Source: Candidatus Woesearchaeota archaeon (GTDB lineage: Archaea; Nanobdellota; Nanobdellia; Woesearchaeales; BS150m-G63). Taken from it: DNA of 64,000 nucleotides. A program made the position numbers and the translations under genes. The notes below the pieces were generated by a model that worked only from the letters and a program-made list of their open reading frames with translations, did not search any database and was not told the origin of the DNA. Below are positions 1 to 64,000 of the stretch, one piece after another. Location: assembly GCA_016784165.1 (NCBI GenBank), contig JADHVD010000006.1, positions 74 through 64,073 of the forward strand, in the 5' to 3' direction. Position 1 is the first letter of the stretch, and each line of letters starts with the position of its first letter.

Positions 1-251
1 TTCAATGGCTCAACATACCCTCCATGCTCTCCTGCTTTCTTAAGCCCGTCTATTAACACTTTTTCCATACATTCGTGAACAAAATTATGCACTGGCCTAA
101 GGTCTGCAGGTGTTTTTTCTATTACTTCGCCAGTACTCAATTCAGTTTCAGTAACCTTAGATTTCAACACAAGAAATCCTACAACTAATCCCAAGATAAC
201 TAATCCTAATAAAATAAATACAGTTATTTGACCTCTTTTACTACTCAACAT
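1..251 (-). CDS. Class III (type IV pilin-like) signal peptide protein, partial (runs off left edge)
   Basis: Hand-translated, absent from the ORF track: MLSSKRG/QITVFILLGLVILGLVVGFLVL...HECMEKVLIDGLKKAGEHGGY. KRG/Q plus a hydrophobic stretch is a prepilin-peptidase motif. ATG is 4 nt after the upstream TGA. Confidence 0.8.
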   Translation of the reverse strand, partial: MLSSKRGQITVFILLGLVILGLVVGFLVLKSKVTETELSTGEVIEKTPADLRPVHNFVHECMEKVLIDGLKKAGEHGGYVEPL

Positions 252-255
252 TTTT

Positions 256-1092
256 TCAATTATATTTCTTTTCAACTTTTCCAATAATCCTTAACAAATA
301 ATATTTCTGGAAAGCCAGATAAAAAAATAACAACAATAAAAATGCAACATACCCTAAAATAGGATTTATCCCAAAAAACAACCCTAAAACTATAGCAGAC
401 AATATTATGGCAACAAAAGATAATAAAAATGGAGCTATAAAATTCCTAAATTTCATTGCAAAACTAAATGTTTTCTTAAACAATTTCTTAAAACTGATTT
501 TATAATCCAGCACAAGCAAAGGATAAAACACAAAAAAAGTAAGATAAAAATAAAACAGCATTAATATTTGTAAAATAATAATCCCACTGATTCCACCCAA
601 AGCTGTAGCAATTAAAAAAATAACGAAAAACCAAATAAACAACCAAAGAAATGACTTCTTAAAAAAACTAAAAACAAATTTCTTTTTCAATTCCCCATAT
701 TTAACAAAACTCCATGAAACCCCCTTCATAATTGAAAATATAAGGTTCGCAAACAGTAAACAAACTACAAAAAATGACAGAAGCATAACAACTAATTTAA
801 TAATTACCTCTTTATTTGAAAAAATAAAGGATTTTATAATTTCGGAATTTTCTGGAGATGCAACATTTATATCTTTAAATTGTTCAAGCTGACTTACTAA
901 ATTTTTCATCGCAGAATTAGAATTAACATAATGACCAATATATGCACTAGAAATAAGTAAAGGCACAATCATGATAAGTATTGTTAATATATCTAATATT
1001 AACACCCAATGAATCTTCTTACAGCTTTTCCAACTCTTAAAAAAATCCGTTTTCTTGAATTTTGAATGTTTTTCGTGTTTATTATTCTTCAT
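256..1092 (-). CDS. Multi-pass membrane protein, unknown function
   Basis: 278 aa, about 6 hydrophobic segments, coupled to neighbouring genes. Confidence 0.75.
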   Translation of the reverse strand: MKNNKHEKHSKFKKTDFFKSWKSCKKIHWVLILDILTILIMIVPLLISSAYIGHYVNSNSAMKNLVSQLEQFKDINVASPENSEIIKSFIFSNKEVIIKLVVMLLSFFVVCLLFANLIFSIMKGVSWSFVKYGELKKKFVFSFFKKSFLWLFIWFFVIFLIATALGGISGIIILQILMLFYFYLTFFVFYPLLVLDYKISFKKLFKKTFSFAMKFRNFIAPFLLSFVAIILSAIVLGLFFGINPILGYVAFLLLLFFYLAFQKYYLLRIIGKVEKKYN

Positions 1093-1588
1093 TTTTCACC
1101 ACCGGAACAGTATAGCTTCCGCTTGCATGTCCCCAATAATCAATCTGTGCTTCTGTATAAACTCCTTTTTCATATTCTATAAACTCATAACCTGCTTTCC
1201 CACCATTAGGCTTTGAAATCATTTCTCCAGTTACATTTGTAGATATCCCAGGACCCAATAAAAATACTTGGAAAGTAATATTCCCATCCATTGGCTCTAT
1301 ATAATAAGACACCTCATATAAACTAACATTATACAGCTCTGTTTCTTGCGCATTTAATGTAAAAGTAAAATCATAAACATAACTACTATCTCCAGAGTCT
1401 GGACTAGACTGAATTTCGGGAACATCTACTCCACGAGAACAAACATCGACTTCCCAATCCTCCACATCATACCAATTTGTCTTTGGAGTTCCTGAATGAG
1501 GAATTAATTGCCAAGCAAATATTGTTCCTGCAAGTAAAAAAATTAATAAAATCATACATCCTCCAAAAATAATTTTTTTAATTTTCAT
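1082..1588 (-). CDS. Membrane-anchored or secreted hypothetical protein
   Basis: 168 aa, N-terminal TM or signal segment followed by an acidic beta-rich domain. Confidence 0.7.
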   Translation of the reverse strand: MKIKKIIFGGCMILLIFLLAGTIFAWQLIPHSGTPKTNWYDVEDWEVDVCSRGVDVPEIQSSPDSGDSSYVYDFTFTLNAQETELYNVSLYEVSYYIEPMDGNITFQVFLLGPGISTNVTGEMISKPNGGKAGYEFIEYEKGVYTEAQIDYWGHASGSYTVPVVKNEE

Positions 1589-1618
1589 TTTTATTATTTT
1601 AATTGAATTAATTAATCT

Positions 1619-4600
1619 TTATATATCTAACTCTAATGCTTCCTCAGCTTCAGAACTTCCTGAATCATCACTTCCATCATCATCAATTTCATAATCTAAT
1701 CCTTCACAGGGATTATTATATCCATATACTATTGTATTATAAGCATCCCAATCCCAATAATCTCCAAAACCATCTATTTCTACCAACATTATAGCTGCAC
1801 CGCTTAGTTCACACCCAATAATAAGTGAATTATCTATTATATTTGGAATTGGAACAACACTTGGAGCAGTATTTTCTGGATAAAGAAGAGGCTTACAAGT
1901 AAAACTCCAAGCAATGCCTGCAGCAAGAAGTGCAAGACTTTGCAACAGTTGCCCCATTAATTGGGTTAAAAACAAACCAATCCATTCCCATATACCCTCT
2001 GACAATCCATAAACAGTCCAGGCAGCACCATCTACATAAAGGCATTGTTCCTGGGTTTTTTTTTCATCACACATTGCAGAAGGATACCCTTTTTCAACAC
2101 TCCCTTCTAAACACCTTAACTGTCTGCAATTAATAGCTTTCTCTTTTCTCAAATTATAAATATAACCTGGAATGCATAAACAAGAACTTGCAGTGTGTAT
2201 ACTCCTATAAGGGTCCCAATCATAAAAAATAGTGCCAACATACTTGTTACCAAATAAATCATTTCTCGGATCTCTATCAGTGCTCCACCCCCAAGGAATA
2301 TCACTTGAAACAGTATGGGTTCCAGAACCAATATTTGAAACCACACTAGCAACATTATTAAGATCACATAATTTACATGAATGCAACATCACTATTGTTT
2401 TAAATAATATACGCCACAAACTTCCAATATTAGCTATACCAAGTGGCCAAACAAATCTCTCAATCCCTAAGAAAATATAATGTAATACGTTTCCAACTGG
2501 CATCCACACTGCATTTGCAGCAGAAGTAGGTTCACAAGGAACCACAGGAATTGCACAAACCCCATAAAGTATCCAAGCCACACCATATATCACTGGAAGA
2601 AGTGTAGCAGCAGTAATAGCAACCTTAACTAAAGTAGTTGTAATAACAGTTATAACTCTAAAAATATTATTCACTGTATTCAAAGTAGATATACTACTAT
2701 TCAATTCAGTCAATCTTTCCTTAACGCCATAAATCTTATCCTCCATTGCATCTGTTACATCACCAAAAGAAGTGTCATATAATGTAAATGGAACTTCAAA
2801 TTCCTCAATTTCTGGATTAAGATAAACAGTGTTACCTGACCTTAACTTAATACTAAAAGAGCAATTAATAGAAATCTCTTCAATATCTGAAGTATTATCA
2901 TCTTGATCTAATCTCAAGCTTAAAGTAGGATTTGTACTCCTTTCTCCAAGCACATCAATCACCTCAGCACCAACACAAGAAGTTTCAAAATTCAATATAT
3001 CTGTAAGACCACTTGCAACTAATCTTGGAAACACAAACACAGGATAATTATACTTACTCAACCCTTTTCTGCTCACAATAGAAGGAACTGCTTCTGGAGG
3101 ATCTTCTAACAAATCAAAAAAGTTAGGCTCAACAGTAACATTATCAAGCAAACAAACCTCAAGCTCAATCACATCTTCAATAGTGTTATTCGAACCATCA
3201 GTTAAAATAAAACCAACATCTCCATCAAAATGGCCAGAGATGATTTCCCCTACAACAGCAGTACATTCCCATTCATCTCCACTTTCTTCTCCTTCTTCAT
3301 CACTAATCAAACTACAACTTCCATCAACATTTTCAGCTCCAGTACTTATATCAGAAACATCAACACTAAGTTCCAATCCAGGACTCGCTTCAATAACTCC
3401 CACCTCAAAAGTAATCATATCAGCAGTTGTTGGACAATAACCACTACTACTTGTATAATTTGTACTAACAATTTCAGGAAAAGTAGTATCAGCATAAACC
3501 ACTATCCCTAATTTTCCAAAAGCATTTCCACTATCATCTTCACCAATCAATTTAAGCTGTTTATGCCCTTCTCCATTTGTGGTTTCAATATCATACCAAT
3601 AACAATTCCAAGTTGCTCCAGCACCAGTACAATTATCAGCTTTTACATTACTACGCCCATTAATCTCACTCAAATCAAGATAAACCTTACTTAGATTTAA
3701 TCCCACTCCACTTTCAGTAATCAAAGCATTATAAGTCGTCTTTTTACCTACATACATAACCCCATCATGACTAAGTCCAGTAGTCAAACTACTCAATTCA
3801 GGAGGAGAATCATCCACAAAAACAGTATATGGAAAAACAGCCTCATCAAAATTACCAGAGTCATCATAAGCCCTACTTTTTATCTGAGCATTTGTAGTTT
3901 CCCCGACATTAATAAAAGCATTCCAGTTACACCTATACCTTTCATACCCAATCTGCTGGCAAGAACCAGAAACCAAACTAATATAATTTGAATTAATATC
4001 TAACAAATCAGCATTCACTGAATCAACATCTCCATCAACTAAAAAATTAATAACAACAGGTGTGCTTTCTCCCTTCTTAACATAATAAACAGGCTCATCA
4101 CCAATCTGAGTAACAATCTCAAAAGAACTTTCAACAATACTAGGTGCTTCTGAATCCACCTTAACCTGTAAATATTTAGCATCAGAAGGATTATCAAACC
4201 GGTCATAAACCTTCAAATAATACATAACCTTCGTAGCTCCTTCTGCAATATGTTGTCCAGGCACAACAGTAAGATTACTGAAATAAGAACAACCAACCAC
4301 CTCATTCAAAGGCAAAGTATCTATAACATTATTTTCAGTCCCAACAGATAACTCAACCCTTCCAAAACCACTGCATCCTTGAGCTGCAACATCAGAAATA
4401 TCAAAATTCAACCTCACTTCCTGATCCAAACCAACATTATTAAAATTAGAAGTAAAAGTATTAACAATAGGTTTAATATCATCAACAATGATATCTGTAA
4501 TCATTGTGCTCGCAGCAGTGCCTTGCCCATTAGGGTTGTCATACGAACGAATATAATAAGTATAAAGCCCACCAGTCAAAGTATCAATTTCAAGAGTTTT

Positions 4601-4891
4601 AACACAATTATATCCAAAGTCAGCATCAACACAAGAAGTAAATTGTTGTTTAAATCCCCCACTAAAACTCTCAAGATAAACATATTCAGCTCCAACTGGT
4701 TCTCCACCAACAACTGCTTCAAATCTGGTGCTATCAATAGATTTTCTGTATCTCTCAACACCGCTTCCACCATAAGTCTTAGCACTCATAACATTAGCAG
4801 CAGCAAAAACATTAGCAGAATAAAATGGTAAAGTTAGAATTAAACAAATCATAAAAATAGCTATTGTTTTCAAATGATTCATATTATTCAT
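1619..4891 (-). CDS. Large secreted protein: Ig-like repeats, coiled coil, hydrophobic Cys-rich C-terminal region
   Basis: 1090 aa, signal peptide, repeated D-x-x-x-P-x-I Ig-domain junctions, many paired Cys, hydrophobic helices after about residue 730. Confidence 0.8.
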   Translation of the reverse strand: MNNMNHLKTIAIFMICLILTLPFYSANVFAAANVMSAKTYGGSGVERYRKSIDSTRFEAVVGGEPVGAEYVYLESFSGGFKQQFTSCVDADFGYNCVKTLEIDTLTGGLYTYYIRSYDNPNGQGTAASTMITDIIVDDIKPIVNTFTSNFNNVGLDQEVRLNFDISDVAAQGCSGFGRVELSVGTENNVIDTLPLNEVVGCSYFSNLTVVPGQHIAEGATKVMYYLKVYDRFDNPSDAKYLQVKVDSEAPSIVESSFEIVTQIGDEPVYYVKKGESTPVVINFLVDGDVDSVNADLLDINSNYISLVSGSCQQIGYERYRCNWNAFINVGETTNAQIKSRAYDDSGNFDEAVFPYTVFVDDSPPELSSLTTGLSHDGVMYVGKKTTYNALITESGVGLNLSKVYLDLSEINGRSNVKADNCTGAGATWNCYWYDIETTNGEGHKQLKLIGEDDSGNAFGKLGIVVYADTTFPEIVSTNYTSSSGYCPTTADMITFEVGVIEASPGLELSVDVSDISTGAENVDGSCSLISDEEGEESGDEWECTAVVGEIISGHFDGDVGFILTDGSNNTIEDVIELEVCLLDNVTVEPNFFDLLEDPPEAVPSIVSRKGLSKYNYPVFVFPRLVASGLTDILNFETSCVGAEVIDVLGERSTNPTLSLRLDQDDNTSDIEEISINCSFSIKLRSGNTVYLNPEIEEFEVPFTLYDTSFGDVTDAMEDKIYGVKERLTELNSSISTLNTVNNIFRVITVITTTLVKVAITAATLLPVIYGVAWILYGVCAIPVVPCEPTSAANAVWMPVGNVLHYIFLGIERFVWPLGIANIGSLWRILFKTIVMLHSCKLCDLNNVASVVSNIGSGTHTVSSDIPWGWSTDRDPRNDLFGNKYVGTIFYDWDPYRSIHTASSCLCIPGYIYNLRKEKAINCRQLRCLEGSVEKGYPSAMCDEKKTQEQCLYVDGAAWTVYGLSEGIWEWIGLFLTQLMGQLLQSLALLAAGIAWSFTCKPLLYPENTAPSVVPIPNIIDNSLIIGCELSGAAIMLVEIDGFGDYWDWDAYNTIVYGYNNPCEGLDYEIDDDGSDDSGSSEAEEALELDI

Positions 4892-4897
4892 TTATTG

Positions 4898-4985
4898 TTT
4901 ACCTATCTTTTACCTAGTCTTTACTTATTTTTTACCTACCCTTTACCTACTCTTCACCTAATCTTTACATACTCTGTACATACTC
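4898..4985. repeat. 11-bp-period tandem array (TTTACCTAnnn), 7 clear copies plus 1 degenerate
   Basis: Core A at 4901, 4912, 4923, 4934, 4945, 4956, 4967 and 4978; minus strand reads nnnTAGGTAAA. Confidence 0.85.
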
Positions 4986-5025
4986 TTTAATTATTTTTTA
5001 ATTAACTATTTTTTTCAAATCTTAT

Positions 5026-5535
5026 TCACTTATGTCTTTTACCTTCAACAAGTTTAATAAATTCTGGAATTAACTTAGTGTATCTTGTATAAATTTCTAC
5101 AGGTTCTGAACTTGCTTTAATGATTATTCTCAATCTACCTATTGCGCTGAGTAAAAATTTAGCCAAATAAACAATTCCCATAACAGCAAATGCAATAGCA
5201 AATAAATACATCAATTCCTTAAGTCCGAACATTTTAATGAACATATTATCTCTTGCTTTTGTAAAAAAGAAAGTAAACGCAAATCCAAAAGCAGAAACAA
5301 TAAGTTTAACCCATTTAAACTTTGCAGTATATTCAACAAATTCCACATCTTTATATTTAAACGCCATAACTGTTCGTGGAAATTTTCTTTTTATCAACAC
5401 TCTTCTGTCTGTAATCAATATATCATAAAGTCCAATCTTAAAATTATACTCTTTAATCACTTTTTCTCCTTGAAGAAGATATTCCTTATATTTAGAATCC
5501 AACTTTTGATTTTTCTCTTTTTTCATCCATTCCAC
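5026..5535 (-). CDS. Bacterial PH-domain-like membrane protein
   Basis: YLLQGEKVI...ILITDRRVLI pattern with two internal TM helices. Confidence 0.55.
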   Translation of the reverse strand: MEWMKKEKNQKLDSKYKEYLLQGEKVIKEYNFKIGLYDILITDRRVLIKRKFPRTVMAFKYKDVEFVEYTAKFKWVKLIVSAFGFAFTFFFTKARDNMFIKMFGLKELMYLFAIAFAVMGIVYLAKFLLSAIGRLRIIIKASSEPVEIYTRYTKLIPEFIKLVEGKRHK

Positions 5536-5597
5536 CCCATTTACTTAAAACCAAATAAAAAAACAAACCAAAATCATCAATCAATTAACCAAATCAC

Positions 5598-7844
5598 TCA
5601 ATGAACCCTAGCGCCATCTTTCATATCTTTAACAAAAACTGGCCCTTTATTTGTTTTTAACTCATTACCACAATAAATAATTTTCCCTTTCTTAACAACC
5701 ATCTTCACTTTAGCAAAATCATCAATAGTGATCTGTGAAAAACTATCTTTATCACCACATTCATCACAACTCTCACCAACAAAAACCCTTTCACCAACTT
5801 CACTATCGCCAACCTCAAGCAATCTACAAACCTTATCTGTTTCAGCAGCTAACAGCATCCCATTACTTTCAACCCCACGAAGTTTAGCTGGTTTGAGATT
5901 AGTAACAACAATTATTTTCCTACCAACAAGCTCATCAACACTATAGTCATTTTTAATTCCTGCACAAATCTGCCTTTTCCCACCACCAATTTTACCGCCA
6001 GTATCTATCTGTATAACATACAATTTATCAGCATCTGGATGATCTTCAACTTTTAATATTTTAGAAACACGCAATTCAAGTTTAGAAAACTCATCTAAAC
6101 TATCAATTTTTTTATCGCCACTAAATTGCTCACGAAGCTCATTTAATCTATCATCATTAATTCTTTCAAATAATGCTTCTGCTTTACCAACTTTATGTCC
6201 TTCCTTAACACTTAACTCACCCAATTCATCAAAACTCTTTACCCTAACCTTAAGTTGTTTCTCAATACCTTCAGCAGTTTCAGGAAGATATGGTTTTAAC
6301 AATAACGCCAAATCCTTTACAAAATTAACCAACACAAATAAAGAAGTGTCTGCCTTCTCTTTATCAAGTTTAAAATTCTTCCATGGCGCACTCTCCTGAA
6401 AATACTGGTTCCCAAGTTTAGATGTATTCATTATCTCTCGTAAAGCATCTTTAATTTTCACTGCACCCAATAATCCAAGCACTTCACTTTCCTTTTTCGC
6501 AACATCAGCAAAGAATTTCTTCTCCCTTTTACCTAATTTCCCAGCAGGAACTTTTCCGCCATAAAAACTATTCAAAAACTTAAGCACCCTATTAACAAGA
6601 TTACCAACATTAGCAACTAATTCGTGATTTATTTTACTCTGAAAATCTGCCCAAGAAAATTCAGTATCAGATTTCTCAGGACGATTCACCATTATATAAT
6701 ATCTCCATACATCTGCTTTAATCCCTGTATTTTTAGCATCATCACCAAAAACACCACTATGTCTACTCTTACTAAATTGCCCCCCTTCATAATTCAAATA
6801 TTCATTAGAAGAAATGTGATCCAACAAAGTATAATCATCTTTTGCCCCAATCAAAAAAGACGGAAACAAAATAGTATGGAAAGGAATATTATCTTTTCCC
6901 ATAAACTGCACCAACTTAACATCTTTAGGAGCATGCCACCATTTTCTCCAATCCTTCTTATTTTTTTTAGTTATAGAAATATATCCAATAGGTGCATCAA
7001 ACCAGGAATAAAACACCTTGCCTTCAAAACCCTCTAATGGAACAGGAACTCCCCATTTTAAATCACGAGTTATACATCTCGGCTTTAGCCCTTCTTTTAA
7101 CCAAGCTTCAGTCATTGTCTTTGCATTAACAGTCCATTTTCCCTTAACAGACTGCTTTTTAATCCAAGAACCTAACTTAGACTCAATCTTTGGCAAATCC
7201 ATAAACAAATGTTTTGACTCTCTTTCTTCAGGTGAAGTTCCACAAACTTCACATTTAGCATCAATAAGGTCCAATGCATCAAGTAATTTACCACAATGTT
7301 CGCACTGATCCCCTTTAGCATTTTCATAACCGCAATGAGGACATTCTCCAGTCACAAATCTGTCAGACAAAAATTTATCACACTTTGGACAATAGGTCTG
7401 CTTAACAATATCCTCAAAAACAAAACCATTCTTATTCAATTTATTAAAAATATCAATAGTAACCTCAAAATTCTCTTTATCAGAAGTTCTTCCAAATGCA
7501 TCAGGACTGCATAAAAACCAATCATAAATTTCCTTCTGCAGTTTAAAATATTTATCAACCAACTGTCTCGGAGTCACCCCTTCAGCAAGCGCTTTAACTT
7601 CAGCAGTTGTGCCGTGCTCATCAGTACCCAACACATAAATAGCCTCTTGCCCATCTAACTTCAAAAACCTAGTATAAACATCAGCACTAATCACGCATAC
7701 CAAAGTACCTAAATGAGGCACATTATTCACATAAGGTAATGCACTAGTTACAAGAGTTCTTTTATTATTTTTCTTATTTATCTGTTTATTAACTTCCTTA
7801 CTTTTACCCTTTCCAATAGATCTCTTAGTTTTCTTAACAGCCAT
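5598..7844 (-). CDS. metG: Methionyl-tRNA synthetase with C-terminal tRNA-binding OB domain
   Basis: TSALPYVNNVPHLG (HIGH-like), two Zn knuckles, QFSKSR (KMSKS-like), C-terminal HPDADKLY...LRGVESNGMLLAA. Confidence 0.97.
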   Translation of the reverse strand: MAVKKTKRSIGKGKSKEVNKQINKKNNKRTLVTSALPYVNNVPHLGTLVCVISADVYTRFLKLDGQEAIYVLGTDEHGTTAEVKALAEGVTPRQLVDKYFKLQKEIYDWFLCSPDAFGRTSDKENFEVTIDIFNKLNKNGFVFEDIVKQTYCPKCDKFLSDRFVTGECPHCGYENAKGDQCEHCGKLLDALDLIDAKCEVCGTSPEERESKHLFMDLPKIESKLGSWIKKQSVKGKWTVNAKTMTEAWLKEGLKPRCITRDLKWGVPVPLEGFEGKVFYSWFDAPIGYISITKKNKKDWRKWWHAPKDVKLVQFMGKDNIPFHTILFPSFLIGAKDDYTLLDHISSNEYLNYEGGQFSKSRHSGVFGDDAKNTGIKADVWRYYIMVNRPEKSDTEFSWADFQSKINHELVANVGNLVNRVLKFLNSFYGGKVPAGKLGKREKKFFADVAKKESEVLGLLGAVKIKDALREIMNTSKLGNQYFQESAPWKNFKLDKEKADTSLFVLVNFVKDLALLLKPYLPETAEGIEKQLKVRVKSFDELGELSVKEGHKVGKAEALFERINDDRLNELREQFSGDKKIDSLDEFSKLELRVSKILKVEDHPDADKLYVIQIDTGGKIGGGKRQICAGIKNDYSVDELVGRKIIVVTNLKPAKLRGVESNGMLLAAETDKVCRLLEVGDSEVGERVFVGESCDECGDKDSFSQITIDDFAKVKMVVKKGKIIYCGNELKTNKGPVFVKDMKDGARVH

Positions 7845-7900
7845 AATCTAATTTAAATTGGATTATAGTTTATAAATATTACTCAAAAAAAGCAAAATAA

Positions 7901-7927
7901 CCTTAACCACTCTTTCCAACTAATCTA
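7901..7927. repeat. 27-bp direct repeat, left copy (att-like or target duplication)
   Basis: CCTTAACCACTCTTTCCAACTAATCTA is identical to 14421-14447 (30 of 31 if extended). Confidence 0.9.
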
Positions 7928-8013
7928 GATTACAAAAATTTGGTTGGAATCCACATTTAAGCATCAAAGAATCAATAATTAAAACTATTAATTATCTTAA
8001 AAATAATGAATAG
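7924..8013 (+). pseudogene. Startless 3' fragment resembling the C-terminus of an NAD-dependent epimerase/dehydratase
   Basis: SRLQKFGWNPHLSIKESIIKTINYLKNNE*, preceded by in-frame TAA; resembles the LGW-P--S--E-I--T--YL tail of extended SDR enzymes (by eye). Confidence 0.45.
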
Positions 8014-8336
8014 GTTATCGATGAAAACTATTTTAGAAAAAAGAATTAATTTTTATGTTTCCGTTTTTTACTAAGTGGGTTTTACACCCAGTAGATTTTC
8101 CTGCAATTATATCTTTTTATTTAATAATCTCTTCTATTGGAGTAATAATTTGTTTAAATTCTTCTACTTTAACTGGTTCAATCTGATTAACACTACTCTT
8201 CTTCCTAGATGTTTTTACCCCATTTAAAACACCTTCCCTAAGCTCATTTTTTAATTCCCTGTCTCTTGATAACATTGACCTTATTTTCTTAAATATCCCA
8301 TCTCTAGTTGTTACTTCATCTTTACTAAGAATTAGA

Positions 8337-11300
8337 TTAATTAATTGAGCTTATATTTAACTGCTTTATTTTTTTAATCAAAATATCAACAGTCTCTTCT
8401 TCTAAAGTAATGGTTGTTTCAAAGAAGTTGTTACTCTCATCAAATTCAAAAATAGAGTTTTCAGGGTCTACCTCAAAAAAGACTTTGTAATCTCCAAAGG
8501 TAGAATATTCATGTGTTAGAGAAAAATTGTAGGATTCCCAAGGCATAATAGTTTCAGATATTGAACCACCTTCACCCTCACCATCTCCATAATTAATATG
8601 GTAGGTAAAATCATCCACCCAGATAGTACCACCAAGAGCACTTACCTCAATATTGAAAGTGACCAAATTAGGATTTTCAAAACTCTGCTCAAAAGATAAT
8701 AATGCTGGAGTCAAATCAGGAGTTCCATTAATGAAGTAAGACTCTAAACCTATATTATTAGTCTCATTAAACTCATCAATTAAATTGTTAGGGTCTAATT
8801 CAAAGTAGAAAGTGTAATCACCAGCAAAATCATACACGTATGAAACTAAAATAGTAGTCTCTTCTCCAGGTTCAAGCCCCCTTCCACTAAATGAATCTCT
8901 AATTAAATTTCTGCCCCCATAATTAAAATTATAAGCATAATAATAATCGCTCTCTTCTAATCCAATATTCTTAAAAGTGACCTCAACAGTTGTTTCATTT
9001 CCTGCATCTGAAAGAAAAGAACTAATGTTTGTAACGATTAAATCTGGCATAGAAACATTAAAATAAATATTTTCACAATTAGTATTTCCAGAAGTATCAT
9101 TCACACAAGCATAAAAGTAATTATATCCTAAATTAAAATCTTCATAAACTGGATCCTCATAATAAACTGTATTTCCACTATGATTATACCAAATTGTATC
9201 AACTTCTACATTATCAGATGCAGAAAGATTAACAAGGATTTGAGCAGTTTCATAAGTTAATCCATCTAATGGGCTATGAATCAAGATTTCAGGATCATTA
9301 TAGTCTTCCACCATAAAGTTAGCAACATCACAAACTATTTGTCCAAGTGAATCATTAACACATGCAGTCAAAGAATAATTTCCAATTTCAAATTCTAAAA
9401 ATATTGGTTCTTCATAAATAACTGCTGATTCATCATTGATGTCATACCAAACAGTATCGGTTCCTAAATTATCCCAGGCAGAGATATTTAATAATATCTC
9501 TATTGAGCTTTGATCTGAAACATTGTAATAATGAGTGTACCATTCAGAGCCGTAAGGGCTTTGTATTGTTATATTGGGGGGATTATTGTTTATATCAAAT
9601 CTTGTTAATCCACATTCTTCATTACCTGCAGTATCATTTGCACATACTTGCATATGATAGCCATAATCAGAACCAAATCCAGGATACCAATTCCAACCGT
9701 AATCTAAACCATCAACATCAACATAAATTGATCCAGTGTATGTAATATTCATGTTATTATAATTATAAAAAATAGTATCAATTCCAAAGTCACTATCAGC
9801 TGAAAAATTAAGCAGTATCTGTGAAACCTCATTAAACTCAGTTCCGTTAGCTGGGCTATGGATTGTTACAACTGGCTCAGTCGCATTAACAGTAAAGAAA
9901 ACAGAAGCACTATCAGAGAGGCCAGAATTATCACTCATATTAACATATAAAGAATAATTCCCGTTAGGTAGGGTAACATCAACTGGTCCTATATAGGTTT
10001 CATTTTCAAAAACAAATTCATAAGGCCAATATTGTTGTTGAATCCCATACCAAACCCTATCAACACCAAAATTATCCCAAGCAGAAAGATTAATCAAAAC
10101 TTCTGGAGTATCAAATACTTCACCGTGTTCAGGACTGATTATAGTAACATTTGGCCTTGTTACATCAGCATAAAATTCAACATATTTATAACCTATAAAA
10201 CCAAAAGTATTATTTGCCCAAACATTTAATTTATATGTTTTTACATCACCATAAATAGGCCAGCCATACCATTCCCAACTCCAAGGAATATCTGAAACAT
10301 TAACATAAACAGGACCTTCATAATACTCAATACCATTAGTAGTATTATACCAAATTTTATCAATATCTCCAGAAACAGATATATTAATTAAAAACATATC
10401 TGGACCAACTTCTGTTGCATTATCTGGACTGATAATTGTAATACTAAAAGCTCCAATAGGATGATAATCAACATCATTACCATCTCCAGGTATATTATAA
10501 ACATAAGGGTGGCCAGAATTATCTTCAAAATCACTCCAGTAATTACCCACATCACTTAAGTTCCAATTATTATTATGTGAATAATAATATTGGTAAGCAT
10601 TTGCTGAATTATTCTCCCCATTATCAATAAACTGATTATTCCAGATAGTATTATAATCATTGTAATAATTTAAATAAATTCCATAATCACCATTATTCTC
10701 CACAATATTGCCAAATATACTGTTGTTATCATTGTGCCAATCTAAATAAATTCCATAATCACCATTATTCTCCACAATATTGCCAAATATACTGTTGTTA
10801 TAATTGTAATCATATAAATAAATTCCAGTATTATTATTATCATTTAAGGTGTTGTTATATATGTTATTGAAAGAACTGGAATAACCTAAATTAATTCCCT
10901 CATAATTATTTGTAAAAATATTATTATTTAAAGTGTTATATGAAGATATATCTAATGAAGTCCCATTCTCAAAACCAGAAATATTACAATTCTGAATAGT
11001 TGTTCCATTGAATTGATTAATATAAATTCCCATTCCATACGAATCATAATCACCTTCAATCGAATGACTATCACAATCAAGAGTTATATCATTTGCACCT
11101 ATAATTAAACCATTACCAGAACAATTCAAAAGATCTTCTGTTAGTGTTGTATCTTCTGTTATTGTATCTCCACAATCTAGAACAGCATCAATATTAAATG
11201 TGATATAAGCACTATTAGTATTACCAGAAGTATCATTCACACTAACATATAAAGAATATCCATATAGTCCTCCATCTGGTAAAGTAACATTAACAGGTAC

Positions 11301-14165
11301 TGCATAAGTTTCATTAACTATAATCCATTCGTAAGGTTCATAATAATCACTACCCCCCATATATTGTTGGATAGAATACTTAACCCTATCAACACCAAAA
11401 TTATCCCAAGCAGAAAGATTAATCAAAACTTCTGGAATATCAAATACTTCACCGTGTTCAGGACTGATTATAGTAACATTTGGCCTTGTTACATCAGCAT
11501 AAAATTCAACATATTCATAATCTATAAAACCAAAAGTATTATTTGCCCAAACATTTAATTTATATGTTTTTACATCATCATAAATAGGCCAGCCATACCA
11601 TTCCCAGCTCCAAGGAATATCTGAAACATTAACATAAACAGGACTTTCATAATACTCAATACCATTAGTAGTATTATACCAAATTGTATCAACATCTCCA
11701 GAAACAGATATATTAATTAAAAACACATCTGGACCAACTTCTATTGCATTATCTGGACTGATAATTGTAATACTAAAAACCCCCTCGACAGGATGATAAT
11801 CTACACCACCCCCATCTCCAGGAATGTAATATGTTTGATTTTGATAACCAGAATTATCTTCAAAATCACTCCAGTAATTACCCACATCACTTAAGTTCCA
11901 ATTATTATTGTATGAATCATATTCTTCACGAGCATTATCTTCTTCATTATCAATAAACTGATTATTCCATATGGTATTTTCAGAACTATTAGCATGCACA
12001 TAAATTCCATGTTCTGCATTATCATCTAATAGATTATTTGAAATAAAATTATTAGAAGAAAAAGTAAAAATGATCCCAGATTCATTATTATTTGTTATTA
12101 AATTATTGAAGACAGAATTATAATCAGAATAAGATTCTAACGCAACCCCATCATCAAAATTATTCTCTACACTATTTCCAGAGATTATATTAAATTTAGA
12201 ATCAAATAACTGGATCCCATGATTTTCATTATAACTCACAATGTTATTAAAAATAGAATTATAATTAGAATCCTCTTCTAAACCAATTCCATCATCACCA
12301 TTACCATTTACAAGGTTATAAGAAATCTCGCTATTTGTGACCTTAGAGAATTCAATTGCCTTATCATCAGCATAATTTAAATTATTCCCAGAAATGAATA
12401 CATTATTAGAAAAACTAATCTCAAGGATATTTCCGTCCATATATTGAAGGTTATTATCTAATAATTGGATATTCTCACTATCATCAACTTCTATAGCTGT
12501 TCTTGCGTTAGAAATATTACAATTTTTAATTGTTATGTTTTCACTATCATAAACTCCTATTGCTTCATCTCCTACAACAGAATAACCATCACAATCAAGA
12601 ATTATATCATTTAAATCTTCAATAAGTAAACCATGTCCATCAAACTCCCATTCACAATCACTTTGTTCATTACACTCATTTGAATTAGTATACCCACATT
12701 CATTTTCTGTATAATAATCTCCATAACAATCTTCCCATTCATAGTCCCAGTTACATCCATTTGCGCTGAAACACTCTTCATCAGAAGAATCAAAATCCCA
12801 ACAATCTTTTTGCTCACACTCCCCATCACAATTCAAAAGATCTTCTATTAGTGTTGTACTCTCATATATTGTATCTCCACAAGATAAACCTTCATCAATA
12901 GAAGTTTCAGATATTTCCAAATCCCATGTAATTGCTTCAATCGGAAAATCCAATTCAAGCCTACCATAATCATAATCTAAATTGTTTTCTGGGTCTTCTA
13001 TTATCACCCCATAATCAGTCATAACATCCTCGTCGTCTCTACCTATCTCTTCTCCAGAAAGTATAAGATCGCCCCATTCTACTCCATTATCCTCAATCCA
13101 GTCTATATTCCAAACAAGGTCACCAGCATATTCACCATTAGGTGCTGTTGCATCGCCAATATTTTGGAAAGTTACATTAGTGATAGAAGTTCCATTATCA
13201 CCAAAATACACTTGTTTATAATCATCATCAACTTTTATTCTTAATCCTAAAGGATCATAAGATGAATTAAGACTATTTCCATTAATATCTTCTAAACCAA
13301 CTGCATGCATATCCTTTGCAATTAATATCATCTCATATTCATCTGTTTCCCAAATAAAATTATCTTCTCCAGATTCAAAAACGATAGCAATATCACCATC
13401 AAATATTTCTTCACCCTCTTCGTTCCGAAAATTAACGTAATCATCAATTTCTACAGTTACTGATTCATGTTCATAATTATTTATTCTCTTAAATTGAATT
13501 TGTAAATAATCATTTGGAAAATTGATAACATCGCCCAAAGATAATGCTGGTAATTCCCAATCTTCATCTAGATCTCCTTCTAGTTCATCTCTATCTTGAT
13601 TATATTTTACTCCAATATGAGTTAATGTGTTATTGTAATAATCTGATTCAATATCCCAAACCCATTCAGCTTCATCATCGTCATAACCATAGCCAAACTG
13701 CTCTAATGCATTCTCATCATGTACAGTATAGATTTCGCCTTCATATCTAATTGTAAGTGAATCATCCCCCATAGCTTCAATAATTGATAGATCATTTCCC
13801 ATAAACTCAATTTCTAATTCTTCAGATTCATTCAAAGGGATAACAACATCAGCAATCCACCTATAATGCAATCCTGCATCTTCATCAACTGTAACATAAA
13901 CATCAGTCTCATACTCATCATTAGATTCTCCAGTCAATCCAATTAAGGCCTCTTGCCCAATAAACACTTGTTCCTCAAAATCATAATCCACACCAGAATA
14001 AAAAAGAGTATCATCTTTTAATATTGGAATATCATGATTATCATAAATCAAATTAGAATAAAAAGGAGTTGTACCTATAACCAATTCATCTTCTTCAACA
14101 CCATAAACACCAAAAGCTAAACTAGAGAAGAGTATCAATATGACTAAACTAAATAATTTTTTCAT
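8337..14165 (-). CDS. Giant surface protein: S-layer-like N-terminus, right-handed beta-helix (NosD/pectin-lyase-like) blocks, Ig-like repeats, two CARDB-like domains
   Basis: 1942 aa, signal peptide, N-rich GIxL/NxIxxN coils, NNWNLSDVGNYWSDF, PDLIVTNI...ELDPNNLIDEFNETNN. Confidence 0.9.
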   Translation of the reverse strand: MKKLFSLVILILFSSLAFGVYGVEEDELVIGTTPFYSNLIYDNHDIPILKDDTLFYSGVDYDFEEQVFIGQEALIGLTGESNDEYETDVYVTVDEDAGLHYRWIADVVIPLNESEELEIEFMGNDLSIIEAMGDDSLTIRYEGEIYTVHDENALEQFGYGYDDDEAEWVWDIESDYYNNTLTHIGVKYNQDRDELEGDLDEDWELPALSLGDVINFPNDYLQIQFKRINNYEHESVTVEIDDYVNFRNEEGEEIFDGDIAIVFESGEDNFIWETDEYEMILIAKDMHAVGLEDINGNSLNSSYDPLGLRIKVDDDYKQVYFGDNGTSITNVTFQNIGDATAPNGEYAGDLVWNIDWIEDNGVEWGDLILSGEEIGRDDEDVMTDYGVIIEDPENNLDYDYGRLELDFPIEAITWDLEISETSIDEGLSCGDTIYESTTLIEDLLNCDGECEQKDCWDFDSSDEECFSANGCNWDYEWEDCYGDYYTENECGYTNSNECNEQSDCEWEFDGHGLLIEDLNDIILDCDGYSVVGDEAIGVYDSENITIKNCNISNARTAIEVDDSENIQLLDNNLQYMDGNILEISFSNNVFISGNNLNYADDKAIEFSKVTNSEISYNLVNGNGDDGIGLEEDSNYNSIFNNIVSYNENHGIQLFDSKFNIISGNSVENNFDDGVALESYSDYNSVFNNLITNNNESGIIFTFSSNNFISNNLLDDNAEHGIYVHANSSENTIWNNQFIDNEEDNAREEYDSYNNNWNLSDVGNYWSDFEDNSGYQNQTYYIPGDGGGVDYHPVEGVFSITIISPDNAIEVGPDVFLINISVSGDVDTIWYNTTNGIEYYESPVYVNVSDIPWSWEWYGWPIYDDVKTYKLNVWANNTFGFIDYEYVEFYADVTRPNVTIISPEHGEVFDIPEVLINLSAWDNFGVDRVKYSIQQYMGGSDYYEPYEWIIVNETYAVPVNVTLPDGGLYGYSLYVSVNDTSGNTNSAYITFNIDAVLDCGDTITEDTTLTEDLLNCSGNGLIIGANDITLDCDSHSIEGDYDSYGMGIYINQFNGTTIQNCNISGFENGTSLDISSYNTLNNNIFTNNYEGINLGYSSSFNNIYNNTLNDNNNTGIYLYDYNYNNSIFGNIVENNGDYGIYLDWHNDNNSIFGNIVENNGDYGIYLNYYNDYNTIWNNQFIDNGENNSANAYQYYYSHNNNWNLSDVGNYWSDFEDNSGHPYVYNIPGDGNDVDYHPIGAFSITIISPDNATEVGPDMFLINISVSGDIDKIWYNTTNGIEYYEGPVYVNVSDIPWSWEWYGWPIYGDVKTYKLNVWANNTFGFIGYKYVEFYADVTRPNVTIISPEHGEVFDTPEVLINLSAWDNFGVDRVWYGIQQQYWPYEFVFENETYIGPVDVTLPNGNYSLYVNMSDNSGLSDSASVFFTVNATEPVVTIHSPANGTEFNEVSQILLNFSADSDFGIDTIFYNYNNMNITYTGSIYVDVDGLDYGWNWYPGFGSDYGYHMQVCANDTAGNEECGLTRFDINNNPPNITIQSPYGSEWYTHYYNVSDQSSIEILLNISAWDNLGTDTVWYDINDESAVIYEEPIFLEFEIGNYSLTACVNDSLGQIVCDVANFMVEDYNDPEILIHSPLDGLTYETAQILVNLSASDNVEVDTIWYNHSGNTVYYEDPVYEDFNLGYNYFYACVNDTSGNTNCENIYFNVSMPDLIVTNISSFLSDAGNETTVEVTFKNIGLEESDYYYAYNFNYGGRNLIRDSFSGRGLEPGEETTILVSYVYDFAGDYTFYFELDPNNLIDEFNETNNIGLESYFINGTPDLTPALLSFEQSFENPNLVTFNIEVSALGGTIWVDDFTYHINYGDGEGEGGSISETIMPWESYNFSLTHEYSTFGDYKVFFEVDPENSIFEFDESNNFFETTITLEEETVDILIKKIKQLNISSIN
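10053..11910. repeat. Intragenic near-identical duplication of about 520 bp (about 10053-10575 and 11382-11910)
   Basis: Offset 1329 bp (443 codons) at AACCCTATCAACACC and GGACTGATAATTG, becoming 1335 after a 6-nt indel. Confidence 0.9.
10671..10800. repeat. 72-bp-period tandem duplication of one beta-helix coil
   Basis: 58 identical bp at 10671-10728 and 10743-10800 (NNSIFGNIVENNGDYGIYL twice). Confidence 0.9.
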
Positions 14166-14340
14166 TATATGCTATTATACCTCTGTAATATAACTATAAC
14201 CACCCCAATGAAATACAATATACCTTATTTATAAATCTTACTATTCTTTATTACTTCTTAGTAATCAATAGATTAGACAAGGAAGATATTAATTCCCCTC
14301 TATAAAGATATATGTTTCCAAACTATAAATAATTTATGTT

Positions 14341-14439
14341 TCACTTACACATATCATTCAATTTCTCAATAATCCAAACCATTCCAAGAATATCTAACCC
14401 ACAATATTTCAATAATGCTTCCTTAACCACTCTTTCCAA
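14341..14439 (-). pseudogene. Startless 3' fragment resembling the C-terminus of DUF2779-family proteins
   Basis: KEALLKYCGLDILGMVWIIEKLNDMCK*; resembles the LLxYCxLDxxxMV tail (by eye). Confidence 0.45.
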
Positions 14440-14447
14440 CTAATCTA
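14421..14447. repeat. 27-bp direct repeat, right copy, overlapping the DUF4430 stop codon
   Basis: Identical to 7901-7927; encodes RLVGKSG*. Confidence 0.9.
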
Positions 14448-14872
14448 AATTCAATATTGTCACCTGGCTGGATGATATATTCACCAACACCCACTCTACC
14501 AATTTCACCATCAACATAATAAGCCCAATAAAAATCATCTCCACCACATATGTTATCAATACAATTGACAAGCACCATGTACTGCAATTCTTCCATTTGT
14601 ATAACATGTAACTCAAGTAAGATATCAAGTGGAGTTCTACCTGACTCAATCAATTCAATGGTAGTGCCACCTACACTCCTAATAATCAAAAAAGTATCAT
14701 CCTCAACAGATGCATTATCTACAACCCCATTTAGCACATAACCAATAAAAGTAAGTACAGCGATAAATACCACCAAAAACAAAAGAATTCTCATTTCTTT
14801 CAATCTAGAGGCATCAAACCTTTTTTTCAAAAATTTTTTACTTTTTTTCAGAATTTTTTTCATTGTTTTCAC
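14423..14872 (-). CDS. Membrane-anchored DUF4430 (transcobalamin C-terminal-like) protein
   Basis: TM helix followed by TPLDIL...VNCIDN...FYWAYYVDGE...VGVGEYIIQPGDNIEFR; start may be the ATG at 14863. Confidence 0.8.
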   Translation of the reverse strand: MKTMKKILKKSKKFLKKRFDASRLKEMRILLFLVVFIAVLTFIGYVLNGVVDNASVEDDTFLIIRSVGGTTIELIESGRTPLDILLELHVIQMEELQYMVLVNCIDNICGGDDFYWAYYVDGEIGRVGVGEYIIQPGDNIEFRLVGKSG

Positions 14873-15270
14873 TTCTTTTTTTTAGGTTCTTTCATTTTCT
14901 TTGTGATTGCTAATTTCTCACCACAACCACCACAAACAAAAACAATAGATTTGACCCCTTGAAATGTTTTTCTAATATAAGGAACATCTGCTTCACCTTC
15001 ATGTTCACATTTAGGACAAACATATTTAATCTCCATATTTAAAGATTCTTCATGTTCTTTTTTATCCTCAACAAAACCACATTCAGGACAAACATATTCT
15101 TTAGCTCTTATTTTCACTTTGCCCTTCTCAACAGGTTTTCCCATTTTAACTTTTCCGCATTTAGGACATTGTTTCTTATACACCCAAGCTTTAGCTTTTC
15201 CTAGCTCCCCTAAAGTTCTATTACTAAAATATAAACATTGATCCATGCTTTCTGGTTCCACTAATCCCAT
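14869..15270 (-). CDS. Multi-Zn-ribbon hypothetical protein
   Basis: CPKC, CPECG, CPKC and CGGCG motifs. Confidence 0.8.
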   Translation of the reverse strand: MGLVEPESMDQCLYFSNRTLGELGKAKAWVYKKQCPKCGKVKMGKPVEKGKVKIRAKEYVCPECGFVEDKKEHEESLNMEIKYVCPKCEHEGEADVPYIRKTFQGVKSIVFVCGGCGEKLAITKKMKEPKKKK

Positions 15271-15533
15271 TAATCATCGCCCCCATTATCTTCATTTACA
15301 TTATTATCTTCTGTATTATTATCTGTATCATTAACATCAGGTAACCAATTTTTCTGAGTAGCATAACCAACAACATCTTTAGTATTGCCACCAACACCTT
15401 TTACCCAATTAAAAAATTCTTTAGCAAACGTAATCTTTTCCTCTTTTGTTTCTAGATCTGTATCTAAAGAATTCTTAATCATATAGCCTCCGACTACTAA
15501 AAATACAACAATAAAAAATAATATTTTTTTCAT
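15270..15533 (-). CDS. Small membrane-anchored hypothetical protein
   Basis: N-terminal TM helix, D/N-rich tail, coupled to neighbours. Confidence 0.65.
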   Translation of the reverse strand: MKKILFFIVVFLVVGGYMIKNSLDTDLETKEEKITFAKEFFNWVKGVGGNTKDVVGYATQKNWLPDVNDTDNNTEDNNVNEDNGGDD

Positions 15534-15542
15534 TTTTTCTTT

Positions 15543-16355
15543 TTAATTCTTCTCCAACCTTTTAATCTCAATACTAATTGCCTCATCTTTAACACGTATA
15601 TACCGAGGACATAAAGTGTATTGATAATCATGTTTATTGCAATATTTAAGTATTTTTTGTTTTTCTTCTTCACAACAATACTTCACAACAACATTAATTC
15701 CCTTGTCACCCCTATGAATAACATTAAAACCTTTCAAATCTTTCTTAACTTTTTTATTTTTATCATAAAGCCATTTCAATCTCTTTTTAGCCCCTTTAAG
15801 TTTTTCTAATAATATTTCAGAATTATTTTCATCAAAATCATAACCCTCAAAACCCTTAATCAATGAAAACAACCTCTCATCGTTAGTACCAATAAAACCA
15901 CCATAACCTGCATCAACAACTTTCCATCTTCCAAAACTACCTATAAATATATCAGCAACTCGCTTAAACCTACCACCTATAGAACAAATATCTAAAATAA
16001 CAAAATTTTTACCTTTGCAAACCTTATATATCTTCTTAACTTGTTGCTCTGCAAAATAGCCAGCTAAATTTTGATACAATAAACACCCAGATTTCTCTTT
16101 CAAATTTTTAGAATCAATCAACCCATATTCAGTTTTAACTCGCTCCAATCCAAAACCAACTTTCTTAGGAAACTGTAAATAAGTTAACCACCCTCCTTGA
16201 TCAGGAATTAAAACATTTTCAAAACCCTTCTGTTTCGCAACACTTAAAGCAATAAAAATAGCACTATTCCCTCTATCAACAAGACGCACATATTTACAAC
16301 CAATCAATTTCTTGATTTTTTTTTCAATCTCCTCAACAACTTCCACATCAACCAT
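15543..16355 (-). CDS. Short DegT/DnrJ/EryC1/StrS-like PLP-dependent protein
   Basis: RGNSAIFIAL, VLIPD, ILD, GSFGRWK...GYGG (PLP Lys retained). Confidence 0.7.
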   Translation of the reverse strand: MVDVEVVEEIEKKIKKLIGCKYVRLVDRGNSAIFIALSVAKQKGFENVLIPDQGGWLTYLQFPKKVGFGLERVKTEYGLIDSKNLKEKSGCLLYQNLAGYFAEQQVKKIYKVCKGKNFVILDICSIGGRFKRVADIFIGSFGRWKVVDAGYGGFIGTNDERLFSLIKGFEGYDFDENNSEILLEKLKGAKKRLKWLYDKNKKVKKDLKGFNVIHRGDKGINVVVKYCCEEEKQKILKYCNKHDYQYTLCPRYIRVKDEAISIEIKRLEKN

Positions 16356-16570
16356 AACAAAAAAACATCAAAGCAAGTATAAATATCTTTGCAAAAACAA
16401 AATTATCAAAATTAAAATACCTAACAAAAAAATATATAACCCAAAACATAAATTAGAATCACATAAATATTTATATATAAGTTCTACACTCATTTATTTG
16501 GGTGGTAAGTAGAATCGGCTAACCAACTAGAGGTATAAGTAACGAATAGATTACAAAAAGAGGAATAAAA

Positions 16571-19500
16571 ATGACAAAAATTTCTAAAATAAAAAAAAGA
16601 GATGGGAGCATAGCCCCATTTGATCCAGAGAAAATAGCAAACGCAATATTCAAAGCAGCAGAATCAGTTGGCGGAACAAATAAAACGCTTTCTAAAAGAT
16701 TAACAGAAGAAATCACCTTAATACTAGAAGAAAAATTTAGTAACGAAATTCCTGAGGTAGAAACTATTCAAGATATTGTTGAAAACACATTAATCAATAA
16801 AGGACATGTAAAAACCGCAAAGTCTTACATCATTTATAGGCATGAACATAAATCTATAAGGGATGAAAAAAAAGCAGTTCTTGGAAAAATAAGCCCTTCT
16901 AAAAAATTAAATGTAAATGCTCTTACAGTATTAAAAGAAAGATATTTGTTAAAAAATATGAAAGGAGAATTAATAGAATCTCCTGAAGATTTATTTGAAA
17001 GAATAGCAAAGGACATATCTAAATCAGATAAAAAATACAATAAAAAAGCAGATTTAAAGAAAATTGCACAAGAATTTTATGATATGATGGCAAACCTTGA
17101 TTTTTTGCCAAACTCACCTACATTAATGAATGCCGGAACAGACATTCAACAATTAGCAGCGTGTTTTGTACTTCCTATTGAAGACAGCATGGAAGGAATT
17201 TTTGGTACATTAAGAGATGCTGCTATAATCCATAAAAGTGGTGGAGGAACAGGATTCTCTTTCTCTAGATTAAGAGCTAAAAGTTCAATTGTAAAATCCA
17301 CTAAAGGTGTAGCCTCTGGACCAGTTTCATTCCTAACAGTATACAACGCAGCAACTGAAGTTATCAAACAAGGAGGAAAGAGAAGAGGCGCAAACATGGG
17401 TATATTAAAAATTGACCACCCAGACATTTTAGAATTCATAAATTGCAAAGAAAAAAATGAATCAATAACTAACTTCAATATTTCAGTAGGATTAACAGAA
17501 GATTTCATGAAAGCAGTTGAAAACGATGAAGAATATGATCTAATAAACCCTGCAGACGGTTTATGTGTACAAAAATTAAATGCTCAAACAGTATTCAATT
17601 TGTTAGTTAGTTCTGCTTGGCGTAATGGAGATCCAGGAATTGTGTTTTTAGATAGAATAAATAAAGATAATCCAACACCAGTAGTAGGAGAAATTGAATC
17701 AACTAACCCTTGTCTTGCACCAGATACTTTAATTTCAACAAATAATGGACTTGAAAAAATTAAAGAACTTTACAAAAAATATAAAGATAAAGAAATTATA
17801 ATTCTTACAGACGATAGAACAATAACTAAAAAAATAAAACATAACCAAAGAGAATATTACCAAAATGGAGTTGCATTAAGAAAAGCAAAAATATTCAAAA
17901 CAGGAATAAAAAATATTCTCGAAATAGAATTAAAAAATGGACAAACATTAAAAGTCACACCAGACCATAAAATTCTAAGTACAAAAGGATGGAAAGAAGC
18001 AAAAAAACTAAAACAAGGAGAAGAAGTCCTTATTCAATCAGGAAAAGGATTTTATCCAGATTCAGATAAAATTGGAGAAGAATTAGGGTTATTTATGGGG
18101 TGGCTATCAGGAGACGGATGGCTTACTTCTGATAAAAAAAGTATTGGAATGGTATTTGCATCTAATGAAGAATATATCATGAAAAAGATGCAAAAAATTG
18201 CAGAAAAAAACAAAGCAGGAAAAGGAATATTCAATAAAAGAGAAAACAAAACTCTTCAATTACTTTTTAAAAGAAAGAAATTTGTAGAATTAATAAGCTC
18301 ACTTGATATACAACCTAAAAGGGCGCATAAAAAAAGAGTACCAAAAACAATATTTACTTCATCAGAAAAAACAGTTACTGCGTATCTCAATGGATTATTC
18401 TGTTCAGATGGAACTATTAATTTTATAGATCAAGCACATAGAGATATAAGATTAAGCTCTACGTCTAAAGAATTATTAAAAGATACCCAACTTCTACTTC
18501 TAAATTTAGGAATATTCTCTAATATTTATGAAAGAACAAAAAAGAATCAAGCAAATTTTAGTTATACAACAATAAAAGGAGAAAAAAGAATATATAATAG
18601 TAAACCCTACTTTGAATTAATCATAAATGGAAATAATATATGTAAATTTAAAAGTGCCATAGGAGATTTGATTCATAAAGAAAAAAATAAAAAAATAAAC
18701 AAAATTAATAGGTGTTCGAGAAAGAATACAAAATTCATAAGCAAAATAAAAAGTATAAACAAAGATAAAAAAACAGAAGTATATGACATTTCAGAAAAAA
18801 TAACAAATTCTTTAATTGCAAATGGAATCGTTGTTCACAATTGTGGAGAGCAACCACTTCTCCCGTATGAAGCATGTAATCTTGGTTCAATTAATCTTGG
18901 AAACTTTATCCAAAACCAAAAAATTGACTGGAAAAGATTAAAGAAAATAATTCATAAATCAATTCATTTTTTAGATAATGTAATAGATAGAAGCAAATAC
19001 CCCCTTCCTGAAATCACAAAAATGGTCAACGCAAATAGAAAAGTGGGATTGGGAGTTATGGGTTGGGCAGATATGTTAATGCAATTAGGAATAGCTTACA
19101 ATAGTGAAGAAGGAATAAAATTAGCAGAAGAAGTAATGAAATTCGTAAAAGACGAGTCTGATAAAGCATCAACCATTCTAGCAAAAGAAAGAGGAGTATT
19201 TCCAAATTGGAACGATAGTATATACAACAAAGAGAGCAGATACTTTCAAGGAACCCATATAAAATTAAGAAACGCAACAAGAACCACAATTGCACCAACA
19301 GGAACTATTGGTATGATTGCTGATGCATCTGGTGGAGTAGAACCCTTATTTGCTTTAAGTTATGTAAAAAGAGTCATGGATGGAAAAGAACTATTTTACA
19401 TTGATAAAAACTTCAAAAAAGCATTGCAAGAACACAAAATATTTTCAAAAAGTTTAATGGAAAAAGTAATCAATCAAGGCTCAATCCAACATATCGATGA

Positions 19501-19924
19501 AATACCAGAAGAATTAAAGAAAACTTTTGTGGTTGCGCATGATATCTCTCCTGAATATCACCTAAAAATGCAGGCAGCATTCCAAAAATACACAGATAAC
19601 GCAGTATCTAAAACAGTTAATTTTTCAAATGACTCAACAATGGAAAATGTTGAAGAAACATATCTGCTTGCATATAAACTGGGATGTAAAGGTGTAACTA
19701 TCTATAGAGATGGGAGTAAAGATCAACAAGTGTTAAATCTTAATATCAATATTGAAAAAGAAAAAGAGGAAAAAAAGGAGAAAGAAAATAAAGAGAGAGA
19801 ACAAAAAGAGAAAGAACAAAAAGAAGAGGATAAAGATATTTGTCCTGAATGTGGTAGTAAATTAATCTTTCAAGAGGGTTGTTGTAAATGTTCTTCTTGT
19901 AGTTATTCTGTTTGTAACGGATAA
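16571..19924 (+). CDS. nrdJ: Class II (adenosylcobalamin-dependent) ribonucleotide reductase with ATP-cone, intein and C-terminal Zn ribbon
   Basis: KIKKRDG ATP-cone, [52 protein letters not shown]. Confidence 0.95.
17711..18841 (+). mobile_element. Intein (377 aa) with LAGLIDADG homing endonuclease
   Basis: Starts CLAPDT after TNP, ends VVHN before CGEQP; FMGWLSGDG and [10 protein letters not shown] blocks. Confidence 0.95.
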
Positions 19925-19929
19925 ATAAC

Positions 19930-19969
19930 TAAACCTCCTTAAACCTTAGTAAACCCTACTAAACAAAAA
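19930..19969. repeat. 10-bp-period TAAACC array between nrdJ and cobO
   Basis: TAAACCTCCT TAAACCTTAG TAAACCCTAC TAAACAAAAA. Confidence 0.6.
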
Positions 19970-19974
19970 CCAAA

Positions 19975-20565
19975 ATGAAAAAAAAACTCGGATTGGTGCA
20001 TGTATACACAGGAAATGGTAAAGGCAAAACCTCAATGTCTTTAGGGATAGCGCTAAGAGCTGCAGGATACAATCTTAATGTGCATATGATTCAATTTCTA
20101 AAAAGTGGAGACACAGGAGAATTATTTGCTGTAGAAAATTATCTTCCAAATATGAAAATTGCTCAATTTGGAAAAGAAGCATTGATAGATCAACAAACAC
20201 ATATTCACGAATTTAGAAAGGAATCTACAAAAAAGAACAATAATGGCAATTATAAATTTTTACCTGATGAAGAAGAAGCAGAATCTGTAAGACGAGCTTT
20301 TGAGTATGCCCATAAAATTGCAACCAGTGGGGATCATGATGTTCTTATTCTTGATGAAATCAATTGTGCTGTAGAAAAAGGATTAATAAATATAGAGGAA
20401 ATGTTAAACTTAATGAAAATAAAATCAGAAAATACGGAACTCATTTTAACAGGAAGAGGAGCGCCTAAAGAATTAATAGAAGCAGCAGATTATGTCACAG
20501 AAATGGGAGAGGTAAAACACCCCTATAATAAAAAGATATTAGCAAGAGAAGGTATTGATTACTGA
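19975..20565 (+). CDS. cobO: Cob(I)alamin adenosyltransferase (CobO/BtuR family)
   Basis: VHVYTGNGKGKT, QFLKS, LILDEI, ELILTGR, ADYVTEM...KHPY...AREGIDY. Confidence 0.95.
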   Translation: MKKKLGLVHVYTGNGKGKTSMSLGIALRAAGYNLNVHMIQFLKSGDTGELFAVENYLPNMKIAQFGKEALIDQQTHIHEFRKESTKKNNNGNYKFLPDEEEAESVRRAFEYAHKIATSGDHDVLILDEINCAVEKGLINIEEMLNLMKIKSENTELILTGRGAPKELIEAADYVTEMGEVKHPYNKKILAREGIDY

Positions 20566-20566
20566 A

Positions 20567-21100
20567 ATGAATTCTCCAAATTATTACAACCAGATTTCTC
20601 AAGGTTATGAAGAACTTCATAAAGAAGAACAAATCAAAAAACTCCACTTCATAAAAGACCTTCTTGAAAAGTTAGGCATCAAGATTAAACAAACAGACAC
20701 ACTGCTTGATGTTGGATGTGGCACTGGATTGACAACCCAATTCTGGAAATACACTAACTGTAATAAGACAGGAATAGATCCTGCAATAAAACTAATAGAA
20801 AAAGCAAAAGAAAAAGACAAAAACAAAGAAATCAAATATATTTTAGCAACTGCAGAGAATCTCCCATTCAAAGACAAAAATTTTGATATAACAATAAGCA
20901 TAACAGCCATCCAAAACTTTCATGATATAGAAAAAGGATTGAATGAAATTAAAAGAGTTTCAAAAAACCTAATCATCCTCAGCTTTCTAAAAAAATCTAA
21001 AAAGAAAGAAAAAATACTAAACCTAATAAAAAGTAAGTTCAACATAAAAGAGATTGCTGAAGAAGAAAAAGATATAATAATTATAGCTTACAAAATCTAA
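20567..21100 (+). CDS. Class I SAM-dependent methyltransferase
   Basis: LLDVGCGTG, AENLPFKD..FD; ATG at 20567 preferred over the TTG at 20555. Confidence 0.88.
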   Translation: MNSPNYYNQISQGYEELHKEEQIKKLHFIKDLLEKLGIKIKQTDTLLDVGCGTGLTTQFWKYTNCNKTGIDPAIKLIEKAKEKDKNKEIKYILATAENLPFKDKNFDITISITAIQNFHDIEKGLNEIKRVSKNLIILSFLKKSKKKEKILNLIKSKFNIKEIAEEEKDIIIIAYKI

Positions 21101-21149
21101 AACCAAAATCTTTATTAATTCTAACTCTATTTAATTATTAAAAAAGAGA

Positions 21150-21935
21150 ATGAAAAAATTAAATCTAAAAAACAATCTACTTTTCTTAATTCTAAAAAGA
21201 GTTTATAATTCAGCAAATCCGGCTGAATTTGAAAAACTCACCCATAAATCAATAGCAAAAGCATTCAAACACACATTATTTATCCTTTTCGTTTGTTTTA
21301 TCATAATGTCTATTCTGGCTTTACCAAAAATAATCTCAATCAGCTCAGATATCCAAAATAAATTTTCACATTTCGATAAACTAACACTCTCTATTGAAGC
21401 AGAAATGAACTCCCCATTGATATTTACAGAAAAAAACCCTCAAATAATAATAGATACAAATAATCAATTAAACATGAGCAAAGAAAAACTCATCATCACA
21501 AAAGAGCATATTTATTACAAACCATATAACACGCTCAAAAAGATAAACACTTCAGAATTCAAAAACTTATTAGAAAATAAAGAAAAAGCGTCCAACCTTT
21601 TAACATTTTTAATAATTCTTGCTTTACCTTCAATATTAATCACAAGCTATCTTTTATACGCAATAAAATATCTTTTTATTGCAATAGTTTTTACATTAAT
21701 AGGATTCATAATAGCAAGACTAAAAATCAACCCAATAAAATTTAAACAAATACTAAAAGTATCTCTTTATTCAACAACTTCAATGATTCTAATTGAAGTG
21801 ATTAGTGTACCATTCAGCACAACATATTTATTTCCTTTTGCTCAATTAATGGGAATGAATTTTTACATTTCAACAATGCTTCTTTATCTAATAACATTTA
21901 TTGCTGCTTTTTGGTTTGAAAGTAAAAAAGCATAA
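21150..21935 (+). CDS. Membrane protein, DUF1189-like
   Basis: One TM helix, a soluble domain, then 3 TM helices; family call tentative. Confidence 0.55.
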   Translation: MKKLNLKNNLLFLILKRVYNSANPAEFEKLTHKSIAKAFKHTLFILFVCFIIMSILALPKIISISSDIQNKFSHFDKLTLSIEAEMNSPLIFTEKNPQIIIDTNNQLNMSKEKLIITKEHIYYKPYNTLKKINTSEFKNLLENKEKASNLLTFLIILALPSILITSYLLYAIKYLFIAIVFTLIGFIIARLKINPIKFKQILKVSLYSTTSMILIEVISVPFSTTYLFPFAQLMGMNFYISTMLLYLITFIAAFWFESKKA

Positions 21936-21945
21936 AATATAAAAT

Positions 21946-22455
21946 ATGAAAATGAGAATCTCTGAAATAGCAAATCCAAGACAAACAGTGTTAATCACAA
22001 CAGGACACGACCATAAAAAACCTTCTGGTAGAATAGAACAAAAAGATAACATAATTACAATTGACTGGCATACTCCTTTGAGTTTTGAACCAATGCTTTA
22101 TGGAATTGTAATTGGAAAAAACAGATTTTCCCTAGAATTAATACGACGTTCAGGTGTTTTCGCAGTAAATTTCATGCCTTACTCAAAAGAAAAAGAAGTA
22201 CTCTACTGTGGAAGAAATTCTGGCCAATTTAAAGATAAATTCAAAGAAACTGGATTAACAAAAGAAGAATGCAGAACAATAGACTGTTATAGAATCAAAG
22301 AATCATCAGCATATCTTGAATGTGAAATTATCAACGAAATAGAAACAGGAGACCACATAATGTTTATAGGAAAAGTAGTAAACTTTAAAAAGAACAGCGA
22401 CACTAAAAGATTATTCCATACACATGGGGATGATTTTACAACAACATTGAAATAA
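21946..22455 (+). CDS. Flavin reductase-like FMN-binding protein
   Basis: PLSFEP, FAVNF, CGRNSG...DKF, LECEI...GDHIMFIGKV. Confidence 0.9.
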   Translation: MKMRISEIANPRQTVLITTGHDHKKPSGRIEQKDNIITIDWHTPLSFEPMLYGIVIGKNRFSLELIRRSGVFAVNFMPYSKEKEVLYCGRNSGQFKDKFKETGLTKEECRTIDCYRIKESSAYLECEIINEIETGDHIMFIGKVVNFKKNSDTKRLFHTHGDDFTTTLK

Positions 22456-22488
22456 TAAACAAAAATTAAGATAGATAGGTGAAGAAAT

Positions 22489-23430
22489 ATGACAGACCAA
22501 GAAAAAATAAATGAACTCGCTGAAACATTAAAATCAAGAGGATTAGCTGCATCAATGGCAGATGCTATTGAAAAAGCACAAAATATAATTGGCGGCATCA
22601 AGCCAAAAAAAGAAGAACCGAAAGTTGAAGTTAAAGAAAGTGTAGAAGTTAAAGAAAATTTAGTTGATGAAACTCAAACAACACAAAAAAATGTTTCGGA
22701 AGACATCAAAGAAATTGAAAAAGAGGAAGCTGAATTAGAAACTAAAAAAGATCCTGCTCAAGAAACATTAAATTCTCAACAAAATTCTACTGAATATGAT
22801 ATCACAAAAGAACAAGGAACTCTAAATGAAGTAATGGAAACTAAAAAGGAAGAAGAACCAACTATAGAAATCCATGAAAATCAAGAAGACTCAAATTTCC
22901 TTAACTCTGAAGAAGAAAATTCAATAGAAAAAAATCCAGAAACTGCACAAGAATCACATGAATCAATTTTAGATGAACCAACTGCATTAGGCTCAGAACA
23001 TCAATCAGATGATTTAGATATTCCCGCTGAACAAAATGTACAATCATCAGAACCCCCAATGCAGGACAAAGGAGAAACATTAGATATTGATGATATCCCA
23101 CCAGCATCAGAGGAACTAAGTTTCATAAAAACAATTGAAGAAGAGGCAGAAGAAAACTTAAACGAAAAAAAAGAATCAAAACCAAATTTAACAGAAGGGT
23201 TAATGGAAACAGAACCTTCTCTTGATACAGAAAAACCAAATGAAGAACCAACTATAAATTCTGCTCCAAAACCACAAGAAACACCGACGCAAGAAACTCA
23301 AACAACAGAAACAACATCACAATCTGCCCAGGAAGCAAAACCAGATATACCTAAGAAAAAAACTGAATTAACAGAAGAAGAAAAAAAGATGACTAATTTA
23401 TCCAATATATTCAATTACGGAAAAAGATAA
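22489..23430 (+). CDS. Acidic, largely disordered hypothetical protein
   Basis: E/P/T-rich core with ordered-looking N- and C-terminal motifs. Confidence 0.8.
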   Translation: MTDQEKINELAETLKSRGLAASMADAIEKAQNIIGGIKPKKEEPKVEVKESVEVKENLVDETQTTQKNVSEDIKEIEKEEAELETKKDPAQETLNSQQNSTEYDITKEQGTLNEVMETKKEEEPTIEIHENQEDSNFLNSEEENSIEKNPETAQESHESILDEPTALGSEHQSDDLDIPAEQNVQSSEPPMQDKGETLDIDDIPPASEELSFIKTIEEEAEENLNEKKESKPNLTEGLMETEPSLDTEKPNEEPTINSAPKPQETPTQETQTTETTSQSAQEAKPDIPKKKTELTEEEKKMTNLSNIFNYGKR

Positions 23431-23468
23431 ATTAAAATTTAACAAAAAATAGTAAATTAGAGGTGAAA

Positions 23469-24749
23469 ATGCTTAACTACATAGATTTAAAATATATTCC
23501 AAATAGAAAAGATCTTGTTTGTGAGTTTTATGTTGAACCTAACAGGATTTCTTTAGAAAAAGCAGCAGAAAATATAGCTATGGAAAGTTCCATTGGCACT
23601 TGGACAACTATTTCTACAATGAATAAAGAAGTAGCAACTAAATTAAAACCAAGTGTTTTCTCAATAGACAAAACAACTAAAACAATCAAAATAGCATACC
23701 CTCAAGATTTATTTGAACAAGGAAATATGCCTCAAATTCTCTCAAGCATTGCTGGAAACATATATGGCATGAAAATAATAAAAAATCTAAGACTACAAGA
23801 CATCAGTTTCCCAAAAGATATTATTGATAGTTTTAAAGGTCCAGAATTTGGTATTAAAGGTATAAGAAAACTGCTAAAAGTAAAACAAAGACCTTTAGTT
23901 GGAACAATAGTAAAACCAAAACTAGGACTTCATGAAAAACAACATGCAAAAGTTGCTTACGAATCTTGGATGGGTGGATTAGATATTGTTAAAGATGATG
24001 AAAATCTAACCTCTATGAGTTTCAATAATTTTTATGAAAGAATAAAACAAACATTAAAACTAAGAGATGTGGCTGAAATTGAAACAGGTGAGAAAAAAAT
24101 ATATATGCCTAATGTTACAGCAGAAACAAACGAAATGCTCAAAAGGGCTAAATTCGTAAAAAAGAATGGGGGAGAATATGTTATGATTGATATTCTCACA
24201 GCAGGATTTGGCGCACTCCAAACATTAAGGCAAGCAAACCTTGGGTTAGTGATTCACGCTCATAGAGCAGGACACGCAGCAATAACAAGGTATCACAAAC
24301 ACGGAATCTCTATGCTTGCTATAGCTAAAATAGCAAGACTAATCGGTGTTGATCAACTTCATATTGGAACAGCAGTTGGAAAAATGGAAGGCGCTGCAAA
24401 AGAAGTAAGAATGATAGAAGAAGAAATTGAAGAGAGATTCATTGATAAAAAAACCAAACAACACGTTCTTGAACAAGATTGGAGATATATCAAACCAGTA
24501 TTTGCTGTCTGTAGCGGAGGATTGCATCCAGGACATACAGAGCCATTAATTAAAATAATGGGAAAGAATATCATCGCTCAATATGGTGGAGGGTGTCACG
24601 GGCATCCAGATGGTACAAGAGCAGGAGCAAAAGCAATAAGGCAATCAGTTTCAGCAGTAATGAAAAAGAAAAGTCTAAAAGAATATTCTAAAACTCATCC
24701 AGAATTAGCTAAAGCAATCAAGAAATGGGGATATTTTAAGAGAAAATAA
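23469..24749 (+). CDS. rbcL: Form III RuBisCO large subunit
   Basis: ESSIGTW, GTIVKPKLG, KDDEN, HAHRAGH, GKMEG, SGGLHPG, GGGCHGHP; AGGTGA SD before the ATG at 23469. Confidence 0.95.
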   Translation: MLNYIDLKYIPNRKDLVCEFYVEPNRISLEKAAENIAMESSIGTWTTISTMNKEVATKLKPSVFSIDKTTKTIKIAYPQDLFEQGNMPQILSSIAGNIYGMKIIKNLRLQDISFPKDIIDSFKGPEFGIKGIRKLLKVKQRPLVGTIVKPKLGLHEKQHAKVAYESWMGGLDIVKDDENLTSMSFNNFYERIKQTLKLRDVAEIETGEKKIYMPNVTAETNEMLKRAKFVKKNGGEYVMIDILTAGFGALQTLRQANLGLVIHAHRAGHAAITRYHKHGISMLAIAKIARLIGVDQLHIGTAVGKMEGAAKEVRMIEEEIEERFIDKKTKQHVLEQDWRYIKPVFAVCSGGLHPGHTEPLIKIMGKNIIAQYGGGCHGHPDGTRAGAKAIRQSVSAVMKKKSLKEYSKTHPELAKAIKKWGYFKRK

Positions 24750-24904
24750 TTATTTATCTTTTAATTTTCTTTTTCTTTTCAAAAGTTTTGATATAATTTT
24801 TTTTAATATTATGTGTACGTGTCTATTGCTACAATAACACTCATCCGAATATCTTCCGAAAAACACTCAAAAACTTTATTAACTCTCTAAATTTTAACCC
24901 TCTC

Positions 24905-25504
24905 ATGAAATTAATTATAATAAGGCATGGGCAGACAGCTGAAAATAAAAAAAAGATAACTCAAGGTCATTTAGATACATCTCTTTCTAATGAAGGCAAA
25001 GAGCAAATAAAAAAGATAGCCAACAGATTAAAACATGAAAAAATTGATTTTGCTTATTCTAGTGATTTAAGAAGGGCAAAACACACAGCAGAAGCAATAT
25101 TAAAATTCCACCCAGAAACACAACTTATTCTCACAGAAGAATTAAGAGAACAAAAAAAAGGGATTTATGAAGGCAAACACGGAAATATTTTACATGAAAA
25201 TATCATGAAAACAAGAAAACCTTATGATCAATTTAAACCTCAAAATGGAGAATCTATGTTAGAAGTAAAAAAAAGAACAATAAAACTTTATAATGAATTA
25301 ATTGATAAACATCTTGGAAAAACTATATTAATTGTCACACATGGTGGGCCAGTAAGATGTCTGCTGATGACCTTACATAAAGAACCAGAAGAGAATTATA
25401 AAAAATACATTCATGGAAACACTTCTATGACAATTTTAGAAATCAGTGATGATAGAAAACATAATGTAAGGGTGTTTAACTGTAATAAACATTTAGAAGA
25501 TTAA
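24905..25504 (+). CDS. Histidine phosphatase family protein
   Basis: IRHGQT, SSDLRRAKHT, LRE, GES, VTHGG. Confidence 0.92.
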   Translation: MKLIIIRHGQTAENKKKITQGHLDTSLSNEGKEQIKKIANRLKHEKIDFAYSSDLRRAKHTAEAILKFHPETQLILTEELREQKKGIYEGKHGNILHENIMKTRKPYDQFKPQNGESMLEVKKRTIKLYNELIDKHLGKTILIVTHGGPVRCLLMTLHKEPEENYKKYIHGNTSMTILEISDDRKHNVRVFNCNKHLED

Positions 25505-25551
25505 TTCTAAAATAAAAATAATAAAAGAAAAAGAAAAAATAAACCTTATTT

Positions 25552-28374
25552 CTAAGGTCTTGGTTTCGGAGTGAATATCTTCACAAGTACGAAGATTATA
25601 ATCACTAACAACACTAAATTAACTAACGCCAAAGTAACTGCATAACCAATAGAATCTGAAAAACCTTCAGATGATGTTGGTATATCAGATGTTACAGCTC
25701 CAGTTGGAGTTGGTGCTGGGGGTGTTGTAGGGGTTGTTGGTGTTGTAGGAGTTATGGTAACACAATCTTCAACAACTAAATTAACAACATTATAATCTGT
25801 CATGTCATTGTCATCATATTCATCTTCATCATAATATGTTTTGATGGTTATTCCATAAGTTCCTGCTGCAAAGCTATCACTTAATGAAATAGGTATTGTT
25901 TCTGAATATGTTTCTGGTTCATCCAAATTAATATCTTTCTTTAAGAAAGAAATTCCTAATTCTGAACTTTCAACAGATAACACGACATCATTTTCGTCTC
26001 TTTCACCTGTGTTTGTGATATCAATCATCAAAGATGTAGATCTAACACATTTAAGAATACTTAATCCTAAATCTGCATCAGACACAGCAACATCATGAGT
26101 TGCTTTTTCAACATCTAATATAATTGTCCATTCATCAGTATATTCTTCACCGTCTTCGTCTTCTCCCTCAACTTCAATATCTAAATCATAACTTGCGCTG
26201 TCTAATTCCCATGGAATATCAAAACTAAAAGATGCTTCTTCAGTATCTCCATCATTGATATCTCCAATATCATATTCAGCTTCTAAGTCATCTCCATCAT
26301 CAATATCTATTATTGTTACAGTAACAACAACATCTTCCATATCTAAGTCATCTTTATTTTTAACAGTAACATCTAAAGTAAGAGTCTTTCCAGGACTTAT
26401 TGAATTAAGTTCATCACCACTACCTAGGTTATTCTCTTCATTACTATCAACTTCATCAATAACTAACAATTCAAGTGGAGCTTCTGTAACAGTTATAGTT
26501 ACAGCAACAGTATCACTAATTCCTTCATTAGTACTTACAGTTATTGTTCCTGAATAAGTTCCAACAGATAAATCAGTTATGTTTGCAGTAACAGTTACAC
26601 TTTGTGAAGCACCTGCTACTAAAGCATCTGTTGCGCTAAAACTTACTTTTCCATTGCTTGAATCACTTGAAGCATAAATTAAAGCTATTCCGCTTAAATC
26701 TAATGTTCCATTGTTTGTTAAAGTCAAAGTTGCAGTTTTAGTAGTGTCTTCATCATTTCCACTAATACTTAAGGTATCAGCAACAGCTAGACCATAAACA
26801 CCAGTTGTCAATTCAACTGATAAAGGCAATTCAACTGTGTTTCCTGCATTATCAACTACAACTATTTCTCCTTCATAAGTACCTTCAACAGGTTCTCCTT
26901 CCAGAGTAATAATTACATCAACTTCTTGTGATCCATCCCATTCCAATTCAAATGCACTTGGGCTAAATGAAACATTACTAATACTATATTCACCATCATT
27001 TGTCAGGTCAGTTGCTGTTATACTAGTAACATTCACCAACATATTACCTGAAGCACTAACAACAAAAGTAGTTGTGCCTGTTGAACCTGCAATTGGATTA
27101 ACAATTAATGCCTTAGAAGGTTCTGTTGCTTCAAAACCAACATAAGTTGGATTGACAGTAAACTCAACATTAGCAGTTCCTGCTGTGATATTGTAAGTTC
27201 CATTTGCAATTGGAGGTACAACAAAAGTTATACTCAATACTCCATTTGCATCAGTAGTTGTTGAATTAACAATTGTTCCATCTAACTTAACATCTACATT
27301 TGATCCTGGGCTAAATCCAGTTCCAGTAACAGTGATTTCAGCACCAATATCTCCAGAATTAGAAGATACACTTATCTCTGGATTATCAAAAGTTAATGTT
27401 TCTGAAGTTCCTGTAATACCATTAATATCTGTAGCATTGATCGTAAAAAATTGTGCTACACTTGAAATAACAGTGATTGTATCAACACCACTTTCTGTCC
27501 CAGTAAACACATAAGGTGCTGTAGGATTCCATGTTAGATTATCTGCAGAAGTTGCGGTTGTTGTGATTGTATAATCACCAATATAATCTAAAACAGTATT
27601 ATTATACTCGTCCTGTGCAGTAACAGTGATTGTTTCTGAATCTCCAACAGTTGAATATCCACTATGAGTAACAGCGAAATGATGCATTCCTGCTGCAGAA
27701 ATCACTAATGCAGTAGAAGTATCACCATCTAAAAATGCGTTATTTGCAGTTATTGTAATACTTTCTGCTTTTGTGTTAGTTAATTGGATGGTTCCATTCC
27801 CATCTCCATTAAATTCATATTTCCATACACCTGGACCATTCCAAGCAGATCCTTCTGACCATGTAACAGTATTAAAATCATCTGCAGTAGTAGTCAATAA
27901 AGCATAACCATCATAATTAGCAACATTTCCATATTGGTCTTTTGCTAATAGATTAATAGCTACATTTTCTCCTGCAACCCCTTCTCCACCATGCTCAACC
28001 AATAATTCTACTGCATCGGCAGGATTAACAGTAATGTTTGTAACATTATCTGTGCCTGTTCCATTATAAACAGTAAGATTAAATGTTTCAGCAACATTGC
28101 CTGAAAGACTTAAATTAACAACACCACCATCGCTAGTAGCATTAAATGTATAATTATCATCTCCAAGTATTCCATCTCCATTAACAATATTCCATGTTAA
28201 CGCAGAATCTGTAGTAGTATTCCAAAATACACTACCCATGTAATTATCATCGTCCATATTTATGGAAATATTAAGAATCTCTCCTGCAGTAAAGCTTCCT
28301 GTATGTGTTACAGTAAATGCACTTACAAAAGGTATAACTAGTAGAACAAAAAATAACATTAAAAATTTTTTCAT
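25552..28374 (-). CDS. Membrane-anchored surface protein with Ig-like repeats and an S-layer-like C-terminal module
   Basis: 940 aa, signal peptide, T/N/G-rich beta repeats, PT linker, C-terminal TM helix. Confidence 0.85.
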   Translation of the reverse strand: MKKFLMLFFVLLVIPFVSAFTVTHTGSFTAGEILNISINMDDDNYMGSVFWNTTTDSALTWNIVNGDGILGDDNYTFNATSDGGVVNLSLSGNVAETFNLTVYNGTGTDNVTNITVNPADAVELLVEHGGEGVAGENVAINLLAKDQYGNVANYDGYALLTTTADDFNTVTWSEGSAWNGPGVWKYEFNGDGNGTIQLTNTKAESITITANNAFLDGDTSTALVISAAGMHHFAVTHSGYSTVGDSETITVTAQDEYNNTVLDYIGDYTITTTATSADNLTWNPTAPYVFTGTESGVDTITVISSVAQFFTINATDINGITGTSETLTFDNPEISVSSNSGDIGAEITVTGTGFSPGSNVDVKLDGTIVNSTTTDANGVLSITFVVPPIANGTYNITAGTANVEFTVNPTYVGFEATEPSKALIVNPIAGSTGTTTFVVSASGNMLVNVTSITATDLTNDGEYSISNVSFSPSAFELEWDGSQEVDVIITLEGEPVEGTYEGEIVVVDNAGNTVELPLSVELTTGVYGLAVADTLSISGNDEDTTKTATLTLTNNGTLDLSGIALIYASSDSSNGKVSFSATDALVAGASQSVTVTANITDLSVGTYSGTITVSTNEGISDTVAVTITVTEAPLELLVIDEVDSNEENNLGSGDELNSISPGKTLTLDVTVKNKDDLDMEDVVVTVTIIDIDDGDDLEAEYDIGDINDGDTEEASFSFDIPWELDSASYDLDIEVEGEDEDGEEYTDEWTIILDVEKATHDVAVSDADLGLSILKCVRSTSLMIDITNTGERDENDVVLSVESSELGISFLKKDINLDEPETYSETIPISLSDSFAAGTYGITIKTYYDEDEYDDNDMTDYNVVNLVVEDCVTITPTTPTTPTTPPAPTPTGAVTSDIPTSSEGFSDSIGYAVTLALVNLVLLVIIIFVLVKIFTPKPRP

Positions 28375-28586
28375 CTTATTTTACCCCCAAACTTTTTAAG
28401 TTAAATATTAAAGAGAATCTTATTCTCTACAAGTTTATAAACTATTATCACTCAATAGTCGCAAATAGTATTTAAATATTGTTATATTCCAACATATATC
28501 CTCTACAATATAGTTTTTACTGGGTAGTAAAGAATAAAAAACAAGTAAGAATCTAATCACTATAAATCTTTTGATGAATAATTTTT

Positions 28587-29738
28587 TCAAATAATCTTCC
28601 TCAATTCCGAATAAGCAACCACTGCAGTAGGCCTTATCCTTGTCAAAGGATTTAACATCAACCTATAATTGAGTCTTTCAGTTTCCTTATTAAACACCAC
28701 TCCTTTTTTCTCAGAAAAATCTTTCATTAACTTTTCAATATCAAAAATTTTCTCAAAATAATCCCCATAAACTTTCTGAGATTTATCAATAAGATCAAAA
28801 AGTAATTCTCCCTCTCTCTTATGATTTTTAATTTTATCCATCAACACATCAACAGTTTTTTTAGTATTATAAGTACAGACCCGGTTATTCCATTTTTTCC
28901 CATGTTTTATATATCTCTGAAAAGTATATTTCATTTCAGCCTCATCTAAACTATCTCTATAAAACCTATTATCTCCATGTTGTTTATTCTGCAACACCCT
29001 TGTAAAAGGGTAGTTATTTCCAATACCTATAAAATAAGGGGTGATACTAATAGCCCCATTTCTCCTATCTTTCAACATTAAAAATTTAAAATGCATTTTT
29101 TCTTTGTCTCCAAAACTAGTAAACTTTTTTTTATCAATTATTCCTTCTTTAGTATAATCCAACAACAATAATTCATCCTCACTCATCCATTTCATCAAAG
29201 AATATTTAGCCGGAGCAATAGCACTTATTTTTTCTAACTTATTAAATTTAAACTCATTAAGATGAAGTCTTTTCAATGGGTCCTCAATCTCTTTCTCAAA
29301 ATCCTCCATCATCACCTCAGCACCATAATGTTTTTCAAAAAAACCAACATCTATTTTTTTAATAAAATCATAGCCCTTTTCATTCAAAACATTCTCAAAA
29401 TTAGGATGTATTTTTTTAATTACTTTTACCTCTTTGTTCACAGCCACAGCAGGAGAAAGCACAAACAAAAAATTCTCTCTGAATTTATAGAAAGTATAAT
29501 CACAATTAGGCTTTTGTTCTATATTATCGCCAGAATTAGTTATATAATTAGCAACTTTTTCAATACCTTCACTTGTATGAATATAATTTAAAGCACTAAA
29601 ATGATGGCTTTTCTTAGCTTTTTCAATCTCTCTTCCCTGTTTTTCTTCACTCAAAAGATAAAAACTATCTGCATTATTATACAATCTCTCGATAGCATTT
29701 TCAAGGTCAGACTCATGTGTATCAAATATTGGTTCCAT
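28587..29738 (-). CDS. Hypothetical protein
   Basis: 383-aa ORF, no motif recognised. Confidence 0.7.
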   Translation of the reverse strand: MEPIFDTHESDLENAIERLYNNADSFYLLSEEKQGREIEKAKKSHHFSALNYIHTSEGIEKVANYITNSGDNIEQKPNCDYTFYKFRENFLFVLSPAVAVNKEVKVIKKIHPNFENVLNEKGYDFIKKIDVGFFEKHYGAEVMMEDFEKEIEDPLKRLHLNEFKFNKLEKISAIAPAKYSLMKWMSEDELLLLDYTKEGIIDKKKFTSFGDKEKMHFKFLMLKDRRNGAISITPYFIGIGNNYPFTRVLQNKQHGDNRFYRDSLDEAEMKYTFQRYIKHGKKWNNRVCTYNTKKTVDVLMDKIKNHKREGELLFDLIDKSQKVYGDYFEKIFDIEKLMKDFSEKKGVVFNKETERLNYRLMLNPLTRIRPTAVVAYSELRKII

Positions 29739-29801
29739 TATCTACTAAAAAGTGACAACACTTTAAAAAACTTGTGTATTACTGAGATATACAAGAAACA
29801 A

Positions 29802-29924
29802 TTACCTTTTTTTGATTTTATGATCACAAAAAGAACATTTCCAGAACTCAAATACATCTTCTTTAAAAGAAAAAGGAAGCAATTCTCCTTCATTACATTT
29901 TGGACATTTTGGAAAAAATGACAT
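29802..29924 (-). CDS. 40-aa Zn-finger microprotein (absent from ORF track)
   Basis: MSFFPKCPKCNEGELLPFSFKEDVFEFWKCSFCDHKIKKR*; two CxxC pairs. Confidence 0.7.
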   Translation of the reverse strand: MSFFPKCPKCNEGELLPFSFKEDVFEFWKCSFCDHKIKKR

Positions 29925-30036
29925 TTTATAATTTAGATTGGTTACTCTTTAATAAACATTGTGGTTTTAAAAACTAAACTAATTAAATATCTATTTTATG
30001 AAAACTTTTAAATAAACCCAAACAAACTAAAAAACA

Positions 30037-31314
30037 ATGGAAAAAATATACTTTGAAACCTATGGTTGCTCACTAAACCTAGCAGATACTGAAACAATGC
30101 AAGGCATCTTAGTCAAAGACAAATTCCAAATAACCAAAGATATAAACAACGCAGATCTAATAATCATAAACACCTGCACTGTAAAATCTCCAACAGATTC
30201 TGCTTTTTTAAAAAAAATAAAAGAACTACCAAAAAAACCAACAATTATAGCAGGATGTATCCCACAATCACAACCAACACTCAAAGCACTAGAAGGATAT
30301 TCATTAATAGGCACATATCAATTAGCCCACATATCTGAAGTAGTTGAAGAAACATTACAAGGAAACACAGTGGTTCTCATTGCAGAATCATCAGAAGAAA
30401 AAGAAAATCCTCGACTAGCACTACCAAGAATAAACCATAAAAACATAATCGAAATAATCCCAATAAATTCTGGCTGTTTAGGTCACTGCACTTATTGTTT
30501 AACAAAAAAAGCAAGAGGAGAACTCCTTTCATACCACCCAGACTTAATAATAAAAAGAGTGATTCAAGCATCAAAAAAAAATGTAAAAGAAATCTGGCTA
30601 ACTTCACAAGATACAGGTGCTTATGGTTTAGACATCAAAACAAACCTGCCAAGACTATTAAAAGACTTGATCAAAATTCCAGGAACTCATAGAATAAGAT
30701 TAGGAATGGCAAACCCAGACCACATCAAGAAATACCTTCCAGAATTAATAGAAATATTCAACTCACCAAAAATGTTTAAGTTCATCCACATCCCAGTTCA
30801 GTCAGGAAACAATGAAGTGTTAAAAAAGATGGGCCGAAAATACAAAATAGAAGATTTCAAACATATAATTCAGGAATTTAAAAAAGCACACCCGAATATA
30901 ACTTTAGCAACAGACATAATATGTGGATTTCCTGGAGAAACAGATATTCAATTCCAAGATTCAATAAAATTAGTAGAAGAACTAAAACCAGATGTATTAA
31001 ACATTTCAAAATTCTGGAAAAGGCCAAACACCCCAGCAGCAAAATTAAAACAAACCCATGGAATAAAAATTAAAGAGCGTTCAGGAAAACTAACAAGAAC
31101 ATTTCATTGGAATGCGTTTCAAAACAACAAAAAATGGAAAGACTGGAAAGGCAATATAATTATAGATGAAAAAGGAAAAAACAACACATCTATAGGAAGA
31201 AATCAACACTACAAACAAATTATAGTAGACGGAAATTACCAACTAGGCCAAGAGGTAAAAATAAAAATAATAAAAACAACTATTCACGATTTAAGAGCAA
31301 TAGAAATAAGATAA
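30037..31314 (+). CDS. mtaB: tRNA t6A37 methylthiotransferase (MtaB/MiaB-like radical SAM, TRAM domain)
   Basis: TYGCSLN, INTCTVK, GCLGHCTYC, TSQDTGAYG, HIPVQSG, DIICGFPGET. Confidence 0.9.
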   Translation: MEKIYFETYGCSLNLADTETMQGILVKDKFQITKDINNADLIIINTCTVKSPTDSAFLKKIKELPKKPTIIAGCIPQSQPTLKALEGYSLIGTYQLAHISEVVEETLQGNTVVLIAESSEEKENPRLALPRINHKNIIEIIPINSGCLGHCTYCLTKKARGELLSYHPDLIIKRVIQASKKNVKEIWLTSQDTGAYGLDIKTNLPRLLKDLIKIPGTHRIRLGMANPDHIKKYLPELIEIFNSPKMFKFIHIPVQSGNNEVLKKMGRKYKIEDFKHIIQEFKKAHPNITLATDIICGFPGETDIQFQDSIKLVEELKPDVLNISKFWKRPNTPAAKLKQTHGIKIKERSGKLTRTFHWNAFQNNKKWKDWKGNIIIDEKGKNNTSIGRNQHYKQIIVDGNYQLGQEVKIKIIKTTIHDLRAIEIR

Positions 31315-33210
31315 TTATTTAATTCTAACAGTTTCTAAATCTTGTGGTGCAACGGTTTCTATTCTATTTGCTTTATGTAAAGATGAAGCTAAATCAAGAG
31401 TTTTAGAACTCTCCCCGTGATTCACAATAACTTTTCGTGGTCTTGGGTTACACCGATACACAAAATTCATCAATTCCCTTCTACCACTATGTCCTGTTAA
31501 TCCATCAATAGTATGAACTTCCATATTAAGTTGATAAGTATTTTGTTTTTGACCAGTCATAAGTGAAAATTCTTGAACTCCTCTTTGAATTTTTCTACCC
31601 AATGAACCTTCTCCCTGATAACTAACAAAAATCATTGAATTTTTAGGATTAGAAGATAAATTTTTCAAATACTCTACACTTGGCCCACCAACAAGCATAC
31701 CAGATGTTGCCATAATTACACAAGCACCTTCATCTTCAATAACTTTTTGTCTTTCTTTTTTACTTCCAACTTGTTTAAAGTTTTCTCTCAAAAAAGGATT
31801 TTGATCTTTATGGAATATTAATTTTCTAACAGAATTATTCAAAAATTCAGGATAAGCTGTATGAATAGCAGTTATATCCCAAACCATTCCATCAATATAA
31901 ACAGGAACATCTTTTTTAATTGCTCCTTTAGTAATTAAATCATCAATAATCAATAAAACTTCTTGTGCCCTTCCAGAACCAAGTACTGGTATTAATACTT
32001 TTGAGTTTCTATTAAGCGTTTCAGTTATGATATTACCAATCATATCTTCACATTCTTTTCTTGAAGGCAATATATCATTTTTACTTCCATAAGTAGATTC
32101 AATCATTAATGTTTCAAGTCTAGGAAATTCTGTAACTGCTGGTTCTAATAATTTAGTTCTACCAAATTTCATATCTCCAGTATATAATAAATTATGTAAT
32201 CCATTACCTACATTCATATGTATCATTGCACTACCTAAAATATGGCCTGCATTATACAAAGTAATTCTAATATCTGGTGTAACATCAGTAACTGCACCAT
32301 ATTCAAGACAAATAGTATGTTTAACCATTTGTTCAACTTCTTTAGAAGTAAATATTGGCTCTTTCCCTTCAGACCTCATAATTTTAACATAATCTAACAA
32401 CAATAAAGCAGAAACATCTCTTGTTGGAGCTGTACAATAAACAGGTCCTTTATACCCATATTTAAATAAATAAGGAATAAATCCACAATGATCGATGTGT
32501 GAATGACTTAAAAGAACAGCATCTAGTTCATCTATCTTAAATTCTGGCGCTTCTAAATGTGGATAGGCATATTTATCAGATGCTACATTCACACCACAAT
32601 CTAACAATATCCTAGATTCAGGTGTTTGCAAAAATAAACAACTCCTTCCAACTTCTCTTCCACCACCAAGATAAGTCAACCTTATCCATTCTTCTTTTTT
32701 AGCTCTTATCCAACCATCATACACTCTATGACCTACTTTATCTAAAAATTTTCTTCTTGATTCTGAATTTTGATACAAAACTGCACGAATTCCTTCTATT
32801 AATTTACACCTTATTGCTGGTTTTCTTCTTACGTGTGGAATCCATAAAGTTTCATTTTTTATTTCCCTAAGAAGGCTACCTTGTTTTCCAATAGCCAAAC
32901 CTGGCTTTTCAACTTCAATTATAACTCTACTTCTTTTTGGATCAAAAATAATATTATCTATTCCAGTTTCTTCTGGTAATAATTCTTTTATCTTTTTCTT
33001 TACTAATTCAACATCCATACAAATTGCAGGATCAGGTCTTAACTCTATTCTTTTCTTAAATTTATGTACTATTTCCCTTATCATACCATTATTATTAAAG
33101 AAAAAATCTTGGTCTTTTGTATAAAGCACTATGTTAGCACCCTCAAAACTAACTTCTGAGATTTTCCCATCTGGTATCTCTTTCAATATTTCATCAGTTA
33201 TTTTAGACAT
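31315..33210 (-). CDS. Archaeal CPSF1 (FttA): KH domains plus beta-CASP ribonuclease, transcription termination factor
   Basis: N-terminal KH domains, GGGREVGRS, HSHIDH, AGHILG, ESTYG, GHSG, NHGE; adjacent to psmB. Confidence 0.95.
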   Translation of the reverse strand: MSKITDEILKEIPDGKISEVSFEGANIVLYTKDQDFFFNNNGMIREIVHKFKKRIELRPDPAICMDVELVKKKIKELLPEETGIDNIIFDPKRSRVIIEVEKPGLAIGKQGSLLREIKNETLWIPHVRRKPAIRCKLIEGIRAVLYQNSESRRKFLDKVGHRVYDGWIRAKKEEWIRLTYLGGGREVGRSCLFLQTPESRILLDCGVNVASDKYAYPHLEAPEFKIDELDAVLLSHSHIDHCGFIPYLFKYGYKGPVYCTAPTRDVSALLLLDYVKIMRSEGKEPIFTSKEVEQMVKHTICLEYGAVTDVTPDIRITLYNAGHILGSAMIHMNVGNGLHNLLYTGDMKFGRTKLLEPAVTEFPRLETLMIESTYGSKNDILPSRKECEDMIGNIITETLNRNSKVLIPVLGSGRAQEVLLIIDDLITKGAIKKDVPVYIDGMVWDITAIHTAYPEFLNNSVRKLIFHKDQNPFLRENFKQVGSKKERQKVIEDEGACVIMATSGMLVGGPSVEYLKNLSSNPKNSMIFVSYQGEGSLGRKIQRGVQEFSLMTGQKQNTYQLNMEVHTIDGLTGHSGRRELMNFVYRCNPRPRKVIVNHGESSKTLDLASSLHKANRIETVAPQDLETVRIK

Positions 33211-33312
33211 TTTTTATCCCTTTATCAATCTTTTAAAAATGTATAAAACTTCGAGACTTTTTTTAAGTCTTGTTGTTTTAGACATTTTTATTAACCCTTT
33301 ATCAATCTTTTT
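33201..33312. repeat. Duplicated aCPSF1 start and leader region enclosing a 23-aa uORF (33214-33285, minus)
   Basis: TTTTAGACATTTTT at 33201 and 33276; CCCTTTATCAATCTTTT twice; uORF MSKTTRLKKSLEVLYIFKRLIKG*. Confidence 0.7.
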
Positions 33313-33441
33313 TATTAACTCCTTATCTTGTTATTTATTTTATCTTATTATATTTTTAAAATTAAATTAAGAATATTGTAATTAATATTCATTTCATAAA
33401 AATCATTTAACCTATTAAAATAATTTGCCCAACATAAACAT

Positions 33442-34089
33442 TTAAACACTTATTGTTGAATCTATTTCTTTTTCAAAAACAGTCTTTACGCCCTCTTGAG
33501 TAACTGCCACTATATCTATTCCGTTTCCAGATGCAGTATCTCTTTGCATTGAAGCGTTAATTGATTTAACAACTAATTTAATTCCTTCTTCAATAGTCAT
33601 GTCTTTTTTATATAAAGTTTCTAAAACTCCATAAACCATAACACTTCCAGAACCAGAAGAAACATAATCATCAACTAAAGTTATTGTTCCATCTGCAAAA
33701 ATATCATACAAATAATAACTATGATTATCTTTTCCAGCCATCAAAAAATGACTTATTCCAGGTACCATACTTGGTTTTCTAAGATTATTATAGACCATTC
33801 TTGCCATAAGATTAGCTGCTTCTTTCACAGTACATTCTCTGCCAATTCTTATTCTTTTCAATCTCAGTTCTGCTTGTGCTAACTTAATCATTAATTGAGC
33901 ATCTGAAGCAGTTCCAGCCATAGTGACTGAAATATTACTAGTTAAAGGTAATACTTTCTTAGTTTTCTTATTAGCAACTAATTGACCACCAAGAGTTGTT
34001 CTTCTATCAGCCCCAAGTACAATTCCATCTTTACAAACAATACCTAAAGTAGTTGTACCTGTTTTCATTAAATTTTGTCCGTCATTCAT
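33442..34089 (-). CDS. psmB: Proteasome beta subunit
   Basis: KTG/TTT propeptide site, GADRR, AGTASDAQ, SSGSGS, RDTASG. Confidence 0.96.
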   Translation of the reverse strand: MNDGQNLMKTGTTTLGIVCKDGIVLGADRRTTLGGQLVANKKTKKVLPLTSNISVTMAGTASDAQLMIKLAQAELRLKRIRIGRECTVKEAANLMARMVYNNLRKPSMVPGISHFLMAGKDNHSYYLYDIFADGTITLVDDYVSSGSGSVMVYGVLETLYKKDMTIEEGIKLVVKSINASMQRDTASGNGIDIVAVTQEGVKTVFEKEIDSTISV

Positions 34090-34134
34090 TTTATTTTTTA
34101 GAACTCTTTCTCAGAATACCATCTTTAATATAAA

Positions 34135-34158
34135 GGGGGAATATATAAATCTTTCGGA
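34135..34158 (-). promoter_or_regulatory. Archaeal BRE/TATA promoter of psmB
   Basis: Minus strand CCGAAAGATTTATATATTCC about 50 nt upstream of the start. Confidence 0.6.
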
Positions 34159-34175
34159 AAACTCCCCCATCATAT

Positions 34176-35507
34176 TCAGAGTTCCATCTTTTTAATAAAT
34201 CCAAATATAATTAATACAACCACTAAAAGCAGTAATAAAACCAAGCTAAATACAATCAAAAAAGGAGTCATGTTTTCAAACTCAATTTCTTCACTTTCAG
34301 TTATTTCTGCATTTCCAGAAACTGGTTGAACAATCACATTAGCTGCAATATTAGCCATATCTAAATGCTGTTGAACAAGTAAATCAATCCCTTCAACTAC
34401 AGCACTTTCACAACTAACATTAAGATAAACAACCTCTTGTTCAGTGTCACTACCATAATCTGCTTTAACAGTGATTGGAAAAATTCCCCCAACTAAAGCT
34501 TCAACATAATAACTCTTCTCAAACATATTATCTTCATTTTTATAGTTACTGTCTAATTCAATATTTTCAAAAACACTGAATCCCAACTCATCACTATACA
34601 ACAAAAGAGAAACATCTTCATCTTTTTTCCCAATATTCACTAATTCAACATCTAATTTAGCTGTATCACCACATTCAACCATACTATCAATATCGCTAAA
34701 AAGCAAAAGCTCATGGGTTTGTTTATCTAATTCAACCTCAAACTCAAGATTTTGTTCATAATTCACCCCAAAATCATCTTCTCCATTTAATTCAATACTC
34801 AATTCATAATTTTTCTCTTTCAATTGTAAAGGAATCTCAAACTCAATCTCAATTTCTTCTTCTTTATCTGCAGAAATAGAAAGCTCTTCAACCTCTAATT
34901 CAATATCACCTCCATTATCAATATCTCTAAGCACAACTCTCAACTCGACATTTTCCATCTCAACATCAGTATCTTTATCAAACAAATTCTTAATATCAAA
35001 TTTCAGTTTCACAATAGAACCAGGTCTAACGTCTTTAATCGTACCCCCAGTTTCATCTACATTTTTATCTTTATGTCCATCAACATATGCTTTTAAATTA
35101 TCTATCTTTAACATTACTGGAATCGTCGTCCCATCCCCATAACTCAAAACCAATAAATCACCATCATTTACTTCATAACTGCTTAATCCAACCATAGAAT
35201 ATTCTAATTCACCATTATCTGCAGTATAAAACGCCCAATACTCCCCATCATATTCACATCCACCACCAACAGCAGCTTCAGTTCCAACACCACCTATTTT
35301 ACACAACATATATCCCCAACCAGGGTATTCATTCCAAAAAGCACTAAACCCGCTTTTTTCTAATAATTCATACCCACTAGACCCTTCATCAACATCCAAG
35401 CATTCACTTTCTATCTTATCTGGAAATTCTACAACCACGCAAACTTCTGCTGCAACCCCTAACCCAACTAAAACTAAAATCATCATCACCCAAATTATCT
35501 GTTTCAT
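34176..35507 (-). CDS. DUF4430 (cobalamin-binding-like) domain fused to S-layer-like Ig modules, with C-terminal TM anchor
   Basis: Signal peptide, GYELLEK...MLCKIGG...YWAFY...VGLSSYEVNDGDLLVLSYG, then a module shared with 25552-28374. Confidence 0.8.
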   Translation of the reverse strand: MKQIIWVMMILVLVGLGVAAEVCVVVEFPDKIESECLDVDEGSSGYELLEKSGFSAFWNEYPGWGYMLCKIGGVGTEAAVGGGCEYDGEYWAFYTADNGELEYSMVGLSSYEVNDGDLLVLSYGDGTTIPVMLKIDNLKAYVDGHKDKNVDETGGTIKDVRPGSIVKLKFDIKNLFDKDTDVEMENVELRVVLRDIDNGGDIELEVEELSISADKEEEIEIEFEIPLQLKEKNYELSIELNGEDDFGVNYEQNLEFEVELDKQTHELLLFSDIDSMVECGDTAKLDVELVNIGKKDEDVSLLLYSDELGFSVFENIELDSNYKNEDNMFEKSYYVEALVGGIFPITVKADYGSDTEQEVVYLNVSCESAVVEGIDLLVQQHLDMANIAANVIVQPVSGNAEITESEEIEFENMTPFLIVFSLVLLLLLVVVLIIFGFIKKMEL

Positions 35508-36229
35508 TCTTTTTCCCCCTCGCCAATTTTACTTTTAATTTCATAAATATTTTCACTTTCAGTTTTATTTTTATTTTTATTTTTCAAAATCTTGATCATA
35601 TCTTTACACATTTTTTTTTCATTAAATCCTCCTTTTTCTTCAACAAAAGTTTTAGCTTTTCCTAAACCTAAAGAAAAAATAACATTAGAAACCAAATGTA
35701 CTAATGTAAAAGGTAAAGCTGTAAAAAATATCGCAAATATACTAAAAGGCATAAACATCAAAGTGCCAAAATTGACAATGATTTCATAAGCGAGTGTTGC
35801 TATTCCTGCAACAATCATAATCTCAAACCATTTAGCTTTCTTCCTCAAATATCCCCCAAAAAAGCCAGCCACCCCAAAACCTAATGCCTGAAAAATTGTC
35901 CAAGGACCTTGACCTCCAAACATAAAAAAGTTAGAAACATATAAAGCACCTGCCCCAGTCAAAAATCCTTTTTTCTTTCCAAATAACCACCCAGCCAATA
36001 TTGCAAAAAAAGTAATTGGTTCAGCACTTGGTACTGATTGCATGGGAATTCTCAACAACGCCCCACCAAACATCAACCCAATCAAAACAAGATACTCCTT
36101 CATCTTAAGTAAATCTAACTGTTTTAATAAAAGATGTAAAGCTAACCTCTCTTTACCTTTCAATTTTGTAGATACTTTATTCTCTTTCTTTAATTTCTCT
36201 TTCTCTTTTTGGACAACTTTTTGTTTCAT
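35504..36229 (-). CDS. cbrT: ECF transporter S-component, CbrT-like (cobalamin)
   Basis: LLRIPMQSVPSAEPIT...SNFFMFGGQGPWTIFQ...HLVSN; about 6 TM helices; likely start 36229 or 36244 rather than 36346. Confidence 0.8.
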   Translation of the reverse strand: MKQKVVQKEKEKLKKENKVSTKLKGKERLALHLLLKQLDLLKMKEYLVLIGLMFGGALLRIPMQSVPSAEPITFFAILAGWLFGKKKGFLTGAGALYVSNFFMFGGQGPWTIFQALGFGVAGFFGGYLRKKAKWFEIMIVAGIATLAYEIIVNFGTLMFMPFSIFAIFFTALPFTLVHLVSNVIFSLGLGKAKTFVEEKGGFNEKKMCKDMIKILKNKNKNKTESENIYEIKSKIGEGEKE

Positions 36230-36230
36230 T

Positions 36231-36698
36231 TTAAGCCATATCATACAATAACGCCAAATAAGCTTTATTAAAAATCTTAAACCAATCAAACCGCTCTTTA
36301 ACATCAGGAGACATTTGAAAAAGTTCTGATCTCGATAACATATCATTAAATTTTTTAGTTTGTATCACTTCATCAACCTCTTCATAAGATATGGATTCCT
36401 GAATTTCTATTTCTTTTTCTTGTTTTCTTTCTTCATTAACAGATTCATAAGAAAGATAAGGATTTTCTTTTGCTTCACCACCCAAATAAGAAAACAATTC
36501 AGAATAATCTATTTGTTTATCAATTAAATTAGTAGAATAATCAAATTTTATTTTACCCTCATCTGATTGAGTAGAATCATCATCCTCAATTTTAGCATCA
36601 ATGGTTTCTTTTTTATTTTCCCCTTTTCGCTCTAGTTCAATTGCCTGAAGCACTTCCACCAAAAGAGTATTTTCTTTCTTTATCAAAATATCACCCAA
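36231..36698 (-). CDS. Acidic hypothetical protein, first gene after the riboswitch
   Basis: 155 aa; TTG start at 36698 or 36686, each with a GGTGA SD-like site; stop coupled to cbrT. Confidence 0.7.
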   Translation of the reverse strand: MGDILIKKENTLLVEVLQAIELERKGENKKETIDAKIEDDDSTQSDEGKIKFDYSTNLIDKQIDYSELFSYLGGEAKENPYLSYESVNEERKQEKEIEIQESISYEEVDEVIQTKKFNDMLSRSELFQMSPDVKERFDWFKIFNKAYLALLYDMA

Positions 36699-36811
36699 TC
36701 ACCGCCTTGAGAAAGAATAAATTCCCTTGCTCGAGGTTTTATGTCCATAAGTTTTCCGACTCTAACGGTTGCGGCACAGTCAAGGGTTTTCACCTTAGTT
36801 TCCTTAATAGA
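36699..36811 (-). ncRNA. Cobalamin riboswitch, compact class II-like
   Basis: P1 UCUA/UGGA; P3 UAAG/CUUA; J3/4 GAAACU; P4 AAGG-UGAAAAC-CCUU; ACUGUGCCGCAA; P6 CCG-UUAGAGU-CGG; linker CAUAAAAC; upstream of B12 uptake genes. Confidence 0.88.
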
Positions 36812-36830
36812 TAAAATATAAAAAAACAGA

Positions 36831-36850
36831 ATAAATATATAAAACTTTCC
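36831..36850 (-). promoter_or_regulatory. BRE/TATA promoter of the riboswitch operon
   Basis: GGAAAGTTTTATATATTTAT; predicted TSS near 36812, the 5' end of the aptamer. Confidence 0.65.
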
Positions 36851-36879
36851 AACCAGAATTAAGTGGTAAAAAACAAACC

Positions 36880-38328
36880 TTAATAACTCTTAGCAAAATA
36901 AAGCAAATGTTTTCCTTCTTTTCCGCAGTAGACACACTTACCTAATTTTTTTGGTTGAGAAAAAGGAATATTCAAAGTTTTAGCGCCACCAGTCTCAAAT
37001 TTGATGTTCTCTTCACAACCAACTTTTCCACACCAATTAGCTTTAACAAATTTCCCACTTTTAATAGCTTTCTTAAATTCAGCAAAACTTTTAACCTCAA
37101 CAATATTACTCTTTAAAAACTTTTTAGCTTTTTCAAACATATTTTTTTGTATATCATCCAAAACACTTTTGATTTTCTTATCAAGCCCACTAAACTTAAC
37201 AATTTCTTTTTCACCAGTATCTCTTCGAGCAAGCATAACACTTCCTTTCTCCAAATCCCTTGGGCCTAATTCCAATCTAACAGGAATCCCTTTCAATTCC
37301 CATTCATTAAATTTCCAACCAGGGCTATAATCATCTCTTTCATCTAAAATCACACCATATTTCTCAAGTTTTTTCTTTAACTCTTTTGCTTTTTTCAAAA
37401 CTTTAGCTTTAGTATCTTTAAACAATATAGGTACAATTACCACTTTATTTGGTGCCATTTTTGGAGGAATCACTAATCCTTTATCATCTCCATGGATTGC
37501 ATACATTATTCCAAGACTTCTAGTAGTTATTCCCCAAGAATTCTGCCAAACATACTTCTTTTTCATATCTTTATCAACAAAACTAATCCCAAACACTTTA
37601 GCAAAATTTTGTCCAAGTGCATGGGAAGTTGCACCCTGAATAGCTTTTCCATCTGGAAACATCATTTCAACACTCACAGTATAATCAGCACCTGCAAATT
37701 TCTCTTTATCTGATTTTGTTCCTTTCAAAACTGGGACAGCGAGTAATTCCTCAAAAACCTTAGCATATAAGTCTAAAATCTTAAACACTTCTTTATCTGC
37801 GCCTTCTTTATCTGCATGTGCTGTGTGCCCTTCCTGCCACAAAAACTCTCTTGTTCTTATGAAAGGCATAGGATGTTTAAACTCCCACCTCACAACATTG
37901 CACCATTGATTTATCAAAAGAGGTAAATCTTGATAACTCCTAATCCATTTTTTATAACTATCATACATAATTGTTTCAGAAGTAGGTCTAATCGCTAATC
38001 TTTCTTTTAATTTAGAATTTCCAGTGTGAGTAACCCAAGCAACTTCTGGAGTAAAACCTTCAACATGATCTTGTTCTTTTTTCAGTAAATTTTCAGGAAT
38101 CAATAAAGGAAAATATGCATTTTTAACCCCTAATTTTTTAATCTCTTTATCAAAAAACTGTTGTATCTTTTCCCACATCTCATAAGCCAAAGGCCTAATT
38201 ACCATACAACCAGAAACGCCAGTATACTCTATCAATTCTGCTTTCTGGATAACTTGAGTATACCATTCAGAAAAATCATCCGATTTATTAACAGTTATAC
38301 CTGCCTCCTGTTTACCTTTCTTTGCCAT
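36880..38328 (-). CDS. proS: Prolyl-tRNA synthetase, archaeal/eukaryal type
   Basis: FSEWYTQVI, IRPTSET, QWCNVVRWE, REFLWQEGHT, QGATSHALGQNF, C-terminal LYFAKSY. Confidence 0.97.
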   Translation of the reverse strand: MAKKGKQEAGITVNKSDDFSEWYTQVIQKAELIEYTGVSGCMVIRPLAYEMWEKIQQFFDKEIKKLGVKNAYFPLLIPENLLKKEQDHVEGFTPEVAWVTHTGNSKLKERLAIRPTSETIMYDSYKKWIRSYQDLPLLINQWCNVVRWEFKHPMPFIRTREFLWQEGHTAHADKEGADKEVFKILDLYAKVFEELLAVPVLKGTKSDKEKFAGADYTVSVEMMFPDGKAIQGATSHALGQNFAKVFGISFVDKDMKKKYVWQNSWGITTRSLGIMYAIHGDDKGLVIPPKMAPNKVVIVPILFKDTKAKVLKKAKELKKKLEKYGVILDERDDYSPGWKFNEWELKGIPVRLELGPRDLEKGSVMLARRDTGEKEIVKFSGLDKKIKSVLDDIQKNMFEKAKKFLKSNIVEVKSFAEFKKAIKSGKFVKANWCGKVGCEENIKFETGGAKTLNIPFSQPKKLGKCVYCGKEGKHLLYFAKSY

Positions 38329-38420
38329 GTTTTAACCAAACTTTATTCACTATTTAAATATTTCTCTTAAACTCAATAAGTTACACAAATAAAAAATAAA
38401 TGAAAACAAATAAAATAAAA

Positions 38421-38864
38421 TTATTCCAGTCCTTTCAATACTTTGTCTAATGCAACAAATAGATTGTCTTCTTCTACTTTGCTAGTTTTTGCCTTGCCAC
38501 CAACAGTTAATTCTGCTGTTATTTTTTTGCCATCCAAAACAACACTTATCTTTTCAAAGTCTTTATTGCCATCAGAAAACTTTCTGGTATAACTACCAAC
38601 AATTTTTTTCACTACAACCATTGTTCCAAAATCCACTGCCTTAAACCCAGAAAGCTCGATTCCACCACCTAATGTTACTGTATCTCCACCACTATTTTTA
38701 GTTTCTTTAACTTCAGTTTCTTTAACTTCAGCTTCTTTAACTTCAGTTTCTTTAACTTCAGCTTCTTTAACTTCAGCTTCTTTAACTTCAGCTTCTTTAA
38801 CTTCAGTTTCTTTAACTTCAGTTTCTTTAACTTCGGCTTCTTTCACTTCTTCTTCCTTATTCAC
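38421..38864 (-). CDS. Small protein: (VKE[A/T]E)10 repeat plus putative HPF/RaiA-like fold
   Basis: GTG start with GGGGGTG SD; predicted beta-alpha-beta-beta-beta-alpha ending DNLFVALDKVLKGLE. Confidence 0.6.
   Translation of the reverse strand: MNKEEEVKEAEVKETEVKETEVKEAEVKEAEVKEAEVKETEVKEAEVKETEVKETKNSGGDTVTLGGGIELSGFKAVDFGTMVVVKKIVGSYTRKFSDGNKDFEKISVVLDGKKITAELTVGGKAKTSKVEEDNLFVALDKVLKGLE
38701..38850. repeat. 15-bp coding tandem repeat, 10 copies
   Basis: G(T/C)TTCTTTAACTTCA units from 38701. Confidence 0.95.
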
Positions 38865-38908
38865 TGTAAAACACCCCCATACAATTATATTAAGGAATAT
38901 AATAGAAA

Positions 38909-39718
38909 TTATTTATCAGGACCTAATATATATTTTTTCATTCTTTCTACAAAATCTCGTGCATCTAATAAATATTTATCATAATGTTTTCCTTCAATAC
39001 TTCTTATTTCTTTATGACCTATTTTTTTTGCCAATTCATAAAAATTTTTCATGGTTTTAACATATTTTTTCTCAAGCAAACCTTTTTTCACTAATTTCTC
39101 ATCAAGTAAGTCTGCAACATGTGAAGGGGAAGGTGGAATTTCGCCCAATTTCATTAAAGCAGAATGTGCACTATCAATAACAGCCCAATATAAATCAAGA
39201 GTTGCCTGCACTAAATGCCATCTAGAATTATGCAAAGTTCTAGGAGCTCTAGCAAAATAGACCCAAACAGATTCAGGACTTGGCCTTATTCTACCTTGCA
39301 CAAGTAAACTCTGTAAAGGTTCAAAAAATCCAGAATCAAGCAAAACCAATCCATCTCTTAATATATTCACCCCAACAGGATCTCCTGCACGTACATATTC
39401 CCAAAAACTAGTAAACTTAAGTGTTGTAACATGTATCTTATCAGAAGTATCTGCAATTATCTTTTCAACAATAATTCTATATGCTTCAACAACATCTGCA
39501 GAAAGTACCATAGAAACATCATCAACAATCAATAAGATATCAATATCTCCTTCTTTCTTTTTTTCTCGCCTTGCACTACTACCAAAAAGCACAATCGCTT
39601 TCAAAAAAGAACCAAATTCTTTATATGTTTTTTTAGCAAAACTATATGCTAACTCCATATCTTGTTTATGATAATCTCCTTTTGCAGGACTATCTTTTTG
39701 TTCTATATTAAATTTCAT
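38909..39718 (-). CDS. Minimal nucleotidyltransferase (MNT) fused to a HEPN-like domain
   Basis: LFGSSAR...GDIDILLIVDD; helical C-terminus YWAVIDSAHSAL...AKKIGH. Confidence 0.8.
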   Translation of the reverse strand: MKFNIEQKDSPAKGDYHKQDMELAYSFAKKTYKEFGSFLKAIVLFGSSARREKKKEGDIDILLIVDDVSMVLSADVVEAYRIIVEKIIADTSDKIHVTTLKFTSFWEYVRAGDPVGVNILRDGLVLLDSGFFEPLQSLLVQGRIRPSPESVWVYFARAPRTLHNSRWHLVQATLDLYWAVIDSAHSALMKLGEIPPSPSHVADLLDEKLVKKGLLEKKYVKTMKNFYELAKKIGHKEIRSIEGKHYDKYLLDARDFVERMKKYILGPDK

Positions 39719-39780
39719 TTATGCCTTCTAAATCCTTTTTTGTTTTGTGATTTATTAAATTTTATAACCATTGGTTGATA

Positions 39781-39820
39781 GTTAATCCAAATTAACTCAA
39801 ATTAATCCAAATCATTCCAA
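39781..39820. repeat. 10-bp-period array, 4 copies, after the TIM-barrel gene
   Basis: GTTAATCCAA ATTAACTCAA ATTAATCCAA ATCATTCCAA. Confidence 0.6.
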
Positions 39821-41836
39821 AGGAACTTGAGTCCATAAGGTCCAATCATTACTAGGTGAATAAGCACCAAACACATAATAAGGAGGTCTATCTTTTCCAA
39901 AATAACTCTGATGAACATCTGAAAATCTTGTTGGAGCTCCAGGGCTTACAGGTCCACTAGCACCATAGATTGAACTTCCAAAATGTTCCCAAGTTTTTGT
40001 TAATTGTCTAGCAGGCCCTTCTCCAAATGCTTCTGAAACCATACTTGCATCAAGCCCTTTTTCTTTCAAATACTCCAGCGCAGTTTTAATAGGCATTATT
40101 CCTTGACCTGCAGGAATATGTGAATCCCCCATCCCCATTGTATCTACAACATGAACGTGTCCAATTATATCTGCCTTTTCTAAATTTTTAATCTGATCCA
40201 TATACCATCCCTCGAATCGTTTAAATCTATCATCCCTAGTTTCTCCAGTCCTAGGTTCAAAATATTTCCACCACAACCCTAAATGAGCAGTATCGAGAGT
40301 TGCTCTAATATGCTCCTTAGCTTCTTTTTGTGCCTTTTTCTCGTTCCACCCACGATAATGAGGATTATTTACCATAACTGGTTTTCCTTCCACATTCAAT
40401 TTACCGCTTGGATCTTCTATTTGTTTATGTGTTAATGTTTTAACCATTTCTTTTCTTGCATTATGTACTAACTCAATCAATTCTTCTGGGTGTGTTCCAT
40501 AACCCATTTCAGGAAATAAATTTTCAGGAGCAATAAAAACAGGCCTATCTGTATTCCTAGCATTACTTTGTTCCATTGCAGTTATTCCTGCTTCAGCATA
40601 AGATTTCATACTTTGTTTTTTAGCATATCTATCAACAGGCATAGCATATTTACCCATTAATGCAGAAGTTTCTGCTTGTTGTTCCTGAGATACAGAAGCT
40701 TCGTGTGCAGATTCAATTTCATGTCTTGTTTTTTTTATTTGATCAGCTAAAATTTCTGGTATGGGTTTGTATTCCGAAGGTAAAAGTCCTCCAAAAGTGG
40801 ATGAACTCTCTTTCATTATTTTCCATTTATCTTCTTCGGGGAGTGATTCATCTAATTTATCATAAAATTCTTTTGCTTTTTTCAACTTCTCCAAATTTTT
40901 CTTTGAATCCTCAAAACCTCTTGCATATTGCAAAGCCCAACCTTTAGAATGCCCAACATTAGATTCAATTTGCGCATGTAAAAACGCTTCTTCAGTAGTT
41001 AATATTTCATCCTCATTAAGGGACCTACCTAACTTTTTCTCTTTTAATTTATTTCTTTCTTCAGCTTCTTTTTCAAAATCAGCCCAACTCATCTCTCTTA
41101 CTTTAAATCTACCTGATCCAGAATCAAAAACAGGGACTCTTTTTTCAATTCCTACAACTTCATTTTCATAATTAACATATTCCCCTTTATCGTTTTTCAT
41201 CCATTCTGGTCTATGCACTATCTGATTTTTTCTAACTTGATCAACCACTTTTCCAGTTCTACTATCTACAATAGGAATAATAGCCCTTTCTGCTTCTTCT
41301 AAATATCCTTTAAATAAATATTCTCCAGAATCATCTTTAGCCCATTTTTGTTCAGAAATTGGTCTAGCAAATTCACCTGTATGTACAACTACTGCACCAC
41401 CACCTGCAGCTTCTGCAGCAAATTGTATTGCTTTTTTTACTTCATCTAATTCTCTTTTTCGCGTATCATCATCAAAACCCCTTTCAGGACCAGTATAACC
41501 AGAAAGATTTCCTATTTGAGTGGGCGTATGAGTAGAAACAACTTTAATATCATTAGCTCGCTGTAACTCACGCAATTCTTCTCTTGCTTCTTTCCCATAA
41601 GCTTCAGCACCAACACCTTTATCACTCCCCTCCATCTGAGTAGAAAGTTCAACTGATCTGGCACCACTTCTTATCGCAGCCTGTATAGTATCTCTAAATG
41701 AACCCCCAACCCTACTTCCTTCAGAAACAGTTTGACCCATATCAGCAACACCAATTATTGGTTGCTCTAAATCATCAGCTCCACTACTTCCAAAATATTC
41801 TCTATCCATTGGAGTTGTATATTCATTAAATTTCAT
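39812..41836 (-). CDS. AP-endonuclease-2/xylose-isomerase-like TIM barrel with a large helical insertion
   Basis: VVVHTGE, APENL, TLDTAH, GHVHVVD, DSHIPAG, VSEAF metal-ligand pattern. Confidence 0.75.
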   Translation of the reverse strand: MKFNEYTTPMDREYFGSSGADDLEQPIIGVADMGQTVSEGSRVGGSFRDTIQAAIRSGARSVELSTQMEGSDKGVGAEAYGKEAREELRELQRANDIKVVSTHTPTQIGNLSGYTGPERGFDDDTRKRELDEVKKAIQFAAEAAGGGAVVVHTGEFARPISEQKWAKDDSGEYLFKGYLEEAERAIIPIVDSRTGKVVDQVRKNQIVHRPEWMKNDKGEYVNYENEVVGIEKRVPVFDSGSGRFKVREMSWADFEKEAEERNKLKEKKLGRSLNEDEILTTEEAFLHAQIESNVGHSKGWALQYARGFEDSKKNLEKLKKAKEFYDKLDESLPEEDKWKIMKESSSTFGGLLPSEYKPIPEILADQIKKTRHEIESAHEASVSQEQQAETSALMGKYAMPVDRYAKKQSMKSYAEAGITAMEQSNARNTDRPVFIAPENLFPEMGYGTHPEELIELVHNARKEMVKTLTHKQIEDPSGKLNVEGKPVMVNNPHYRGWNEKKAQKEAKEHIRATLDTAHLGLWWKYFEPRTGETRDDRFKRFEGWYMDQIKNLEKADIIGHVHVVDTMGMGDSHIPAGQGIMPIKTALEYLKEKGLDASMVSEAFGEGPARQLTKTWEHFGSSIYGASGPVSPGAPTRFSDVHQSYFGKDRPPYYVFGAYSPSNDWTLWTQVPLE

Positions 41837-42390
41837 CTTCCGCCCCTTATATAATTCAAGATTCCTTTAGAAGCATCCATAACATCACTTATCTCTTCAC
41901 TAGCAGTTTTATAAGTTCCAGATTTAATATCATTTGATTTATACTGCATAGCATAATTAATATCATTAAGTTGATCTTGTTGCTCAGAGGTAATATTTCC
42001 AGATTCTTTCACTTGATTATAAACATCCTTTACCCTATTATATAAATCACCAACTGCTTCCTTACTTAATTTATGTTGATATTGTCTATGTTTCTCAAGT
42101 TCTCCTTCACTTAATTGTTTTTTTTCACGCTCAACAACACTTTCTAAATTTCCTTCTTCCCCTTCAAAAAGTTTAGTTATATCAACTTGTTTAGGTTTTG
42201 GTGTTTCTATCTCATCTCTAAGTTCTTCTTCTTTCTTTATCTGGCTAACAGATTCTTCAATCAATTTATGAGCTTCTTCAATTTCTTTTTTCTTATTTTC
42301 TTCAAACTTTCTTAATCTATCAATCCTTTCTTCAGGAGACAATTTTTTAATATCTTCTAAATCATCCGCGCCTTTTTCTTCTTTAGCCAT
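41833..42390 (-). CDS. Coiled-coil hypothetical protein
   Basis: E/K-rich heptads; overlaps the TIM-barrel start; ATG at 42390 preferred. Confidence 0.75.
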   Translation of the reverse strand: MAKEEKGADDLEDIKKLSPEERIDRLRKFEENKKKEIEEAHKLIEESVSQIKKEEELRDEIETPKPKQVDITKLFEGEEGNLESVVEREKKQLSEGELEKHRQYQHKLSKEAVGDLYNRVKDVYNQVKESGNITSEQQDQLNDINYAMQYKSNDIKSGTYKTASEEISDVMDASKGILNYIRGGR

Positions 42391-42395
42391 AATAA

Positions 42396-43844
42396 TTACC
42401 AAGCAAGCATTTTATGTGCCTTCTTAAAATTCTTATAAATATTCCATGTAGAAACTCTGGCAGCTCCAACTGCAGAAGCCATTTCACCACTTAATTTGTA
42501 TTGACTTTTGGCATTTTTATCTTTTTTCTTCTTTTTATTTTTATCATCATCTTTCCTACCTGGTTCCATCCCAATCAAACTACCAAAAAGTTCCCCAAAC
42601 CCACTAACAACAGCAACAAAAGGATTATCTAATTTAGGTTTTTTAGATTTATTTTTCTTTTGCTGTTCAGGGGGGAGTAAATTTTCTTCGCCTGCTTCTA
42701 TCAAATAATTTCTCAACTCATCACCCAAAGATTCCATCGCAGCCTTTACAGAAGAATCTATTTCACCAATTAATTCTAAATTCTCGTCTTCCCTCATTTT
42801 AAGGTAATTTGCTATATCTTGATCTGTCCAAGCATAAGCTCTAAAATTAATAATTAATTTACCAACATGTATTGGCCCTTTATGGTGGTATTCTTGTTGA
42901 TGATAATCCATTTTAGGAGCAGTCCTAAACCAAAAATGTACCAAAGTGATTGAATTATAATCAGAACCTGGCTTAGGTTTTCTTTTTGCTAAATATTCAA
43001 CTTCAACAATACTCCCTTCAAAAGCAGAAACTAAATTAGGGTTTCTTTCAATATCTTTTTGATTCAATCTCATCCTTTTTATATTCAAAAGATAAGGTTT
43101 AACCCAATTCATATACATATGAATAATACTCCAATGTTGTCTAAGAAATTTAATTGTAAAAGTTCGCCTATTATTTAATTCTTTATGAGTGTGTTTTTTC
43201 CAAGTCAAAAAAGTTTTTAATTTCCTCATTAATACTTCTTTTACTTTTTTGTTAAAGTCTAATTTTTCAACAACCTCTTCTACTTGATTTGAATCAATAG
43301 GTTTCACCCCAAAAAACAAATCAGGCAAGGTTGCAAACTGTAACTCACGAGCCATCCCATAAACAGATGCAGGATTCTTAGCTCCACCTTCAACAAGATC
43401 AATCCAATATCCTTTCAAGGCAATTTCAGAAGCCAAATCTCTTTCATCAGTACTTTTATTATACATATCAAGCCTTTCATCAATCACTCTTAATTCTCTA
43501 ACTAACTGAAATAATTCCTTAACCATTTTACCAACAGTTGCCATAAACTGACTTACTTTATCCTGTTGTAACCCTAATCTAGATTGGGCAGACCCAAAAA
43601 AAGCAGATTGTTCAGAAGCAGAAAATAAATCAGTTACTTTAATCACTTCTGGGTGTCCACCTACAGGTCCGTGTTGTAAAAATTGCATAATCCAAAAATA
43701 ACTTTCTTCAACAGAATTATTAAATTTCTCATAAAGCAATTTATAATGACTTAAAGGATTAGGGTAACCCGTTTTTTCTATAGAACCAACTACTTCTTCA
43801 AATTTCTCCTCCTTCTCAACAAAATAATCTTCTACTTTTACCAT
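42396..43844 (-). CDS. Hypothetical protein
   Basis: 482-aa ORF heading a tight operon; no family recognised. Confidence 0.8.
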   Translation of the reverse strand: MVKVEDYFVEKEEKFEEVVGSIEKTGYPNPLSHYKLLYEKFNNSVEESYFWIMQFLQHGPVGGHPEVIKVTDLFSASEQSAFFGSAQSRLGLQQDKVSQFMATVGKMVKELFQLVRELRVIDERLDMYNKSTDERDLASEIALKGYWIDLVEGGAKNPASVYGMARELQFATLPDLFFGVKPIDSNQVEEVVEKLDFNKKVKEVLMRKLKTFLTWKKHTHKELNNRRTFTIKFLRQHWSIIHMYMNWVKPYLLNIKRMRLNQKDIERNPNLVSAFEGSIVEVEYLAKRKPKPGSDYNSITLVHFWFRTAPKMDYHQQEYHHKGPIHVGKLIINFRAYAWTDQDIANYLKMREDENLELIGEIDSSVKAAMESLGDELRNYLIEAGEENLLPPEQQKKNKSKKPKLDNPFVAVVSGFGELFGSLIGMEPGRKDDDKNKKKKKDKNAKSQYKLSGEMASAVGAARVSTWNIYKNFKKAHKMLAW

Positions 43845-43903
43845 CTTTTATTACAATCCATAATTCAAATATTTAAATTATTTTCTATTTAATTTATTTA
43901 TTT

Positions 43904-44173
43904 TTATGATTTTTTATAAATAGTGAGCATAAATCCCACAAGTTCTATTATTTGGGCACCAGTTTTAAGTGCGATATCTTCAGCAACTTCTTTTTTATTT
44001 TTACCTTCCATAAAAGATTTAACTAATTTTATTTTAACAAGTTCTTTTTTATTTAATTGAAGTTCAATTTCTTTAAACACTTCTTCATTAAATCCATTTT
44101 TACCTATCCAAACCATTGGTTTCAACAGTTTTGATTTACTCTTCAATTCTTTAATGGTGTTTTGGGTGTTCAT
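43904..44173 (-). CDS. yhbY: YhbY/CRM RNA-binding protein
   Basis: LKPMVWIGKNG...ELVKIK...AQIIELVG..LTIYK. Confidence 0.9.
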   Translation of the reverse strand: MNTQNTIKELKSKSKLLKPMVWIGKNGFNEEVFKEIELQLNKKELVKIKLVKSFMEGKNKKEVAEDIALKTGAQIIELVGFMLTIYKKS

Positions 44174-45926
44174 GTCCTATCCTCTTTCGCTTTTTTAATT
44201 CTTCAATATGTTTTAATTTTGCAACAATTAATTTATTCATGTTTTTAGCACTCTCCTCAAGCAATACAGAAACATATTCTCCGCCCAAAAAATGGGGTAA
44301 AATAACATAATCAGCACCAGTATCATAAAGTTCCAATGCGTTATCTATTTCTTCTGTTGTAACAAAAATTAATGCATCTTTATTTTGTTCTTTAACCCTT
44401 TGAATCAACATAATATTATAAGGTTGTGTTGATACTGTAGAAACAACAATATCTACACTTTTAAAATTCAATCTACTAATAGTTTCTAAATCACCAATAT
44501 CTCCATACAAACATGGTTGTTTCTTTTTAATAAAACTCTTAATAACTTCTGGATTATAATCAAGAACAAGCACATTTTCTTTTATTTTATTTAATGATTT
44601 TATAATACTATAACCAATCCTATTGACCCCTACAAGTACAACATCATATTTCATTTCTTTTGGAAGATATTCTAATTTTTTCTTATCTGATTTTATAAAA
44701 TCAAATACCTTTAATACTTTAGACATTCCTGTGTAAATTTGATTATCGTAATTAATAAAATAAGAAGCAGAAGTCATTGTTATCACTGCTAACATAACAC
44801 CTATTGAAAACAGATCTTGAGATATATGCCCCAAAATTAAACCTTGGGATAATATTATCAAAGAGAACTCACTTATTTGGGCAAGGGAAAGTGAAGCAAA
44901 AAATGATGTGCTTTTCATATATCCAAAAAGACTACAGATCAACATAATTACAATTGGCTTAAACACAACTATGAACAAAAAGAAAATTATCAGAGGTTTT
45001 AATATCCCCACACTTGGTTCAAGAAAAAATTCCATACCTAATGAAACAAAAAATAAAGTAGCAAAAAAATCTCTAATAGATTTTACTCTTCCAACAATCG
45101 CAATATTATAAGGTAAATTAGCTAAAGTTATCCCAGCAATAAATGCGCCAATTGCTATTGAGAATCCCAGAGAAGCCAATAACAATGAAAAAAAGAAGCA
45201 TACAGCCAATGAAACTAAAAATAACACTTCATTGGATTTAGCAGCAAAGGTGAATATTTTTGGAAAAATGAATTTACTCAAAAACACCGAAACAACCAGA
45301 ACAGAGATTATTTTAAACAGCGCAAATAAAAGCATTCCTACTGAAAAAGTATTGAATGTAGCCAACATGGATAACACAAACACGGCTATCACGTCCTGCA
45401 TTAATAAAATACCTATCACAATTCTTCCATGAAGAGTATTTAATTCTTTATTGTCCACAAGCAGTTTAACAACTACAACAGTGCTACTAAAGGCTAATAT
45501 TAATCCAACATAAATCGCTTCAATATGTAAAAAACCCATTCTCAAAGCAAAAATAGAACCAATCGTAAAAAGAATCAACACTTGCAAACTTCCACCAAGA
45601 GTTGCAATCATCCCTATATCTTTTAATTTTTTTAAATTTAATTCAAGACCTACAACAAATAGTAAAAAAGCAATTCCTATCTCTGCAAGAATCTTAATAA
45701 TACTTGGATCACTAACGAATATTCCACTTATATCAACCGCAAACCAAGATAAAAAAAGAGAAATCAATCCTACCTTCTCAGCAAGCATCAATCCAAAAGG
45801 ACCAACCACAAATCCAGCAAAGATATAAAATGGGATCTTTGGTTGATTAAGTTTTTTAGCAATAAACCCCAAAATAGCAGCTACAATAAATATTACCCCC
45901 ATATTTAAGAATATATTTTCCATCAT
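44151..45926 (-). CDS. Kef-type CPA2 cation:proton antiporter with RCK (TrkA_N) domain
   Basis: AEIGIAFLLFVVGLEL, SSTVVVVK, LLMQD, QISEF, VGVNRIG, YGD. Confidence 0.9.
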   Translation of the reverse strand: MMENIFLNMGVIFIVAAILGFIAKKLNQPKIPFYIFAGFVVGPFGLMLAEKVGLISLFLSWFAVDISGIFVSDPSIIKILAEIGIAFLLFVVGLELNLKKLKDIGMIATLGGSLQVLILFTIGSIFALRMGFLHIEAIYVGLILAFSSTVVVVKLLVDNKELNTLHGRIVIGILLMQDVIAVFVLSMLATFNTFSVGMLLFALFKIISVLVVSVFLSKFIFPKIFTFAAKSNEVLFLVSLAVCFFFSLLLASLGFSIAIGAFIAGITLANLPYNIAIVGRVKSIRDFFATLFFVSLGMEFFLEPSVGILKPLIIFFLFIVVFKPIVIMLICSLFGYMKSTSFFASLSLAQISEFSLIILSQGLILGHISQDLFSIGVMLAVITMTSASYFINYDNQIYTGMSKVLKVFDFIKSDKKKLEYLPKEMKYDVVLVGVNRIGYSIIKSLNKIKENVLVLDYNPEVIKSFIKKKQPCLYGDIGDLETISRLNFKSVDIVVSTVSTQPYNIMLIQRVKEQNKDALIFVTTEEIDNALELYDTGADYVILPHFLGGEYVSVLLEESAKNMNKLIVAKLKHIEELKKRKRIGHEHPKHH

Positions 45927-47002
45927 CTTGGTGTAACCTCTACATTAATTGTATCTATAGCAGTGTTATCAAACACATCTGTAACAGTCAAAGTGGCAAC
46001 TTTTGAGCCGTGTTGAATATATGTAAAATGAACTATTTCCCCTTCATCTTCTTTATCCCTTATATCTCCAAACTCCCAATGCCAACTAATTATTCTTCCC
46101 ATTGAATTAGATCCATCAAAAGCAACATCATTCCCAACCATCTCGGTTCTATCACCACCTGCATTAGCAATTAATTGATAAGGGGTTATCCCTACACTTG
46201 TTGTGGTTTTTCCTTCAAGTCCATCAACATCTGTAACAATTAATTCAACTTCATATTCATTAATATCACTATATATATGTTCAGTAGTTGATGATTCTGT
46301 AGTCTTGTTATTTCCATCACCAAAATTCCAGAAATACTGAGCAATTTCATCATCAATATCATGTGAACCAGAAGCATTAAAGAAAACCGGCATATATTGC
46401 ATTCCTTCTTCAGCTAACAATTGAGCTATAGGTCTTATTCTACATCCTTTTGGACAATCACAAGTGACTAAATACTGTTTATTCACAGCAATTGGCAATA
46501 AAAGGGTAGCATGTCCTCTCCCCATCATCAACACATTCAATACTTTATTTTGCACATCAAAACAAACATGTGGTTTACAGTTATAATCACCTAAAAGATT
46601 TACATTTCCAACATTAAAAGAATTATAAAAATTATCATCTTCATCGAATAAAAACATATTATTATCTGTAGTTTCAAGACTATCAACAATTAAGGGATAA
46701 TCCTCAAAAGAACCAGCACTCAAAATCTCTTCTCTTTTAGAAACATCCATAAAACAAACACGTGTAACAAAATTTGGCATAGTATATGATTCTTCAACAA
46801 CAGAACCAATATGAATTGCTTGTGCCTCTATATCTTTTTTAATGTTCTCTTGAAACAATATTATTTGGTGTTCGATATTTTTCTTACCAAAACCACTTAT
46901 AGCTTTAAACGCAAATAATAACATAAATCCAATAATTACTGCAACAAGAAGATACACAAAGATTTGTGACTGTATCTGTGCTTTTTTTAACCCCTTTTTC
47001 AT
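45923..47002 (-). CDS. Class III signal peptide protein with two PKD domains
   Basis: KKA/QIQSQIFVYLL; FNASGSHD..YFWNFGDG; FDGSNS..WHWEFGD. Confidence 0.82.
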   Translation of the reverse strand: MKKGLKKAQIQSQIFVYLLVAVIIGFMLLFAFKAISGFGKKNIEHQIILFQENIKKDIEAQAIHIGSVVEESYTMPNFVTRVCFMDVSKREEILSAGSFEDYPLIVDSLETTDNNMFLFDEDDNFYNSFNVGNVNLLGDYNCKPHVCFDVQNKVLNVLMMGRGHATLLLPIAVNKQYLVTCDCPKGCRIRPIAQLLAEEGMQYMPVFFNASGSHDIDDEIAQYFWNFGDGNNKTTESSTTEHIYSDINEYEVELIVTDVDGLEGKTTTSVGITPYQLIANAGGDRTEMVGNDVAFDGSNSMGRIISWHWEFGDIRDKEDEGEIVHFTYIQHGSKVATLTVTDVFDNTAIDTINVEVTPR

Positions 47003-47062
47003 ATTGATAAAGAATAAAGTCAGGGGATATATAAAATTTACTCAAAAATTCTAATAATTATC

Positions 47063-47899
47063 TCAAATTTTCCTTAATCTCTTTAACACAACAGGAATCT
47101 CATCAATAAAATCACTTGCAATAAAACCATATCCTGATTTTTTCAATAGTTTTTCACCAACAACACCATTAAGGTATGCTGCAGCACAAGCAGAATCAAT
47201 AAGATTGTTTCCTTGAGCCAAAAAACCAGCACATAATCCTGCCAAAACATCGCCTGTTCCCCCAACAGTCATTCCAGCATTGCCAGCATTATTGTATTCT
47301 ATCTCTTTTTTAGAAATTATCACATCTATCTTTCCTTTTATTAAAAGAATATTATTTTTAACAAACCCTGCAAGATCTTCATCCCTCTCTATTTTGATTT
47401 TACTATTTTTTAACAACTTAATAAGTTCAGCCCGATGAGGTGTGAAAACTGAATTCACAACTTTATTCATATCAACAGCCTTAATAGCATCGGCATCTAT
47501 CACTTTTGGTTTTTTTATTTTTTCAACGAGTAACTTAACAAAAGAAAATGTCTCTTTTTCGCGACCCAATCCAGGACCTATCAACACAACATCAAACTCT
47601 CTTGAAAGTTCAATAATTTCTTTCGCATGTTTAGATTCAAAATAATCACATTTAATTTTCTTAGTAATTAAATCAGAATTAACACTATTTATCGCCCAAG
47701 CAACTTTTTCTGGTGCCGTAACAGTAACTATATCAACACCTGTCCTAAGTACAGCCAATGCAGCACTTGCAGATAATTCCGCAGCACCGACATAATCTTT
47801 ACTACCTGCAACAACCAAAACTTTTCCAGAATCTCCTTTACGCGCATCTTTTTTTCTTATTTTAACAACTTTTTCAAAAATATCTTTTTTGATATACAT
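47063..47899 (-). CDS. nnrD: ADP-dependent NAD(P)H-hydrate dehydratase (YjeF C-terminal)
   Basis: KGDSGKVLVVAGS..YVGA, IGPGLG, VIDADA, FTPH, GGTGDVLAG. Confidence 0.93.
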   Translation of the reverse strand: MYIKKDIFEKVVKIRKKDARKGDSGKVLVVAGSKDYVGAAELSASAALAVLRTGVDIVTVTAPEKVAWAINSVNSDLITKKIKCDYFESKHAKEIIELSREFDVVLIGPGLGREKETFSFVKLLVEKIKKPKVIDADAIKAVDMNKVVNSVFTPHRAELIKLLKNSKIKIERDEDLAGFVKNNILLIKGKIDVIISKKEIEYNNAGNAGMTVGGTGDVLAGLCAGFLAQGNNLIDSACAAAYLNGVVGEKLLKKSGYGFIASDFIDEIPVVLKRLRKI

Positions 47900-47948
47900 A
47901 ATCTCTAATTAAGAAAAACTAATATATAAGCATTTGCACATTACTTAT

Positions 47949-48587
47949 ATGAATCACAAAATAAATCCAACAACATCAATATTATCAATCTTAATAATCT
48001 GTCTTCCAATAATTATTATTATCTCAAGCGCTAATTCTATAATCTTTAGTGATTCAACTTATATCACAATAAAAGAAACAGAATTCAAAGAAGAAACAAC
48101 AAACAATATCTTAAACTATTTCAAAAACAACCAAGAACTCTTAACCCAACCAGAATTTACTCAAAGAGAATTCACCCAAAAAGAATTCGCCCATATGGCT
48201 GATGTAAAAAAAGTAATCAAAAATATGAACTCTTTCCTCTTAATCAATATAATTCTCAGCACCCTATTACTCTTACATATCTCAACAAAACTAAATAATA
48301 AGGAATTTAAAAAATTCCTTTCCAAATACCTTAAAACAGGAGGCATAATCACTTTAATTATCATCTCAACATTATTTATTTTAACATTAAATTTTGACTT
48401 CACTTTTAATTTATTTCATTCACTATTATTTCAACCAGGAACATGGATTTTTCCAGAAAACAGTATATTAATTCAATTATTTCCCATAACTTTCTTTCAG
48501 CAAACTGCAATAGCTATTTTCAATAGAATCTTTATATCTGCAATGTTATTATTAATTGTTGGATTCTCTCTAAAAAAGCTAAAATAA
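47949..48587 (+). CDS. DUF1461/TIGR01906-like integral membrane protein
   Basis: EFAHMADVK, FDFTFNLFHSLLFQPGTWIF...LIQLFP. Confidence 0.8.
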   Translation: MNHKINPTTSILSILIICLPIIIIISSANSIIFSDSTYITIKETEFKEETTNNILNYFKNNQELLTQPEFTQREFTQKEFAHMADVKKVIKNMNSFLLINIILSTLLLLHISTKLNNKEFKKFLSKYLKTGGIITLIIISTLFILTLNFDFTFNLFHSLLFQPGTWIFPENSILIQLFPITFFQQTAIAIFNRIFISAMLLLIVGFSLKKLK

Positions 48588-48684
48588 TAAATATGTGTTG
48601 TAATGTATAGAAAAGTTTTTATAGAGGTTGCTATTATTAAATAGCAACATATTATATTTACTATATAATGGGGGTATTAGAAGA

Positions 48685-50028
48685 ATGAACAAAAAAAGAT
48701 TAATGGGTGTTTTAATTATTCTATTAGCTTTAATGCTGAATGGTTGCGTAAAACAACCTTATGAACCTTCTGGACTAATTACAATGCCAGAAGAATTAGT
48801 TTCTCAGGTGGAAAACATTCCTGTAGAAACACAAGAATTAGATGCAATAATTCAAATTGAAGAAGAAATAATTAGTTTAGAAAATGAAACAATTGTATTA
48901 GGAGATAACACTTTAATAGAGACTGAAGAAGAAGAAGAAGAAGAAGAAACTGAAGAATTAACTCAAATAAAAGTTGAAGATATTGCACAATCACTTCCAG
49001 CAGGAGTATTCAAAAAAATTACTGTAAAGGAAAAAGAAATTGTAACTCTTAATGTTAATGCTCAAGATCCAGATGGAAATCAACTGATGTATTTATTCAG
49101 TACTCCATTAAGTGAAGAAGGAGAATGGCAAACCAAGAGGGGAGATGTTGGTGAATATATTGTTAACATCACTGTTTCTGACGGAGAACTAGAAACAATG
49201 GCTAAAGTATTGGTTGTTGTAGAATCTATCAATAAAGAACCTATAATGGAAAAGATAGAAAATATCGCAGTAAAAGAAGGCGATAAAATAGTTCTTGAAC
49301 CAAAAGCAACTGATGGAAATGATGATACTATAGTATTCTCATTCTCAGGACTTATGGATTCAGAAGAATATGAAGTTAGTTACAATGATGTTGTATGTGA
49401 AGAAGAAGTATTCAACTGCTTAAAAATATTCACAACAACTATAACTGCATCTGATGGATTTTCAGAAGTAGTTCAAAATGTGGGAATAACAGTAACTAAC
49501 ACAAACAGAGCTCCATCACTTAGTGCATTAGAAGATATCACTATTGATGAAGAAGAACTTGTTGAAATTGAAGCATCTGCAACAGATTCAGATGGTGATG
49601 AAATAACATTTTCATTCACAGCTCCACTAGATGATCAAGGAAAATTACAAAGCAAGAGAGGAGATGTTGGTGAATACATAATCTATGTTACTGCATCTGA
49701 TGGTGATTTAAGCACTTCAGAAAAATTAACATTGACTATTAACAGTATCAACGAAGCTCCAATCTTAACAGTAATGGGTGATTTAGTAATTGATGAAACA
49801 GATACAATAACATTAAGTCCAACAGCAACTGATGCAAATAATGACACTGTAGCATTCACCTTTTCAGGATGGATGAATTCAAATACATTTGAAACAGGAT
49901 ACGATGACTCTGGAGAACACACAGTAACAATCACTGCAATGGACCAATATGGTGGAATCGATACAATGGATTTAACTATCACAGTTAATAATGTAAATAG
50001 ACCACCAGTGATAGTGGATGTTTCATAA
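48685..50028 (+). CDS. Lipoprotein-like protein with cadherin-like/Ig tandem repeats
   Basis: MNKKR...LALMLNG/C lipobox; repeated NxAP...A.D.DGD; (GAA)8 at 48925-48948. Confidence 0.8.
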   Translation: MNKKRLMGVLIILLALMLNGCVKQPYEPSGLITMPEELVSQVENIPVETQELDAIIQIEEEIISLENETIVLGDNTLIETEEEEEEEETEELTQIKVEDIAQSLPAGVFKKITVKEKEIVTLNVNAQDPDGNQLMYLFSTPLSEEGEWQTKRGDVGEYIVNITVSDGELETMAKVLVVVESINKEPIMEKIENIAVKEGDKIVLEPKATDGNDDTIVFSFSGLMDSEEYEVSYNDVVCEEEVFNCLKIFTTTITASDGFSEVVQNVGITVTNTNRAPSLSALEDITIDEEELVEIEASATDSDGDEITFSFTAPLDDQGKLQSKRGDVGEYIIYVTASDGDLSTSEKLTLTINSINEAPILTVMGDLVIDETDTITLSPTATDANNDTVAFTFSGWMNSNTFETGYDDSGEHTVTITAMDQYGGIDTMDLTITVNNVNRPPVIVDVS

Positions 50029-50095
50029 ACAACATAAATTTTTTTTATTTTTTTATTATTTTATTATTTTAAGTTAAGTTGGGGGTAAATAAAAA

Positions 50096-51670
50096 ATGAA
50101 GTTAATAAAGTTATTATTAGTAGGATTAATTTTAATTCTAATAGTTAATTCTATCAAAGCAAATAATATCTCAAATAATCAAACAACCCCTACAGAAACA
50201 AATTCTATAAATGTTATAACCGCAGATGAAACAGAATTAATTACAATTAATGTAAATGCAAGTGATCCTGATAAAGAAGATACCCTCAAATATTTCTTTT
50301 CAACACCATTTAATGAAAATGGCACTTGGACACCTGGTTATGAAGATGCTGGAGAATATCTAATAGATGTTACAGTAACAGATGGAGAATATTCTGATCA
50401 CAGTCAAATAAAAATAATTGTTCTTGAAAAAGATAGACCGCCAATAATTGTAACAACAGGAGAACAAATTTTAAATGAAAATCAAGAATTAATTTTACCT
50501 ATTGAAGCATTTGATTTAGATAGGGATAATGTAACACTAACTGCAATTGAACTGCCCGAAAACGCATTATTTGTAAACAACACAATCTATTGGCAACCTG
50601 GATATGATACTGTGAGCAAAAGTTGGTTAAGAAAAATATTAGCAAAACTCCATTTAGATATCTTAAAAAATAACAGAGAATTCACTGCAACAATAAATGC
50701 AAAAGGAAAAGAACTTGACACAAATGAGATAATCCCTATAAAAGTGGTAGATTTAAACAGGCCACCAAAAATTCAACCTATTGAAAACATCACCCTAAAA
50801 GAAGGAGAAACCTTATACTTTGCTCCAAACTCTTCTGACCCAGATAGTGATTCAATAAGTTATTATTTTTCTGGTTGGGTTTCTCAAAACAATTATGAAA
50901 CAGGATATGATGATGAAGGAATACATCTAGTCACAATCACTGCATCTGACGGATTTTTATCAGACTCAACAACTGCAACAATAATAGTTGAAAACACAAA
51001 CAGACCACCAGTATTAGATAAATTGAAATCCTACAAAATTGATGAGGGTGAAGATGTTACATTTGATATTTCTGGTTTTGATAAAGACGCAGATGAATTA
51101 AGTTTTCATGTAGCGCCATTACCAGAAGGATCTATTTTTGATGGAAAAACTTTTTCGTGGACGCCTAATTTTGATGCCGTAAGTACAGAAGAAGAAGAAA
51201 AAGAATTCAATCTCAATATCACTACATTTGATGGAAAAAACAGTGACACAAAACAAACAACCATTAAAGTAAAGAACGCCAATCGAGCTCCAGAAATAAT
51301 CAATAGCACACCTTCAACAAATGAATTTGAAGTTTATGTTGGTGGGGCAGTTGTATTTGAAGTTGATACAACAGATGCTGATAATGATAACTTAACATAC
51401 ACTTGGGATTTTGGATTATTTAGCGCTTATACTGGTTCAACAGTACATAAAAGAGTGTTCCAAAGAGCAGGAAACAAAAAAGTGATTTTTCAAGCAAATG
51501 ATGGGGAAAATATTATTGAAAAAGTTTGGAATTTCAAAGTGATCAAACCTCAAACACCAACAACTCAGAATCAGGAAACCCCTCAAACAACAACACCCCC
51601 AACAACTACAACACAAGAACCAACAACAACACAAGCACCACAAGTAGAATACATAAGCTTCACAATTTAA
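50096..51670 (+). CDS. Secreted cadherin-like/Ig repeat protein with PKD-like domain and T-rich tail
   Basis: ASDPDKED, NRPP repeats, YTWDFG. Confidence 0.82.
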   Translation: MKLIKLLLVGLILILIVNSIKANNISNNQTTPTETNSINVITADETELITINVNASDPDKEDTLKYFFSTPFNENGTWTPGYEDAGEYLIDVTVTDGEYSDHSQIKIIVLEKDRPPIIVTTGEQILNENQELILPIEAFDLDRDNVTLTAIELPENALFVNNTIYWQPGYDTVSKSWLRKILAKLHLDILKNNREFTATINAKGKELDTNEIIPIKVVDLNRPPKIQPIENITLKEGETLYFAPNSSDPDSDSISYYFSGWVSQNNYETGYDDEGIHLVTITASDGFLSDSTTATIIVENTNRPPVLDKLKSYKIDEGEDVTFDISGFDKDADELSFHVAPLPEGSIFDGKTFSWTPNFDAVSTEEEEKEFNLNITTFDGKNSDTKQTTIKVKNANRAPEIINSTPSTNEFEVYVGGAVVFEVDTTDADNDNLTYTWDFGLFSAYTGSTVHKRVFQRAGNKKVIFQANDGENIIEKVWNFKVIKPQTPTTQNQETPQTTTPPTTTTQEPTTTQAPQVEYISFTI

Positions 51671-51740
51671 TTAATTTAATTTATTTGTTTCTTATTTTTA
51701 TCATAAAATATATAAACAACTAAATTAATCCCTATTTAAA

Positions 51741-52916
51741 ATGGAGGTGCTACTAACTATTGCGGTTTGTTTAACTATTTCTTTTGCCCTATCAGAATTA
51801 GCTCACAGCATGCATTATCCAAGAGTGCTTGGCCAGATTGCAGCAGGGATTATTGTGAGTATTCCTTTTATAAAATCATCAATCTTATTACCTGGTTCTA
51901 CAACAGCAATTGCTTTTCTTGCAGAATTAGGTATTGTTTTCCTAATATTATTAGTAGGCATGGAAATAGATTACAAACGACTAAAAAAAGCTTCAAAAGA
52001 AGGTATCTTAGTAGCAATCTTTGGAGCGATCGTTCCATTTGGTTTAGGATATCTAACAATGAAACTTTTAGGTTATGACACTATCGCTGCAGTAGTGTTA
52101 GGTGCAGCATTATCTATCACAGCACCCGGAACAAGTATTCGTCTTTTAATGGAGCTCAAAAAACTCAAAACAAGAATGGGAGAAATACTCATAGAAGCAG
52201 CAATAATAGATGACTTACTTGCAGCAGTATTCTTAAGTTTATTATTAGTTATAGTACATTCAAACTCAGCAATTGGAATCGCAATGTTCCCAATAAGGAT
52301 AATTATTTTCATATTAATTGCAATAGTATTATTCAAACTAATTCCAAAATTAGTAACCTCTATCCAAAAAGAAAAATCAGAAATAGGTGATTTCACAACA
52401 AGCATAATTCTTGCATTATTCATCGCTGTGATAGCACAAGTGTTTGGTCTTGGATTAGTTATAGGTGCATTTATCGCAGGATTAATTCTTCAAATATCTA
52501 TGAGAAAAGATAAAAAAGAAGAACGAAAAATTGTAAATGACTTAAAAGTAATTAGTTTTGGTTTTATTGTGCCTTTTTTCTTTATTCACCTTGGACTTAA
52601 CCTAGATCTTGCTTCAATAATCTCTAATTGGCATATTTTTGTGCTTATTATGATAATGGCTATCTGTGGAAAATTAATTGGTGCCATGATACTCAAATTA
52701 TTCTCCAAATTAAGTTTAAAACAAACAGCACTAATCGGGTGGGGAATGAACAGCAGGGGTGCAGTAGAACTAGTTATCGCAGAAGTAGCAAGACTCAATG
52801 GATTAATCCCTATAGAAATCTACTCAATAATTATCGCAATGGCATTAATAACCACTTTCATATTTCCTTTTGTACTTGAACGAACATTAAAGAAAAGCCC
52901 TCATATAATGGAATAA
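51741..52916 (+). CDS. CPA2 (NapA/Kef-like) cation:proton antiporter, no RCK domain
   Basis: LAELGIVFLILLVGMEID, AAIIDD, PFFFIHLG, MNSRGAVEL. Confidence 0.9.
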   Translation: MEVLLTIAVCLTISFALSELAHSMHYPRVLGQIAAGIIVSIPFIKSSILLPGSTTAIAFLAELGIVFLILLVGMEIDYKRLKKASKEGILVAIFGAIVPFGLGYLTMKLLGYDTIAAVVLGAALSITAPGTSIRLLMELKKLKTRMGEILIEAAIIDDLLAAVFLSLLLVIVHSNSAIGIAMFPIRIIIFILIAIVLFKLIPKLVTSIQKEKSEIGDFTTSIILALFIAVIAQVFGLGLVIGAFIAGLILQISMRKDKKEERKIVNDLKVISFGFIVPFFFIHLGLNLDLASIISNWHIFVLIMIMAICGKLIGAMILKLFSKLSLKQTALIGWGMNSRGAVELVIAEVARLNGLIPIEIYSIIIAMALITTFIFPFVLERTLKKSPHIME

Positions 52917-52917
52917 A

Positions 52918-53859
52918 ATGTATATTGAACTATTATTTCTCATTTTTGGATTAATTTTTGTGTGGTTAAGTGCAACTATTACAGTAGATGCAGCAAAAAA
53001 AATTGCATATGCTTTCAATATAAGTGAAGCAATTATTGGCCTCACAATATTATCTATTGGGACTTCTCTGCCAGAAATATTCACTCATATCATATCAAGC
53101 ATAAATATCTTAAACGGGATTGAAAGTAGTGGGATTGCAGTAGGTACAAATATTGGTTCTAACATAATTCAAATAACTTTAATTTTGGGTGTGATTGCAT
53201 TATTAACAAAAGTACACACAGATAAAAAAATATTAAAATTAGATTACCCAATAATGCTGGGAGCAATACTATTATTATTTCTTTTTTCATTAAACCAAAC
53301 AATTGGTAGGTTTGAAGGATTTCTACTAACCTTTGGATATATCTGGTTTTTAATTTGGCTTGTCAAAAAAGAAAATGTGATCGAAAGAAATCCTAAAAAG
53401 CATAAATTACATTATTTTCTTAATCTCACTATCGGGTTAGCTACATTATTATTTGCTGCAAAACTAGTTGTAGATAATGCCATATCTTTATCGACTATTT
53501 GGGGCGTTTCAGAATCTTTAATAGGTGTATTAATGATTGGTGCAGCAACAGCACTTCCAGAACTCACTACTGCATTAATTGCAATACTAAAAGGCTCAAC
53601 AAAGATGTCTCTTGGCACTTTAATTGGTAGCAACATCACCAACCCTATGCTCGCATTGGGAATCGGTGCTATGATATCTGGTTATACGATTGATAGCACA
53701 ATCCTTTGGTACGACATTCCCTTTTGGTTCTTTATATCCATTTTAGCCATGTTATTCTTTAAAGAAAAAATGGGGTTAAATAAAAAAGAAGCCATAATAT
53801 TAATTTTATCTTATATTGTTTATGCAATAATAAGATTAAAATTCTTTGCACATATTTAG
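52918..53859 (+). CDS. Calcium/sodium antiporter (CaCA, YrbG-like)
   Basis: Alpha repeats GTSLPE...GSN and ATALPEL...GSN. Confidence 0.92.
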   Translation: MYIELLFLIFGLIFVWLSATITVDAAKKIAYAFNISEAIIGLTILSIGTSLPEIFTHIISSINILNGIESSGIAVGTNIGSNIIQITLILGVIALLTKVHTDKKILKLDYPIMLGAILLLFLFSLNQTIGRFEGFLLTFGYIWFLIWLVKKENVIERNPKKHKLHYFLNLTIGLATLLFAAKLVVDNAISLSTIWGVSESLIGVLMIGAATALPELTTALIAILKGSTKMSLGTLIGSNITNPMLALGIGAMISGYTIDSTILWYDIPFWFFISILAMLFFKEKMGLNKKEAIILILSYIVYAIIRLKFFAHI

Positions 53860-53935
53860 ACATCAATTAATCACTAATACCCTTAATCTAAGAAAACTTA
53901 TTCAAATCTAATTGTTTCTGTTTGGATTCAAGATC

Positions 53936-55147
53936 CTATTTTTTCTTTTCTTTTTGTTCTCCCAAAACAGGAACTCCGTATTCCCCATCATAACCAGGCA
54001 TAATCACTATCTCTCCATTTCTATTTTTTATAATAGCGTCTGCCAATTCTTCTGAAACAATTTTAATCAATTCATTTTTTTCAACATTCAAAAGCACATT
54101 ATACTCAGAATCAAAAGCCTCAATTAATTTATTATATATTGGCCAAACTTTTGTCGAAGCAACTGGACTACCAATCAAAGCAGAAATAATTTCTGATAAA
54201 GGAATTAATGTTTTAAATTCTTGAGCACCCTTTGATTTAAACCCTTCTGGCCTATCTGCCAATTCTTCTACTCTATGAAGCACCCCAATAGTTAACATTT
54301 TTCCACATTTAGGACATATATCTTTATTTTTAATTGAATCAGAAGGGCTCATGCAAACATCACATTTACGATGCCCATCATAATGATATTTCCCATAACT
54401 AGGGTCAACTTCAATTGTAGTCACTTTTTTATTTTTTAGTGCACTTATAAAATCCTTATAGATCAATTTATCCAGTTCTACAATATTGGCCTCTCTCCCT
54501 ATTCTCCATGGCCAAAAACTATGCAAATCAGAATTACTCACTAGAGTATATTTATCAAGAGCACTGAGTCTCCAATTCATTGCGGGATCACTGCTCAGCC
54601 CAGTTTCCAATGCAAAAATATGTTTAGATTGATCTTTAAAACACTCTTCCACAGAATCAAATCCTGATTTACTTCCAAAAAGACTAAACCATGGAGTCCA
54701 AATATGGGCTGGTATAACTTCTATCTCTTTTGATATCTCTTTCAATTCTCTTACAAATTCATCGCAAGGAATTTTAAATATGGGTCTTCCATCATAATCT
54801 ACCCTTCCGTGTTTTTTTAGATATTCAGTTATCTGTTCAACAACCTCAAAATTTGGTGCTAAAACAATATTATGAATTCTTCTTCCTTTTCCATCTTGAG
54901 TATAAATTAAAGAAATCTCTGTCTGAAGAATAAAAGGAAAACCTGTTTTAGTTTTCAAAATTCCAGAACCATCTTCATTCAGCCCCTGTTTCAGCTCTTC
55001 AATCCACTCTGGGTGTGTAAAATCTCCTGTACCTAACAATCCTACACCTTTAATTCTTGCATATTTCTCTAAGTTTTGTATATTTAATTGTTTAGATGTA
55101 GCCCTACTAAATCTTCCGTGTATATGGATGTCTGCAATTATTTTCAT
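53936..55147 (-). CDS. Endonuclease Q family (PHP domain plus Zn finger)
   Basis: DIHIH..FSRATS, HIWTPWFS, ETGLSSDP, SNSDLHS, CDVC/CPKC, GYDGEYG. Confidence 0.9.
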   Translation of the reverse strand: MKIIADIHIHGRFSRATSKQLNIQNLEKYARIKGVGLLGTGDFTHPEWIEELKQGLNEDGSGILKTKTGFPFILQTEISLIYTQDGKGRRIHNIVLAPNFEVVEQITEYLKKHGRVDYDGRPIFKIPCDEFVRELKEISKEIEVIPAHIWTPWFSLFGSKSGFDSVEECFKDQSKHIFALETGLSSDPAMNWRLSALDKYTLVSNSDLHSFWPWRIGREANIVELDKLIYKDFISALKNKKVTTIEVDPSYGKYHYDGHRKCDVCMSPSDSIKNKDICPKCGKMLTIGVLHRVEELADRPEGFKSKGAQEFKTLIPLSEIISALIGSPVASTKVWPIYNKLIEAFDSEYNVLLNVEKNELIKIVSEELADAIIKNRNGEIVIMPGYDGEYGVPVLGEQKEKKK

Positions 55148-55272
55148 ATAACATTAAAAAACTCTCAACTATAAAAAATTTATGAGAAAATTGTAAATAA
55201 CTCAAGATAAAATATTTATTATTTATTCAAAATAACAAATTATTTAAACTCTTTTACTTTAAATTAATATAT

Positions 55273-55485
55273 ATGTCACGAAGAACCCAAATAATACCTA
55301 GAGCCCCTGTAGGGAGAATTATGGTTAAAGCAGGTGCACAAAGAGTAAGTGCAGATGCTATGAACACCTTAGCTGAAATTCTAACAGATATTGGTGAAGA
55401 AGTATCAGAAAGAGCTATAAAAATAGCAAAACATTCTGGAAGAAAAACAGTAAAAGGCAGTGATATTAAATTAGCTTTCAAATAA
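55273..55485 (+). CDS. Archaeal histone (HMf family)
   Basis: IPRAPVGRIM..AGAQRVS..A...AKHSGRKTVKGSDIKLA. Confidence 0.95.
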   Translation: MSRRTQIIPRAPVGRIMVKAGAQRVSADAMNTLAEILTDIGEEVSERAIKIAKHSGRKTVKGSDIKLAFK

Positions 55486-55899
55486 TTATTTCTTTTTAAG
55501 ATTTAATAGTATAGGTTTTCTTAAATGCCTAAGCCATAACAACCCAATTCTAATCATTTCTTTGTTAAAATTTTCACTCAATTTATAGGTTTTTTTATAA
55601 AGGTCATAATCTACTAAACCCATTGACTTTAAAGGAGTAAGAATTCTATCATAAAATTGTCTTTTATTATAACTCAACTTGACTGTTTTTGCTTGGATAC
55701 CAACAACTTCGCCACTTACAACATATTTACCTTCATGAAGTTGTGTAGCAAACATAGACATCTCAGTTTTAGTAATCTCTCCTTCATTCTCTTTAATATA
55801 ATCGACTAGAAGTCTAGCCACTAAGCTCTGTTGTTCTGTAGCAAATAGAGTAGTGAATATATCTTCAGATAAATTAAATCGATCAAACAACATTACCAT
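55486..55899 (-). CDS. Hypothetical protein, possibly winged helix
   Basis: FYDRILTPLKSMGLVDYDLYKKTYKLS resembles a wHTH helix plus wing. Confidence 0.65.
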   Translation of the reverse strand: MVMLFDRFNLSEDIFTTLFATEQQSLVARLLVDYIKENEGEITKTEMSMFATQLHEGKYVVSGEVVGIQAKTVKLSYNKRQFYDRILTPLKSMGLVDYDLYKKTYKLSENFNKEMIRIGLLWLRHLRKPILLNLKKK

Positions 55900-56026
55900 T
55901 TTAGTGTTTACTTTAAGCGCCTACTATACCAAAATCCACACTATTATATAAAATTATCTCTAAAAACTTAATTTTACAGCAATATTTATAAAACAAAAAC
56001 AATTATTAGTGATTCTGAGGTGAGGA

Positions 56027-58123
56027 GTGAATAGGTTGAATTCCAAACTAGAACAGATAATCAAGAAAACAGGCAAATTCTTATATGATCAATATCCTAA
56101 AGTAGCAGGGGTAGGAATTGGGGCAGGGATGTATTCTTTAATTAAACCAATTTATTTGGTTAGTCCAACAAAAATTACAACTATTTTTTCACAAGAAGCC
56201 ATAACAATTGGCGCCACAATTTTTGGATACTTAGGATATGAATTTATTCAATCAAAAAAAGATAAAAAAGAAGTTCTAGAAAAAGATTCAAAAAAAAATC
56301 TAGAAAATTTAATCGAGCCAGAAATTAAGAAAAAAGAAAAAAGTTTTTCCAATATCTTAAAAAAAATATATGATTGGCCACTTAAACACCCTAAAACTAC
56401 TGCTATAGTTTTAGCCTTAAAAACATTTGATCCTCCTTTAAAATATTTTGAAATAGAAAAAACTGCAATAAAAATGGCCCATAATTTTTGGAAAAGGGGT
56501 GATGACTTTAATGAAATTATTGATGTTTTTACACAACTTCAACCCCCAATACAATATCATCAAGCTGCTGCCATAAATTTATCAGTTAATTTGATTGGTT
56601 TTTATGTGTTCACAAAATTAATTGCCCCTTTCATCAACTCAAAAGACATAAACTCAAATCGTTATATGTTACCTGGAGTAACTATGATGGCATTAAAAAA
56701 ACATAAAAAAGCAAAAAAACTGCTTGAAAAATCAATAACAATCAACCCATCTTCTTGGAATCATTTAGTATTAACTAGATTATATCAAAAACAAAATAAT
56801 CTTCCTAAAACAATCCAACATATTGGAGAATATTTAAGCAGATATTCTAAAGATGATTCTTTATGGAATAAAACAATACAATCAATCCCTTTTATAAATA
56901 TTTCAAACATAAAATCTATTAAGAAAAAAAACAAAGTAATTGATTCTGGAAAAGCAACAATTAATGATTATATAGAATTATCAATAAATCATTTTTCAGT
57001 TGGTAATTTCAACAATGTTTGCAAAACCTTTGAAAATTCTATAAAAAAATATCCTAAAAATGAATTAGAACTGAACTGTCTATATGCTTATGCTCTTAAT
57101 GTTATGAACAAAGATGCAGAACCCCAATGGAAAAAAGTGATTGAGCTTATGTTAAATAATGATTCACTAAAATATGAACAAATTGGTGAAAGTAAAAACA
57201 AAGTATTAATGATTGAAGAAGAAGGGATTCTAAAAAATTCATTTATCTTTAAAGAAAGTAAAGACAAAGAAAGTTTAGAAAAAGAAATTAAATTAACTAA
57301 TGAGTTAGATGAAATAATTTCATCTCACTCCCAATACAAAGTACCCCATGACATCAGTATAACAGAATATCAAGGTAAATATATCTACTCCATGATAAGG
57401 GAAAATGGAAAAACTCTTATGGAACTCATAGAAGCAGAAACAGCGCCCTTTGGGCACATAAAGAATATAGCCGAATATTTATCCCTAATTCATGCTAAAA
57501 CCCCTATTTATGGGCTTAAAACAATAAATTACCATGAAAAGATAAAAAGAGTACTTACTGATGTGCCTCAAGTAGATTCTAGCTTAAAAGATTTGATAAT
57601 TGATAACATACACCCAGTGATTGATGCTTTTGATGATGCTATTCTAGTCTTCAATAAAGATGCCCATCCACAAAATTGGTTAATCACAGAATATGATGAA
57701 ATCACAGCGATAGATATTGAAGACAAAGGGGCTGTTCCTGCAGAATTTGATTTAGCTAACTTAATAGAATACTCTAATTTCTTTACAAATGATTCTCAAG
57801 GTGATGAAAAAAGAAAAGAGATAATTGAACACTATAAAGAAAACTATGTTAAATATTCTAGAGATATAACTGCTTTGGAAAACATTAATGAATTTAGGTA
57901 TTTGAATGCTGTAATACAAAGAACTCTTTCACTTTATTCTGCTTGGTCTTCTCCATCAAGAAAATCGCTCTGGGGAAGCAGAAAAATAATTGTAGATAAT
58001 GCATTACACTCTATTGATAGACTATCAATTGAATATAAAGATTATTTTAATCAAAATAATAAAAACTACAATAATTTAATCACCGCACTTAAAGAATTAG
58101 AATCAATTGCTCAGTCAATCTGA
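56027..58123 (+). CDS. Hydrophobic and TPR-like N-terminus fused to an aminoglycoside-phosphotransferase-like kinase
   Basis: FIFKE, EKE, NKDAHPQNWL, AIDIED, FDLA. Confidence 0.75.
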   Translation: MNRLNSKLEQIIKKTGKFLYDQYPKVAGVGIGAGMYSLIKPIYLVSPTKITTIFSQEAITIGATIFGYLGYEFIQSKKDKKEVLEKDSKKNLENLIEPEIKKKEKSFSNILKKIYDWPLKHPKTTAIVLALKTFDPPLKYFEIEKTAIKMAHNFWKRGDDFNEIIDVFTQLQPPIQYHQAAAINLSVNLIGFYVFTKLIAPFINSKDINSNRYMLPGVTMMALKKHKKAKKLLEKSITINPSSWNHLVLTRLYQKQNNLPKTIQHIGEYLSRYSKDDSLWNKTIQSIPFINISNIKSIKKKNKVIDSGKATINDYIELSINHFSVGNFNNVCKTFENSIKKYPKNELELNCLYAYALNVMNKDAEPQWKKVIELMLNNDSLKYEQIGESKNKVLMIEEEGILKNSFIFKESKDKESLEKEIKLTNELDEIISSHSQYKVPHDISITEYQGKYIYSMIRENGKTLMELIEAETAPFGHIKNIAEYLSLIHAKTPIYGLKTINYHEKIKRVLTDVPQVDSSLKDLIIDNIHPVIDAFDDAILVFNKDAHPQNWLITEYDEITAIDIEDKGAVPAEFDLANLIEYSNFFTNDSQGDEKRKEIIEHYKENYVKYSRDITALENINEFRYLNAVIQRTLSLYSAWSSPSRKSLWGSRKIIVDNALHSIDRLSIEYKDYFNQNNKNYNNLITALKELESIAQSI

Positions 58124-59037
58124 TTTATTGCTATGGTTGATGCAGAAAAATCTGCAAGTTGATAAATTAAGTTTTGAATATGATGGATAACTCCCTCATT
58201 AATAGGATCTAATCTTCCCATTATGTTCTGACCTTCTTTGACTAATTCTTTTCTGTCTTCGCTCCATTCACTAAGTTTTTGTATATCAAAATTATAAAAT
58301 ATTTCATAATAATTTCTCATTAATTTATTTGATTTTTCATAAAAATTAATTGTTTCTTGATTTAATTTAATATTTGTTTTTCCAACAAGAAATTCGCAAA
58401 TATATTTATAGTTATCACATATTTTTTCCAGATTCCAAGAAATAACATACATAAAACACGTCTTTCTATGGTCTTTAGCACCTTTTTTATTTAACACCCT
58501 TTCACAAAAATTAGTCAATTGATTATTGGTACTTTCCAAAGAAATTAAATTTTTCATATTTTTGAAGTTTTTTTCTTTAATAAATTCTAATGTGCTTTCA
58601 CCCATAGAGATTGTAACTAAAAACGCCCTCCTTAAAATAACATCAAACTCAGATTCCAAATCTTGGGATATATTTTTTAATAAAACTCTTTTAGTGCTTT
58701 GTTCGACAACTGCAAAACCCATAAACAAATTTTTAACCAATTCATTAACTATATCCATAACATTTGAATCATCAAAAAGAACTTCAATAGAATCATAACC
58801 ACTTTTGTGCAAACTAGATAAAGCCCACCTTATTGTTCTATTATTTAGTTTTCTTGTATCTAAAATGGTGGTTCTTTCTTTAATTTCTTTATTAGTGCCA
58901 ATACTTAGCATTCTCCCTCTTTCTTCTACATCAATCTCGTCTCCGGGTTTTAGCCCATATTTATCTACCCAAGATTTAGGGAGAGTTATAGTCATAGCAG
59001 AACCGCCTTGTTTCACTAGTTTTCTTTTTGTGCCCAT
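58111..59037 (-). CDS. AbrB/SpoVT-PhoU regulator (archaeal phosphate uptake regulator type)
   Basis: RKLVKQGGSAMTITLPKSWV...GDEI; SWNLEKICD. Confidence 0.85.
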   Translation of the reverse strand: MGTKRKLVKQGGSAMTITLPKSWVDKYGLKPGDEIDVEERGRMLSIGTNKEIKERTTILDTRKLNNRTIRWALSSLHKSGYDSIEVLFDDSNVMDIVNELVKNLFMGFAVVEQSTKRVLLKNISQDLESEFDVILRRAFLVTISMGESTLEFIKEKNFKNMKNLISLESTNNQLTNFCERVLNKKGAKDHRKTCFMYVISWNLEKICDNYKYICEFLVGKTNIKLNQETINFYEKSNKLMRNYYEIFYNFDIQKLSEWSEDRKELVKEGQNIMGRLDPINEGVIHHIQNLIYQLADFSASTIAINQID

Positions 59038-59101
59038 TGGATTAATCAAAATAATTTAAGAGTTTTAAATTCTTAAATATATATAAATATTTCGTTTTTC
59101 T

Positions 59102-59129
59102 ATATTTCTATACTAGTATATAGAATATA
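59102..59129. promoter_or_regulatory. Palindromic operator candidate in a divergent promoter
   Basis: Perfect TATACTAGTATA (59109-59120) inside imperfect ATATTTCTA/TAGAATAT arms. Confidence 0.45.
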
Positions 59130-59212
59130 TTGATTAATTATATATAAATTATTCACTCTAATTGAAATATCTTCAGATAACCAAAAGATTATTCGAAGAT
59201 GGGGTAAGACAA

Positions 59213-59680
59213 ATGTTATCAAAAAAAGAAATGGTAATTTTGAGTTGTTTAAGACAAAATGCAAGACAAACACTCACAACATTAAGTAGGAAAACCAACA
59301 TTCCAATAAGTACAATATATGAAAAACTAAAACTCTACAACAAAGGATTGATTAAAAAAAACGTTTGTTTGATTGACTTTGGAAAATTAGGTTTTAACAC
59401 AAGAGCACAACTTCTGATAAAAGTAAATAAAAATGATAGGGATTCACTAAGGGAATATCTAGATAGCCATTTTAATGTTAATTCAATCTTTAAAGTGAGT
59501 AATGGTTTTGACTTCATGGTTGACGGCGTGTTCAAACACATAAAAGATTTAGAAGAATTTAATGAAAACTTAGAAGAGAGATTTAGTGTTAAGAAAAACG
59601 AATATTACTTTGTAATAGAAGAACTCAAAAAAGAAGCATTCATGGGATCTACAACAGATATTGATTTAATTAATTCTTAA
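59213..59680 (+). CDS. Lrp/AsnC family transcription regulator
   Basis: ILSCLRQNARQTLTTLSRKTNIP.STIY; VSNGFDFMV. Confidence 0.9.
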   Translation: MLSKKEMVILSCLRQNARQTLTTLSRKTNIPISTIYEKLKLYNKGLIKKNVCLIDFGKLGFNTRAQLLIKVNKNDRDSLREYLDSHFNVNSIFKVSNGFDFMVDGVFKHIKDLEEFNENLEERFSVKKNEYYFVIEELKKEAFMGSTTDIDLINS

Positions 59681-59682
59681 AA

Positions 59683-60803
59683 GAGGTGAATGAAATGGAA
59701 GAAGAACAACCTCTTCTAGACTCTGAAAAACAGAGCCAAGAAGACCAAAACCTTGAAAAAGGACTTGAGAAATTGATGAAAGAATTTGAAGTGGATAAAA
59801 ATAGTTTAATCTCCTCCACAGGAATAACTGATGATACTATCGAAAAAAGAAATGGTACTTATACTATTGACAAAAAAGGAAGTTTGCCAGGAGGAAATTG
59901 TTTTGTTAAGGAAAATGGTTTTGTTACAAACCCGATTAAAAGCATATATGCTGTAACAGATGGAATGGGTGGCGCCAACCATAAATCTGGTGATGTTGCG
60001 AGTGAATTAGTTTGTAACGGTTTAAATTATAAATTAGGACTTCTAAAAGATGATTTATCTGACTCTAAAGAAATAGATATACTCCAAAATATGGAGGACA
60101 CCATATATGCCTTAAATGGAACAGTCTCCCTAGCAAGTGGCTATAGTAGGTTTAAGAAGATAGATGAAGAATTAAAAACAATAATTGATAGGCAAAAAAT
60201 AGATGAAAATGGAAAAAAATTAATTAATCTTGCTAGAAAAAAAATAGATGATTCTGGTATACTATCTATGGATATTCTTGATAAAATGGGTTGTACTCTT
60301 GATGTGTGTTTTCTGCACAAAAATATGGTATATGGAGGTCATGTGGGTAATGGAAGAGTGTATAAAATAGGTGCTAATGGAACAATAGACAAAATGACAA
60401 ATGAACATGTAGCATGGAATCCAATGATTGACCGTAGTAAATTATCGAGGTTAGAGGAAGCTGTTGAAGAAAAAATATATAATGCTGGTTTGACAAGTTA
60501 TATGGGGATTGGGAAAGACATTCAAATTGATATGTATGAATTTCCATTAGAAAAAGGAGATTCTTTCCTTATATGTAGCGATAGTCTATCTCATACTGTT
60601 TCGGAAGAAGAAATAGTCCACGCATTTGGTGATATTAGTAAAACCAAACAGAGATTATGGAATTTAGTAGTAGAACCAGAATGGTTTGCAGAAGAGTATG
60701 CAATTAGAAAAGGTATTGGTAAAGAAGAAGCAGTAAACTATTTAAGGGGAAATGATCCTTCATTTATCATTCTCAAGAGGAGGTGAATGAAATGGAAGAA
60801 GAA
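59683..60803. repeat. 24-bp direct repeat of SD plus start (59683-59706 and 60780-60803)
   Basis: GAGGTGAATGAAATGGAAGAAGAA twice. Confidence 0.85.
59695..60786 (+). CDS. PP2C/PrpC-like phosphatase, divergent
   Basis: YAVTDGMGG, CTLD, GHVGNGRVY, ICSDSL, NDPS. Confidence 0.78.
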   Translation: MEEEQPLLDSEKQSQEDQNLEKGLEKLMKEFEVDKNSLISSTGITDDTIEKRNGTYTIDKKGSLPGGNCFVKENGFVTNPIKSIYAVTDGMGGANHKSGDVASELVCNGLNYKLGLLKDDLSDSKEIDILQNMEDTIYALNGTVSLASGYSRFKKIDEELKTIIDRQKIDENGKKLINLARKKIDDSGILSMDILDKMGCTLDVCFLHKNMVYGGHVGNGRVYKIGANGTIDKMTNEHVAWNPMIDRSKLSRLEEAVEEKIYNAGLTSYMGIGKDIQIDMYEFPLEKGDSFLICSDSLSHTVSEEEIVHAFGDISKTKQRLWNLVVEPEWFAEEYAIRKGIGKEEAVNYLRGNDPSFIILKRR

Positions 60804-61001
60804 TTTATTAAAAAGAATCTTGAAAGTAAAATTGAAAAGATTATAGATTATATCAAATTAAATCCCTCTTTATATCAAGATTCTCAAAAAACAAAAGAAA
60901 ACTATAATTCTAAATCAAAAATTGTTATGGATTATGTAGAAGGAAAAACAAAAATACTAAAAAACTATCTTATTATTTACAAATCAAAAGGAGGAAATTA
61001 A
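60792..61001 (+). CDS. Small hypothetical protein between the PP2C paralogues
   Basis: Strong SD; 2-nt spacing to the next ATG. Confidence 0.6.
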   Translation: MEEEFIKKNLESKIEKIIDYIKLNPSLYQDSQKTKENYNSKSKIVMDYVEGKTKILKNYLIIYKSKGGN

Positions 61002-61002
61002 A

Positions 61003-61950
61003 ATGGAATATGATATTGTGAATGCAAGTGTTAGGGGAGAAAAACATGAAAAAAAAGGTATTCTTAATATGGATACTATTATTACTAACCGTCTGAAAAA
61101 CATATATGCTATATCAAGTAAGATTGGTGACAATAATCATAAATCTGATAATATAGTGGATGGTTTAGTCTGTAAAAATTTAGAGTATAAACTAGGAATT
61201 TTAAAAAATGAATTAGATGAGTCTAAAGAAATAAATATACTTCAAAGTATAGGGGATGTTATATCTAACTTAAATAAAATTGTTTTTCAAGCAACTGATT
61301 ACAATAGATTAAATGATATAGAAGGGATATTAGAAACAGTAATTAATTCACCAGGAAAATTAGATAAAAATAAAAAAGATTTGATTAATCAGGCTAGAAA
61401 AAAAATAAATAATTCTAGTATAAACTATATGATTGACGAAGGGATATCTAGATGTACACTTGATGTATGTTTTATACATGAAAATATGGTATATAGTGGT
61501 CATGTAGGTAATGGAAGGACGTATAAAATAAATGCTGATGGAACAATAAATAAAATGACCAAGGATCACTTAAAATGGAACTCAAAAATTGATAAACAAT
61601 ACTTATCTGAATCAGAAAAAACACTTATCAATAAAATAATAAATGTGCCATTAGATTCATACATAGGAATCGGTAAAAACATCAAAATTGATTTATATGA
61701 ATTTTCATTAGAAAAAGGAGATTCTATACTCATGTGTAATGATGGTCTTACCCAGACTGTTTCTGAAGAAGAAATGGCCTACGCAGTTTATGATATAGAT
61801 AAAGCTGTATTTAATTTATTAGATATTGCAGAACAACCTAAAAAAATGGCTAAAACATATTCTAGGATTAACAAAGTATCTTATAAACAAGCACAAGAAT
61901 ATCTTGGGCTTAGAAACGATACTTCATTTATTGTTATTAAGAAAGAATAA
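61003..61950 (+). CDS. PP2C-like paralogue, more degenerate
   Basis: Aligns by eye with 59695-60786; YAISSKIG lacks DG; GHVGNGRTY, MCNDGL, NDTS. Confidence 0.75.
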   Translation: MEYDIVNASVRGEKHEKKGILNMDTIITNRLKNIYAISSKIGDNNHKSDNIVDGLVCKNLEYKLGILKNELDESKEINILQSIGDVISNLNKIVFQATDYNRLNDIEGILETVINSPGKLDKNKKDLINQARKKINNSSINYMIDEGISRCTLDVCFIHENMVYSGHVGNGRTYKINADGTINKMTKDHLKWNSKIDKQYLSESEKTLINKIINVPLDSYIGIGKNIKIDLYEFSLEKGDSILMCNDGLTQTVSEEEMAYAVYDIDKAVFNLLDIAEQPKKMAKTYSRINKVSYKQAQEYLGLRNDTSFIVIKKE

Positions 61951-62047
61951 ATAAAATCAATTGGAGTGCCATAATAATTGATTCCATTACTTTGTTTTCT
62001 TTACTTTTCATAATAGTGCACATTATAGGTACTAATTCATAATCTTT

Positions 62048-62995
62048 CTATTCGCTTTTCCTGAAAATTTTCTCTGGCTGAAACTCAAAATAATCTTTAT
62101 CATCAAACCATGCGCATCTTATATCTTTGAGTTTGATTCCTGTACGAAAACTGATTCCCTTAGCATAAAAAAACAATTGAGAGCAAACTTTTGATAAATT
62201 TTCAGATATAGCATTTGGTTTATAATCTAAAATATGTATTTTATTCCCCCTTGTCTGTATTATATCAATATGGCCACAAATCCCTTTTTTCCATCTTTTA
62301 TCCCAGAACCATATTGGCACTTCTATAGCAACAGTACAAACATCATTAATAAGCATAAATTCTTCAATCACTTTATGTCTTAAGTAATCATTTCTAGCAG
62401 CGCCAACAGAAAATCTAGCTAAATCAGAAGCATAACTTTTTTTTCTATCAATGTTTTCAATCCCATCTAATTTCATTTTCAATTGGGAACATCTTTTATT
62501 TATATCAAAAAATTCATGTGGAAAATCTTCTTCAATCCTCTTCAAATATTTCACTAATTCATTAAATTCTTTATCTAAAAAATCTATCTTTGCCTTGTGA
62601 TATTTATAATTATAAGTAAGTCCATTATGTTTAAATAATTTAGATGCAATAATATTTTTTCCATATTCATTAATTACTTTATCTCTTATTTTGTAATAAG
62701 GGCAAAGTCGTTTAAATTCATTGATCCAAACACACACTATAGAATTGCTTACCTTAACCTTGAATTGTCTATTAACTAATTTACTACTCTGATAAGTGTT
62801 ATTCCCTAAATTATAGTAAGATAAAGCATTTATAATAACACTCACATTATATTTTTTCCCAATTAACCAAGAAAAAACAAATCTCTTTCTACAATCTTTA
62901 CAGTAATATCTCTGTTTAACTTCTCTAAGATTCTTTTGCTTCCCTTTCTTAATAATATTTTTATTACCGCAATGAATGCATTTGATTTTATTCAT
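62048..62995 (-). CDS. IS1/IS6-type Zn-ribbon and HTH fused to a PD-(D/E)XK nuclease
   Basis: CIHCG...KKG...QRYYCKDCRKRF; KVSNSIVCVWI; IEVP...GHIDII...LDYKP...QLFFYA. Confidence 0.78.
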   Translation of the reverse strand: MNKIKCIHCGNKNIIKKGKQKNLREVKQRYYCKDCRKRFVFSWLIGKKYNVSVIINALSYYNLGNNTYQSSKLVNRQFKVKVSNSIVCVWINEFKRLCPYYKIRDKVINEYGKNIIASKLFKHNGLTYNYKYHKAKIDFLDKEFNELVKYLKRIEEDFPHEFFDINKRCSQLKMKLDGIENIDRKKSYASDLARFSVGAARNDYLRHKVIEEFMLINDVCTVAIEVPIWFWDKRWKKGICGHIDIIQTRGNKIHILDYKPNAISENLSKVCSQLFFYAKGISFRTGIKLKDIRCAWFDDKDYFEFQPEKIFRKSE

Positions 62996-63122
62996 ATAAT
63001 TAAGATAGATTTTAAAATTAATAAACTCATACCCTCTTTTTTTGAAAGATTTTCAGTAAAGGTAAATATTCTTTTAAGTTCTAAATGGAATAGAGATATG
63101 TTTTTTATTTTAGGTCTTGAAT

Positions 63123-63192
63123 ATTGGTTGGGTTATAAGTCCTAAGGATTGGTTGGGTTATGGGTCCTGAAGATTGGACGGGAAAGTCCTGC
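63123..63192. repeat. Three imperfect 25-bp-period direct repeats
   Basis: ATTGGTTGGGTTATAAGTCCTAAGG / ATTGGTTGGGTTATGGGTCCTGAAG / ATTGGACGGGAAAGTCCT. Confidence 0.8.
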
Positions 63193-63277
63193 TAATAAGG
63201 TGAAACTAAGAAGTTGTTTTTTATTCTTTTGTCGTGATAGGGAGAATGTATTAAGTACTATATATTGGTTAGAACTA

Positions 63278-63319
63278 AGAAAAAAGAAAAAAGAAAAAAA
63301 ATAAGGGTTGTTAACCCTT
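63278..63319 (-). terminator. Hairpin plus U-tract terminator of the S-layer gene
   Basis: AAGGGTT/AACCCTT stem (63303-63319) followed by a long T tract on the minus strand. Confidence 0.7.
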
Positions 63320-63329
63320 TTTAGTTGAC

Positions 63330-64000
63330 TTACTCTTCAGGAGTTTCGTCTTCGACAACAGTTGGTACTGTTACAGTCTCTGTTAGAGTTGTAACAACAG
63401 CTTCTGTACCATCGATAGCTGAAATTCCACCGTTAGCGACTACTTTTGCTGCGGTTCTGGTGTCGTCACCAGTTGCGCCTGCAATTAGCATTGCAACATT
63501 TCCGCCATTTTCATATAGCTTAACTGTTGCTTCGCCTTCAGTAAATCCTGCATAACATGGTGATGGATTACCCATCAATGTTGCTGCTGCACTATTAGCA
63601 CATGGTCCACCGATAACAATAGCATTAACTGCTGTGATATCAGCTACTTCACTAGCTAACTTAGCTGCGCCAACTTCAATCTGTGTAACAACTTGCGTAG
63701 TTACTGAACTAGATGCGGTTGTTGCGGATTCTGCAGATACTGCTAAATCGAATGTCACTTTTTCACTTGGTAGTGAAAATTTAATGTAACCATAGTCATC
63801 TTCCAGTCCCTTCTCTGCATCATAGATTATTGCACCATATTCAGTACTAAAGTCATAATCTCTTGTACTGATGTTAGTTCCACTTGGGAATTGCATCATG
63901 TTTCCAGCTGCAGTAGCGTCTTCAGTCCAGTCTAAATTCCAAACTAACGCACTACCATATGTACCAGTTACTGCTGAGTTTCCACCCATACCATCTATAG
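63330..64000 (-). CDS. S-layer protein, C-terminal part (starts beyond the window)
   Basis: VIGGPCANSAAA, LIAGATGDDTRTAAKV (S_layer_C-like); frame is open to 64000. Confidence 0.88.
   Translation of the reverse strand, partial: IDGMGGNSAVTGTYGSALVWNLDWTEDATAAGNMMQFPSGTNISTRDYDFSTEYGAIIYDAEKGLEDDYGYIKFSLPSEKVTFDLAVSAESATTASSSVTTQVVTQIEVGAAKLASEVADITAVNAIVIGGPCANSAAATLMGNPSPCYAGFTEGEATVKLYENGGNVAMLIAGATGDDTRTAAKVVANGGISAIDGTEAVVTTLTETVTVPTVVEDETPEE

What the first reader, a model, noticed from the sequence alone, without database searches (positions are those of the whole stretch)
7901..14447. 27-bp direct repeat brackets a 6.5-kb integrase-free insert at the 3' end of a DUF4430 gene
Seen: CCTTAACCACTCTTTCCAACTAATCTA occurs at 7901 and 14421 (offset 6520 bp). 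The right copy is the last codons and stop of the DUF4430 gene; the left copy is an orphan duplicate upstream of metG. Removing one copy plus the interval would join the DUF4430 gene directly to the metG upstream region. Established: duplication of a gene's 3' end is the footprint of att-type integration. Unusual: the target is a protein gene, the cargo is one giant surface gene, and no recombinase or terminal inverted repeat is present. Inference: an excisable or swappable surface-protein cassette mobilised in trans.
Basis: partly seen in the sequence, partly recalled or inferred. Interest (0 to 1): 0.75.

Follow-up and report, generated by a model that had tools for sequence, protein, structure and literature searches.

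The report
Recombinase-free surface-gene insertion with 27-bp duplication
A 6.5-kb piece of foreign DNA carrying one giant surface-protein gene was recently inserted behind a small gene of a tiny Woesearchaeota (DPANN) archaeon. The insertion copied 27 bases of the target, and wild populations still hold genomes with and without it. This insertion footprint is known from bacteria, and its mechanism is still unsolved.

Summary
The 27-mer occurs exactly twice in the 865-kb genome, at 7901 and 14421, and its edges are sharp.

- **Empty site found.** It exists in both congeners. It also exists in near-identical wild strains, where metagenome contigs join the DUF4430 end, one 27-mer and the metG promoter.
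- **Both alleles coexist.** Eight further contigs from different runs stop exactly at the last base of the 27-mer. This shows that filled and empty alleles occur together in the same samples.
- **It is an insertion.** The two copies are identical to each other but differ from the G001 orthologous sequence at about 5 of 27 positions. The duplication therefore arose in this lineage.
- **The att reading is not supported.**
  - The 27-mer has no dyad symmetry.
  - The insert has no inverted ends.
  - The genome has only two Xer-like tyrosine recombinases, no serine recombinase and no Cas1.
  - The left end of the insert cuts through an epimerase-like gene tail.
- **Same footprint elsewhere.** The genome holds three more lineage-specific inserts of 1.4 to 6.9 kb. 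Each is bracketed by a different, unique repeat of 39 to 50 bp (two perfect, one with a single mismatch).

This is "insertion with long target duplication" (Nobusato 2000; Furuta 2010). The allele then appears to be exchanged between strains by homologous recombination. It is a new archaeal member of a known kind whose mechanism is unsolved.

The parts
5598..7844 (-). metG (methionyl-tRNA synthetase, 748 aa). It is the conserved left neighbour of the site.
   Evidence: Pfam tRNA-synt_1g 7.9e-150, Anticodon_3 and tRNA_bind. It is syntenic in G001 and G002.
7845..7900 (-). Native metG upstream region. It holds a TATA-like box (TTTATAAATATT, about 7869-7881) and the T-rich stretch that follows the DUF4430 stop in the empty allele.
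   Evidence: Conserved up to window 7883 in G001 and present in G002. It directly follows the single 27-mer in empty-site contigs L030 and L036.
7901..7927 (.). Left (orphan) copy of the 27-bp target duplication.
   Evidence: It lies in an 8-codon dead frame.
7924..8013 (+). 29-codon tail plus stop (SRLQKFGWNPHLSIKESIIKTINYLKNNE*). It resembles the extreme C-terminus of SDR sugar epimerases/dehydratases and is probably a cut remnant of a donor gene.
   Evidence: The best two PDB matches align to the C-terminal end of their chains: 8du1 dTDP-glucose 4,6-dehydratase 323-346/367 and 4zrm UDP-glucose 4-epimerase 286-308/312. E is about 0.8 each, so this is weak. There is no paralog in the genome.
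8117..8275 (-). Small ORF (52 aa from the ATG; 77 codons stop-to-stop up to 8350) downstream of the giant gene. Function unknown.
   Evidence: It is called as a 52-aa gene in contig L059. There is no Pfam match.
8337..14165 (-). Cargo: a 1942-aa secreted giant surface protein. It has a signal-peptide-like N-terminus, two NosD/beta-helix modules, Big_7 and CARDB domains, and an internal duplication of about 1.33 kb.
   Evidence: Pfam. Internal repeats at 10035-10334 and 11364-11663 are 96% identical. There is no close homolog in congeners or among 5.8 billion proteins apart from its own cluster.
14166..14420 (-). Right end of the insert: the AT-rich upstream region of the giant gene with several TATA-like boxes. 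A 32-codon minus-strand frame starting in the repeat was proposed by another first-stage note to be a DUF2779 tail.
   Evidence: Sequence. The DUF2779 claim is not supported by Pfam, NCBIfam, PDB or the family HMM. Only a weak pattern resemblance to the resident DUF2779 protein was seen.
14421..14447 (.). Right copy of the 27-bp duplication. It is the functional 3' end (last 7 codons plus stop) of the DUF4430 gene.
14423..14872 (-). DUF4430 gene (149 aa, or 146 aa from an alternative start). It is the conserved right neighbour and the target of the insertion.
   Evidence: Pfam DUF4430 4.2e-10. Orthologs are 88% identical in G001 and 57% in G002.
14458..14512 (.). Two segregating SNPs, 11 and 65 nt from the junction. 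They are the only differences between filled and empty haplotypes over 10.4 kb, and all four combinations occur.

Best explanation
A linear or circular piece of another Woesearchaeote's chromosome was captured once, recently. It landed in the roughly 20-nt spacer between the DUF4430 stop codon and the metG promoter. The fragment carried the giant surface-protein gene with its own upstream region, a small ORF and the cut tail of an epimerase-like gene.

- **How it was inserted (inferred).** The event copied 27 bp of the target (the last 7 codons, the stop and 2 nt). Both neighbours therefore stay intact. This is the footprint called "insertion with long target duplication". The enzyme is inferred, not shown. 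The likeliest route is host break repair or replication: either a staggered break filled in on both sides, or a template switch that re-enters 27 nt behind the exit point. A sequence-specific integrase is unlikely.
- **A general process in this lineage (shown).** It also produced three other inserts with unrelated 39-50-bp duplications.
- **What happened afterwards (inferred).** The filled and empty alleles segregate in the natural population. They are moved between strain backgrounds by homologous recombination, with crossovers in the conserved flanks within about 100 bp (X side) to 340 bp (Y side) of the junction. The 27-bp repeat could also allow occasional precise loss.
- **Net effect.** A strain-variable giant surface protein.
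For: - **Empty site in congeners.** G002 has DUF4430, 53 bp, then metG. G001 has a 601-bp ParE/antitoxin filler. The blastn breakpoints fall at window 14423 and 7883.
- **Empty site in near-identical strains.** L030, L033, L035 and L036 hold exactly one 27-mer. L033 is 99.98% identical to the window over 10,443 bp.
- **Coexistence of alleles.** Eight contigs from different runs end at the last base of the 27-mer. The insert-only contig L060 equals 28 nt + R + insert + R + 28 nt, which is k=55 fork geometry. In sample ERZ24794645 the 39-bp-repeat locus assembles straight through (L081), while this locus forks (L028).
- **Polarity.** The two copies are identical to each other but differ from the G001 orthologous sequence at about 5 of 27 positions. 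The same holds for the 39-mer (35/39) and the 45-mer.
- **Recent origin.** The insert is invariant among strains apart from a few differences in its internal repeat. The flanks differ by 1-10%.
- **Not att-like.** There are no TIRs or shared termini. The 27-mer is unique. There are only two Xer-like recombinases in housekeeping contexts, one of them conserved in G001. There is no resolvase or Cas1. The left end carries a truncated epimerase-like tail.
- **Three more inserts.** C18 has a 39-bp repeat bracketing 6.9 kb with argG/argH. C20 has a 45-bp repeat bracketing 1.5 kb. C12 has a 40-bp repeat (50 bp with one mismatch) bracketing 1.7 kb with a GGDEF gene. G001 shows a single-copy empty site at the first two and lacks the third insert.
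- **Known footprint.** It is described in PMC2853133.
- **Exchange by homologous recombination.** The only two SNPs in 10.4 kb lie 11 and 65 nt from the junction, in all four combinations, with the ancestral G,G on empty alleles.
Against: - No enzyme or intermediate is identified, so the staggered-break or template-switch step is pure inference.
- At 27 bp the repeat is below the 30-bp threshold that Furuta et al. used to exclude att cores.
- A precise duplication that restores a gene's 3' end is also what integrases produce.
- The assembly is only 86% complete, and a virus- or plasmid-borne integrase would not be seen.
- The donor genome was not found.
- Metagenome contigs can be strain chimeras. 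L026 is a scaffold with 100-N gaps. The inference of homologous exchange therefore rests on short-range k-mer phasing.
- One of the other repeats (C12) is 9+1+40 bp. This could mean crossover between similar sequences rather than exact duplication.
Confidence: 0.6

Rival explanations
1. This is att-type site-specific integration. The 6.5-kb unit is an integrase-less cassette (CIME/IME-like) whose 27-bp core matches the DUF4430 3' end. It is integrated and excised in trans by a tyrosine recombinase: one of the two host Xer-like enzymes or one from a co-resident virus or plasmid.
For: The duplication is precise and restores the gene's last 7 codons and stop. The exact one-copy empty site and the filled site coexist in the same samples. 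Filled and empty alleles occur on the same SNP backgrounds 11 nt away. Two PF00589 recombinases exist in the genome. The repeat length of 27 bp is within the range of att cores (PMC2853133 uses >30 bp to exclude them).
Against: - No dyad-symmetric arms were seen in or around the 27-mer (sequence).
- The 27-mer occurs nowhere else in the genome, in IMG/VR or in JGI metagenome contigs.
- Both recombinases are about 268-aa Xer-type proteins in housekeeping neighbourhoods, and one is 93% conserved in G001.
- The left end of the insert truncates a gene.
- Three further inserts with unrelated repeats and no integrases would each need their own enzyme.
Confidence: 0.15
2. This is homology-guided (Campbell-type) integration. 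A circularised donor fragment happened to carry, or had acquired, a short copy of the DUF4430 end. A single host-recombination crossover in that 27-31-bp arm then inserted it, leaving the arm on both sides.
For: Identity continues as 30/31 after one mismatch. The C12 repeat is 9+1+40 bp, as expected if two similar but not identical sequences crossed over. The GC content of the inserts equals that of the host, so the donors are relatives. Homologous recombination is evidently active around the site.
Against: Four unrelated donors would each have to carry a perfect 27-45-bp copy of their particular target. There is no similarity beyond the repeat edges. The three bases after the mismatch are within chance. 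A full circle would also have brought the missing 5' part of the epimerase-like gene, and this is absent.
Confidence: 0.1
3. The segment is ancestral. The empty sites in relatives and strains are all repeat-mediated deletions, so there was no insertion event in this lineage.
For: Repeat-mediated precise deletions are documented in archaea (Haloquadratum, PMC3119063). RecA-independent excision of an island between short repeats is documented in E. coli (PMC5426353). Some empty alleles in the population could have arisen this way.
Against: - The two copies are identical to each other but differ from the G001 orthologous sequence at about 5 of 27 positions.
- Both congeners lack the gene.
- The giant protein has no close relative anywhere.
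- Empty alleles carry the ancestral G,G flank haplotype.
- A perfect 27-mer pair arising by chance is expected about 1e-3 times per genome (my calculation from base composition).
Confidence: 0.04
4. This is an assembly artefact: a separate circular element sharing a 27-mer with the chromosome was threaded into the contig.
For: The fork topology at both ends of the insert resembles a cycle attached at a repeat node.
Against: The X-R-insert and insert-R-Y junctions are spanned in assemblies with k=55 and k=31. Both exceed 27, so real reads must cross them. They recur in at least 5 assemblies from different samples.
Confidence: 0.01

Closest known systems
Insertion with long target duplication (Nobusato, Uchiyama, Ohashi & Kobayashi 2000, Gene 259:99; Furuta, Abe & Kobayashi 2010, NAR 38:2428 = PMC2853133)
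   Same: A small gene block under 20 kb is flanked by a direct repeat that is single-copy at the empty site of a close relative. The repeat is unique in the genome, often overlaps a gene's 3' end by a few bases, varies in length between events, and comes with no integrase, transposase or inverted ends. The mechanism is unknown.
   Different: The described cases are bacterial and were collected for restriction-modification cargo. In that survey no archaeal case passed the filters. Here the host is a DPANN archaeon and the cargo is a giant surface protein. The other inserts carry argG/argH, a GGDEF gene and an unknown gene. The repeats are shorter (27-50 bp, against 46 to more than 400 bp). The insertion is also caught as a polymorphism inside natural populations.
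Minimal mobile elements (MMEs) of Neisseria (Saunders & Snyder 2002; Snyder et al. 2007; recalled from memory, not read here)
   Same: One site between two conserved genes holds different cargo or none in different genomes. The alleles are exchanged by homologous recombination in the conserved flanks, and no recombinase is involved.
   Different: As I recall it, MMEs are defined by flank homology and carry no target duplication. Here a 27-bp duplication marks the founding insertion.
Integrase-less cis-mobilisable elements or decayed islands flanked by attL/attR (CIMEs, IMEs, tRNA/tmRNA islands)
   Same: Direct repeats that restore the 3' end of the target gene, no recombinase inside, and an exact empty site in relatives.
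   Different: Those use a recognisable att core shared with an integrase-bearing element. Here no such element, symmetry or second use of the core exists, and the genome shows the same footprint with unrelated repeats.
H47 genomic island of E. coli: RecA-independent excision between short direct repeats without a site-specific recombinase (PMC3191183, PMC5426353)
   Same: A small island bounded by short direct repeats, with no recombinase of its own and precise loss carried out by host functions.
   Different: Excision of H47 was shown experimentally. Here loss through the repeat is only a possibility, and the empty alleles look ancestral.
Repeat-mediated deletions in Haloquadratum walsbyi and Halobacterium (Dyall-Smith et al. 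2011, PMC3119063)
   Same: These are archaeal strain-specific segments bounded by a direct repeat that is single-copy in the other strain.
   Different: Those repeats are mostly 4-20 bp and pre-existing, and the events are deletions. Here the repeats are 27-50 bp, were made by the event, and the polarity is insertion.

Membership tests
Insertion with long target duplication (Nobusato 2000; Furuta 2010) | The direct repeats flanking the insert align to one copy at an uninterrupted empty site in a related genome. | tested here: met
   G002 and co-occurring strains L030, L033, L035 and L036 have one copy joining DUF4430 to the metG upstream region.
Insertion with long target duplication (Nobusato 2000; Furuta 2010) | The repeat is longer than transposon target duplications. 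The survey threshold was >30 bp. | tested here: inconclusive
   27 bp perfect, or 30/31 if one mismatch is allowed. This is far above IS/transposon duplications but just under the survey's 30-bp cut-off. The three sister inserts have 39, 45 and 40(50) bp.
Insertion with long target duplication (Nobusato 2000; Furuta 2010) | No integrase, transposase or inverted terminal repeats in or beside the insert. The repeat is unique in the genome. | tested here: met
   Pfam on all ORFs from 1619 to 19924, no TIRs, and the 27-mer occurs only twice.
Insertion with long target duplication (Nobusato 2000; Furuta 2010) | Repeat sequence and length vary from event to event, so there is no common target sequence. 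| tested here: met
   There are four events with unrelated repeats of 27, 39, 45 and 40(50) bp.
att-type site-specific integration (tyrosine or serine recombinase, own or in trans) | A recombinase gene in the element, or a cognate integrase-bearing element using the same core. | tested here: not met
   None in the insert. The genome has only two Xer-like PF00589 proteins in housekeeping contexts, no PF00239 match above cut-off and no Cas1. The core is absent from IMG/VR and JGI contigs. The assembly is 86% complete, so absence is not absolute.
att-type site-specific integration (tyrosine or serine recombinase, own or in trans) | The core carries inverted recombinase-binding arms around a short overlap region. 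| tested here: not met
   By inspection the 27-mer has no dyad symmetry. No inverted repeat involving it appears among the listed pairs.
att-type site-specific integration (tyrosine or serine recombinase, own or in trans) | An excised circular form with the joined ends (attP) is detectable. | not testable with these tools
No fetched contig shows this junction.
DNA transposon / IS / casposon | Terminal inverted repeats plus a transposase or Cas1-type integrase, and a short fixed-length target duplication. | tested here: not met
   No TIRs, no Cas1, and duplication lengths vary from 27 to 50 bp.
Neisseria-type minimal mobile element site | The same pair of conserved flanking genes holds different cargo or none in different genomes, exchanged by flank homology. 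| tested here: met
   Empty in G002 and in strains, ParE/antitoxin in G001, and the giant gene here. Mosaic SNPs confined to within 65 nt of the junction fit exchange by homologous recombination, which is inferred and not shown.
Repeat-mediated deletion (ancestral segment lost elsewhere) | Both repeat copies pre-exist in the ancestor, so they should be as diverged from each other as orthologs are. | tested here: not met
   The copies are 27/27 identical to each other but about 22/27 to the G001 orthologous sequence. The same pattern holds at the 39-mer (35/39) and the 45-mer.

The most novel reading that the evidence does not exclude
Woesearchaeota, and perhaps other genome-reduced DPANN or CPR organisms, may possess a dedicated and still unrecognised DNA-capture activity. 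It would open the chromosome with nicks staggered by about 27-50 nt and ligate in 1.5-7-kb pieces of foreign chromosomal DNA. There would be no element-encoded enzyme and no target sequence. This would make it a principal route of gene gain, including strain-variable surface proteins, in organisms that lack ordinary mobile elements.
Probability: 0.15. Interest if true: 0.8.

Novelty: new member of a known kind. Interest (0 to 1): 0.5.

Why it matters
DPANN archaea have tiny genomes with almost no recognisable mobile elements, yet they differ strongly in surface proteins and show many patchy acquired genes. Here one gain event is caught in the act. The boundaries are exact, the empty allele still segregates, and three sister events sit in the same genome.

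The evidence shows that gene gain in this organism proceeds through the unexplained "long target duplication" route. That route has been known from bacteria since 2000 and was not seen in archaea in the one systematic survey read here.

The case also gives a natural system for measuring how fast a giant surface-protein allele spreads or is lost, using a sample series in which both alleles coexist. It offers a defined set of junctions with 27-50-bp duplications that any proposed mechanism must explain.

Tried and rejected
- **Exact 27-mer scans.** JGI metagenome contigs and IMG/VR gave 0 hits.
- **Extended homology of the left copy to DUF4430 (decayed paralog idea).** tblastn, blastn and a permutation test were negative.
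- **Terminal inverted repeats, or termini shared between the two large inserts.** None found.
- **tRNA or ncRNA at the ends.** None found.
- **Donor search with the giant protein.** There is no relative above about 48% identity over short stretches.
- **Gene remnants at the insert ends.** The left epimerase-like tail has only weak PDB support, and Pfam and NCBIfam are silent on it. The right "DUF2779 tail" proposed by another first-stage note is not supported.
- **Direct repeats around G001's toxin-antitoxin filler and other G001-specific segments.** None of 17 bp or more.
- **"The insert is identical in two diverged haplogroups."** I withdrew this as firm evidence. L026 is a scaffold with 100-N gaps that breaks at the first haplogroup SNP.
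- **Four-gamete argument for recurrent excision.** Rejected as not diagnostic. Conversion tracts that stop at the heterology give the same pattern.
- **Trivial repeat pairs from the genome screen.** The C9 21-mer is two tRNA genes. The C23 31-mer is a pair of paralogs. The C18 27-mer pair 478 bp apart is also present in G001.
Full report
**Observation**

The 27-mer CCTTAACCACTCTTTCCAACTAATCTA lies at 7901-7927 and 14421-14447. No other match with up to 3 mismatches exists in the window, and none appeared in 100 shuffles. The whole assembly (865 kb, 26 contigs, 86% complete) holds only these two copies. From the base composition I estimate about 1e-3 chance perfect 27-mer pairs per genome.

- The right copy is the end of the DUF4430 gene 14423-14872(-): the codons RLVGKSG, the stop and 2 further nt.
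- The left copy lies 57 nt upstream of the metG start at 7844, in an 8-codon dead frame.
- Identity ends abruptly. Similarity of the adjoining 20-60 nt is no better than shuffled sequence.
- Between the copies lie these features:
  - a 29-codon plus-strand tail;
  - a 52-77-codon ORF;
  - one 1942-aa secreted protein with NosD/beta-helix, Big_7 and CARDB domains;
  - that protein's 255-bp upstream region.
- The interval has no recombinase, no inverted ends, no tRNA and no Rfam match.

Earlier notes of this scan name the organism as a Woesearchaeota (DPANN) archaeon.

**Relatives**

Only two other species of the genus are held.

- **G001** is about 81% identical in DNA. Alignment to the window stops exactly at the DUF4430 stop (14423) and resumes at 7883, in the metG promoter. 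In between, G001 has 601 bp encoding a ParE toxin (Pfam 4e-7) and a small partner, with no flanking repeat.
- **G002** is about 72% identical. Its DUF4430 gene is followed after 53 bp by metG.

Neither has a close homolog of the giant protein. Nor does a 5.8-billion-protein collection, apart from the protein's own cluster. The DUF4430|metG adjacency is therefore ancestral, and the spacer is a site that has been hit at least twice.

**Population data**

The DUF4430 protein cluster led to contigs from a series of metagenome assemblies of near-identical strains.

- **Filled.** Three carry the filled structure: L026, L031 and the window itself.
- **Empty.** Four carry the exact predicted empty site, which is the DUF4430 end, one 27-mer and then the metG upstream region: L030, L033, L035 and L036. 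L030 and L036 run on into the metG start.
- **Fork.** Eight stop at the very last base of the 27-mer: L027, L028, L029, L032, L034, L037, L038 and L039.
- **Insert only.** Contigs L059 and L060 complete the picture. L060 is 28 nt + R + insert + R + 28 nt, and 27+28 = 55 is the final k of metaSPAdes.

Both k=55 and Logan's k=31 exceed 27. These breaks are therefore true forks: in the same sample, the sequence after the 27-mer continues either into the insert or into the metG promoter.

A control is available. In sample ERZ24794645 the locus with the 39-bp repeat (see below) assembles straight through both copies at 33x (L081). In the same sample this locus forks at 37x (L028). Both junctions of the filled allele are physically real in several assemblies, so misassembly is excluded.

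**Polarity and age**

- The two copies are identical to each other, yet the G001 orthologous sequence differs at about 5 of 27 positions. The duplication therefore arose after the species split. This is an insertion, not an ancestral segment deleted elsewhere.
- The insert is invariant among strains, apart from a few differences inside its own 1.33-kb internal repeat. Flanks of the second haplogroup are 90-99% identical.
- The empty-allele contig L033 is 99.98% identical to the window over 10,443 bp. Its only two differences lie 11 and 65 nt from the junction, at 14458 and 14512.
- All four combinations of these two sites occur. The outgroup state (G,G on the coding strand) is found on empty alleles.

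I read this as one recent insertion. The allele was then exchanged between backgrounds by homologous recombination, with crossovers in the short stretch next to the heterology that is identical between haplogroups.

This last step is inferred. L026 is a scaffold with 100-N gaps that breaks at the first haplogroup-specific SNP, so I do not use it as proof that the insert sits in two haplogroups.

**Why it is not an att site**

- The 27-mer has no dyad symmetry and is used nowhere else.
- The genome encodes only two tyrosine recombinases. Both are about 268-aa Xer-type proteins next to housekeeping genes, and one is 93% conserved in G001. There is no resolvase above cut-off and no Cas1.
- The left end of the insert begins with SRLQKFGWNPHLSIKESIIKTINYLKNNE*. 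Its best two PDB matches are the extreme C-termini of a dTDP-glucose dehydratase and a UDP-glucose epimerase. E is about 0.8, so the match is weak, but it is positionally consistent. The insert thus looks like a raw piece of a chromosome cut inside a gene.
- A similar claim for the right end (a DUF2779 tail) could not be supported.

**The same footprint elsewhere in the genome**

I screened the assembly for isolated perfect repeats of 22 bp or more lying 0.3-40 kb apart. I also screened for indels against 394 kb of G001. Together these gave three more cases.

- **C18.** A 39-bp repeat brackets 6.9 kb with argH, argG, an ACT-domain protein, a NUDIX protein, a thymidylate-kinase-like protein and a GFO/IDH-like protein. 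G001 has one copy (35/39) joining the flanks. argG is absent from the genus and family but 71% identical in another family. The structure is confirmed in independent assemblies.
- **C20.** A 45-bp repeat beside a tRNA brackets 1.5 kb with one 370-aa gene. G001 and G002 have contiguous empty sites.
- **C12.** A 40-bp repeat (50 bp with one mismatch) brackets 1.7 kb with a GGDEF gene. G001 lacks the insert.

The four repeats are unrelated in sequence. The inserts share no termini, and their GC content equals that of the host. Among about ten G000-specific segments in the compared part, the four largest carry such repeats. None of the 12 G001-specific segments has a repeat longer than 16 bp.

One sequence-specific integrase cannot explain four unrelated cores. 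A process that duplicates whatever target it hits can.

**Comparison with what is known**

This is the pattern named "insertion with long target duplication". It was found by genome comparison in Helicobacter and later in many bacteria for restriction-modification genes. The repeats there are unique, variable in length and sometimes overlap a gene's 3' end by a few bases. No mobility genes are present and the mechanism is unknown. In that survey no archaeal case passed the filters (PMC2853133).

The site also behaves like a Neisseria minimal mobile element, with different cargo between the same two genes exchanged by flank homology. That comparison is from memory and was not read here.

Precise loss between short repeats without a recombinase is documented (PMC5426353, PMC3119063). 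It could contribute to the empty alleles. The ancestral flank haplotype on empty alleles nevertheless argues that most of them never had the insert.

Earlier notes of this scan describe similar recombinase-free cassettes in CPR and other bacteria. They pointed me to the Nobusato and Furuta papers, which I then read.

**Verdict**

The prediction of an empty site is confirmed, even within populations. The att/in-trans-recombinase mechanism is not supported. This is a new, archaeal, population-resolved member of a known but mechanistically unsolved kind of insertion.

**Tools**

No read-level test for circles was therefore possible.

Noticed in passing
own genome contig C18:25842-32794 (outside the window): A perfect 39-bp direct repeat (AAGAATTAATAAAGATGTGCTGTAGTGTTTGTTACAACA) brackets a 6.9-kb block (argH, argG, ACT, NUDIX, thymidylate-kinase-like, GFO/IDH-like). 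The block is absent from G001, which has one copy joining the flanks. argG is missing from the genus and family. The block is contiguous, and apparently fixed, in two independent metagenome assemblies.
   Followed up: yes
own genome contig C20:7695-9223: A perfect 45-bp AT-rich direct repeat beside a tRNA gene brackets a 1.5-kb insert with one 370-aa gene. G001 and G002 have uninterrupted empty sites.
   Followed up: yes
G001 has the two flanks about 100 bp apart.
   Followed up: partly
L011:8879-9479 (G001): In the congener, the same DUF4430-metG spacer holds a ParE-toxin/small-antitoxin pair with no flanking repeat. The spacer is therefore a recurrent landing site.
   Followed up: partly
window 17699-18841: The LAGLIDADG intein in the ribonucleotide reductase gene (1143 bp) is present here but absent from the G001 ortholog, with clean in-frame boundaries in the blastn alignment.
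   Followed up: no
window 14458 and 14512: The only two polymorphic sites in 10.4 kb of flank among near-clonal strains lie 11 and 65 nt from the insertion junction and occur in all four combinations. The site at 14458 changes Asn/Asp in DUF4430.
   Followed up: partly
window 10035-10860 and 11364-12170: The giant gene contains an internal tandem-like duplication with a 1329-bp period that is 82-96% identical. The few between-strain differences inside the insert all fall here, which suggests conversion between copies or assembly collapse. Assemblers put 100-N gaps here.
   Followed up: no
window about 63717-64025 (-) against giant protein residues 325-425: The N-terminal part of the giant protein is 41% identical to a resident surface-protein gene at the window end. 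This fits a donor from a related Woesearchaeote.
   Followed up: no
own genome contig C2:1300-1500 and 5920-6120; contig C15:1-200 and 5327-5560: Two further bracketed segments were not analysed. One is an imperfect direct repeat of about 130 bp around 4.6 kb of small genes, including toxin-antitoxin-like genes. The other is arrays of a 93-bp unit at both ends of a 5.3-kb stretch.
   Followed up: no
L035:1-480: The upstream part of this low-coverage (1.5x) empty-site contig does not match the window's gene order. It has a 225-aa ORF instead of the zinc-ribbon gene. This is either a chimeric contig or another rearranged strain.
   Followed up: no

What the first reader, a model, noticed from the sequence alone, without database searches (positions are those of the whole stretch)
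34176..36698. Riboswitch-led B12 capture operon: CbrT-like S-component plus a transcobalamin-like domain on an S-layer-type stalk
Seen: three coupled genes (unknown, GQGPWT-type S-component, DUF4430 fused to Ig modules and a TM anchor). No EcfA/A'/T genes lie in the window. The consumer (nrdJ) and activator (cobO) are adjacent at 16571-20565, and a second DUF4430 protein is at 14423-14872. Established: CbrT pairs with DUF4430-type binding proteins in bacteria; BtuM is a solitary cobalamin S-component. Inference: a salvage circuit (surface capture, import, adenosylation, dNTP synthesis) in a probable symbiont, with the stalk reaching beyond the S-layer.
Basis: partly seen in the sequence, partly recalled or inferred. 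Interest (0 to 1): 0.75.

Follow-up and report, generated by a model that had tools for sequence, protein, structure and literature searches.

The report
Riboswitch-controlled B12 capture operon, DPANN archaeon
A tiny-genome archaeon that cannot make vitamin B12 carries a three-gene operon behind a B12-sensing RNA switch: an orphan protein, a small vitamin-transporter-fold membrane protein with no ATPase partner in the genome, and a membrane-anchored surface protein whose tip has the fold of the B12-binding domain of human transcobalamin. I found no published description of this system in Archaea.

Summary
An AdoCbl-II (class-II cobalamin) aptamer at 36741-36819(-) scores 46 bits against a cut-off of 36.5. 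It leads three tightly coupled genes.

- ORF1 belongs to an orphan protein family.
- The second gene is a 241-aa ECF-type S-component (Pfam DUF6580).
- The third gene encodes 443 aa: a signal peptide, a divergent DUF4430 domain, two repeated beta-rich modules and a C-terminal membrane anchor. Its AlphaFold model matches only transcobalamin, haptocorrin, intrinsic factor and a bacterial DUF4430 protein (TM 0.80 to the human TC beta domain).

The host is a Woesearchaeales (DPANN) archaeon of 0.87 Mb. I found no EcfT, no ECF-type ATPase, no CobS and no CbiB. It does have NrdJ, CobO and a mutase-like B12 protein.

The S-component occurs in 45 of 301 genomes of the order. 38 of those 45 lack EcfT, and the aptamer is 13-fold enriched among them.

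- The S-component is not a CbrT-family member.
- The operon does not co-occur with nrdJ or cobO across the order.
- The Ig fold of the stalk is unproven, and whether it reaches past the S-layer is untested.

New here:
- ORF1 belongs to a family that recurs directly behind this aptamer.
- Relatives without the riboswitch carry a DUF4443 regulator and a palindromic operator instead.

The parts
36835..36844 (-). Archaeal TATA-box-like promoter element (TTTTATATAT), about 16-25 nt upstream of the aptamer
   Evidence: Read directly from the sequence. A TTTATA(T/A)A-type box lies at a similar distance upstream of most of the nine related aptamer copies examined. Its promoter function is inferred.
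36741..36819 (-). AdoCbl-II (class-II cobalamin) riboswitch aptamer
   Evidence: RF01689 scores 46 bits against a gathering score of 36.5. A lineage model R1 scores 80.5 bits. On 10 archaeal copies the covariation score is 0.249 against 0.122 for shuffles (0 of 500 shuffles reach it), and 4 of 5 P4 pairs show compensatory changes.
36694..36740 (-). Expression platform. The long hairpin CCUCGAG...CUCAAGG (36705-36736) leaves the SD GGUGA (36699-36703) and the UUG start (36696-36698) free. The alternative hairpin CUCAA[GGCGGUGA]UUGGG (36694-36711) has a GGC in its loop that is complementary to L5 GCC.
   Evidence: RNAfold gives the long hairpin as the MFE at -9.4 kcal/mol. The forced alternative gives -6.5. 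In the sister species, L5 is also GCC, a GGC follows the same CUCAAGG, and RNAfold again gives the long hairpin as the MFE. The kissing-loop OFF state is inferred.
36231..36698 (-). ORF1: 155-aa acidic cytoplasmic protein of an orphan DPANN family. It is the first gene behind the aptamer.
   Evidence: The reading frame is kept open in the sister species, with dN/dS 0.51. Other assemblies call it as a gene (P0124, P0125). A profile finds 60 cluster representatives at E<=1e-3. Family members sit directly behind the same aptamer in L023, L038, L046/L047 and L044/L045. There are no Pfam or PDB relatives.
35504..36229 (-). Solitary ECF-type S-component (Pfam DUF6580), 241 aa, with a Lys-rich N-terminal tail. 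It is the predicted corrinoid translocator.
   Evidence: PF20221 scores 34.9 bits against a cut-off of 27. The AF2 model has pLDDT 88, and 21 of its 23 best Foldseek matches are ECF S-components. There are 401 homologues, and the listed best 120 are 52-66 % identical where they come from other genera. dN/dS is 0.15.
34176..35507 (-). ORF3: 443-aa type-I surface protein. It has a signal peptide (aa 1-20), a DUF4430/transcobalamin-beta-like head (aa ~21-128, nt 35124-35447), two repeated beta-rich modules (aa 137-262 and 263-388, nt 34344-35099), a linker, and a C-terminal TM anchor (aa ~415-437, nt 34197-34265).
   Evidence: hhalign against small DUF4430 proteins gives 96.4 %. The AF2 core has pLDDT above 90. 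The Foldseek top 18 are all transcobalamin, haptocorrin, intrinsic factor or 3U7Z. The two modules align to each other at E 8e-6. NCBIfam gives a partial hit to an S-layer protein model, E 9e-12. dN/dS is 0.17.
14423..14872 (-). Small membrane-anchored DUF4430 protein (149 aa). In most relatives this gene lies inside the operon, between the S-component and the ORF3-like gene.
   Evidence: PF14478 scores 40.4 bits. Orthologues lie next to the S-component in at least 18 of 30 related loci. It is the only copy in the genome.
16571..19924 (+). nrdJ, the B12-dependent class II ribonucleotide reductase, with an ATP-cone and a LAGLIDADG intein. It is a consumer of the cofactor.
   Evidence: NF006417 scores 985 bits (cut-off 961) and TIGR02504 scores 712 bits. 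Pfam finds the intein and LAGLIDADG domains.
19975..20565 (+). cobO/btuR-type ATP:corrinoid adenosyltransferase
   Evidence: PF02572 scores 182.7 bits. TIGR00708 scores 156.7 bits, just under its cut-off.

Best explanation
This is a vitamin B12 (corrinoid) scavenging operon of a B12-auxotrophic Woesearchaeales (DPANN) archaeon. A class-II cobalamin riboswitch switches it off when the cell has enough cofactor.

Proposed route:
- ORF3 is anchored in the membrane by its C-terminal helix. It holds a transcobalamin-beta-like (DUF4430) head away from the membrane on two beta-rich modules, and the head captures free corrinoid.
- The small membrane-anchored DUF4430 protein probably takes the ligand over. 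Here it is encoded 20 kb away; in most relatives it lies inside the operon.
- The 6-helix S-component (DUF6580) carries the ligand across the membrane without an ECF ATPase module, as solitary BtuM and BioY do.
- Directionality would come from intracellular trapping: adenosylation by CobO and binding to NrdJ and a mutase-like B12 protein.
- ORF1 is a cytoplasmic protein of unknown role that belongs to the same regulon.

Proposed regulation: without ligand, a long hairpin leaves the Shine-Dalgarno sequence and the UUG start of ORF1 open. With ligand, an L5-L13 kissing loop (GCC with GGC) stabilises a hairpin that buries them. The two downstream genes follow by translational coupling.

Shown: the aptamer, the folds, the gene order and its conservation, the absence of an ECF module and of late B12 synthesis genes, and the presence of B12 enzymes.

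Inferred: ligand binding by each protein, the relay order, ECF-independent transport, and the switching mechanism.
For: Aptamer:
- It scores above the Rfam cut-off.
- Ten archaeal copies show covariation.
- 19 of 301 genomes of the order have it: 12 of the 45 with the S-component against 7 of the 256 without (OR 13, p 7e-7).
- In 11 of those 12 genomes it lies upstream of the S-component on the same contig.
- In two other genomes the same aptamer lies directly upstream of cobO (coordinates).

Proteins:
- The ORF3 head matches the human TC beta domain (5NO0/5NP4, TM 0.80, rmsd 2.0 A). 5NP4 is that isolated domain bound to cyanocobalamin.
- The S-component has the S-component fold and passes the DUF6580 cut-off.
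- S-component, small DUF4430 and ORF3-like genes are adjacent in most of 30 related loci.

No ECF module:
- The genome has no EcfT.
- Its ABC ATPases are of DrrA, TagH/Wzt and MacB/LolD types and stay below the ECF cut-offs.
- 38 of the 45 genomes with the S-component lack EcfT. One of them, G087, is a single 0.9-Mb contig scored 99 % complete.

B12 need:
- The genome has NrdJ, CobO and a fusion of a B12-binding domain (DxHxxG) with a MutE-like domain.
- It has no CobS and no CbiB.

Precedent: solitary BtuM transports B12 and co-localises with btuR, for which metabolic trapping was proposed (PMC6072759).

Platform: RNAfold energies for the window. In the sister species, the L5 GCC, the downstream GGC and the same long hairpin are all kept.
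Against: - No binding or transport has been measured for any part.
- Across the order the S-component is not associated with cobO or nrdJ. 16 genomes carry it without an NrdJ-like gene, and about 74 % of genomes without it have NrdJ. It is therefore one B12 route among several, or the substrate is broader than B12.
- Only about a third of the related operons examined carry the aptamer.
- EcfT is mildly enriched among genomes with the S-component (16 % against 6 %, p 0.03). In some lineages the S-component may therefore dock on an ECF module.
- The genome is 85.6 % complete.
- The S-component has no invariant Cys like the cobalt ligand of BtuM, and no specific similarity to CbrT or BtuM.
- The proposed kissing loop is not in the loop of the most stable hairpin. 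In most other lineages the platform carries a different conserved motif (GGAUCGUGGAG) that I could not explain.
- These counts are not corrected for phylogeny.
Confidence: 0.7

Rival explanations
1. It is a conventional ECF transporter. The S-component docks on a shared EcfAA'T module that lies in the unassembled 14 % of the genome or is too divergent to detect. Transport would then be ATP-driven, as in ECF-CbrT.
For: - The genome is only 85.6 % complete.
- EcfT occurs in 7 of the 45 genomes with the S-component, a mild enrichment (p 0.03).
- The only hit of the single sequence in PDB is CbrT, which needs the module (PMC5997447).
Against: - The 96 %-complete sister genome G001 lacks EcfT. So does G087, a single 0.9-Mb contig scored 99 % complete, and so do G025, G121, G150 and G169 at 97-100 %.
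- No ATPase of the genome reaches the ECF ATPase cut-offs.
- The EcfT search found the family in 11 of 14 control genomes, three archaea among them.
Confidence: 0.1
2. The operon handles a corrinoid-related but different cargo, such as cobinamide or another incomplete corrinoid, or cobalt. Alternatively, ORF3 is mainly a host-attachment or S-layer protein whose beta-grasp head binds something other than B12, and the riboswitch merely co-regulates it.
For: - DUF4430 is a beta-grasp domain with few characterised members.
- ECF-CbrT also takes up cobinamide (PMC5997447).
- The ORF3 body matches part of an S-layer protein model.
- From my own knowledge, B12 riboswitches also control cobalt transporters in bacteria.
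- The operon does not co-occur with nrdJ or cobO.
Against: - The genome has no CobS or CbiB, so cobinamide or cobalt could not be turned into a usable cofactor.
- The 18 best fold matches are all cobalamin carriers or DUF4430 proteins.
- The same three-protein set recurs with the aptamer in many lineages.
Confidence: 0.12
3. The aptamer match is a bacterial-type relic that does not work in an archaeal cell. In that case the operon is constitutive here, or is controlled only by proteins, as in the relatives that carry the DUF4443 regulator.
For: - As of 2021 the only experimentally shown archaeal riboswitch was the fluoride one (PMC8241225).
- Most related operons have no aptamer.
- The switching mechanism is not resolved.
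Against: - The aptamer is kept across genera and families with compensatory changes.
- It lies at a similar distance behind an archaeal TATA-like box in most of the copies examined.
- It is 13-fold enriched with the operon.
- In the loci examined, none has both an aptamer and the DUF4443 regulator or its palindrome, and this genome has no such regulator.
Confidence: 0.06

Closest known systems
BtuM of Thiobacillus denitrificans (solitary S-component-type B12 transporter; PDB 6FFV; PMC6072759)
   Same: Both are small S-component-fold membrane proteins in an organism without an ECF module. Both are linked to a corrinoid adenosyltransferase: btuR there, cobO here. Transport without ATPase, with metabolic trapping, is the proposed mode.
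   Different: There is no detectable sequence similarity. BtuM is not among the 50 best Foldseek matches. The family has no conserved Cys to act as cobalt ligand. The host is an archaeon without an outer membrane or BtuB. Two extracytoplasmic DUF4430 proteins accompany the S-component, and a riboswitch controls the operon. cobO lies 14 kb away rather than adjacent.
ECF-CbrT of Lactobacillus delbrueckii and its nrdJ-cbrS-cbrT-pduO cluster (PDB 6FNP; PMC5997447)
   Same: It is a B12-specific S-component in a B12 auxotroph whose cluster joins NrdJ and an adenosyltransferase. It is the only PDB chain hit by the single sequence (E 0.005), and it shares a G-x-G-x-W-T motif.
   Different: CbrT belongs to Pfam PF12822 and needs EcfAA'T. 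The archaeal protein is DUF6580, has an extra Lys-rich N-terminal tail and a C-terminal helix, and has no ECF module. Profile similarity is not significant.
Class-II cobalamin riboswitches (Rfam RF01689 AdoCbl-II / 'AdoCbl-variant', env8HyCbl type; Weinberg 2010, PMC2864571)
   Same: The aptamer matches the family model over all 81 positions, above the gathering score, and keeps the P3-P6 core.
   Different: It lies behind an archaeal TATA-type promoter. The outer helix pairs poorly: 57 % of cells are paired. The expression platform differs between lineages, and in most of them it has no obvious RBS-bearing L13. McCown 2017 lists TPP, fluoride, FMN, Mg2+-I and guanidine-II as the archaeal classes, not cobalamin (PMC5473149).
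Transcobalamin / intrinsic factor / haptocorrin beta domain, and bacterial DUF4430 proteins (5NO0, 5NP4, 3U7Z)
   Same: The ORF3 head has the same beta-grasp fold (TM 0.78-0.80 normalised to the isolated domain). The isolated human beta domain binds cyanocobalamin (title of 5NP4).
   Different: There is no alpha domain. Sequence identity is 16-21 %. Many homologues carry an extra Cys-rich insert. The domain is fused to a repeat stalk and a membrane anchor.

Membership tests
Rfam RF01689 AdoCbl-II riboswitch | Score at or above the curated gathering score over the full model | tested here: met
   46 bits against 36.5, model positions 1-81.
Rfam RF01689 AdoCbl-II riboswitch | Conserved secondary structure supported by covariation | tested here: met
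   Ten archaeal copies give a covariation score of 0.249 against 0.122 for shuffles (0 of 500 reach it). Slid controls give 0.07-0.16. P4 has 4 of 5 compensatory pairs. The outer helix is weak.
Rfam RF01689 AdoCbl-II riboswitch | Binds a cobalamin and changes gene expression | not testable with these tools
   Only indirect support: the gene context, and a sequestering hairpin that can be drawn.
ECF-type S-component superfamily | Six-helix S-component fold | tested here: met
   The AF2 model has pLDDT 88. FolT, PanT, RibU, ThiT and BioY chains make up 21 of the 23 best Foldseek matches, with probability 0.8-1.0.
Pfam DUF6580 (PF20221) | Score above the Pfam gathering cut-off | tested here: met
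   34.9 bits against 27. Most homologues carry the same precomputed family.
CbrT family (as represented by PDB 6FNP_A) | Same Pfam family, or significant sequence similarity to CbrT | tested here: not met
   The 6FNP_A fragment is PF12822 at 43 bits and gets no DUF6580 hit. The window protein gets no PF12822 hit. phmmer gives E 0.005 and the profile gives E 0.97.
Group-II ECF transporter | EcfT and EcfA/A' encoded in the genome | tested here: not met
   No PF02361 hit in the genome. The ATPases stay below the ECF cut-offs. 38 of 45 related carriers also lack EcfT.
BtuM family | Conserved Cys as axial cobalt ligand near the outer face | tested here: not met
   No invariant Cys lies among the 34 invariant columns. 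The only nearly invariant Cys (C208) is in the C-terminal tail.
BtuM family | Occurs in organisms without an ECF module | tested here: met
DUF4430 / transcobalamin beta domain (ORF3 head) | Pfam PF14478 match on the sequence itself | tested here: not met
   No hit at E<0.1. 5 of 24 homologues do hit, with a best E of 4e-5.
DUF4430 / transcobalamin beta domain (ORF3 head) | Homology by profile and the same fold | tested here: met
   hhalign gives 96.4 %, E 1.2e-9. Foldseek ranks 1-18 are all TC, HC, IF or 3U7Z, with TM 0.80 to 5NO0.
DUF4430 / transcobalamin beta domain (ORF3 head) | Binds corrinoid | not testable with these tools
   No docking or assay was available.
CARDB / Ig-like stalk modules | Significant match to a beta-sandwich family | tested here: inconclusive
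   There are two internal repeats (E 8e-6). The match to the CARDB domain of the neighbouring 1942-aa protein has E 0.084. Pfam hits are all below threshold. NCBIfam gives a partial hit to an S-layer protein model.

The most novel reading that the evidence does not exclude
DPANN archaea have their own three-tier, ATPase-free B12 acquisition line. It would run from a transcobalamin-like head on a stalk, to a membrane-proximal DUF4430 protein, to a solitary DUF6580 S-component, with an orphan cytoplasmic protein family (ORF1) acting as the intracellular acceptor or trap. Control would come either from a cobalamin riboswitch working on archaeal transcripts or, in sister lineages, from a DUF4443 transcription factor that would then be a protein B12 sensor. 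That would give the first cobalamin riboswitch class active in Archaea, a function for DUF6580 and DUF4443, and a case of RNA and protein sensors replacing each other on the same operon.
Probability: 0.3. Interest if true: 0.8.

Novelty: new variant of a known kind. Interest (0 to 1): 0.62.

Why it matters
- DPANN archaea make up a large share of archaeal diversity, have minimal genomes and are thought to live off other cells. How they obtain cofactors is largely unknown. This operon gives a concrete, testable route for B12.
- The operon puts a cobalamin riboswitch into Archaea. Surveys list only TPP, fluoride and a few rare classes there, and as of a 2021 paper only the fluoride switch had been shown experimentally.
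- It assigns a likely function to two uncharacterised families: DUF6580 and the archaeal stalked DUF4430 proteins.
- It points to two more families for study: the orphan ORF1 family and the DUF4443 regulators.
- A solitary S-component paired with extracellular binders would extend the BtuM idea of ATP-free vitamin uptake to another domain of life.

Tried and rejected
- Pfam and NCBIfam on ORF3 alone found no DUF4430. A word-based homologue search for ORF3 found only 3 proteins. I therefore collected homologues from loci next to the S-component.
- A lineage-specific covariance model found no further aptamers in the 30 related loci. The loci without a match therefore do not hold a close variant of this aptamer within about 1.5 kb.
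- I expected cobO and nrdJ to co-occur with the operon. They do not.
- The ORF3 body against the neighbouring CARDB domain was not significant. The full-length ORF3 profile had no PDB hit.
- The ORF1 family had no Pfam or PDB hit.
- I looked for a pairing partner in the aptamer for the conserved GGAUCGUGGAG motif and for an L13-type kissing loop in the other lineages. I found none that covaries. I considered a short upstream ORF starting at its GUG, but that frame is not conserved.
- Rodionov 2009 could not be read.
- I rejected contamination by bacterial DNA. The operon lies between archaeal ProRS and the proteasome beta subunit, both here and in relatives.
Full report
**What is there.** The window is contig C17 of an 865-kb, 26-contig genome that is 85.6 % complete. 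GC content is about 31 %. The neighbouring genes are archaeal: aCPSF1-type nuclease, proteasome beta subunit and archaeal-type ProRS. The closest named homologues of its proteins come from Woesearchaeota and Nanoarchaeota (DPANN) assemblies.

Three genes lie head to tail on the minus strand.
- ORF1 is 36231-36698.
- An S-component is 35504-36229. Its ATG lies one base after the ORF1 stop.
- ORF3 is 34176-35507. Its start overlaps the preceding stop.

Upstream, Rfam's AdoCbl-II model (RF01689) matches 36741-36819(-) over its full length. The score is 46 bits against a gathering score of 36.5, and this is the only match in the genome. A TTTTATATAT box lies about 20 nt upstream of the aptamer. 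A similar box lies upstream of most related copies.

**The riboswitch is a conserved structured RNA in these archaea.**
- I found the aptamer in 19 of 301 genomes of the order. Twelve of these are among the 45 genomes with the S-component, and seven are among the 256 without it (odds ratio 13, p 7e-7, not corrected for phylogeny).
- In 11 of the 12 it lies upstream of the S-component on the same contig.
- Ten copies aligned to a model built here give a covariation score of 0.249 against 0.122 for shuffles (0 of 500 shuffles reach it). The slid controls are clearly lower. Four of five P4 pairs change on both sides. The outermost helix pairs poorly.
- In two genomes without the S-component, the aptamer coordinates lie directly upstream of a cobO gene. 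These are G076 C70:469632-469710 before 469767-470273, and G294 C44:4521-4587 before 3960-4463 on the minus strand. This is further evidence that the RNA belongs to a B12 regulon.

In the literature I could search, McCown et al. 2017 list TPP, fluoride, FMN, Mg2+-I and guanidine-II as the riboswitch classes seen in Archaea (PMC5473149). A 2021 paper says the fluoride switch is the only archaeal riboswitch shown experimentally (PMC8241225). No paper listed in my search on riboswitch and Woesearchaeota-type terms contained the word riboswitch.

**How the switch may work here (inferred).**
- The most stable fold of the platform is a long hairpin, CCUCGAG...CUCAAGG (36705-36736, -9.4 kcal/mol). 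It leaves the Shine-Dalgarno GGUGA and the UUG start of ORF1 unpaired.
- The same CUCAA can instead pair with UUGGG, which contains the start codon. This forms a hairpin whose loop, GGCGGUGA, carries the Shine-Dalgarno sequence and a GGC complementary to the GCC in loop L5 of the aptamer.
- The sister species has the same L5 GCC, a GGC after the same CUCAAGG, and the same long hairpin as its most stable fold. I did not fold its alternative hairpin.
- This resembles the L5-L13 kissing loop of class-II cobalamin riboswitches as I know it, but it is not proven.
- Most other lineages have L5 CCC and a different conserved platform: GGAUCGUGGAG followed by a GUCC...GGAC hairpin. I could not explain it.

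**The S-component.**
- The 241-aa protein passes Pfam DUF6580 (34.9 bits against 27) and is sub-threshold for the riboflavin S-component family.
- Its AlphaFold model (pLDDT 88) matches ECF S-components (FolT, PanT, RibU, ThiT, BioY) in 21 of the 23 best Foldseek ranks.
- It is not a CbrT-family member. CbrT is the only PDB hit of the single sequence, but only at E 0.005. With a 36-sequence profile that hit falls to E 0.97. A CbrT fragment falls in a different Pfam family, PF12822.
- The family has no conserved Cys of the kind BtuM uses as cobalt ligand. Its invariant residues include M63, Q64, E70, the GGxGxW motif, N153 and H178.
- It is highly conserved. The listed homologues from other genera are 52-66 % identical, and dN/dS against the sister species is 0.15.

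**No energising module.**
- The genome has no EcfT.
- Its ABC ATPases resemble DrrA, TagH/Wzt and MacB/LolD types. None reaches the ECF ATPase cut-offs.
- Of the 45 genomes of the order with the S-component, 38 lack EcfT. These include the 96 %-complete sister genome and a single 0.9-Mb contig scored 99 % complete.
- EcfT is nonetheless mildly enriched among the carriers (16 % against 6 %, p 0.03). Use of an ECF module in some lineages cannot be excluded.
- The precedent is BtuM, a solitary S-component that supports B12 uptake in E. coli and co-localises with btuR (PMC6072759).

**ORF3.**
- Its N-terminus is a signal peptide followed by a domain that Pfam does not recognise.
- I collected 23 homologous N-domains from genes next to the S-component in related loci.
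- Their profile matches a profile of the small DUF4430 proteins of the same loci at 96.4 % probability, E 1.2e-9. Five of the 24 hit Pfam DUF4430 on their own.
- The AlphaFold model has a core pLDDT above 90. Its 18 best Foldseek matches are transcobalamin, haptocorrin, intrinsic factor and the Ruminococcus gnavus DUF4430 protein 3U7Z. The next hit has E 0.1. TM is 0.80 and rmsd 2.0 A to the isolated human TC beta domain (5NO0). That domain has been crystallised bound to cyanocobalamin (5NP4).
- The rest of ORF3 is two homologous modules of about 125 aa (hhalign 84 %, E 8e-6), a linker of about 25 aa, and a C-terminal membrane helix.
- The modules resemble part of an NCBIfam S-layer protein model (E 9e-12, partial). 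They gave no significant match to CARDB or any Ig family.
- 'Stalk' is therefore a fair description, 'Ig' is unproven, and the reach beyond the S-layer is speculation.

**The operon in relatives.**
- The usual order is aptamer or operator, S-component, small membrane- or lipid-anchored DUF4430 protein, ORF3-like protein, and sometimes a second stalk protein.
- ORF3-like genes lie next to the S-component in at least 24 of 30 loci. Small DUF4430 genes do so in at least 18 of 30.
- In the window's genus the small DUF4430 gene has left the operon and sits at 14423-14872 (PF14478, 40 bits). It is the only copy in the genome.
- This arrangement suggests a relay from a distal binder to a membrane-proximal binder to the permease. 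The order of the relay is inferred.

**ORF1.**
- The 155-aa acidic protein has no signal peptide or membrane helix and no Pfam hit.
- Its frame is kept open in the sister species. Overall dN/dS is 0.51, and the C-terminal two-thirds are much better conserved.
- A profile search of 1.8 billion representatives found 60 proteins at E<=1e-3. They are 80-260 aa long and share the motifs DY-x-KLFSYLG and NS-x-(D/E)WE-x-FKLW-x-K-x-D-x-VMY.
- Where contigs were long enough, family members lie directly behind the same aptamer and in front of the S-component. This holds for L023 (which also has a second aptamer in front of the S-component), L038 (aptamer 72.5 bits) and L046/L047 (73 bits).
- In the short contigs L044/L045 a family member also follows the aptamer (49 bits). 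The gene after it is unidentified or off the contig.
- Three other members, on short contigs, had no aptamer.
- There are no Pfam or PDB relatives.
- ORF1 is a genuine member of the regulon. Its function is unknown; a cytoplasmic corrinoid acceptor is one guess.

**B12 economy of the host.**
- NrdJ is confirmed: 985 bits on NF006417 and 712 bits on TIGR02504. It carries a LAGLIDADG intein.
- CobO follows it.
- A second candidate B12 enzyme lies on contig C9. It has a B12-binding domain with DxHxxG (DVHIQG) fused to a methylaspartate-mutase-E-like domain.
- CobS and CbiB are absent, so the cell must import complete cobamides.
- Across the order the operon is not tied to these genes. cobO occurs in 49 % of carriers against 43 % of non-carriers. 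NrdJ-like genes occur in 64 % against 74 %. The 'circuit' is a functional reading for this genome, not a co-inherited module. Other B12 routes must exist in the order.

**Alternative regulation in relatives.**
- Ten related loci without the aptamer encode a divergent regulator. It has a PH0730-like winged helix and a DUF4443 domain, both above the Pfam cut-offs.
- Seven loci, five of them among those ten, carry the palindrome TGGATAT-N-ATATCCA. Where I could place it, it lies in front of the operon genes.
- No locus had both an aptamer and the regulator or palindrome. The window's genome has no such regulator.
- This points to an RNA sensor and a protein regulator replacing each other on the same operon.

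**Comparison and novelty.**
- In function the system is closest to BtuM with BtuR, and to the nrdJ-cbrS-cbrT-pduO cluster of Lactobacillus (PMC5997447).
- It is a member of neither family.
- It differs in five ways: it is archaeal, it uses a DUF6580 S-component, it has one or two extracytoplasmic transcobalamin-like binders with one on a repeat stalk, it is controlled by a class-II cobalamin riboswitch behind an archaeal promoter, and it includes an orphan first gene.
- I rate it a new variant of a known kind.
- Earlier notes of this scan describe the same system in other DPANN and Patescibacteria genomes. I treated these as leads only. My results were obtained independently and agree with them. 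Within the scan this window is therefore one more instance. It adds the ORF1 family, the tallies across the order and the negative co-occurrence result.

**Limits.** Nothing here has been measured at the bench. The genome is incomplete. The tallies ignore phylogeny. 

Noticed in passing
L012, L010, L014, L025, L022, L029, L015, L017, L034, L026 (divergent gene next to the operon); palindromes e.g. L014:438 and 1193, L025:1483 and 2302: Related operons without the aptamer have a divergently encoded regulator of about 190 aa (PH0730-like wHTH plus DUF4443). Seven loci, five of them with the regulator, carry the palindrome TGGATAT-N-ATATCCA, which lies in front of the operon genes where I could place it. 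No locus has both an aptamer and the regulator or palindrome. The regulator is a candidate protein B12 sensor.
   Followed up: partly
G076:C70:469632-469710 and G294:C44:4521-4587: The same AdoCbl-II aptamer lies directly upstream of a cobO (PF02572) gene in two genomes of the order that lack the S-component. This rests on coordinates only; I did not read the loci.
   Followed up: partly
L023 (G052:C3), aptamers at 2944-3014(-) and 2163-2237(-): There are two aptamers in one locus. The first precedes an ORF1-family gene (175 aa) and the second precedes the S-component.
   Followed up: partly
L007:191-3148 (G040), and the ends of ORFs upstream of the S-component in L011, L013 and L020: In some lineages a large orphan protein occupies the slot behind the aptamer (985 aa in G040, no Pfam hit). 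Its C-terminal end reads like a DUF4430 domain (...NGxxxxxxxxxYxLxxGDxIxxxY).
   Followed up: no
downstream of the aptamers in L019, L024, L032, L035 and L004: A conserved motif, GGAUCGUGGAG followed by a GUCC-loop-GGAC hairpin and UCUC, replaces the window's platform in most lineages. Its role is unexplained. It could be an SD plus GUG start of a short leader ORF, or a structural element.
   Followed up: partly
genome contig C9:10099-11790(-): A 553-aa fusion of a B12-binding domain (DVHIQG, which fits DxHxxG) with a methylaspartate-mutase-E-like domain. It is a second likely B12-dependent protein in this minimal genome.
   Followed up: partly
window 16571-19924(+): NrdJ is interrupted by an intein with a LAGLIDADG homing endonuclease domain (Pfam; roughly aa 391-757).
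   Followed up: no
window 8337-14165(-) and 14869-15270(-): The displaced small DUF4430 gene lies between a 1942-aa surface protein (NosD/beta-helix, Big_7 and CARDB domains) and a 133-aa zinc-ribbon protein whose stop overlaps its start.
   Followed up: no
L038 and L046/L047: A TrmB-family regulator gene follows the ORF3-like gene in both contigs. In L038, ProRS lies two genes upstream and a proteasome subunit gene lies downstream, as in the window. The locus therefore looks vertically inherited.
   Followed up: no

What the first reader, a model, noticed from the sequence alone, without database searches (positions are those of the whole stretch)
36699..36811. Compact cobalamin riboswitch in a DPANN archaeon
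Seen on the minus strand: UCUAU-UAAG-GAAACU-AAGG(UGAAAAC)CCUU-GACUGUGCCGCAA-CCG(UUAGAGU)CGG-AAAA-CUUA-UGGA-CAUAAAAC-CUCGAGCAAGGG. All helices of the cobalamin core close. L4 and L6 are both 7-nt T-loop-sized. P6 reads CCG/CGG where the usual consensus has CUG/CAG, a compensatory swap. A BRE/TATA places the TSS at the aptamer 5' end. Switch logic is visible: L5 UGCC can pair with GGCG (36706-36703) inside the SD-like GGCGGUGA, and P4's CCCUUG has a mutually exclusive partner CAAGGG (36729-36724). Established: short P6, tandem T-loops and a CAUA-type linker typify class II (MeCbl/HyCbl) switches. To my knowledge cobalamin riboswitches are essentially bacterial, so an archaeal example tied to an archaeal promoter would be notable. 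Inference: translational control by SD sequestration.
Basis: partly seen in the sequence, partly recalled or inferred. Interest (0 to 1): 0.9.

Follow-up and report, generated by a model that had tools for sequence, protein, structure and literature searches.

The report
B12 riboswitch in a DPANN archaeon
A genuine vitamin-B12-sensing RNA switch, of a class described so far from bacteria and marine metagenomes, sits directly behind an archaeal promoter in a tiny Woesearchaeota genome, in front of a B12-capture operon. It recurs, with compensatory mutations, in about 7% of related archaeal genomes.

Summary
Window 36741-36819 (-) matches Rfam RF01689 (AdoCbl-II, class II cobalamin aptamer) over the full model: 46 bits against a cut-off of 36.5, E 6e-8. 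It is the only copy in an 865-kb genome.

A lineage-specific model (aptamer plus platform) finds it in 29 of 401 genomes of the same order (25 genera). Covariation supports P1/P3, P4 and P5, and an L5-L13 kissing loop that was not part of the model.

An archaeal TATA box sits 33-42 nt upstream of the GGAAA junction in 21 of 31 loci. Flanking genes are archaeal, and synteny holds in three independent assemblies.

The operon behind the switch has three genes:
- an unknown 151-aa protein;
- a CbrT-like ECF S-component (DUF6580);
- a surface protein whose N-terminal domain has the transcobalamin beta-domain fold.

In relatives the switch also fronts a class I RNR subunit and CobA.

The covarying partner of L5 is CGAGCA (36733-36728), not GGCG. 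The "SD-like GGCGGUGA" is not conserved. The real SD and start are GGGUGAU (36696-36690) and UUG 36686.

How the signal reaches translation is unresolved. My two folding tests were negative.

I found no published archaeal cobalamin riboswitch.

The parts
36836..36850 (-). Archaeal promoter: BRE-like GGAAAG (36850-36845) and TATA box TTTATATA (36843-36836). Predicted transcription start near 36812.
   Evidence: Read. A >=7/8 TTTAWATA octamer starts 33-42 nt upstream of GGAAA in 21 of 31 loci, against 0-5 loci in other 10-nt bins. The start site itself is inferred from the usual archaeal TATA-to-start spacing; it is not mapped.
36741..36819 (-). Rfam RF01689 (AdoCbl-II) match. Its outermost helix (36819-36814 with 36746-36741) probably lies partly upstream of the transcription start.
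   Evidence: 46 bits, gathering score 36.5, E 6.4e-8; genome-wide E 2.1e-10.
36744..36811 (-). Aptamer as probably transcribed. P1 UCUA 36811-08 / UGGA 36747-44, with U36807 bulged. P3 UAAG 36806-03 / CUUA 36751-48. J3/4 GAAAC 36802-36798. P4/L4 36797-36781. P5 36778-77 / 36771-70 with L5 UGCCG 36776-36772. P6/L6 36768-36756. J6/3 AAAA 36755-52.
   Evidence: All pairs are standard. Covariation in 31 archaeal copies: 7 of 8 P1/P3 pairs and 4 of 4 P4 pairs show changes on both sides; P5 is GC:27 CG:4; P6 is invariant.
36725..36736 (-). P13/L13 hairpin of the expression platform. P13 is CCU 36736-34 with AGG 36727-25. L13 is CGAGCA 36733-28. Kissing loop with L5: G36772-C36733, C36773-G36732, A36731 bulged, C36774-G36730, G36775-C36729, U36776-A36728.
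   Evidence: Kissing-loop pairs counted on A3; the loop was not part of the model structure. Pair 47-115 is CG:23 GC:5; 48-114 is CG:28; 49-112 is CG:30; 50-111 is GC:30. Further L5 classes are ACGCG with CGCG and ACGUG with CACG. P13 alone is worth only -1.8 kcal/mol.
36705..36736 (-). Competing 'anti-P13' hairpin: CCU.GAG..AGGGAA-UUUA-UUCUUUCUC.AGG. Its 3' arm is 36717-36705.
   Evidence: It contributes -7.5 kcal/mol, against -1.8 for P13. In relatives, 21 of 28 sequences pair the P13 3' strand downstream in the MFE, mean z -1.05. The window's own z is +0.79, and the column-based count is inconclusive.
36699..36706 (-). It is not conserved and is probably not the functional SD.
   Evidence: It reads GGCGAUGA in L092/L093 and GGCAAUUA in L082.
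36684..36696 (-). Likely ribosome-binding site GGGUGAU (36696-36690) and start codon UUG (36686-36684).
   Evidence: Conserved in L092, L093 and L082. UUG aligns with GUG in L082, and the SD-to-start spacing is the same. The same-genus protein is called from that GUG (P0122). TTG 36698 aligns with TTA in L082.
36231..36686 (-). First gene: 151-aa Lys/Glu-rich protein of unknown function. Gene callers start it at 36698 (155 aa).
   Evidence: No Pfam or NCBIfam match. Relatives also place similar 150-175-aa proteins directly behind the riboswitch. Only close homologues are found.
35504..36229 (-). Second gene: 241-aa CbrT-like ECF S-component (DUF6580). It starts 1 nt after the stop of gene 1.
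   Evidence: Pfam DUF6580, E 1e-8. The profile's only PDB match is 6FNP_A, ECF-CbrT, E 0.0034 (PMC5997447). Junction read.
34176..35507 (-). Third gene: 443-aa secreted, C-terminally anchored protein with an N-terminal transcobalamin-beta-like (DUF4430-like) domain. ATGA overlap with gene 2.
   Evidence: AlphaFold2 model: pLDDT 81. The 17 best Foldseek PDB hits include transcobalamin, haptocorrin and intrinsic factor (16 of 17): best E 3.5e-5, TM 0.79 to the isolated beta domain. hhalign to DUF4430 proteins of relatives: probability 85%, E 6e-6. Junction read.

Best explanation
**What it is.** This is a functional class II (Cbl-II, Rfam RF01689) cobalamin riboswitch of a Woesearchaeales (DPANN) archaeon. 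It is transcribed from its own archaeal TATA/BRE promoter, so the RNA begins within a few nucleotides of the aptamer. It heads a three-gene operon: an unknown 151-aa protein, a CbrT-like S-component, and a surface protein with a transcobalamin-beta-like domain. The operon most likely captures and imports corrinoids.

**How it most likely works.**
1. *Supported by covariation.* Corrinoid binding stabilises a kissing loop between L5 (UGCCG 36776-72) and L13 (CGAGCA 36733-28). This locks the otherwise weak 3-bp P13.
2. *Energy model only.* Without ligand, the L13/P13 3' strand pairs instead with a downstream pyrimidine-rich arm (36717-36705) to form a more stable hairpin.
3. *Inferred.* Ligand binding therefore frees that arm and lowers translation initiation at UUG 36686. 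In the folding model the freed arm pairs with the start codon and codons 2-5. This would make it an OFF switch, as in bacterial B12 uptake regulons.

**My confidence by step.** Genuine B12 riboswitch in an archaeon: about 0.9. Kissing loop with the P13/anti-P13 toggle: about 0.75. Translational OFF output: about 0.5.
For: - **Aptamer match.** Full-length RF01689 hit above the gathering score.
- **Recurrence.** 29 of 401 genomes of the order, 25 genera, about 16 families.
- **Covariation.** Far above shuffled and slid controls in P1/P3, P4 and P5.
- **Kissing loop.** It covaries although it was not in the model: C:G changes to G:C in 5 sequences from 4 families, and there are ACGCG/CGCG and ACGUG/CACG variants.
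- **P13.** It covaries: GGAU/GUCC, CCU/AGG and UCAU/AUGA.
- **Promoter.** TATA spacing is position-specific.
- **Gene content fits B12.** The operon carries a CbrT-like gene, a transcobalamin-beta fold and, in relatives, DUF4430. Other copies front a class I RNR small subunit, CobA/BtuR and a DUF4346 gene. The genome encodes a protein with B12-binding and mutase-E-like domains.
- **Direct arrangements in relatives.** Three relatives place the SD or AUG inside or next to P13/L13 (L078, L088, L089). That is the classical class II OFF arrangement, and they control the same gene families.
- **Energetics.** P13 contributes -1.8 kcal/mol and the competing hairpin -7.5.
- **Start-site pairing.** The ligand-bound model fold of the window pairs UUG 36686-84 with C36709-A36707, and AAAGAA 36681-76 with UUCUUU 36717-12.
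- **L084 (RNR).** It shows the full three-part logic, with a specific arm-to-start duplex of -15.4 kcal/mol, z -2.9.
Against:
- Predicted start-site accessibility does not differ between ligand-free and ligand-bound folds across 24 loci: 0.55 against 0.56, p 0.83.
- The freed arm pairs with its own start region no better than with non-cognate or shuffled targets. Mean z is +0.5, and the window's duplex of -9.5 kcal/mol has z -0.35.
- Only 8 of 24 loci have an SD-like motif.
- The window's alternative hairpin is no more stable than shuffles, z +0.79. The fixed-column count for that hairpin equals shuffles.
- The unconstrained MFE of the window leader already sequesters the start without ligand.
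- No EcfT is found in the 86%-complete genome, so how the S-component is energised is open.
- Close relatives have lost both uptake genes but keep the switch.
Confidence: 0.75

Rival explanations
1. L5 UGCC pairs with GGCG (36706-03) inside an SD-like GGCGGUGA, and CAAGGG competes with the P4 3' strand, so ligand binding directly masks the SD.
For: The complementarities exist in the window. GGCA, which is also complementary to UGCC, occupies the same place in the same-genus genome.
Against: The fixed-position, covarying partner of L5 in all 31 copies is L13, directly after P1. GGUGA 36703-36699 is mutated in L092/L093 and absent in L082, while the downstream SD and start are conserved. The conserved AAGG 36708-05 is explained as the outer stem of the competing hairpin. 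Complementarity between P4 and CAAGG is not kept where P4 differs.
Confidence: 0.05
2. A genuine riboswitch whose output is not translational OFF. Either it is an ON switch, because ligand melts a hairpin that ends about 10 nt before SD-less start codons, or it controls RNA stability or archaeal (FttA/oligo-U) transcription termination.
For: In 12 of 24 loci the conserved UUUCUC arm of the ligand-free hairpin lies within 18 nt of the AUG, and 16 of 24 loci have no SD. Both sequestration tests were negative.
Against: T-runs of five or more are rare after the platform, 4 of 24 loci. Relatives with SD or AUG inside P13/L13 must be OFF switches, and they control the same gene families. B12 uptake genes and a B12-independent RNR are classically repressed by B12 (established knowledge of bacterial B12 regulons).
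Confidence: 0.2
3. Not a working archaeal element: a chance match, a decaying relic of horizontally acquired bacterial DNA, or bacterial contamination or a chimeric contig.
For: RF01689 was defined on bacterial and marine-metagenome sequences. One homologue of the transporter gene is labelled Bacteroidota. Close relatives have lost the two uptake genes.
Against: E is 2e-10 genome-wide. Compensatory changes in helices and in the kissing loop across 25 genera imply purifying selection. Archaeal TATA boxes sit at fixed spacing. Archaeal genes lie on both sides, and the ProRS-switch-operon-proteasome-FttA synteny holds in three independent assemblies. The switch is 100% identical in relatives that lost the uptake genes.
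Confidence: 0.03

Closest known systems
Class IIa cobalamin riboswitch env8HyCbl (Rfam RF01689 'AdoCbl-variant/AdoCbl-II'; PDB 4FRN/4FRG as cited in PMC7367189)
   Same: Same covariance model above cut-off. Same four-way junction P3-P6 with the GGAAA junction and a 7-nt L4 T-loop. P6 is capped by a loop, and there is no P2 arm. The regulatory L5-L13 kissing loop has P13 immediately after P1.
   Different: Archaeal host and TATA promoter, with the RNA starting at the aptamer. J1/3 is a 1-nt bulge rather than a 5-nt T-loop. In the window and most relatives P13/L13 does not contain the SD or start. Instead a competing hairpin lies between P13 and a start codon 40-50 nt further on. Ligand preference is unknown.
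Class IIb cobalamin riboswitches (AdoCbl-selective; e.g. the Enterococcus faecalis example noted in PMC6158498 as lacking J1/3)
   Same: A short, mismatched or paired J1/3 and a small P6. The same-genus copy even carries a short hairpin inserted in L6.
   Different: The window's P6 is a plain loop (IIa-like). The best Rfam family is RF01689. No binding data exist.
Fluoride riboswitch of Thermococcus kodakarensis, said in PMC8241225 to be the only experimentally shown natural archaeal riboswitch
   Same: A bacterial-type riboswitch class operating in an archaeal mRNA leader, presumed to act on translation.
   Different: Different ligand, fold and gene set. The fluoride and TPP classes were already known in Archaea (PMC5473149); the cobalamin class was not listed there.
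Bacterial B12-riboswitch-controlled uptake genes: ECF-CbrT (Lactobacillus delbrueckii, PDB 6FNP, PMC5997447) and DUF4430 proteins
   Same: An S-component distantly related to CbrT, plus transcobalamin-beta-like/DUF4430 binding proteins, behind a B12 riboswitch.
   Different: No EcfT/EcfA module was detected in this genome. The binding domain heads a 443-aa S-layer-like surface protein. An extra unknown 151-aa gene comes first.

Membership tests
Cobalamin riboswitch, class II (Rfam RF01689, clan CL00101) | Sequence and structure match to the family covariance model above the curated gathering score | tested here: met
   46.0 bits against 36.5, full length 1-81. Ten further archaeal genomes are above the cut-off.
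Cobalamin riboswitch, class II (Rfam RF01689, clan CL00101) | Four-way junction P3-P6 supported by covariation | tested here: met
   P1/P3: 7 of 8 pairs change on both sides. P4: 4 of 4. P5: GC:27 CG:4. P6 is invariant, so uninformative. Overall 87% of cells are paired against 73% for shuffles, and the covariation score is 0.309 against 0.095.
Cobalamin riboswitch, class II (Rfam RF01689, clan CL00101) | L5-L13 kissing loop to the expression platform (common to all cobalamin classes, PMC7367189) | tested here: met
   Bulged register: 84% of cells paired, and pair 47-115 is CG:23 GC:5. The contiguous register gives only 61%. Three further matching L5/L13 variants occur.
Cobalamin riboswitch, class II (Rfam RF01689, clan CL00101) | No P2 arm between P1 and P3, and no long P6 (P7-P11) extension | tested here: met
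   Read directly. One bulged nt lies between P1 and P3, and P6 is a 3-bp stem with a 7-nt loop. RF00174 gives no hit.
Cobalamin riboswitch, class II (Rfam RF01689, clan CL00101) | Cis position in the 5' leader of B12-related genes | tested here: met
   CbrT-like, transcobalamin-beta-like and DUF4430 genes, class I RNR NrdB, and CobA/BtuR.
Cobalamin riboswitch, class II (Rfam RF01689, clan CL00101) | Binds a corrinoid and changes gene expression | not testable with these tools
Subclass Cbl-IIa (HyCbl/MeCbl-selective) | Bulged J1/3 forming a 5-nt T-loop that contacts J6/3 and the ligand (PMC7367189, PMC6158498) | tested here: inconclusive
   With the promoter-compatible P1 (UCUA/UGGA), J1/3 is the single U36807. 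A 7-nt J1/3 exists only with Rfam's outer helix, which probably lies upstream of the transcription start. Most relatives have a continuous or once-mismatched P1-P3.
Subclass Cbl-IIb (AdoCbl-selective) | Short mismatched or paired J1/3 plus a short hairpin extension on P6 (PMC7367189) | tested here: inconclusive
   The J1/3 criterion fits. The P6 hairpin is absent in the window and present only in the same-genus copy L082.
ECF-type B12 transporter (ECF-CbrT) | An S-component together with an EcfT/EcfA/EcfA' energising module | tested here: not met
   The S-component-like protein is present, but there is no PF02361 (EcfT/CbiQ) hit in the 86%-complete genome. I call it CbrT-like, not an ECF-CbrT system.

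The most novel reading that the evidence does not exclude
Woesearchaeales have adapted a class II cobalamin riboswitch into an archaea-specific device. It is a minimal aptamer that starts at the transcription start site. Its kissing-loop-driven P13/anti-P13 toggle controls SD-less, leadered mRNAs by a mechanism that is neither SD masking nor intrinsic termination. This would be the first handle on how riboswitches talk to the archaeal expression machinery. It governs a lineage-wide B12 regulon (uptake, CobA, RNR and several unknown proteins) in organisms that depend on others for cofactors.
Probability: 0.3. Interest if true: 0.85.

Novelty: new member of a known kind. Interest (0 to 1): 0.7.

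Why it matters
**Distribution.** Riboswitch surveys list only TPP, fluoride and a few FMN, Mg2+-I and guanidine-II examples in Archaea (PMC5473149). Only the fluoride class has been shown experimentally there (PMC8241225). A selectively maintained cobalamin riboswitch family in DPANN archaea extends the second most common bacterial riboswitch class to a second domain of life.

**Mechanism.** It offers dozens of natural variants, some with the SD or AUG inside P13 and most without any SD. These can be used to ask how a ligand-induced RNA fold is read out by archaeal ribosomes or RNA polymerase.

**Gene function.** It acts as a guilt-by-association marker for B12-related functions in poorly annotated DPANN genomes:
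- the DUF6580/CbrT-like transporter, which lacks an ECF module here;
- surface proteins with a transcobalamin fold;
- a protein family of at least 500 aa, and a 150-175-aa family, both of unknown function.

**Ecology.** It bears on cofactor dependence in episymbiotic archaea with small genomes.

Tried and rejected
1. **RF00174 (classic cobalamin model)** in the genome: no hit.
not conserved.
3. **Contiguous kissing-loop register:** 61% of cells paired, worse than the bulged register at 84%.
4. **Fixed-column covariation of the anti-P13 hairpin:** equal to shuffles, because indels put the 3' arm out of register. I replaced it with an alignment-free test.
5. **Start-site accessibility, ligand-free against ligand-bound:** no difference, p 0.83.
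6. **Freed arm against its own start region:** no better than non-cognate or shuffled targets.
7. **Oligo-U terminator after the platform:** rare.
8. **Single-sequence PDB, NCBIfam and Pfam searches** of the three proteins: uninformative except DUF6580. Profiles and a fold search were needed.
9. **EcfT in the genome:** none.
12. **Homologues of gene 1:** only two close ones.
13. **A bacterial (Patescibacteria) origin of the switch plus operon**, suggested by earlier scan notes: I could not test it. The 120 best homologues of the transporter gene are essentially all archaeal.

Full report
**1. Observation**

A scan of the whole window against all 4227 Rfam families gives a single match above gathering score. 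It is RF01689 (AdoCbl-II, the compact cobalamin aptamer) at 36741-36819 (-), with 46.0 bits against a cut-off of 36.5, E 6.4e-8, covering model positions 1-81.

In the window's own assembly (865 kb, 26 contigs, 86% complete) it is the only copy, with E 2.1e-10. The classic long model RF00174 finds nothing.

**2. The organism is an archaeon and the contig is sound**

- The flanking genes are an archaeal-type ProRS, a proteasome beta subunit and the KH/beta-CASP termination factor FttA.
- Loci encoding homologues of the downstream membrane protein are titled Candidatus Woesearchaeota, Nanoarchaeota or Pacearchaeota. The 120 best protein homologues carry the same names where named, apart from one 'Bacteroidota' label.
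- The order ProRS, riboswitch, operon, proteasome, FttA recurs in a same-genus genome. It also recurs in two independent Logan assemblies of a 93%-identical relative.

Contamination or chimerism is therefore very unlikely.

**3. Recurrence and covariation**

RF01689 matches 14 of 201 genomes sampled from the same order, 10 of them above the cut-off. In a phylum-wide sample, all 12 hits were again in that order.

I aligned 18 copies including about 45 nt downstream (A2) and built model R1 from them. R1 finds 29 of 401 genomes of the order, in 25 of 258 genera and about 16 families. Of 39 loci anchored on the transporter gene, about nine carry the RNA.

On the model-based alignment of 31 copies (A3):
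- 87.4% of cells pair, against 72.6% in shuffles.
- The covariation score is 0.309 against 0.095, with 0 of 500 shuffles as high.
- Slid controls reach at most 0.112.
- P1/P3 (7 of 8 pairs), P4 (4 of 4) and P5 show changes on both sides.
- P6 is invariant CCG/CGG, which is also the Rfam consensus.

**4. Kissing loop and platform**

Directly after P1 all copies carry a short hairpin, P13. Its loop L13 is complementary to L5. The pairing was not part of the model, so its signal is independent of the alignment fit.

With one bulged nucleotide, the pairs are GC:30, CG:30, CG:28 and CG:23/GC:5. A contiguous register is worse. The five G:C cases are the window, its genus-mate and three genomes of other families: L5 UGCCG pairs with L13 CG(A/U)GCA. 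Three further copies have ACGCG with CGCG, or ACGUG with CACG. P13 itself covaries: GGAU/GUCC, CCU/AGG and UCAU/AUGA.

In the window:
- P13 is CCU 36736-34 with AGG 36727-25.
- L13 is CGAGCA 36733-28.
- L5 is UGCCG 36776-72.

The latter reads GGCGAUGA in the 93% relative and GGCAAUUA in the genus-mate. By contrast, GGGUGAU/AGGUGAG and a UUG/GUG codon aligned at 36686 are conserved. TTG 36698, the gene callers' start, aligns with TTA.

**5. A competing hairpin**

The P13 3' strand and the 3' part of L13 can also pair with a conserved pyrimidine-rich arm downstream. This arm is ..GGAUUUCUC in most copies and UUCUUUCUC.AGG (36717-36705) in the window.

In the window, P13 adds only -1.8 kcal/mol while the competing hairpin adds -7.5. 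P13 should therefore need the ligand-stabilised kissing loop to form.

Across relatives an alignment-free test gives mean z -1.05, and 21 of 28 sequences pair the P13 3' strand downstream. The evidence has limits. The fixed-column count equals shuffles because of indels. The window's own z is +0.79. The sequences are also related to each other, so the t-test overstates the support.

**6. Promoter**

A >=7/8 TTTAWATA octamer starts 33-42 nt upstream of the GGAAA junction in 21 of 31 loci, against 0-5 loci in any other 10-nt bin. In the window it is TTTATATA 36843-36836, preceded by GGAAAG.

With the usual archaeal spacing (established knowledge; box centred near -26/-27), the start falls near 36812. 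It puts Rfam's outer helix (36819-36814) outside it.

This is an inference.

**7. What the switch controls**

The three genes are tightly coupled: there is a 1-nt gap and then an ATGA overlap.

- **Gene 1 (151 aa)** has no detectable family. Similar Lys/Glu-rich proteins sit first behind the switch in other genomes.
- **Gene 2** is DUF6580/ECF-S-like. A profile of 21 homologues hits only PDB 6FNP chain A, the ECF-CbrT vitamin B12 transporter (PMC5997447).
- **Gene 3** has an N-terminal domain modelled at pLDDT 81. Sixteen of its 17 best PDB matches are transcobalamin, haptocorrin or intrinsic factor. The best E is 3.5e-5, and TM is 0.79 to the isolated beta domain. It also aligns by profile to the bona fide DUF4430 proteins that relatives encode in the same operon.

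Elsewhere the switch fronts an ATP-cone/class I RNR small subunit, CobA/BtuR (twice), a DUF4346 protein, a 93-aa membrane protein and an unknown family of at least 500 aa. The window's genome encodes a fused protein with a B12-binding domain and a mutase-E-like domain, so it has a use for the cofactor. No EcfT was found.

**8. How the signal is read out**

Three relatives put the SD or the AUG inside or next to P13/L13:
- L089: the AUG lies in the P13 3' strand.
- L088: the SD overlaps the P13 3' strand.
- L078: the AUG lies 3 nt after P13.

This is the classical class II OFF design, and these copies control the same gene families. I therefore infer an OFF switch acting on translation.

For the window, the ligand-bound model fold pairs the freed arm with the start codon and codons 2-5. 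The RNR copy L084 shows a specific arm-to-start duplex of -15.4 kcal/mol, z -2.9.

As a general rule, however, this fails:
- Accessibility of -12..+6 is the same in both states: 0.55 against 0.56, p 0.83.
- Cognate arm-to-start duplexes are no better than non-cognate or shuffled ones: mean z +0.5, and the window z -0.35.
- Only 8 of 24 loci have an SD-like motif.
- T-runs that could terminate archaeal transcription are rare.

The read-out in the window and in the main type is therefore unresolved.

**9. Class and ligand**

By the definitions in PMC7367189 the RNA is Cbl-II: it has no P2 arm and no long P6 extension.
- Its P6 is IIa-like, a plain loop.
- Its J1/3 is IIb-like, a single bulge; most relatives have a continuous P1-P3.
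- The genus-mate carries a short hairpin in L6.

PMC6158498 notes Cbl-II members without J1/3.

**10. Novelty**

In the searchable library:
- No paper links Woesearchaeota with riboswitches.
- No DPANN paper found describes one.
- McCown et al. 2017 list TPP, fluoride, FMN, Mg2+-I and guanidine-II for Archaea.
- A 2019 review, as quoted in PMC8281238, lists no cobalamin class.
- PMC8241225 states that only the fluoride switch has been shown experimentally in Archaea.

Automatic Rfam annotations of these MAGs may already exist, so absence from this library is not proof of absence.

Earlier notes of this scan describe the same class in other Woesearchaeota genomes. I treated them as leads only, and re-derived here everything I use.

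**Verdict**

This is a real member of a known riboswitch class in an unexpected domain of life. It has an archaeal promoter and a platform whose coupling to expression is still open.

Noticed in passing
L092:1315-2214 and L093:441-1340 (relatives 93% identical in gene 1): These assemblies keep ProRS, a riboswitch/platform identical through CUCAAGGCG, the 155-aa gene, proteasome beta and FttA. The CbrT-like and transcobalamin-like genes are missing, and a 61-aa ORF stands in their place. The switch therefore persists on gene 1 alone.
   Followed up: partly
window 36683-36703 (-): There is a tandem SD-like duplication, GGUGAUU-GGGUGAU. The first copy plus GUG 36694 would give a 3-codon ORF (GUG AUA UUU UGA) whose stop overlaps the UUG start at 36686. 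The first SD copy is mutated in close relatives.
   Followed up: partly
L081 (genome G050, contig C3; also L005/L015/L043): Two riboswitch copies lie about 780 nt apart on one strand. One sits before a 175-aa Lys/Glu-rich gene and the other before the CbrT-like gene, and each has its own TATA-like box.
   Followed up: no
L082:1501-1623 (same-genus genome; also L011/L022): L6 carries a 14-nt insertion that forms a small hairpin (AAAUCCCAUUUAGGGAA), so P6 is extended in an otherwise near-identical aptamer.
   Followed up: no
L061, L063, L064, L065, L077, L078 (first ORF after the switch): A family of proteins of at least 500 aa has a conserved N-terminal G(S/N)GFER(W/F) motif and no Pfam match. 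It is riboswitch-controlled in six genomes, so it is a candidate B12-related function.
   Followed up: partly
L091:133-2894 (own genome, contig C9): A 553-aa ORF fuses a B12-binding domain (PF02310) to a methylaspartate-mutase-E-like domain. It lies next to an octopine-dehydrogenase-family gene, and it is the only PF02310 hit in the genome.
   Followed up: partly
L085 and L086 (family f129), just after the aptamer: GAGGUG lies in or next to L13. An open Lys-rich frame follows 6-7 nt later but begins with AUU or AUC rather than a standard start codon, so these may be non-canonical starts.
   Followed up: no
own genome G000: There is no EcfT/CbiQ (PF02361) hit although an ECF-S-like protein is present. 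The S-component may work alone or with an unrecognised partner. The genome is only 86% complete.
   Followed up: partly
P0095: One homologue of the archaeal DUF6580 clade (55% identity) is labelled 'Bacteroidota bacterium' on a 13.8-kb contig. This is either mis-binning or a transfer.
   Followed up: no
window 34176-34700 (-), C-terminal half of gene 3: The C-terminal part resembles PACE-CTERM/S-layer-type proteins (NF033506, E 9e-12, below the cut-off). It ends in a hydrophobic anchor, so the B12-binding head appears to sit on a cell-surface stalk.
   Followed up: no
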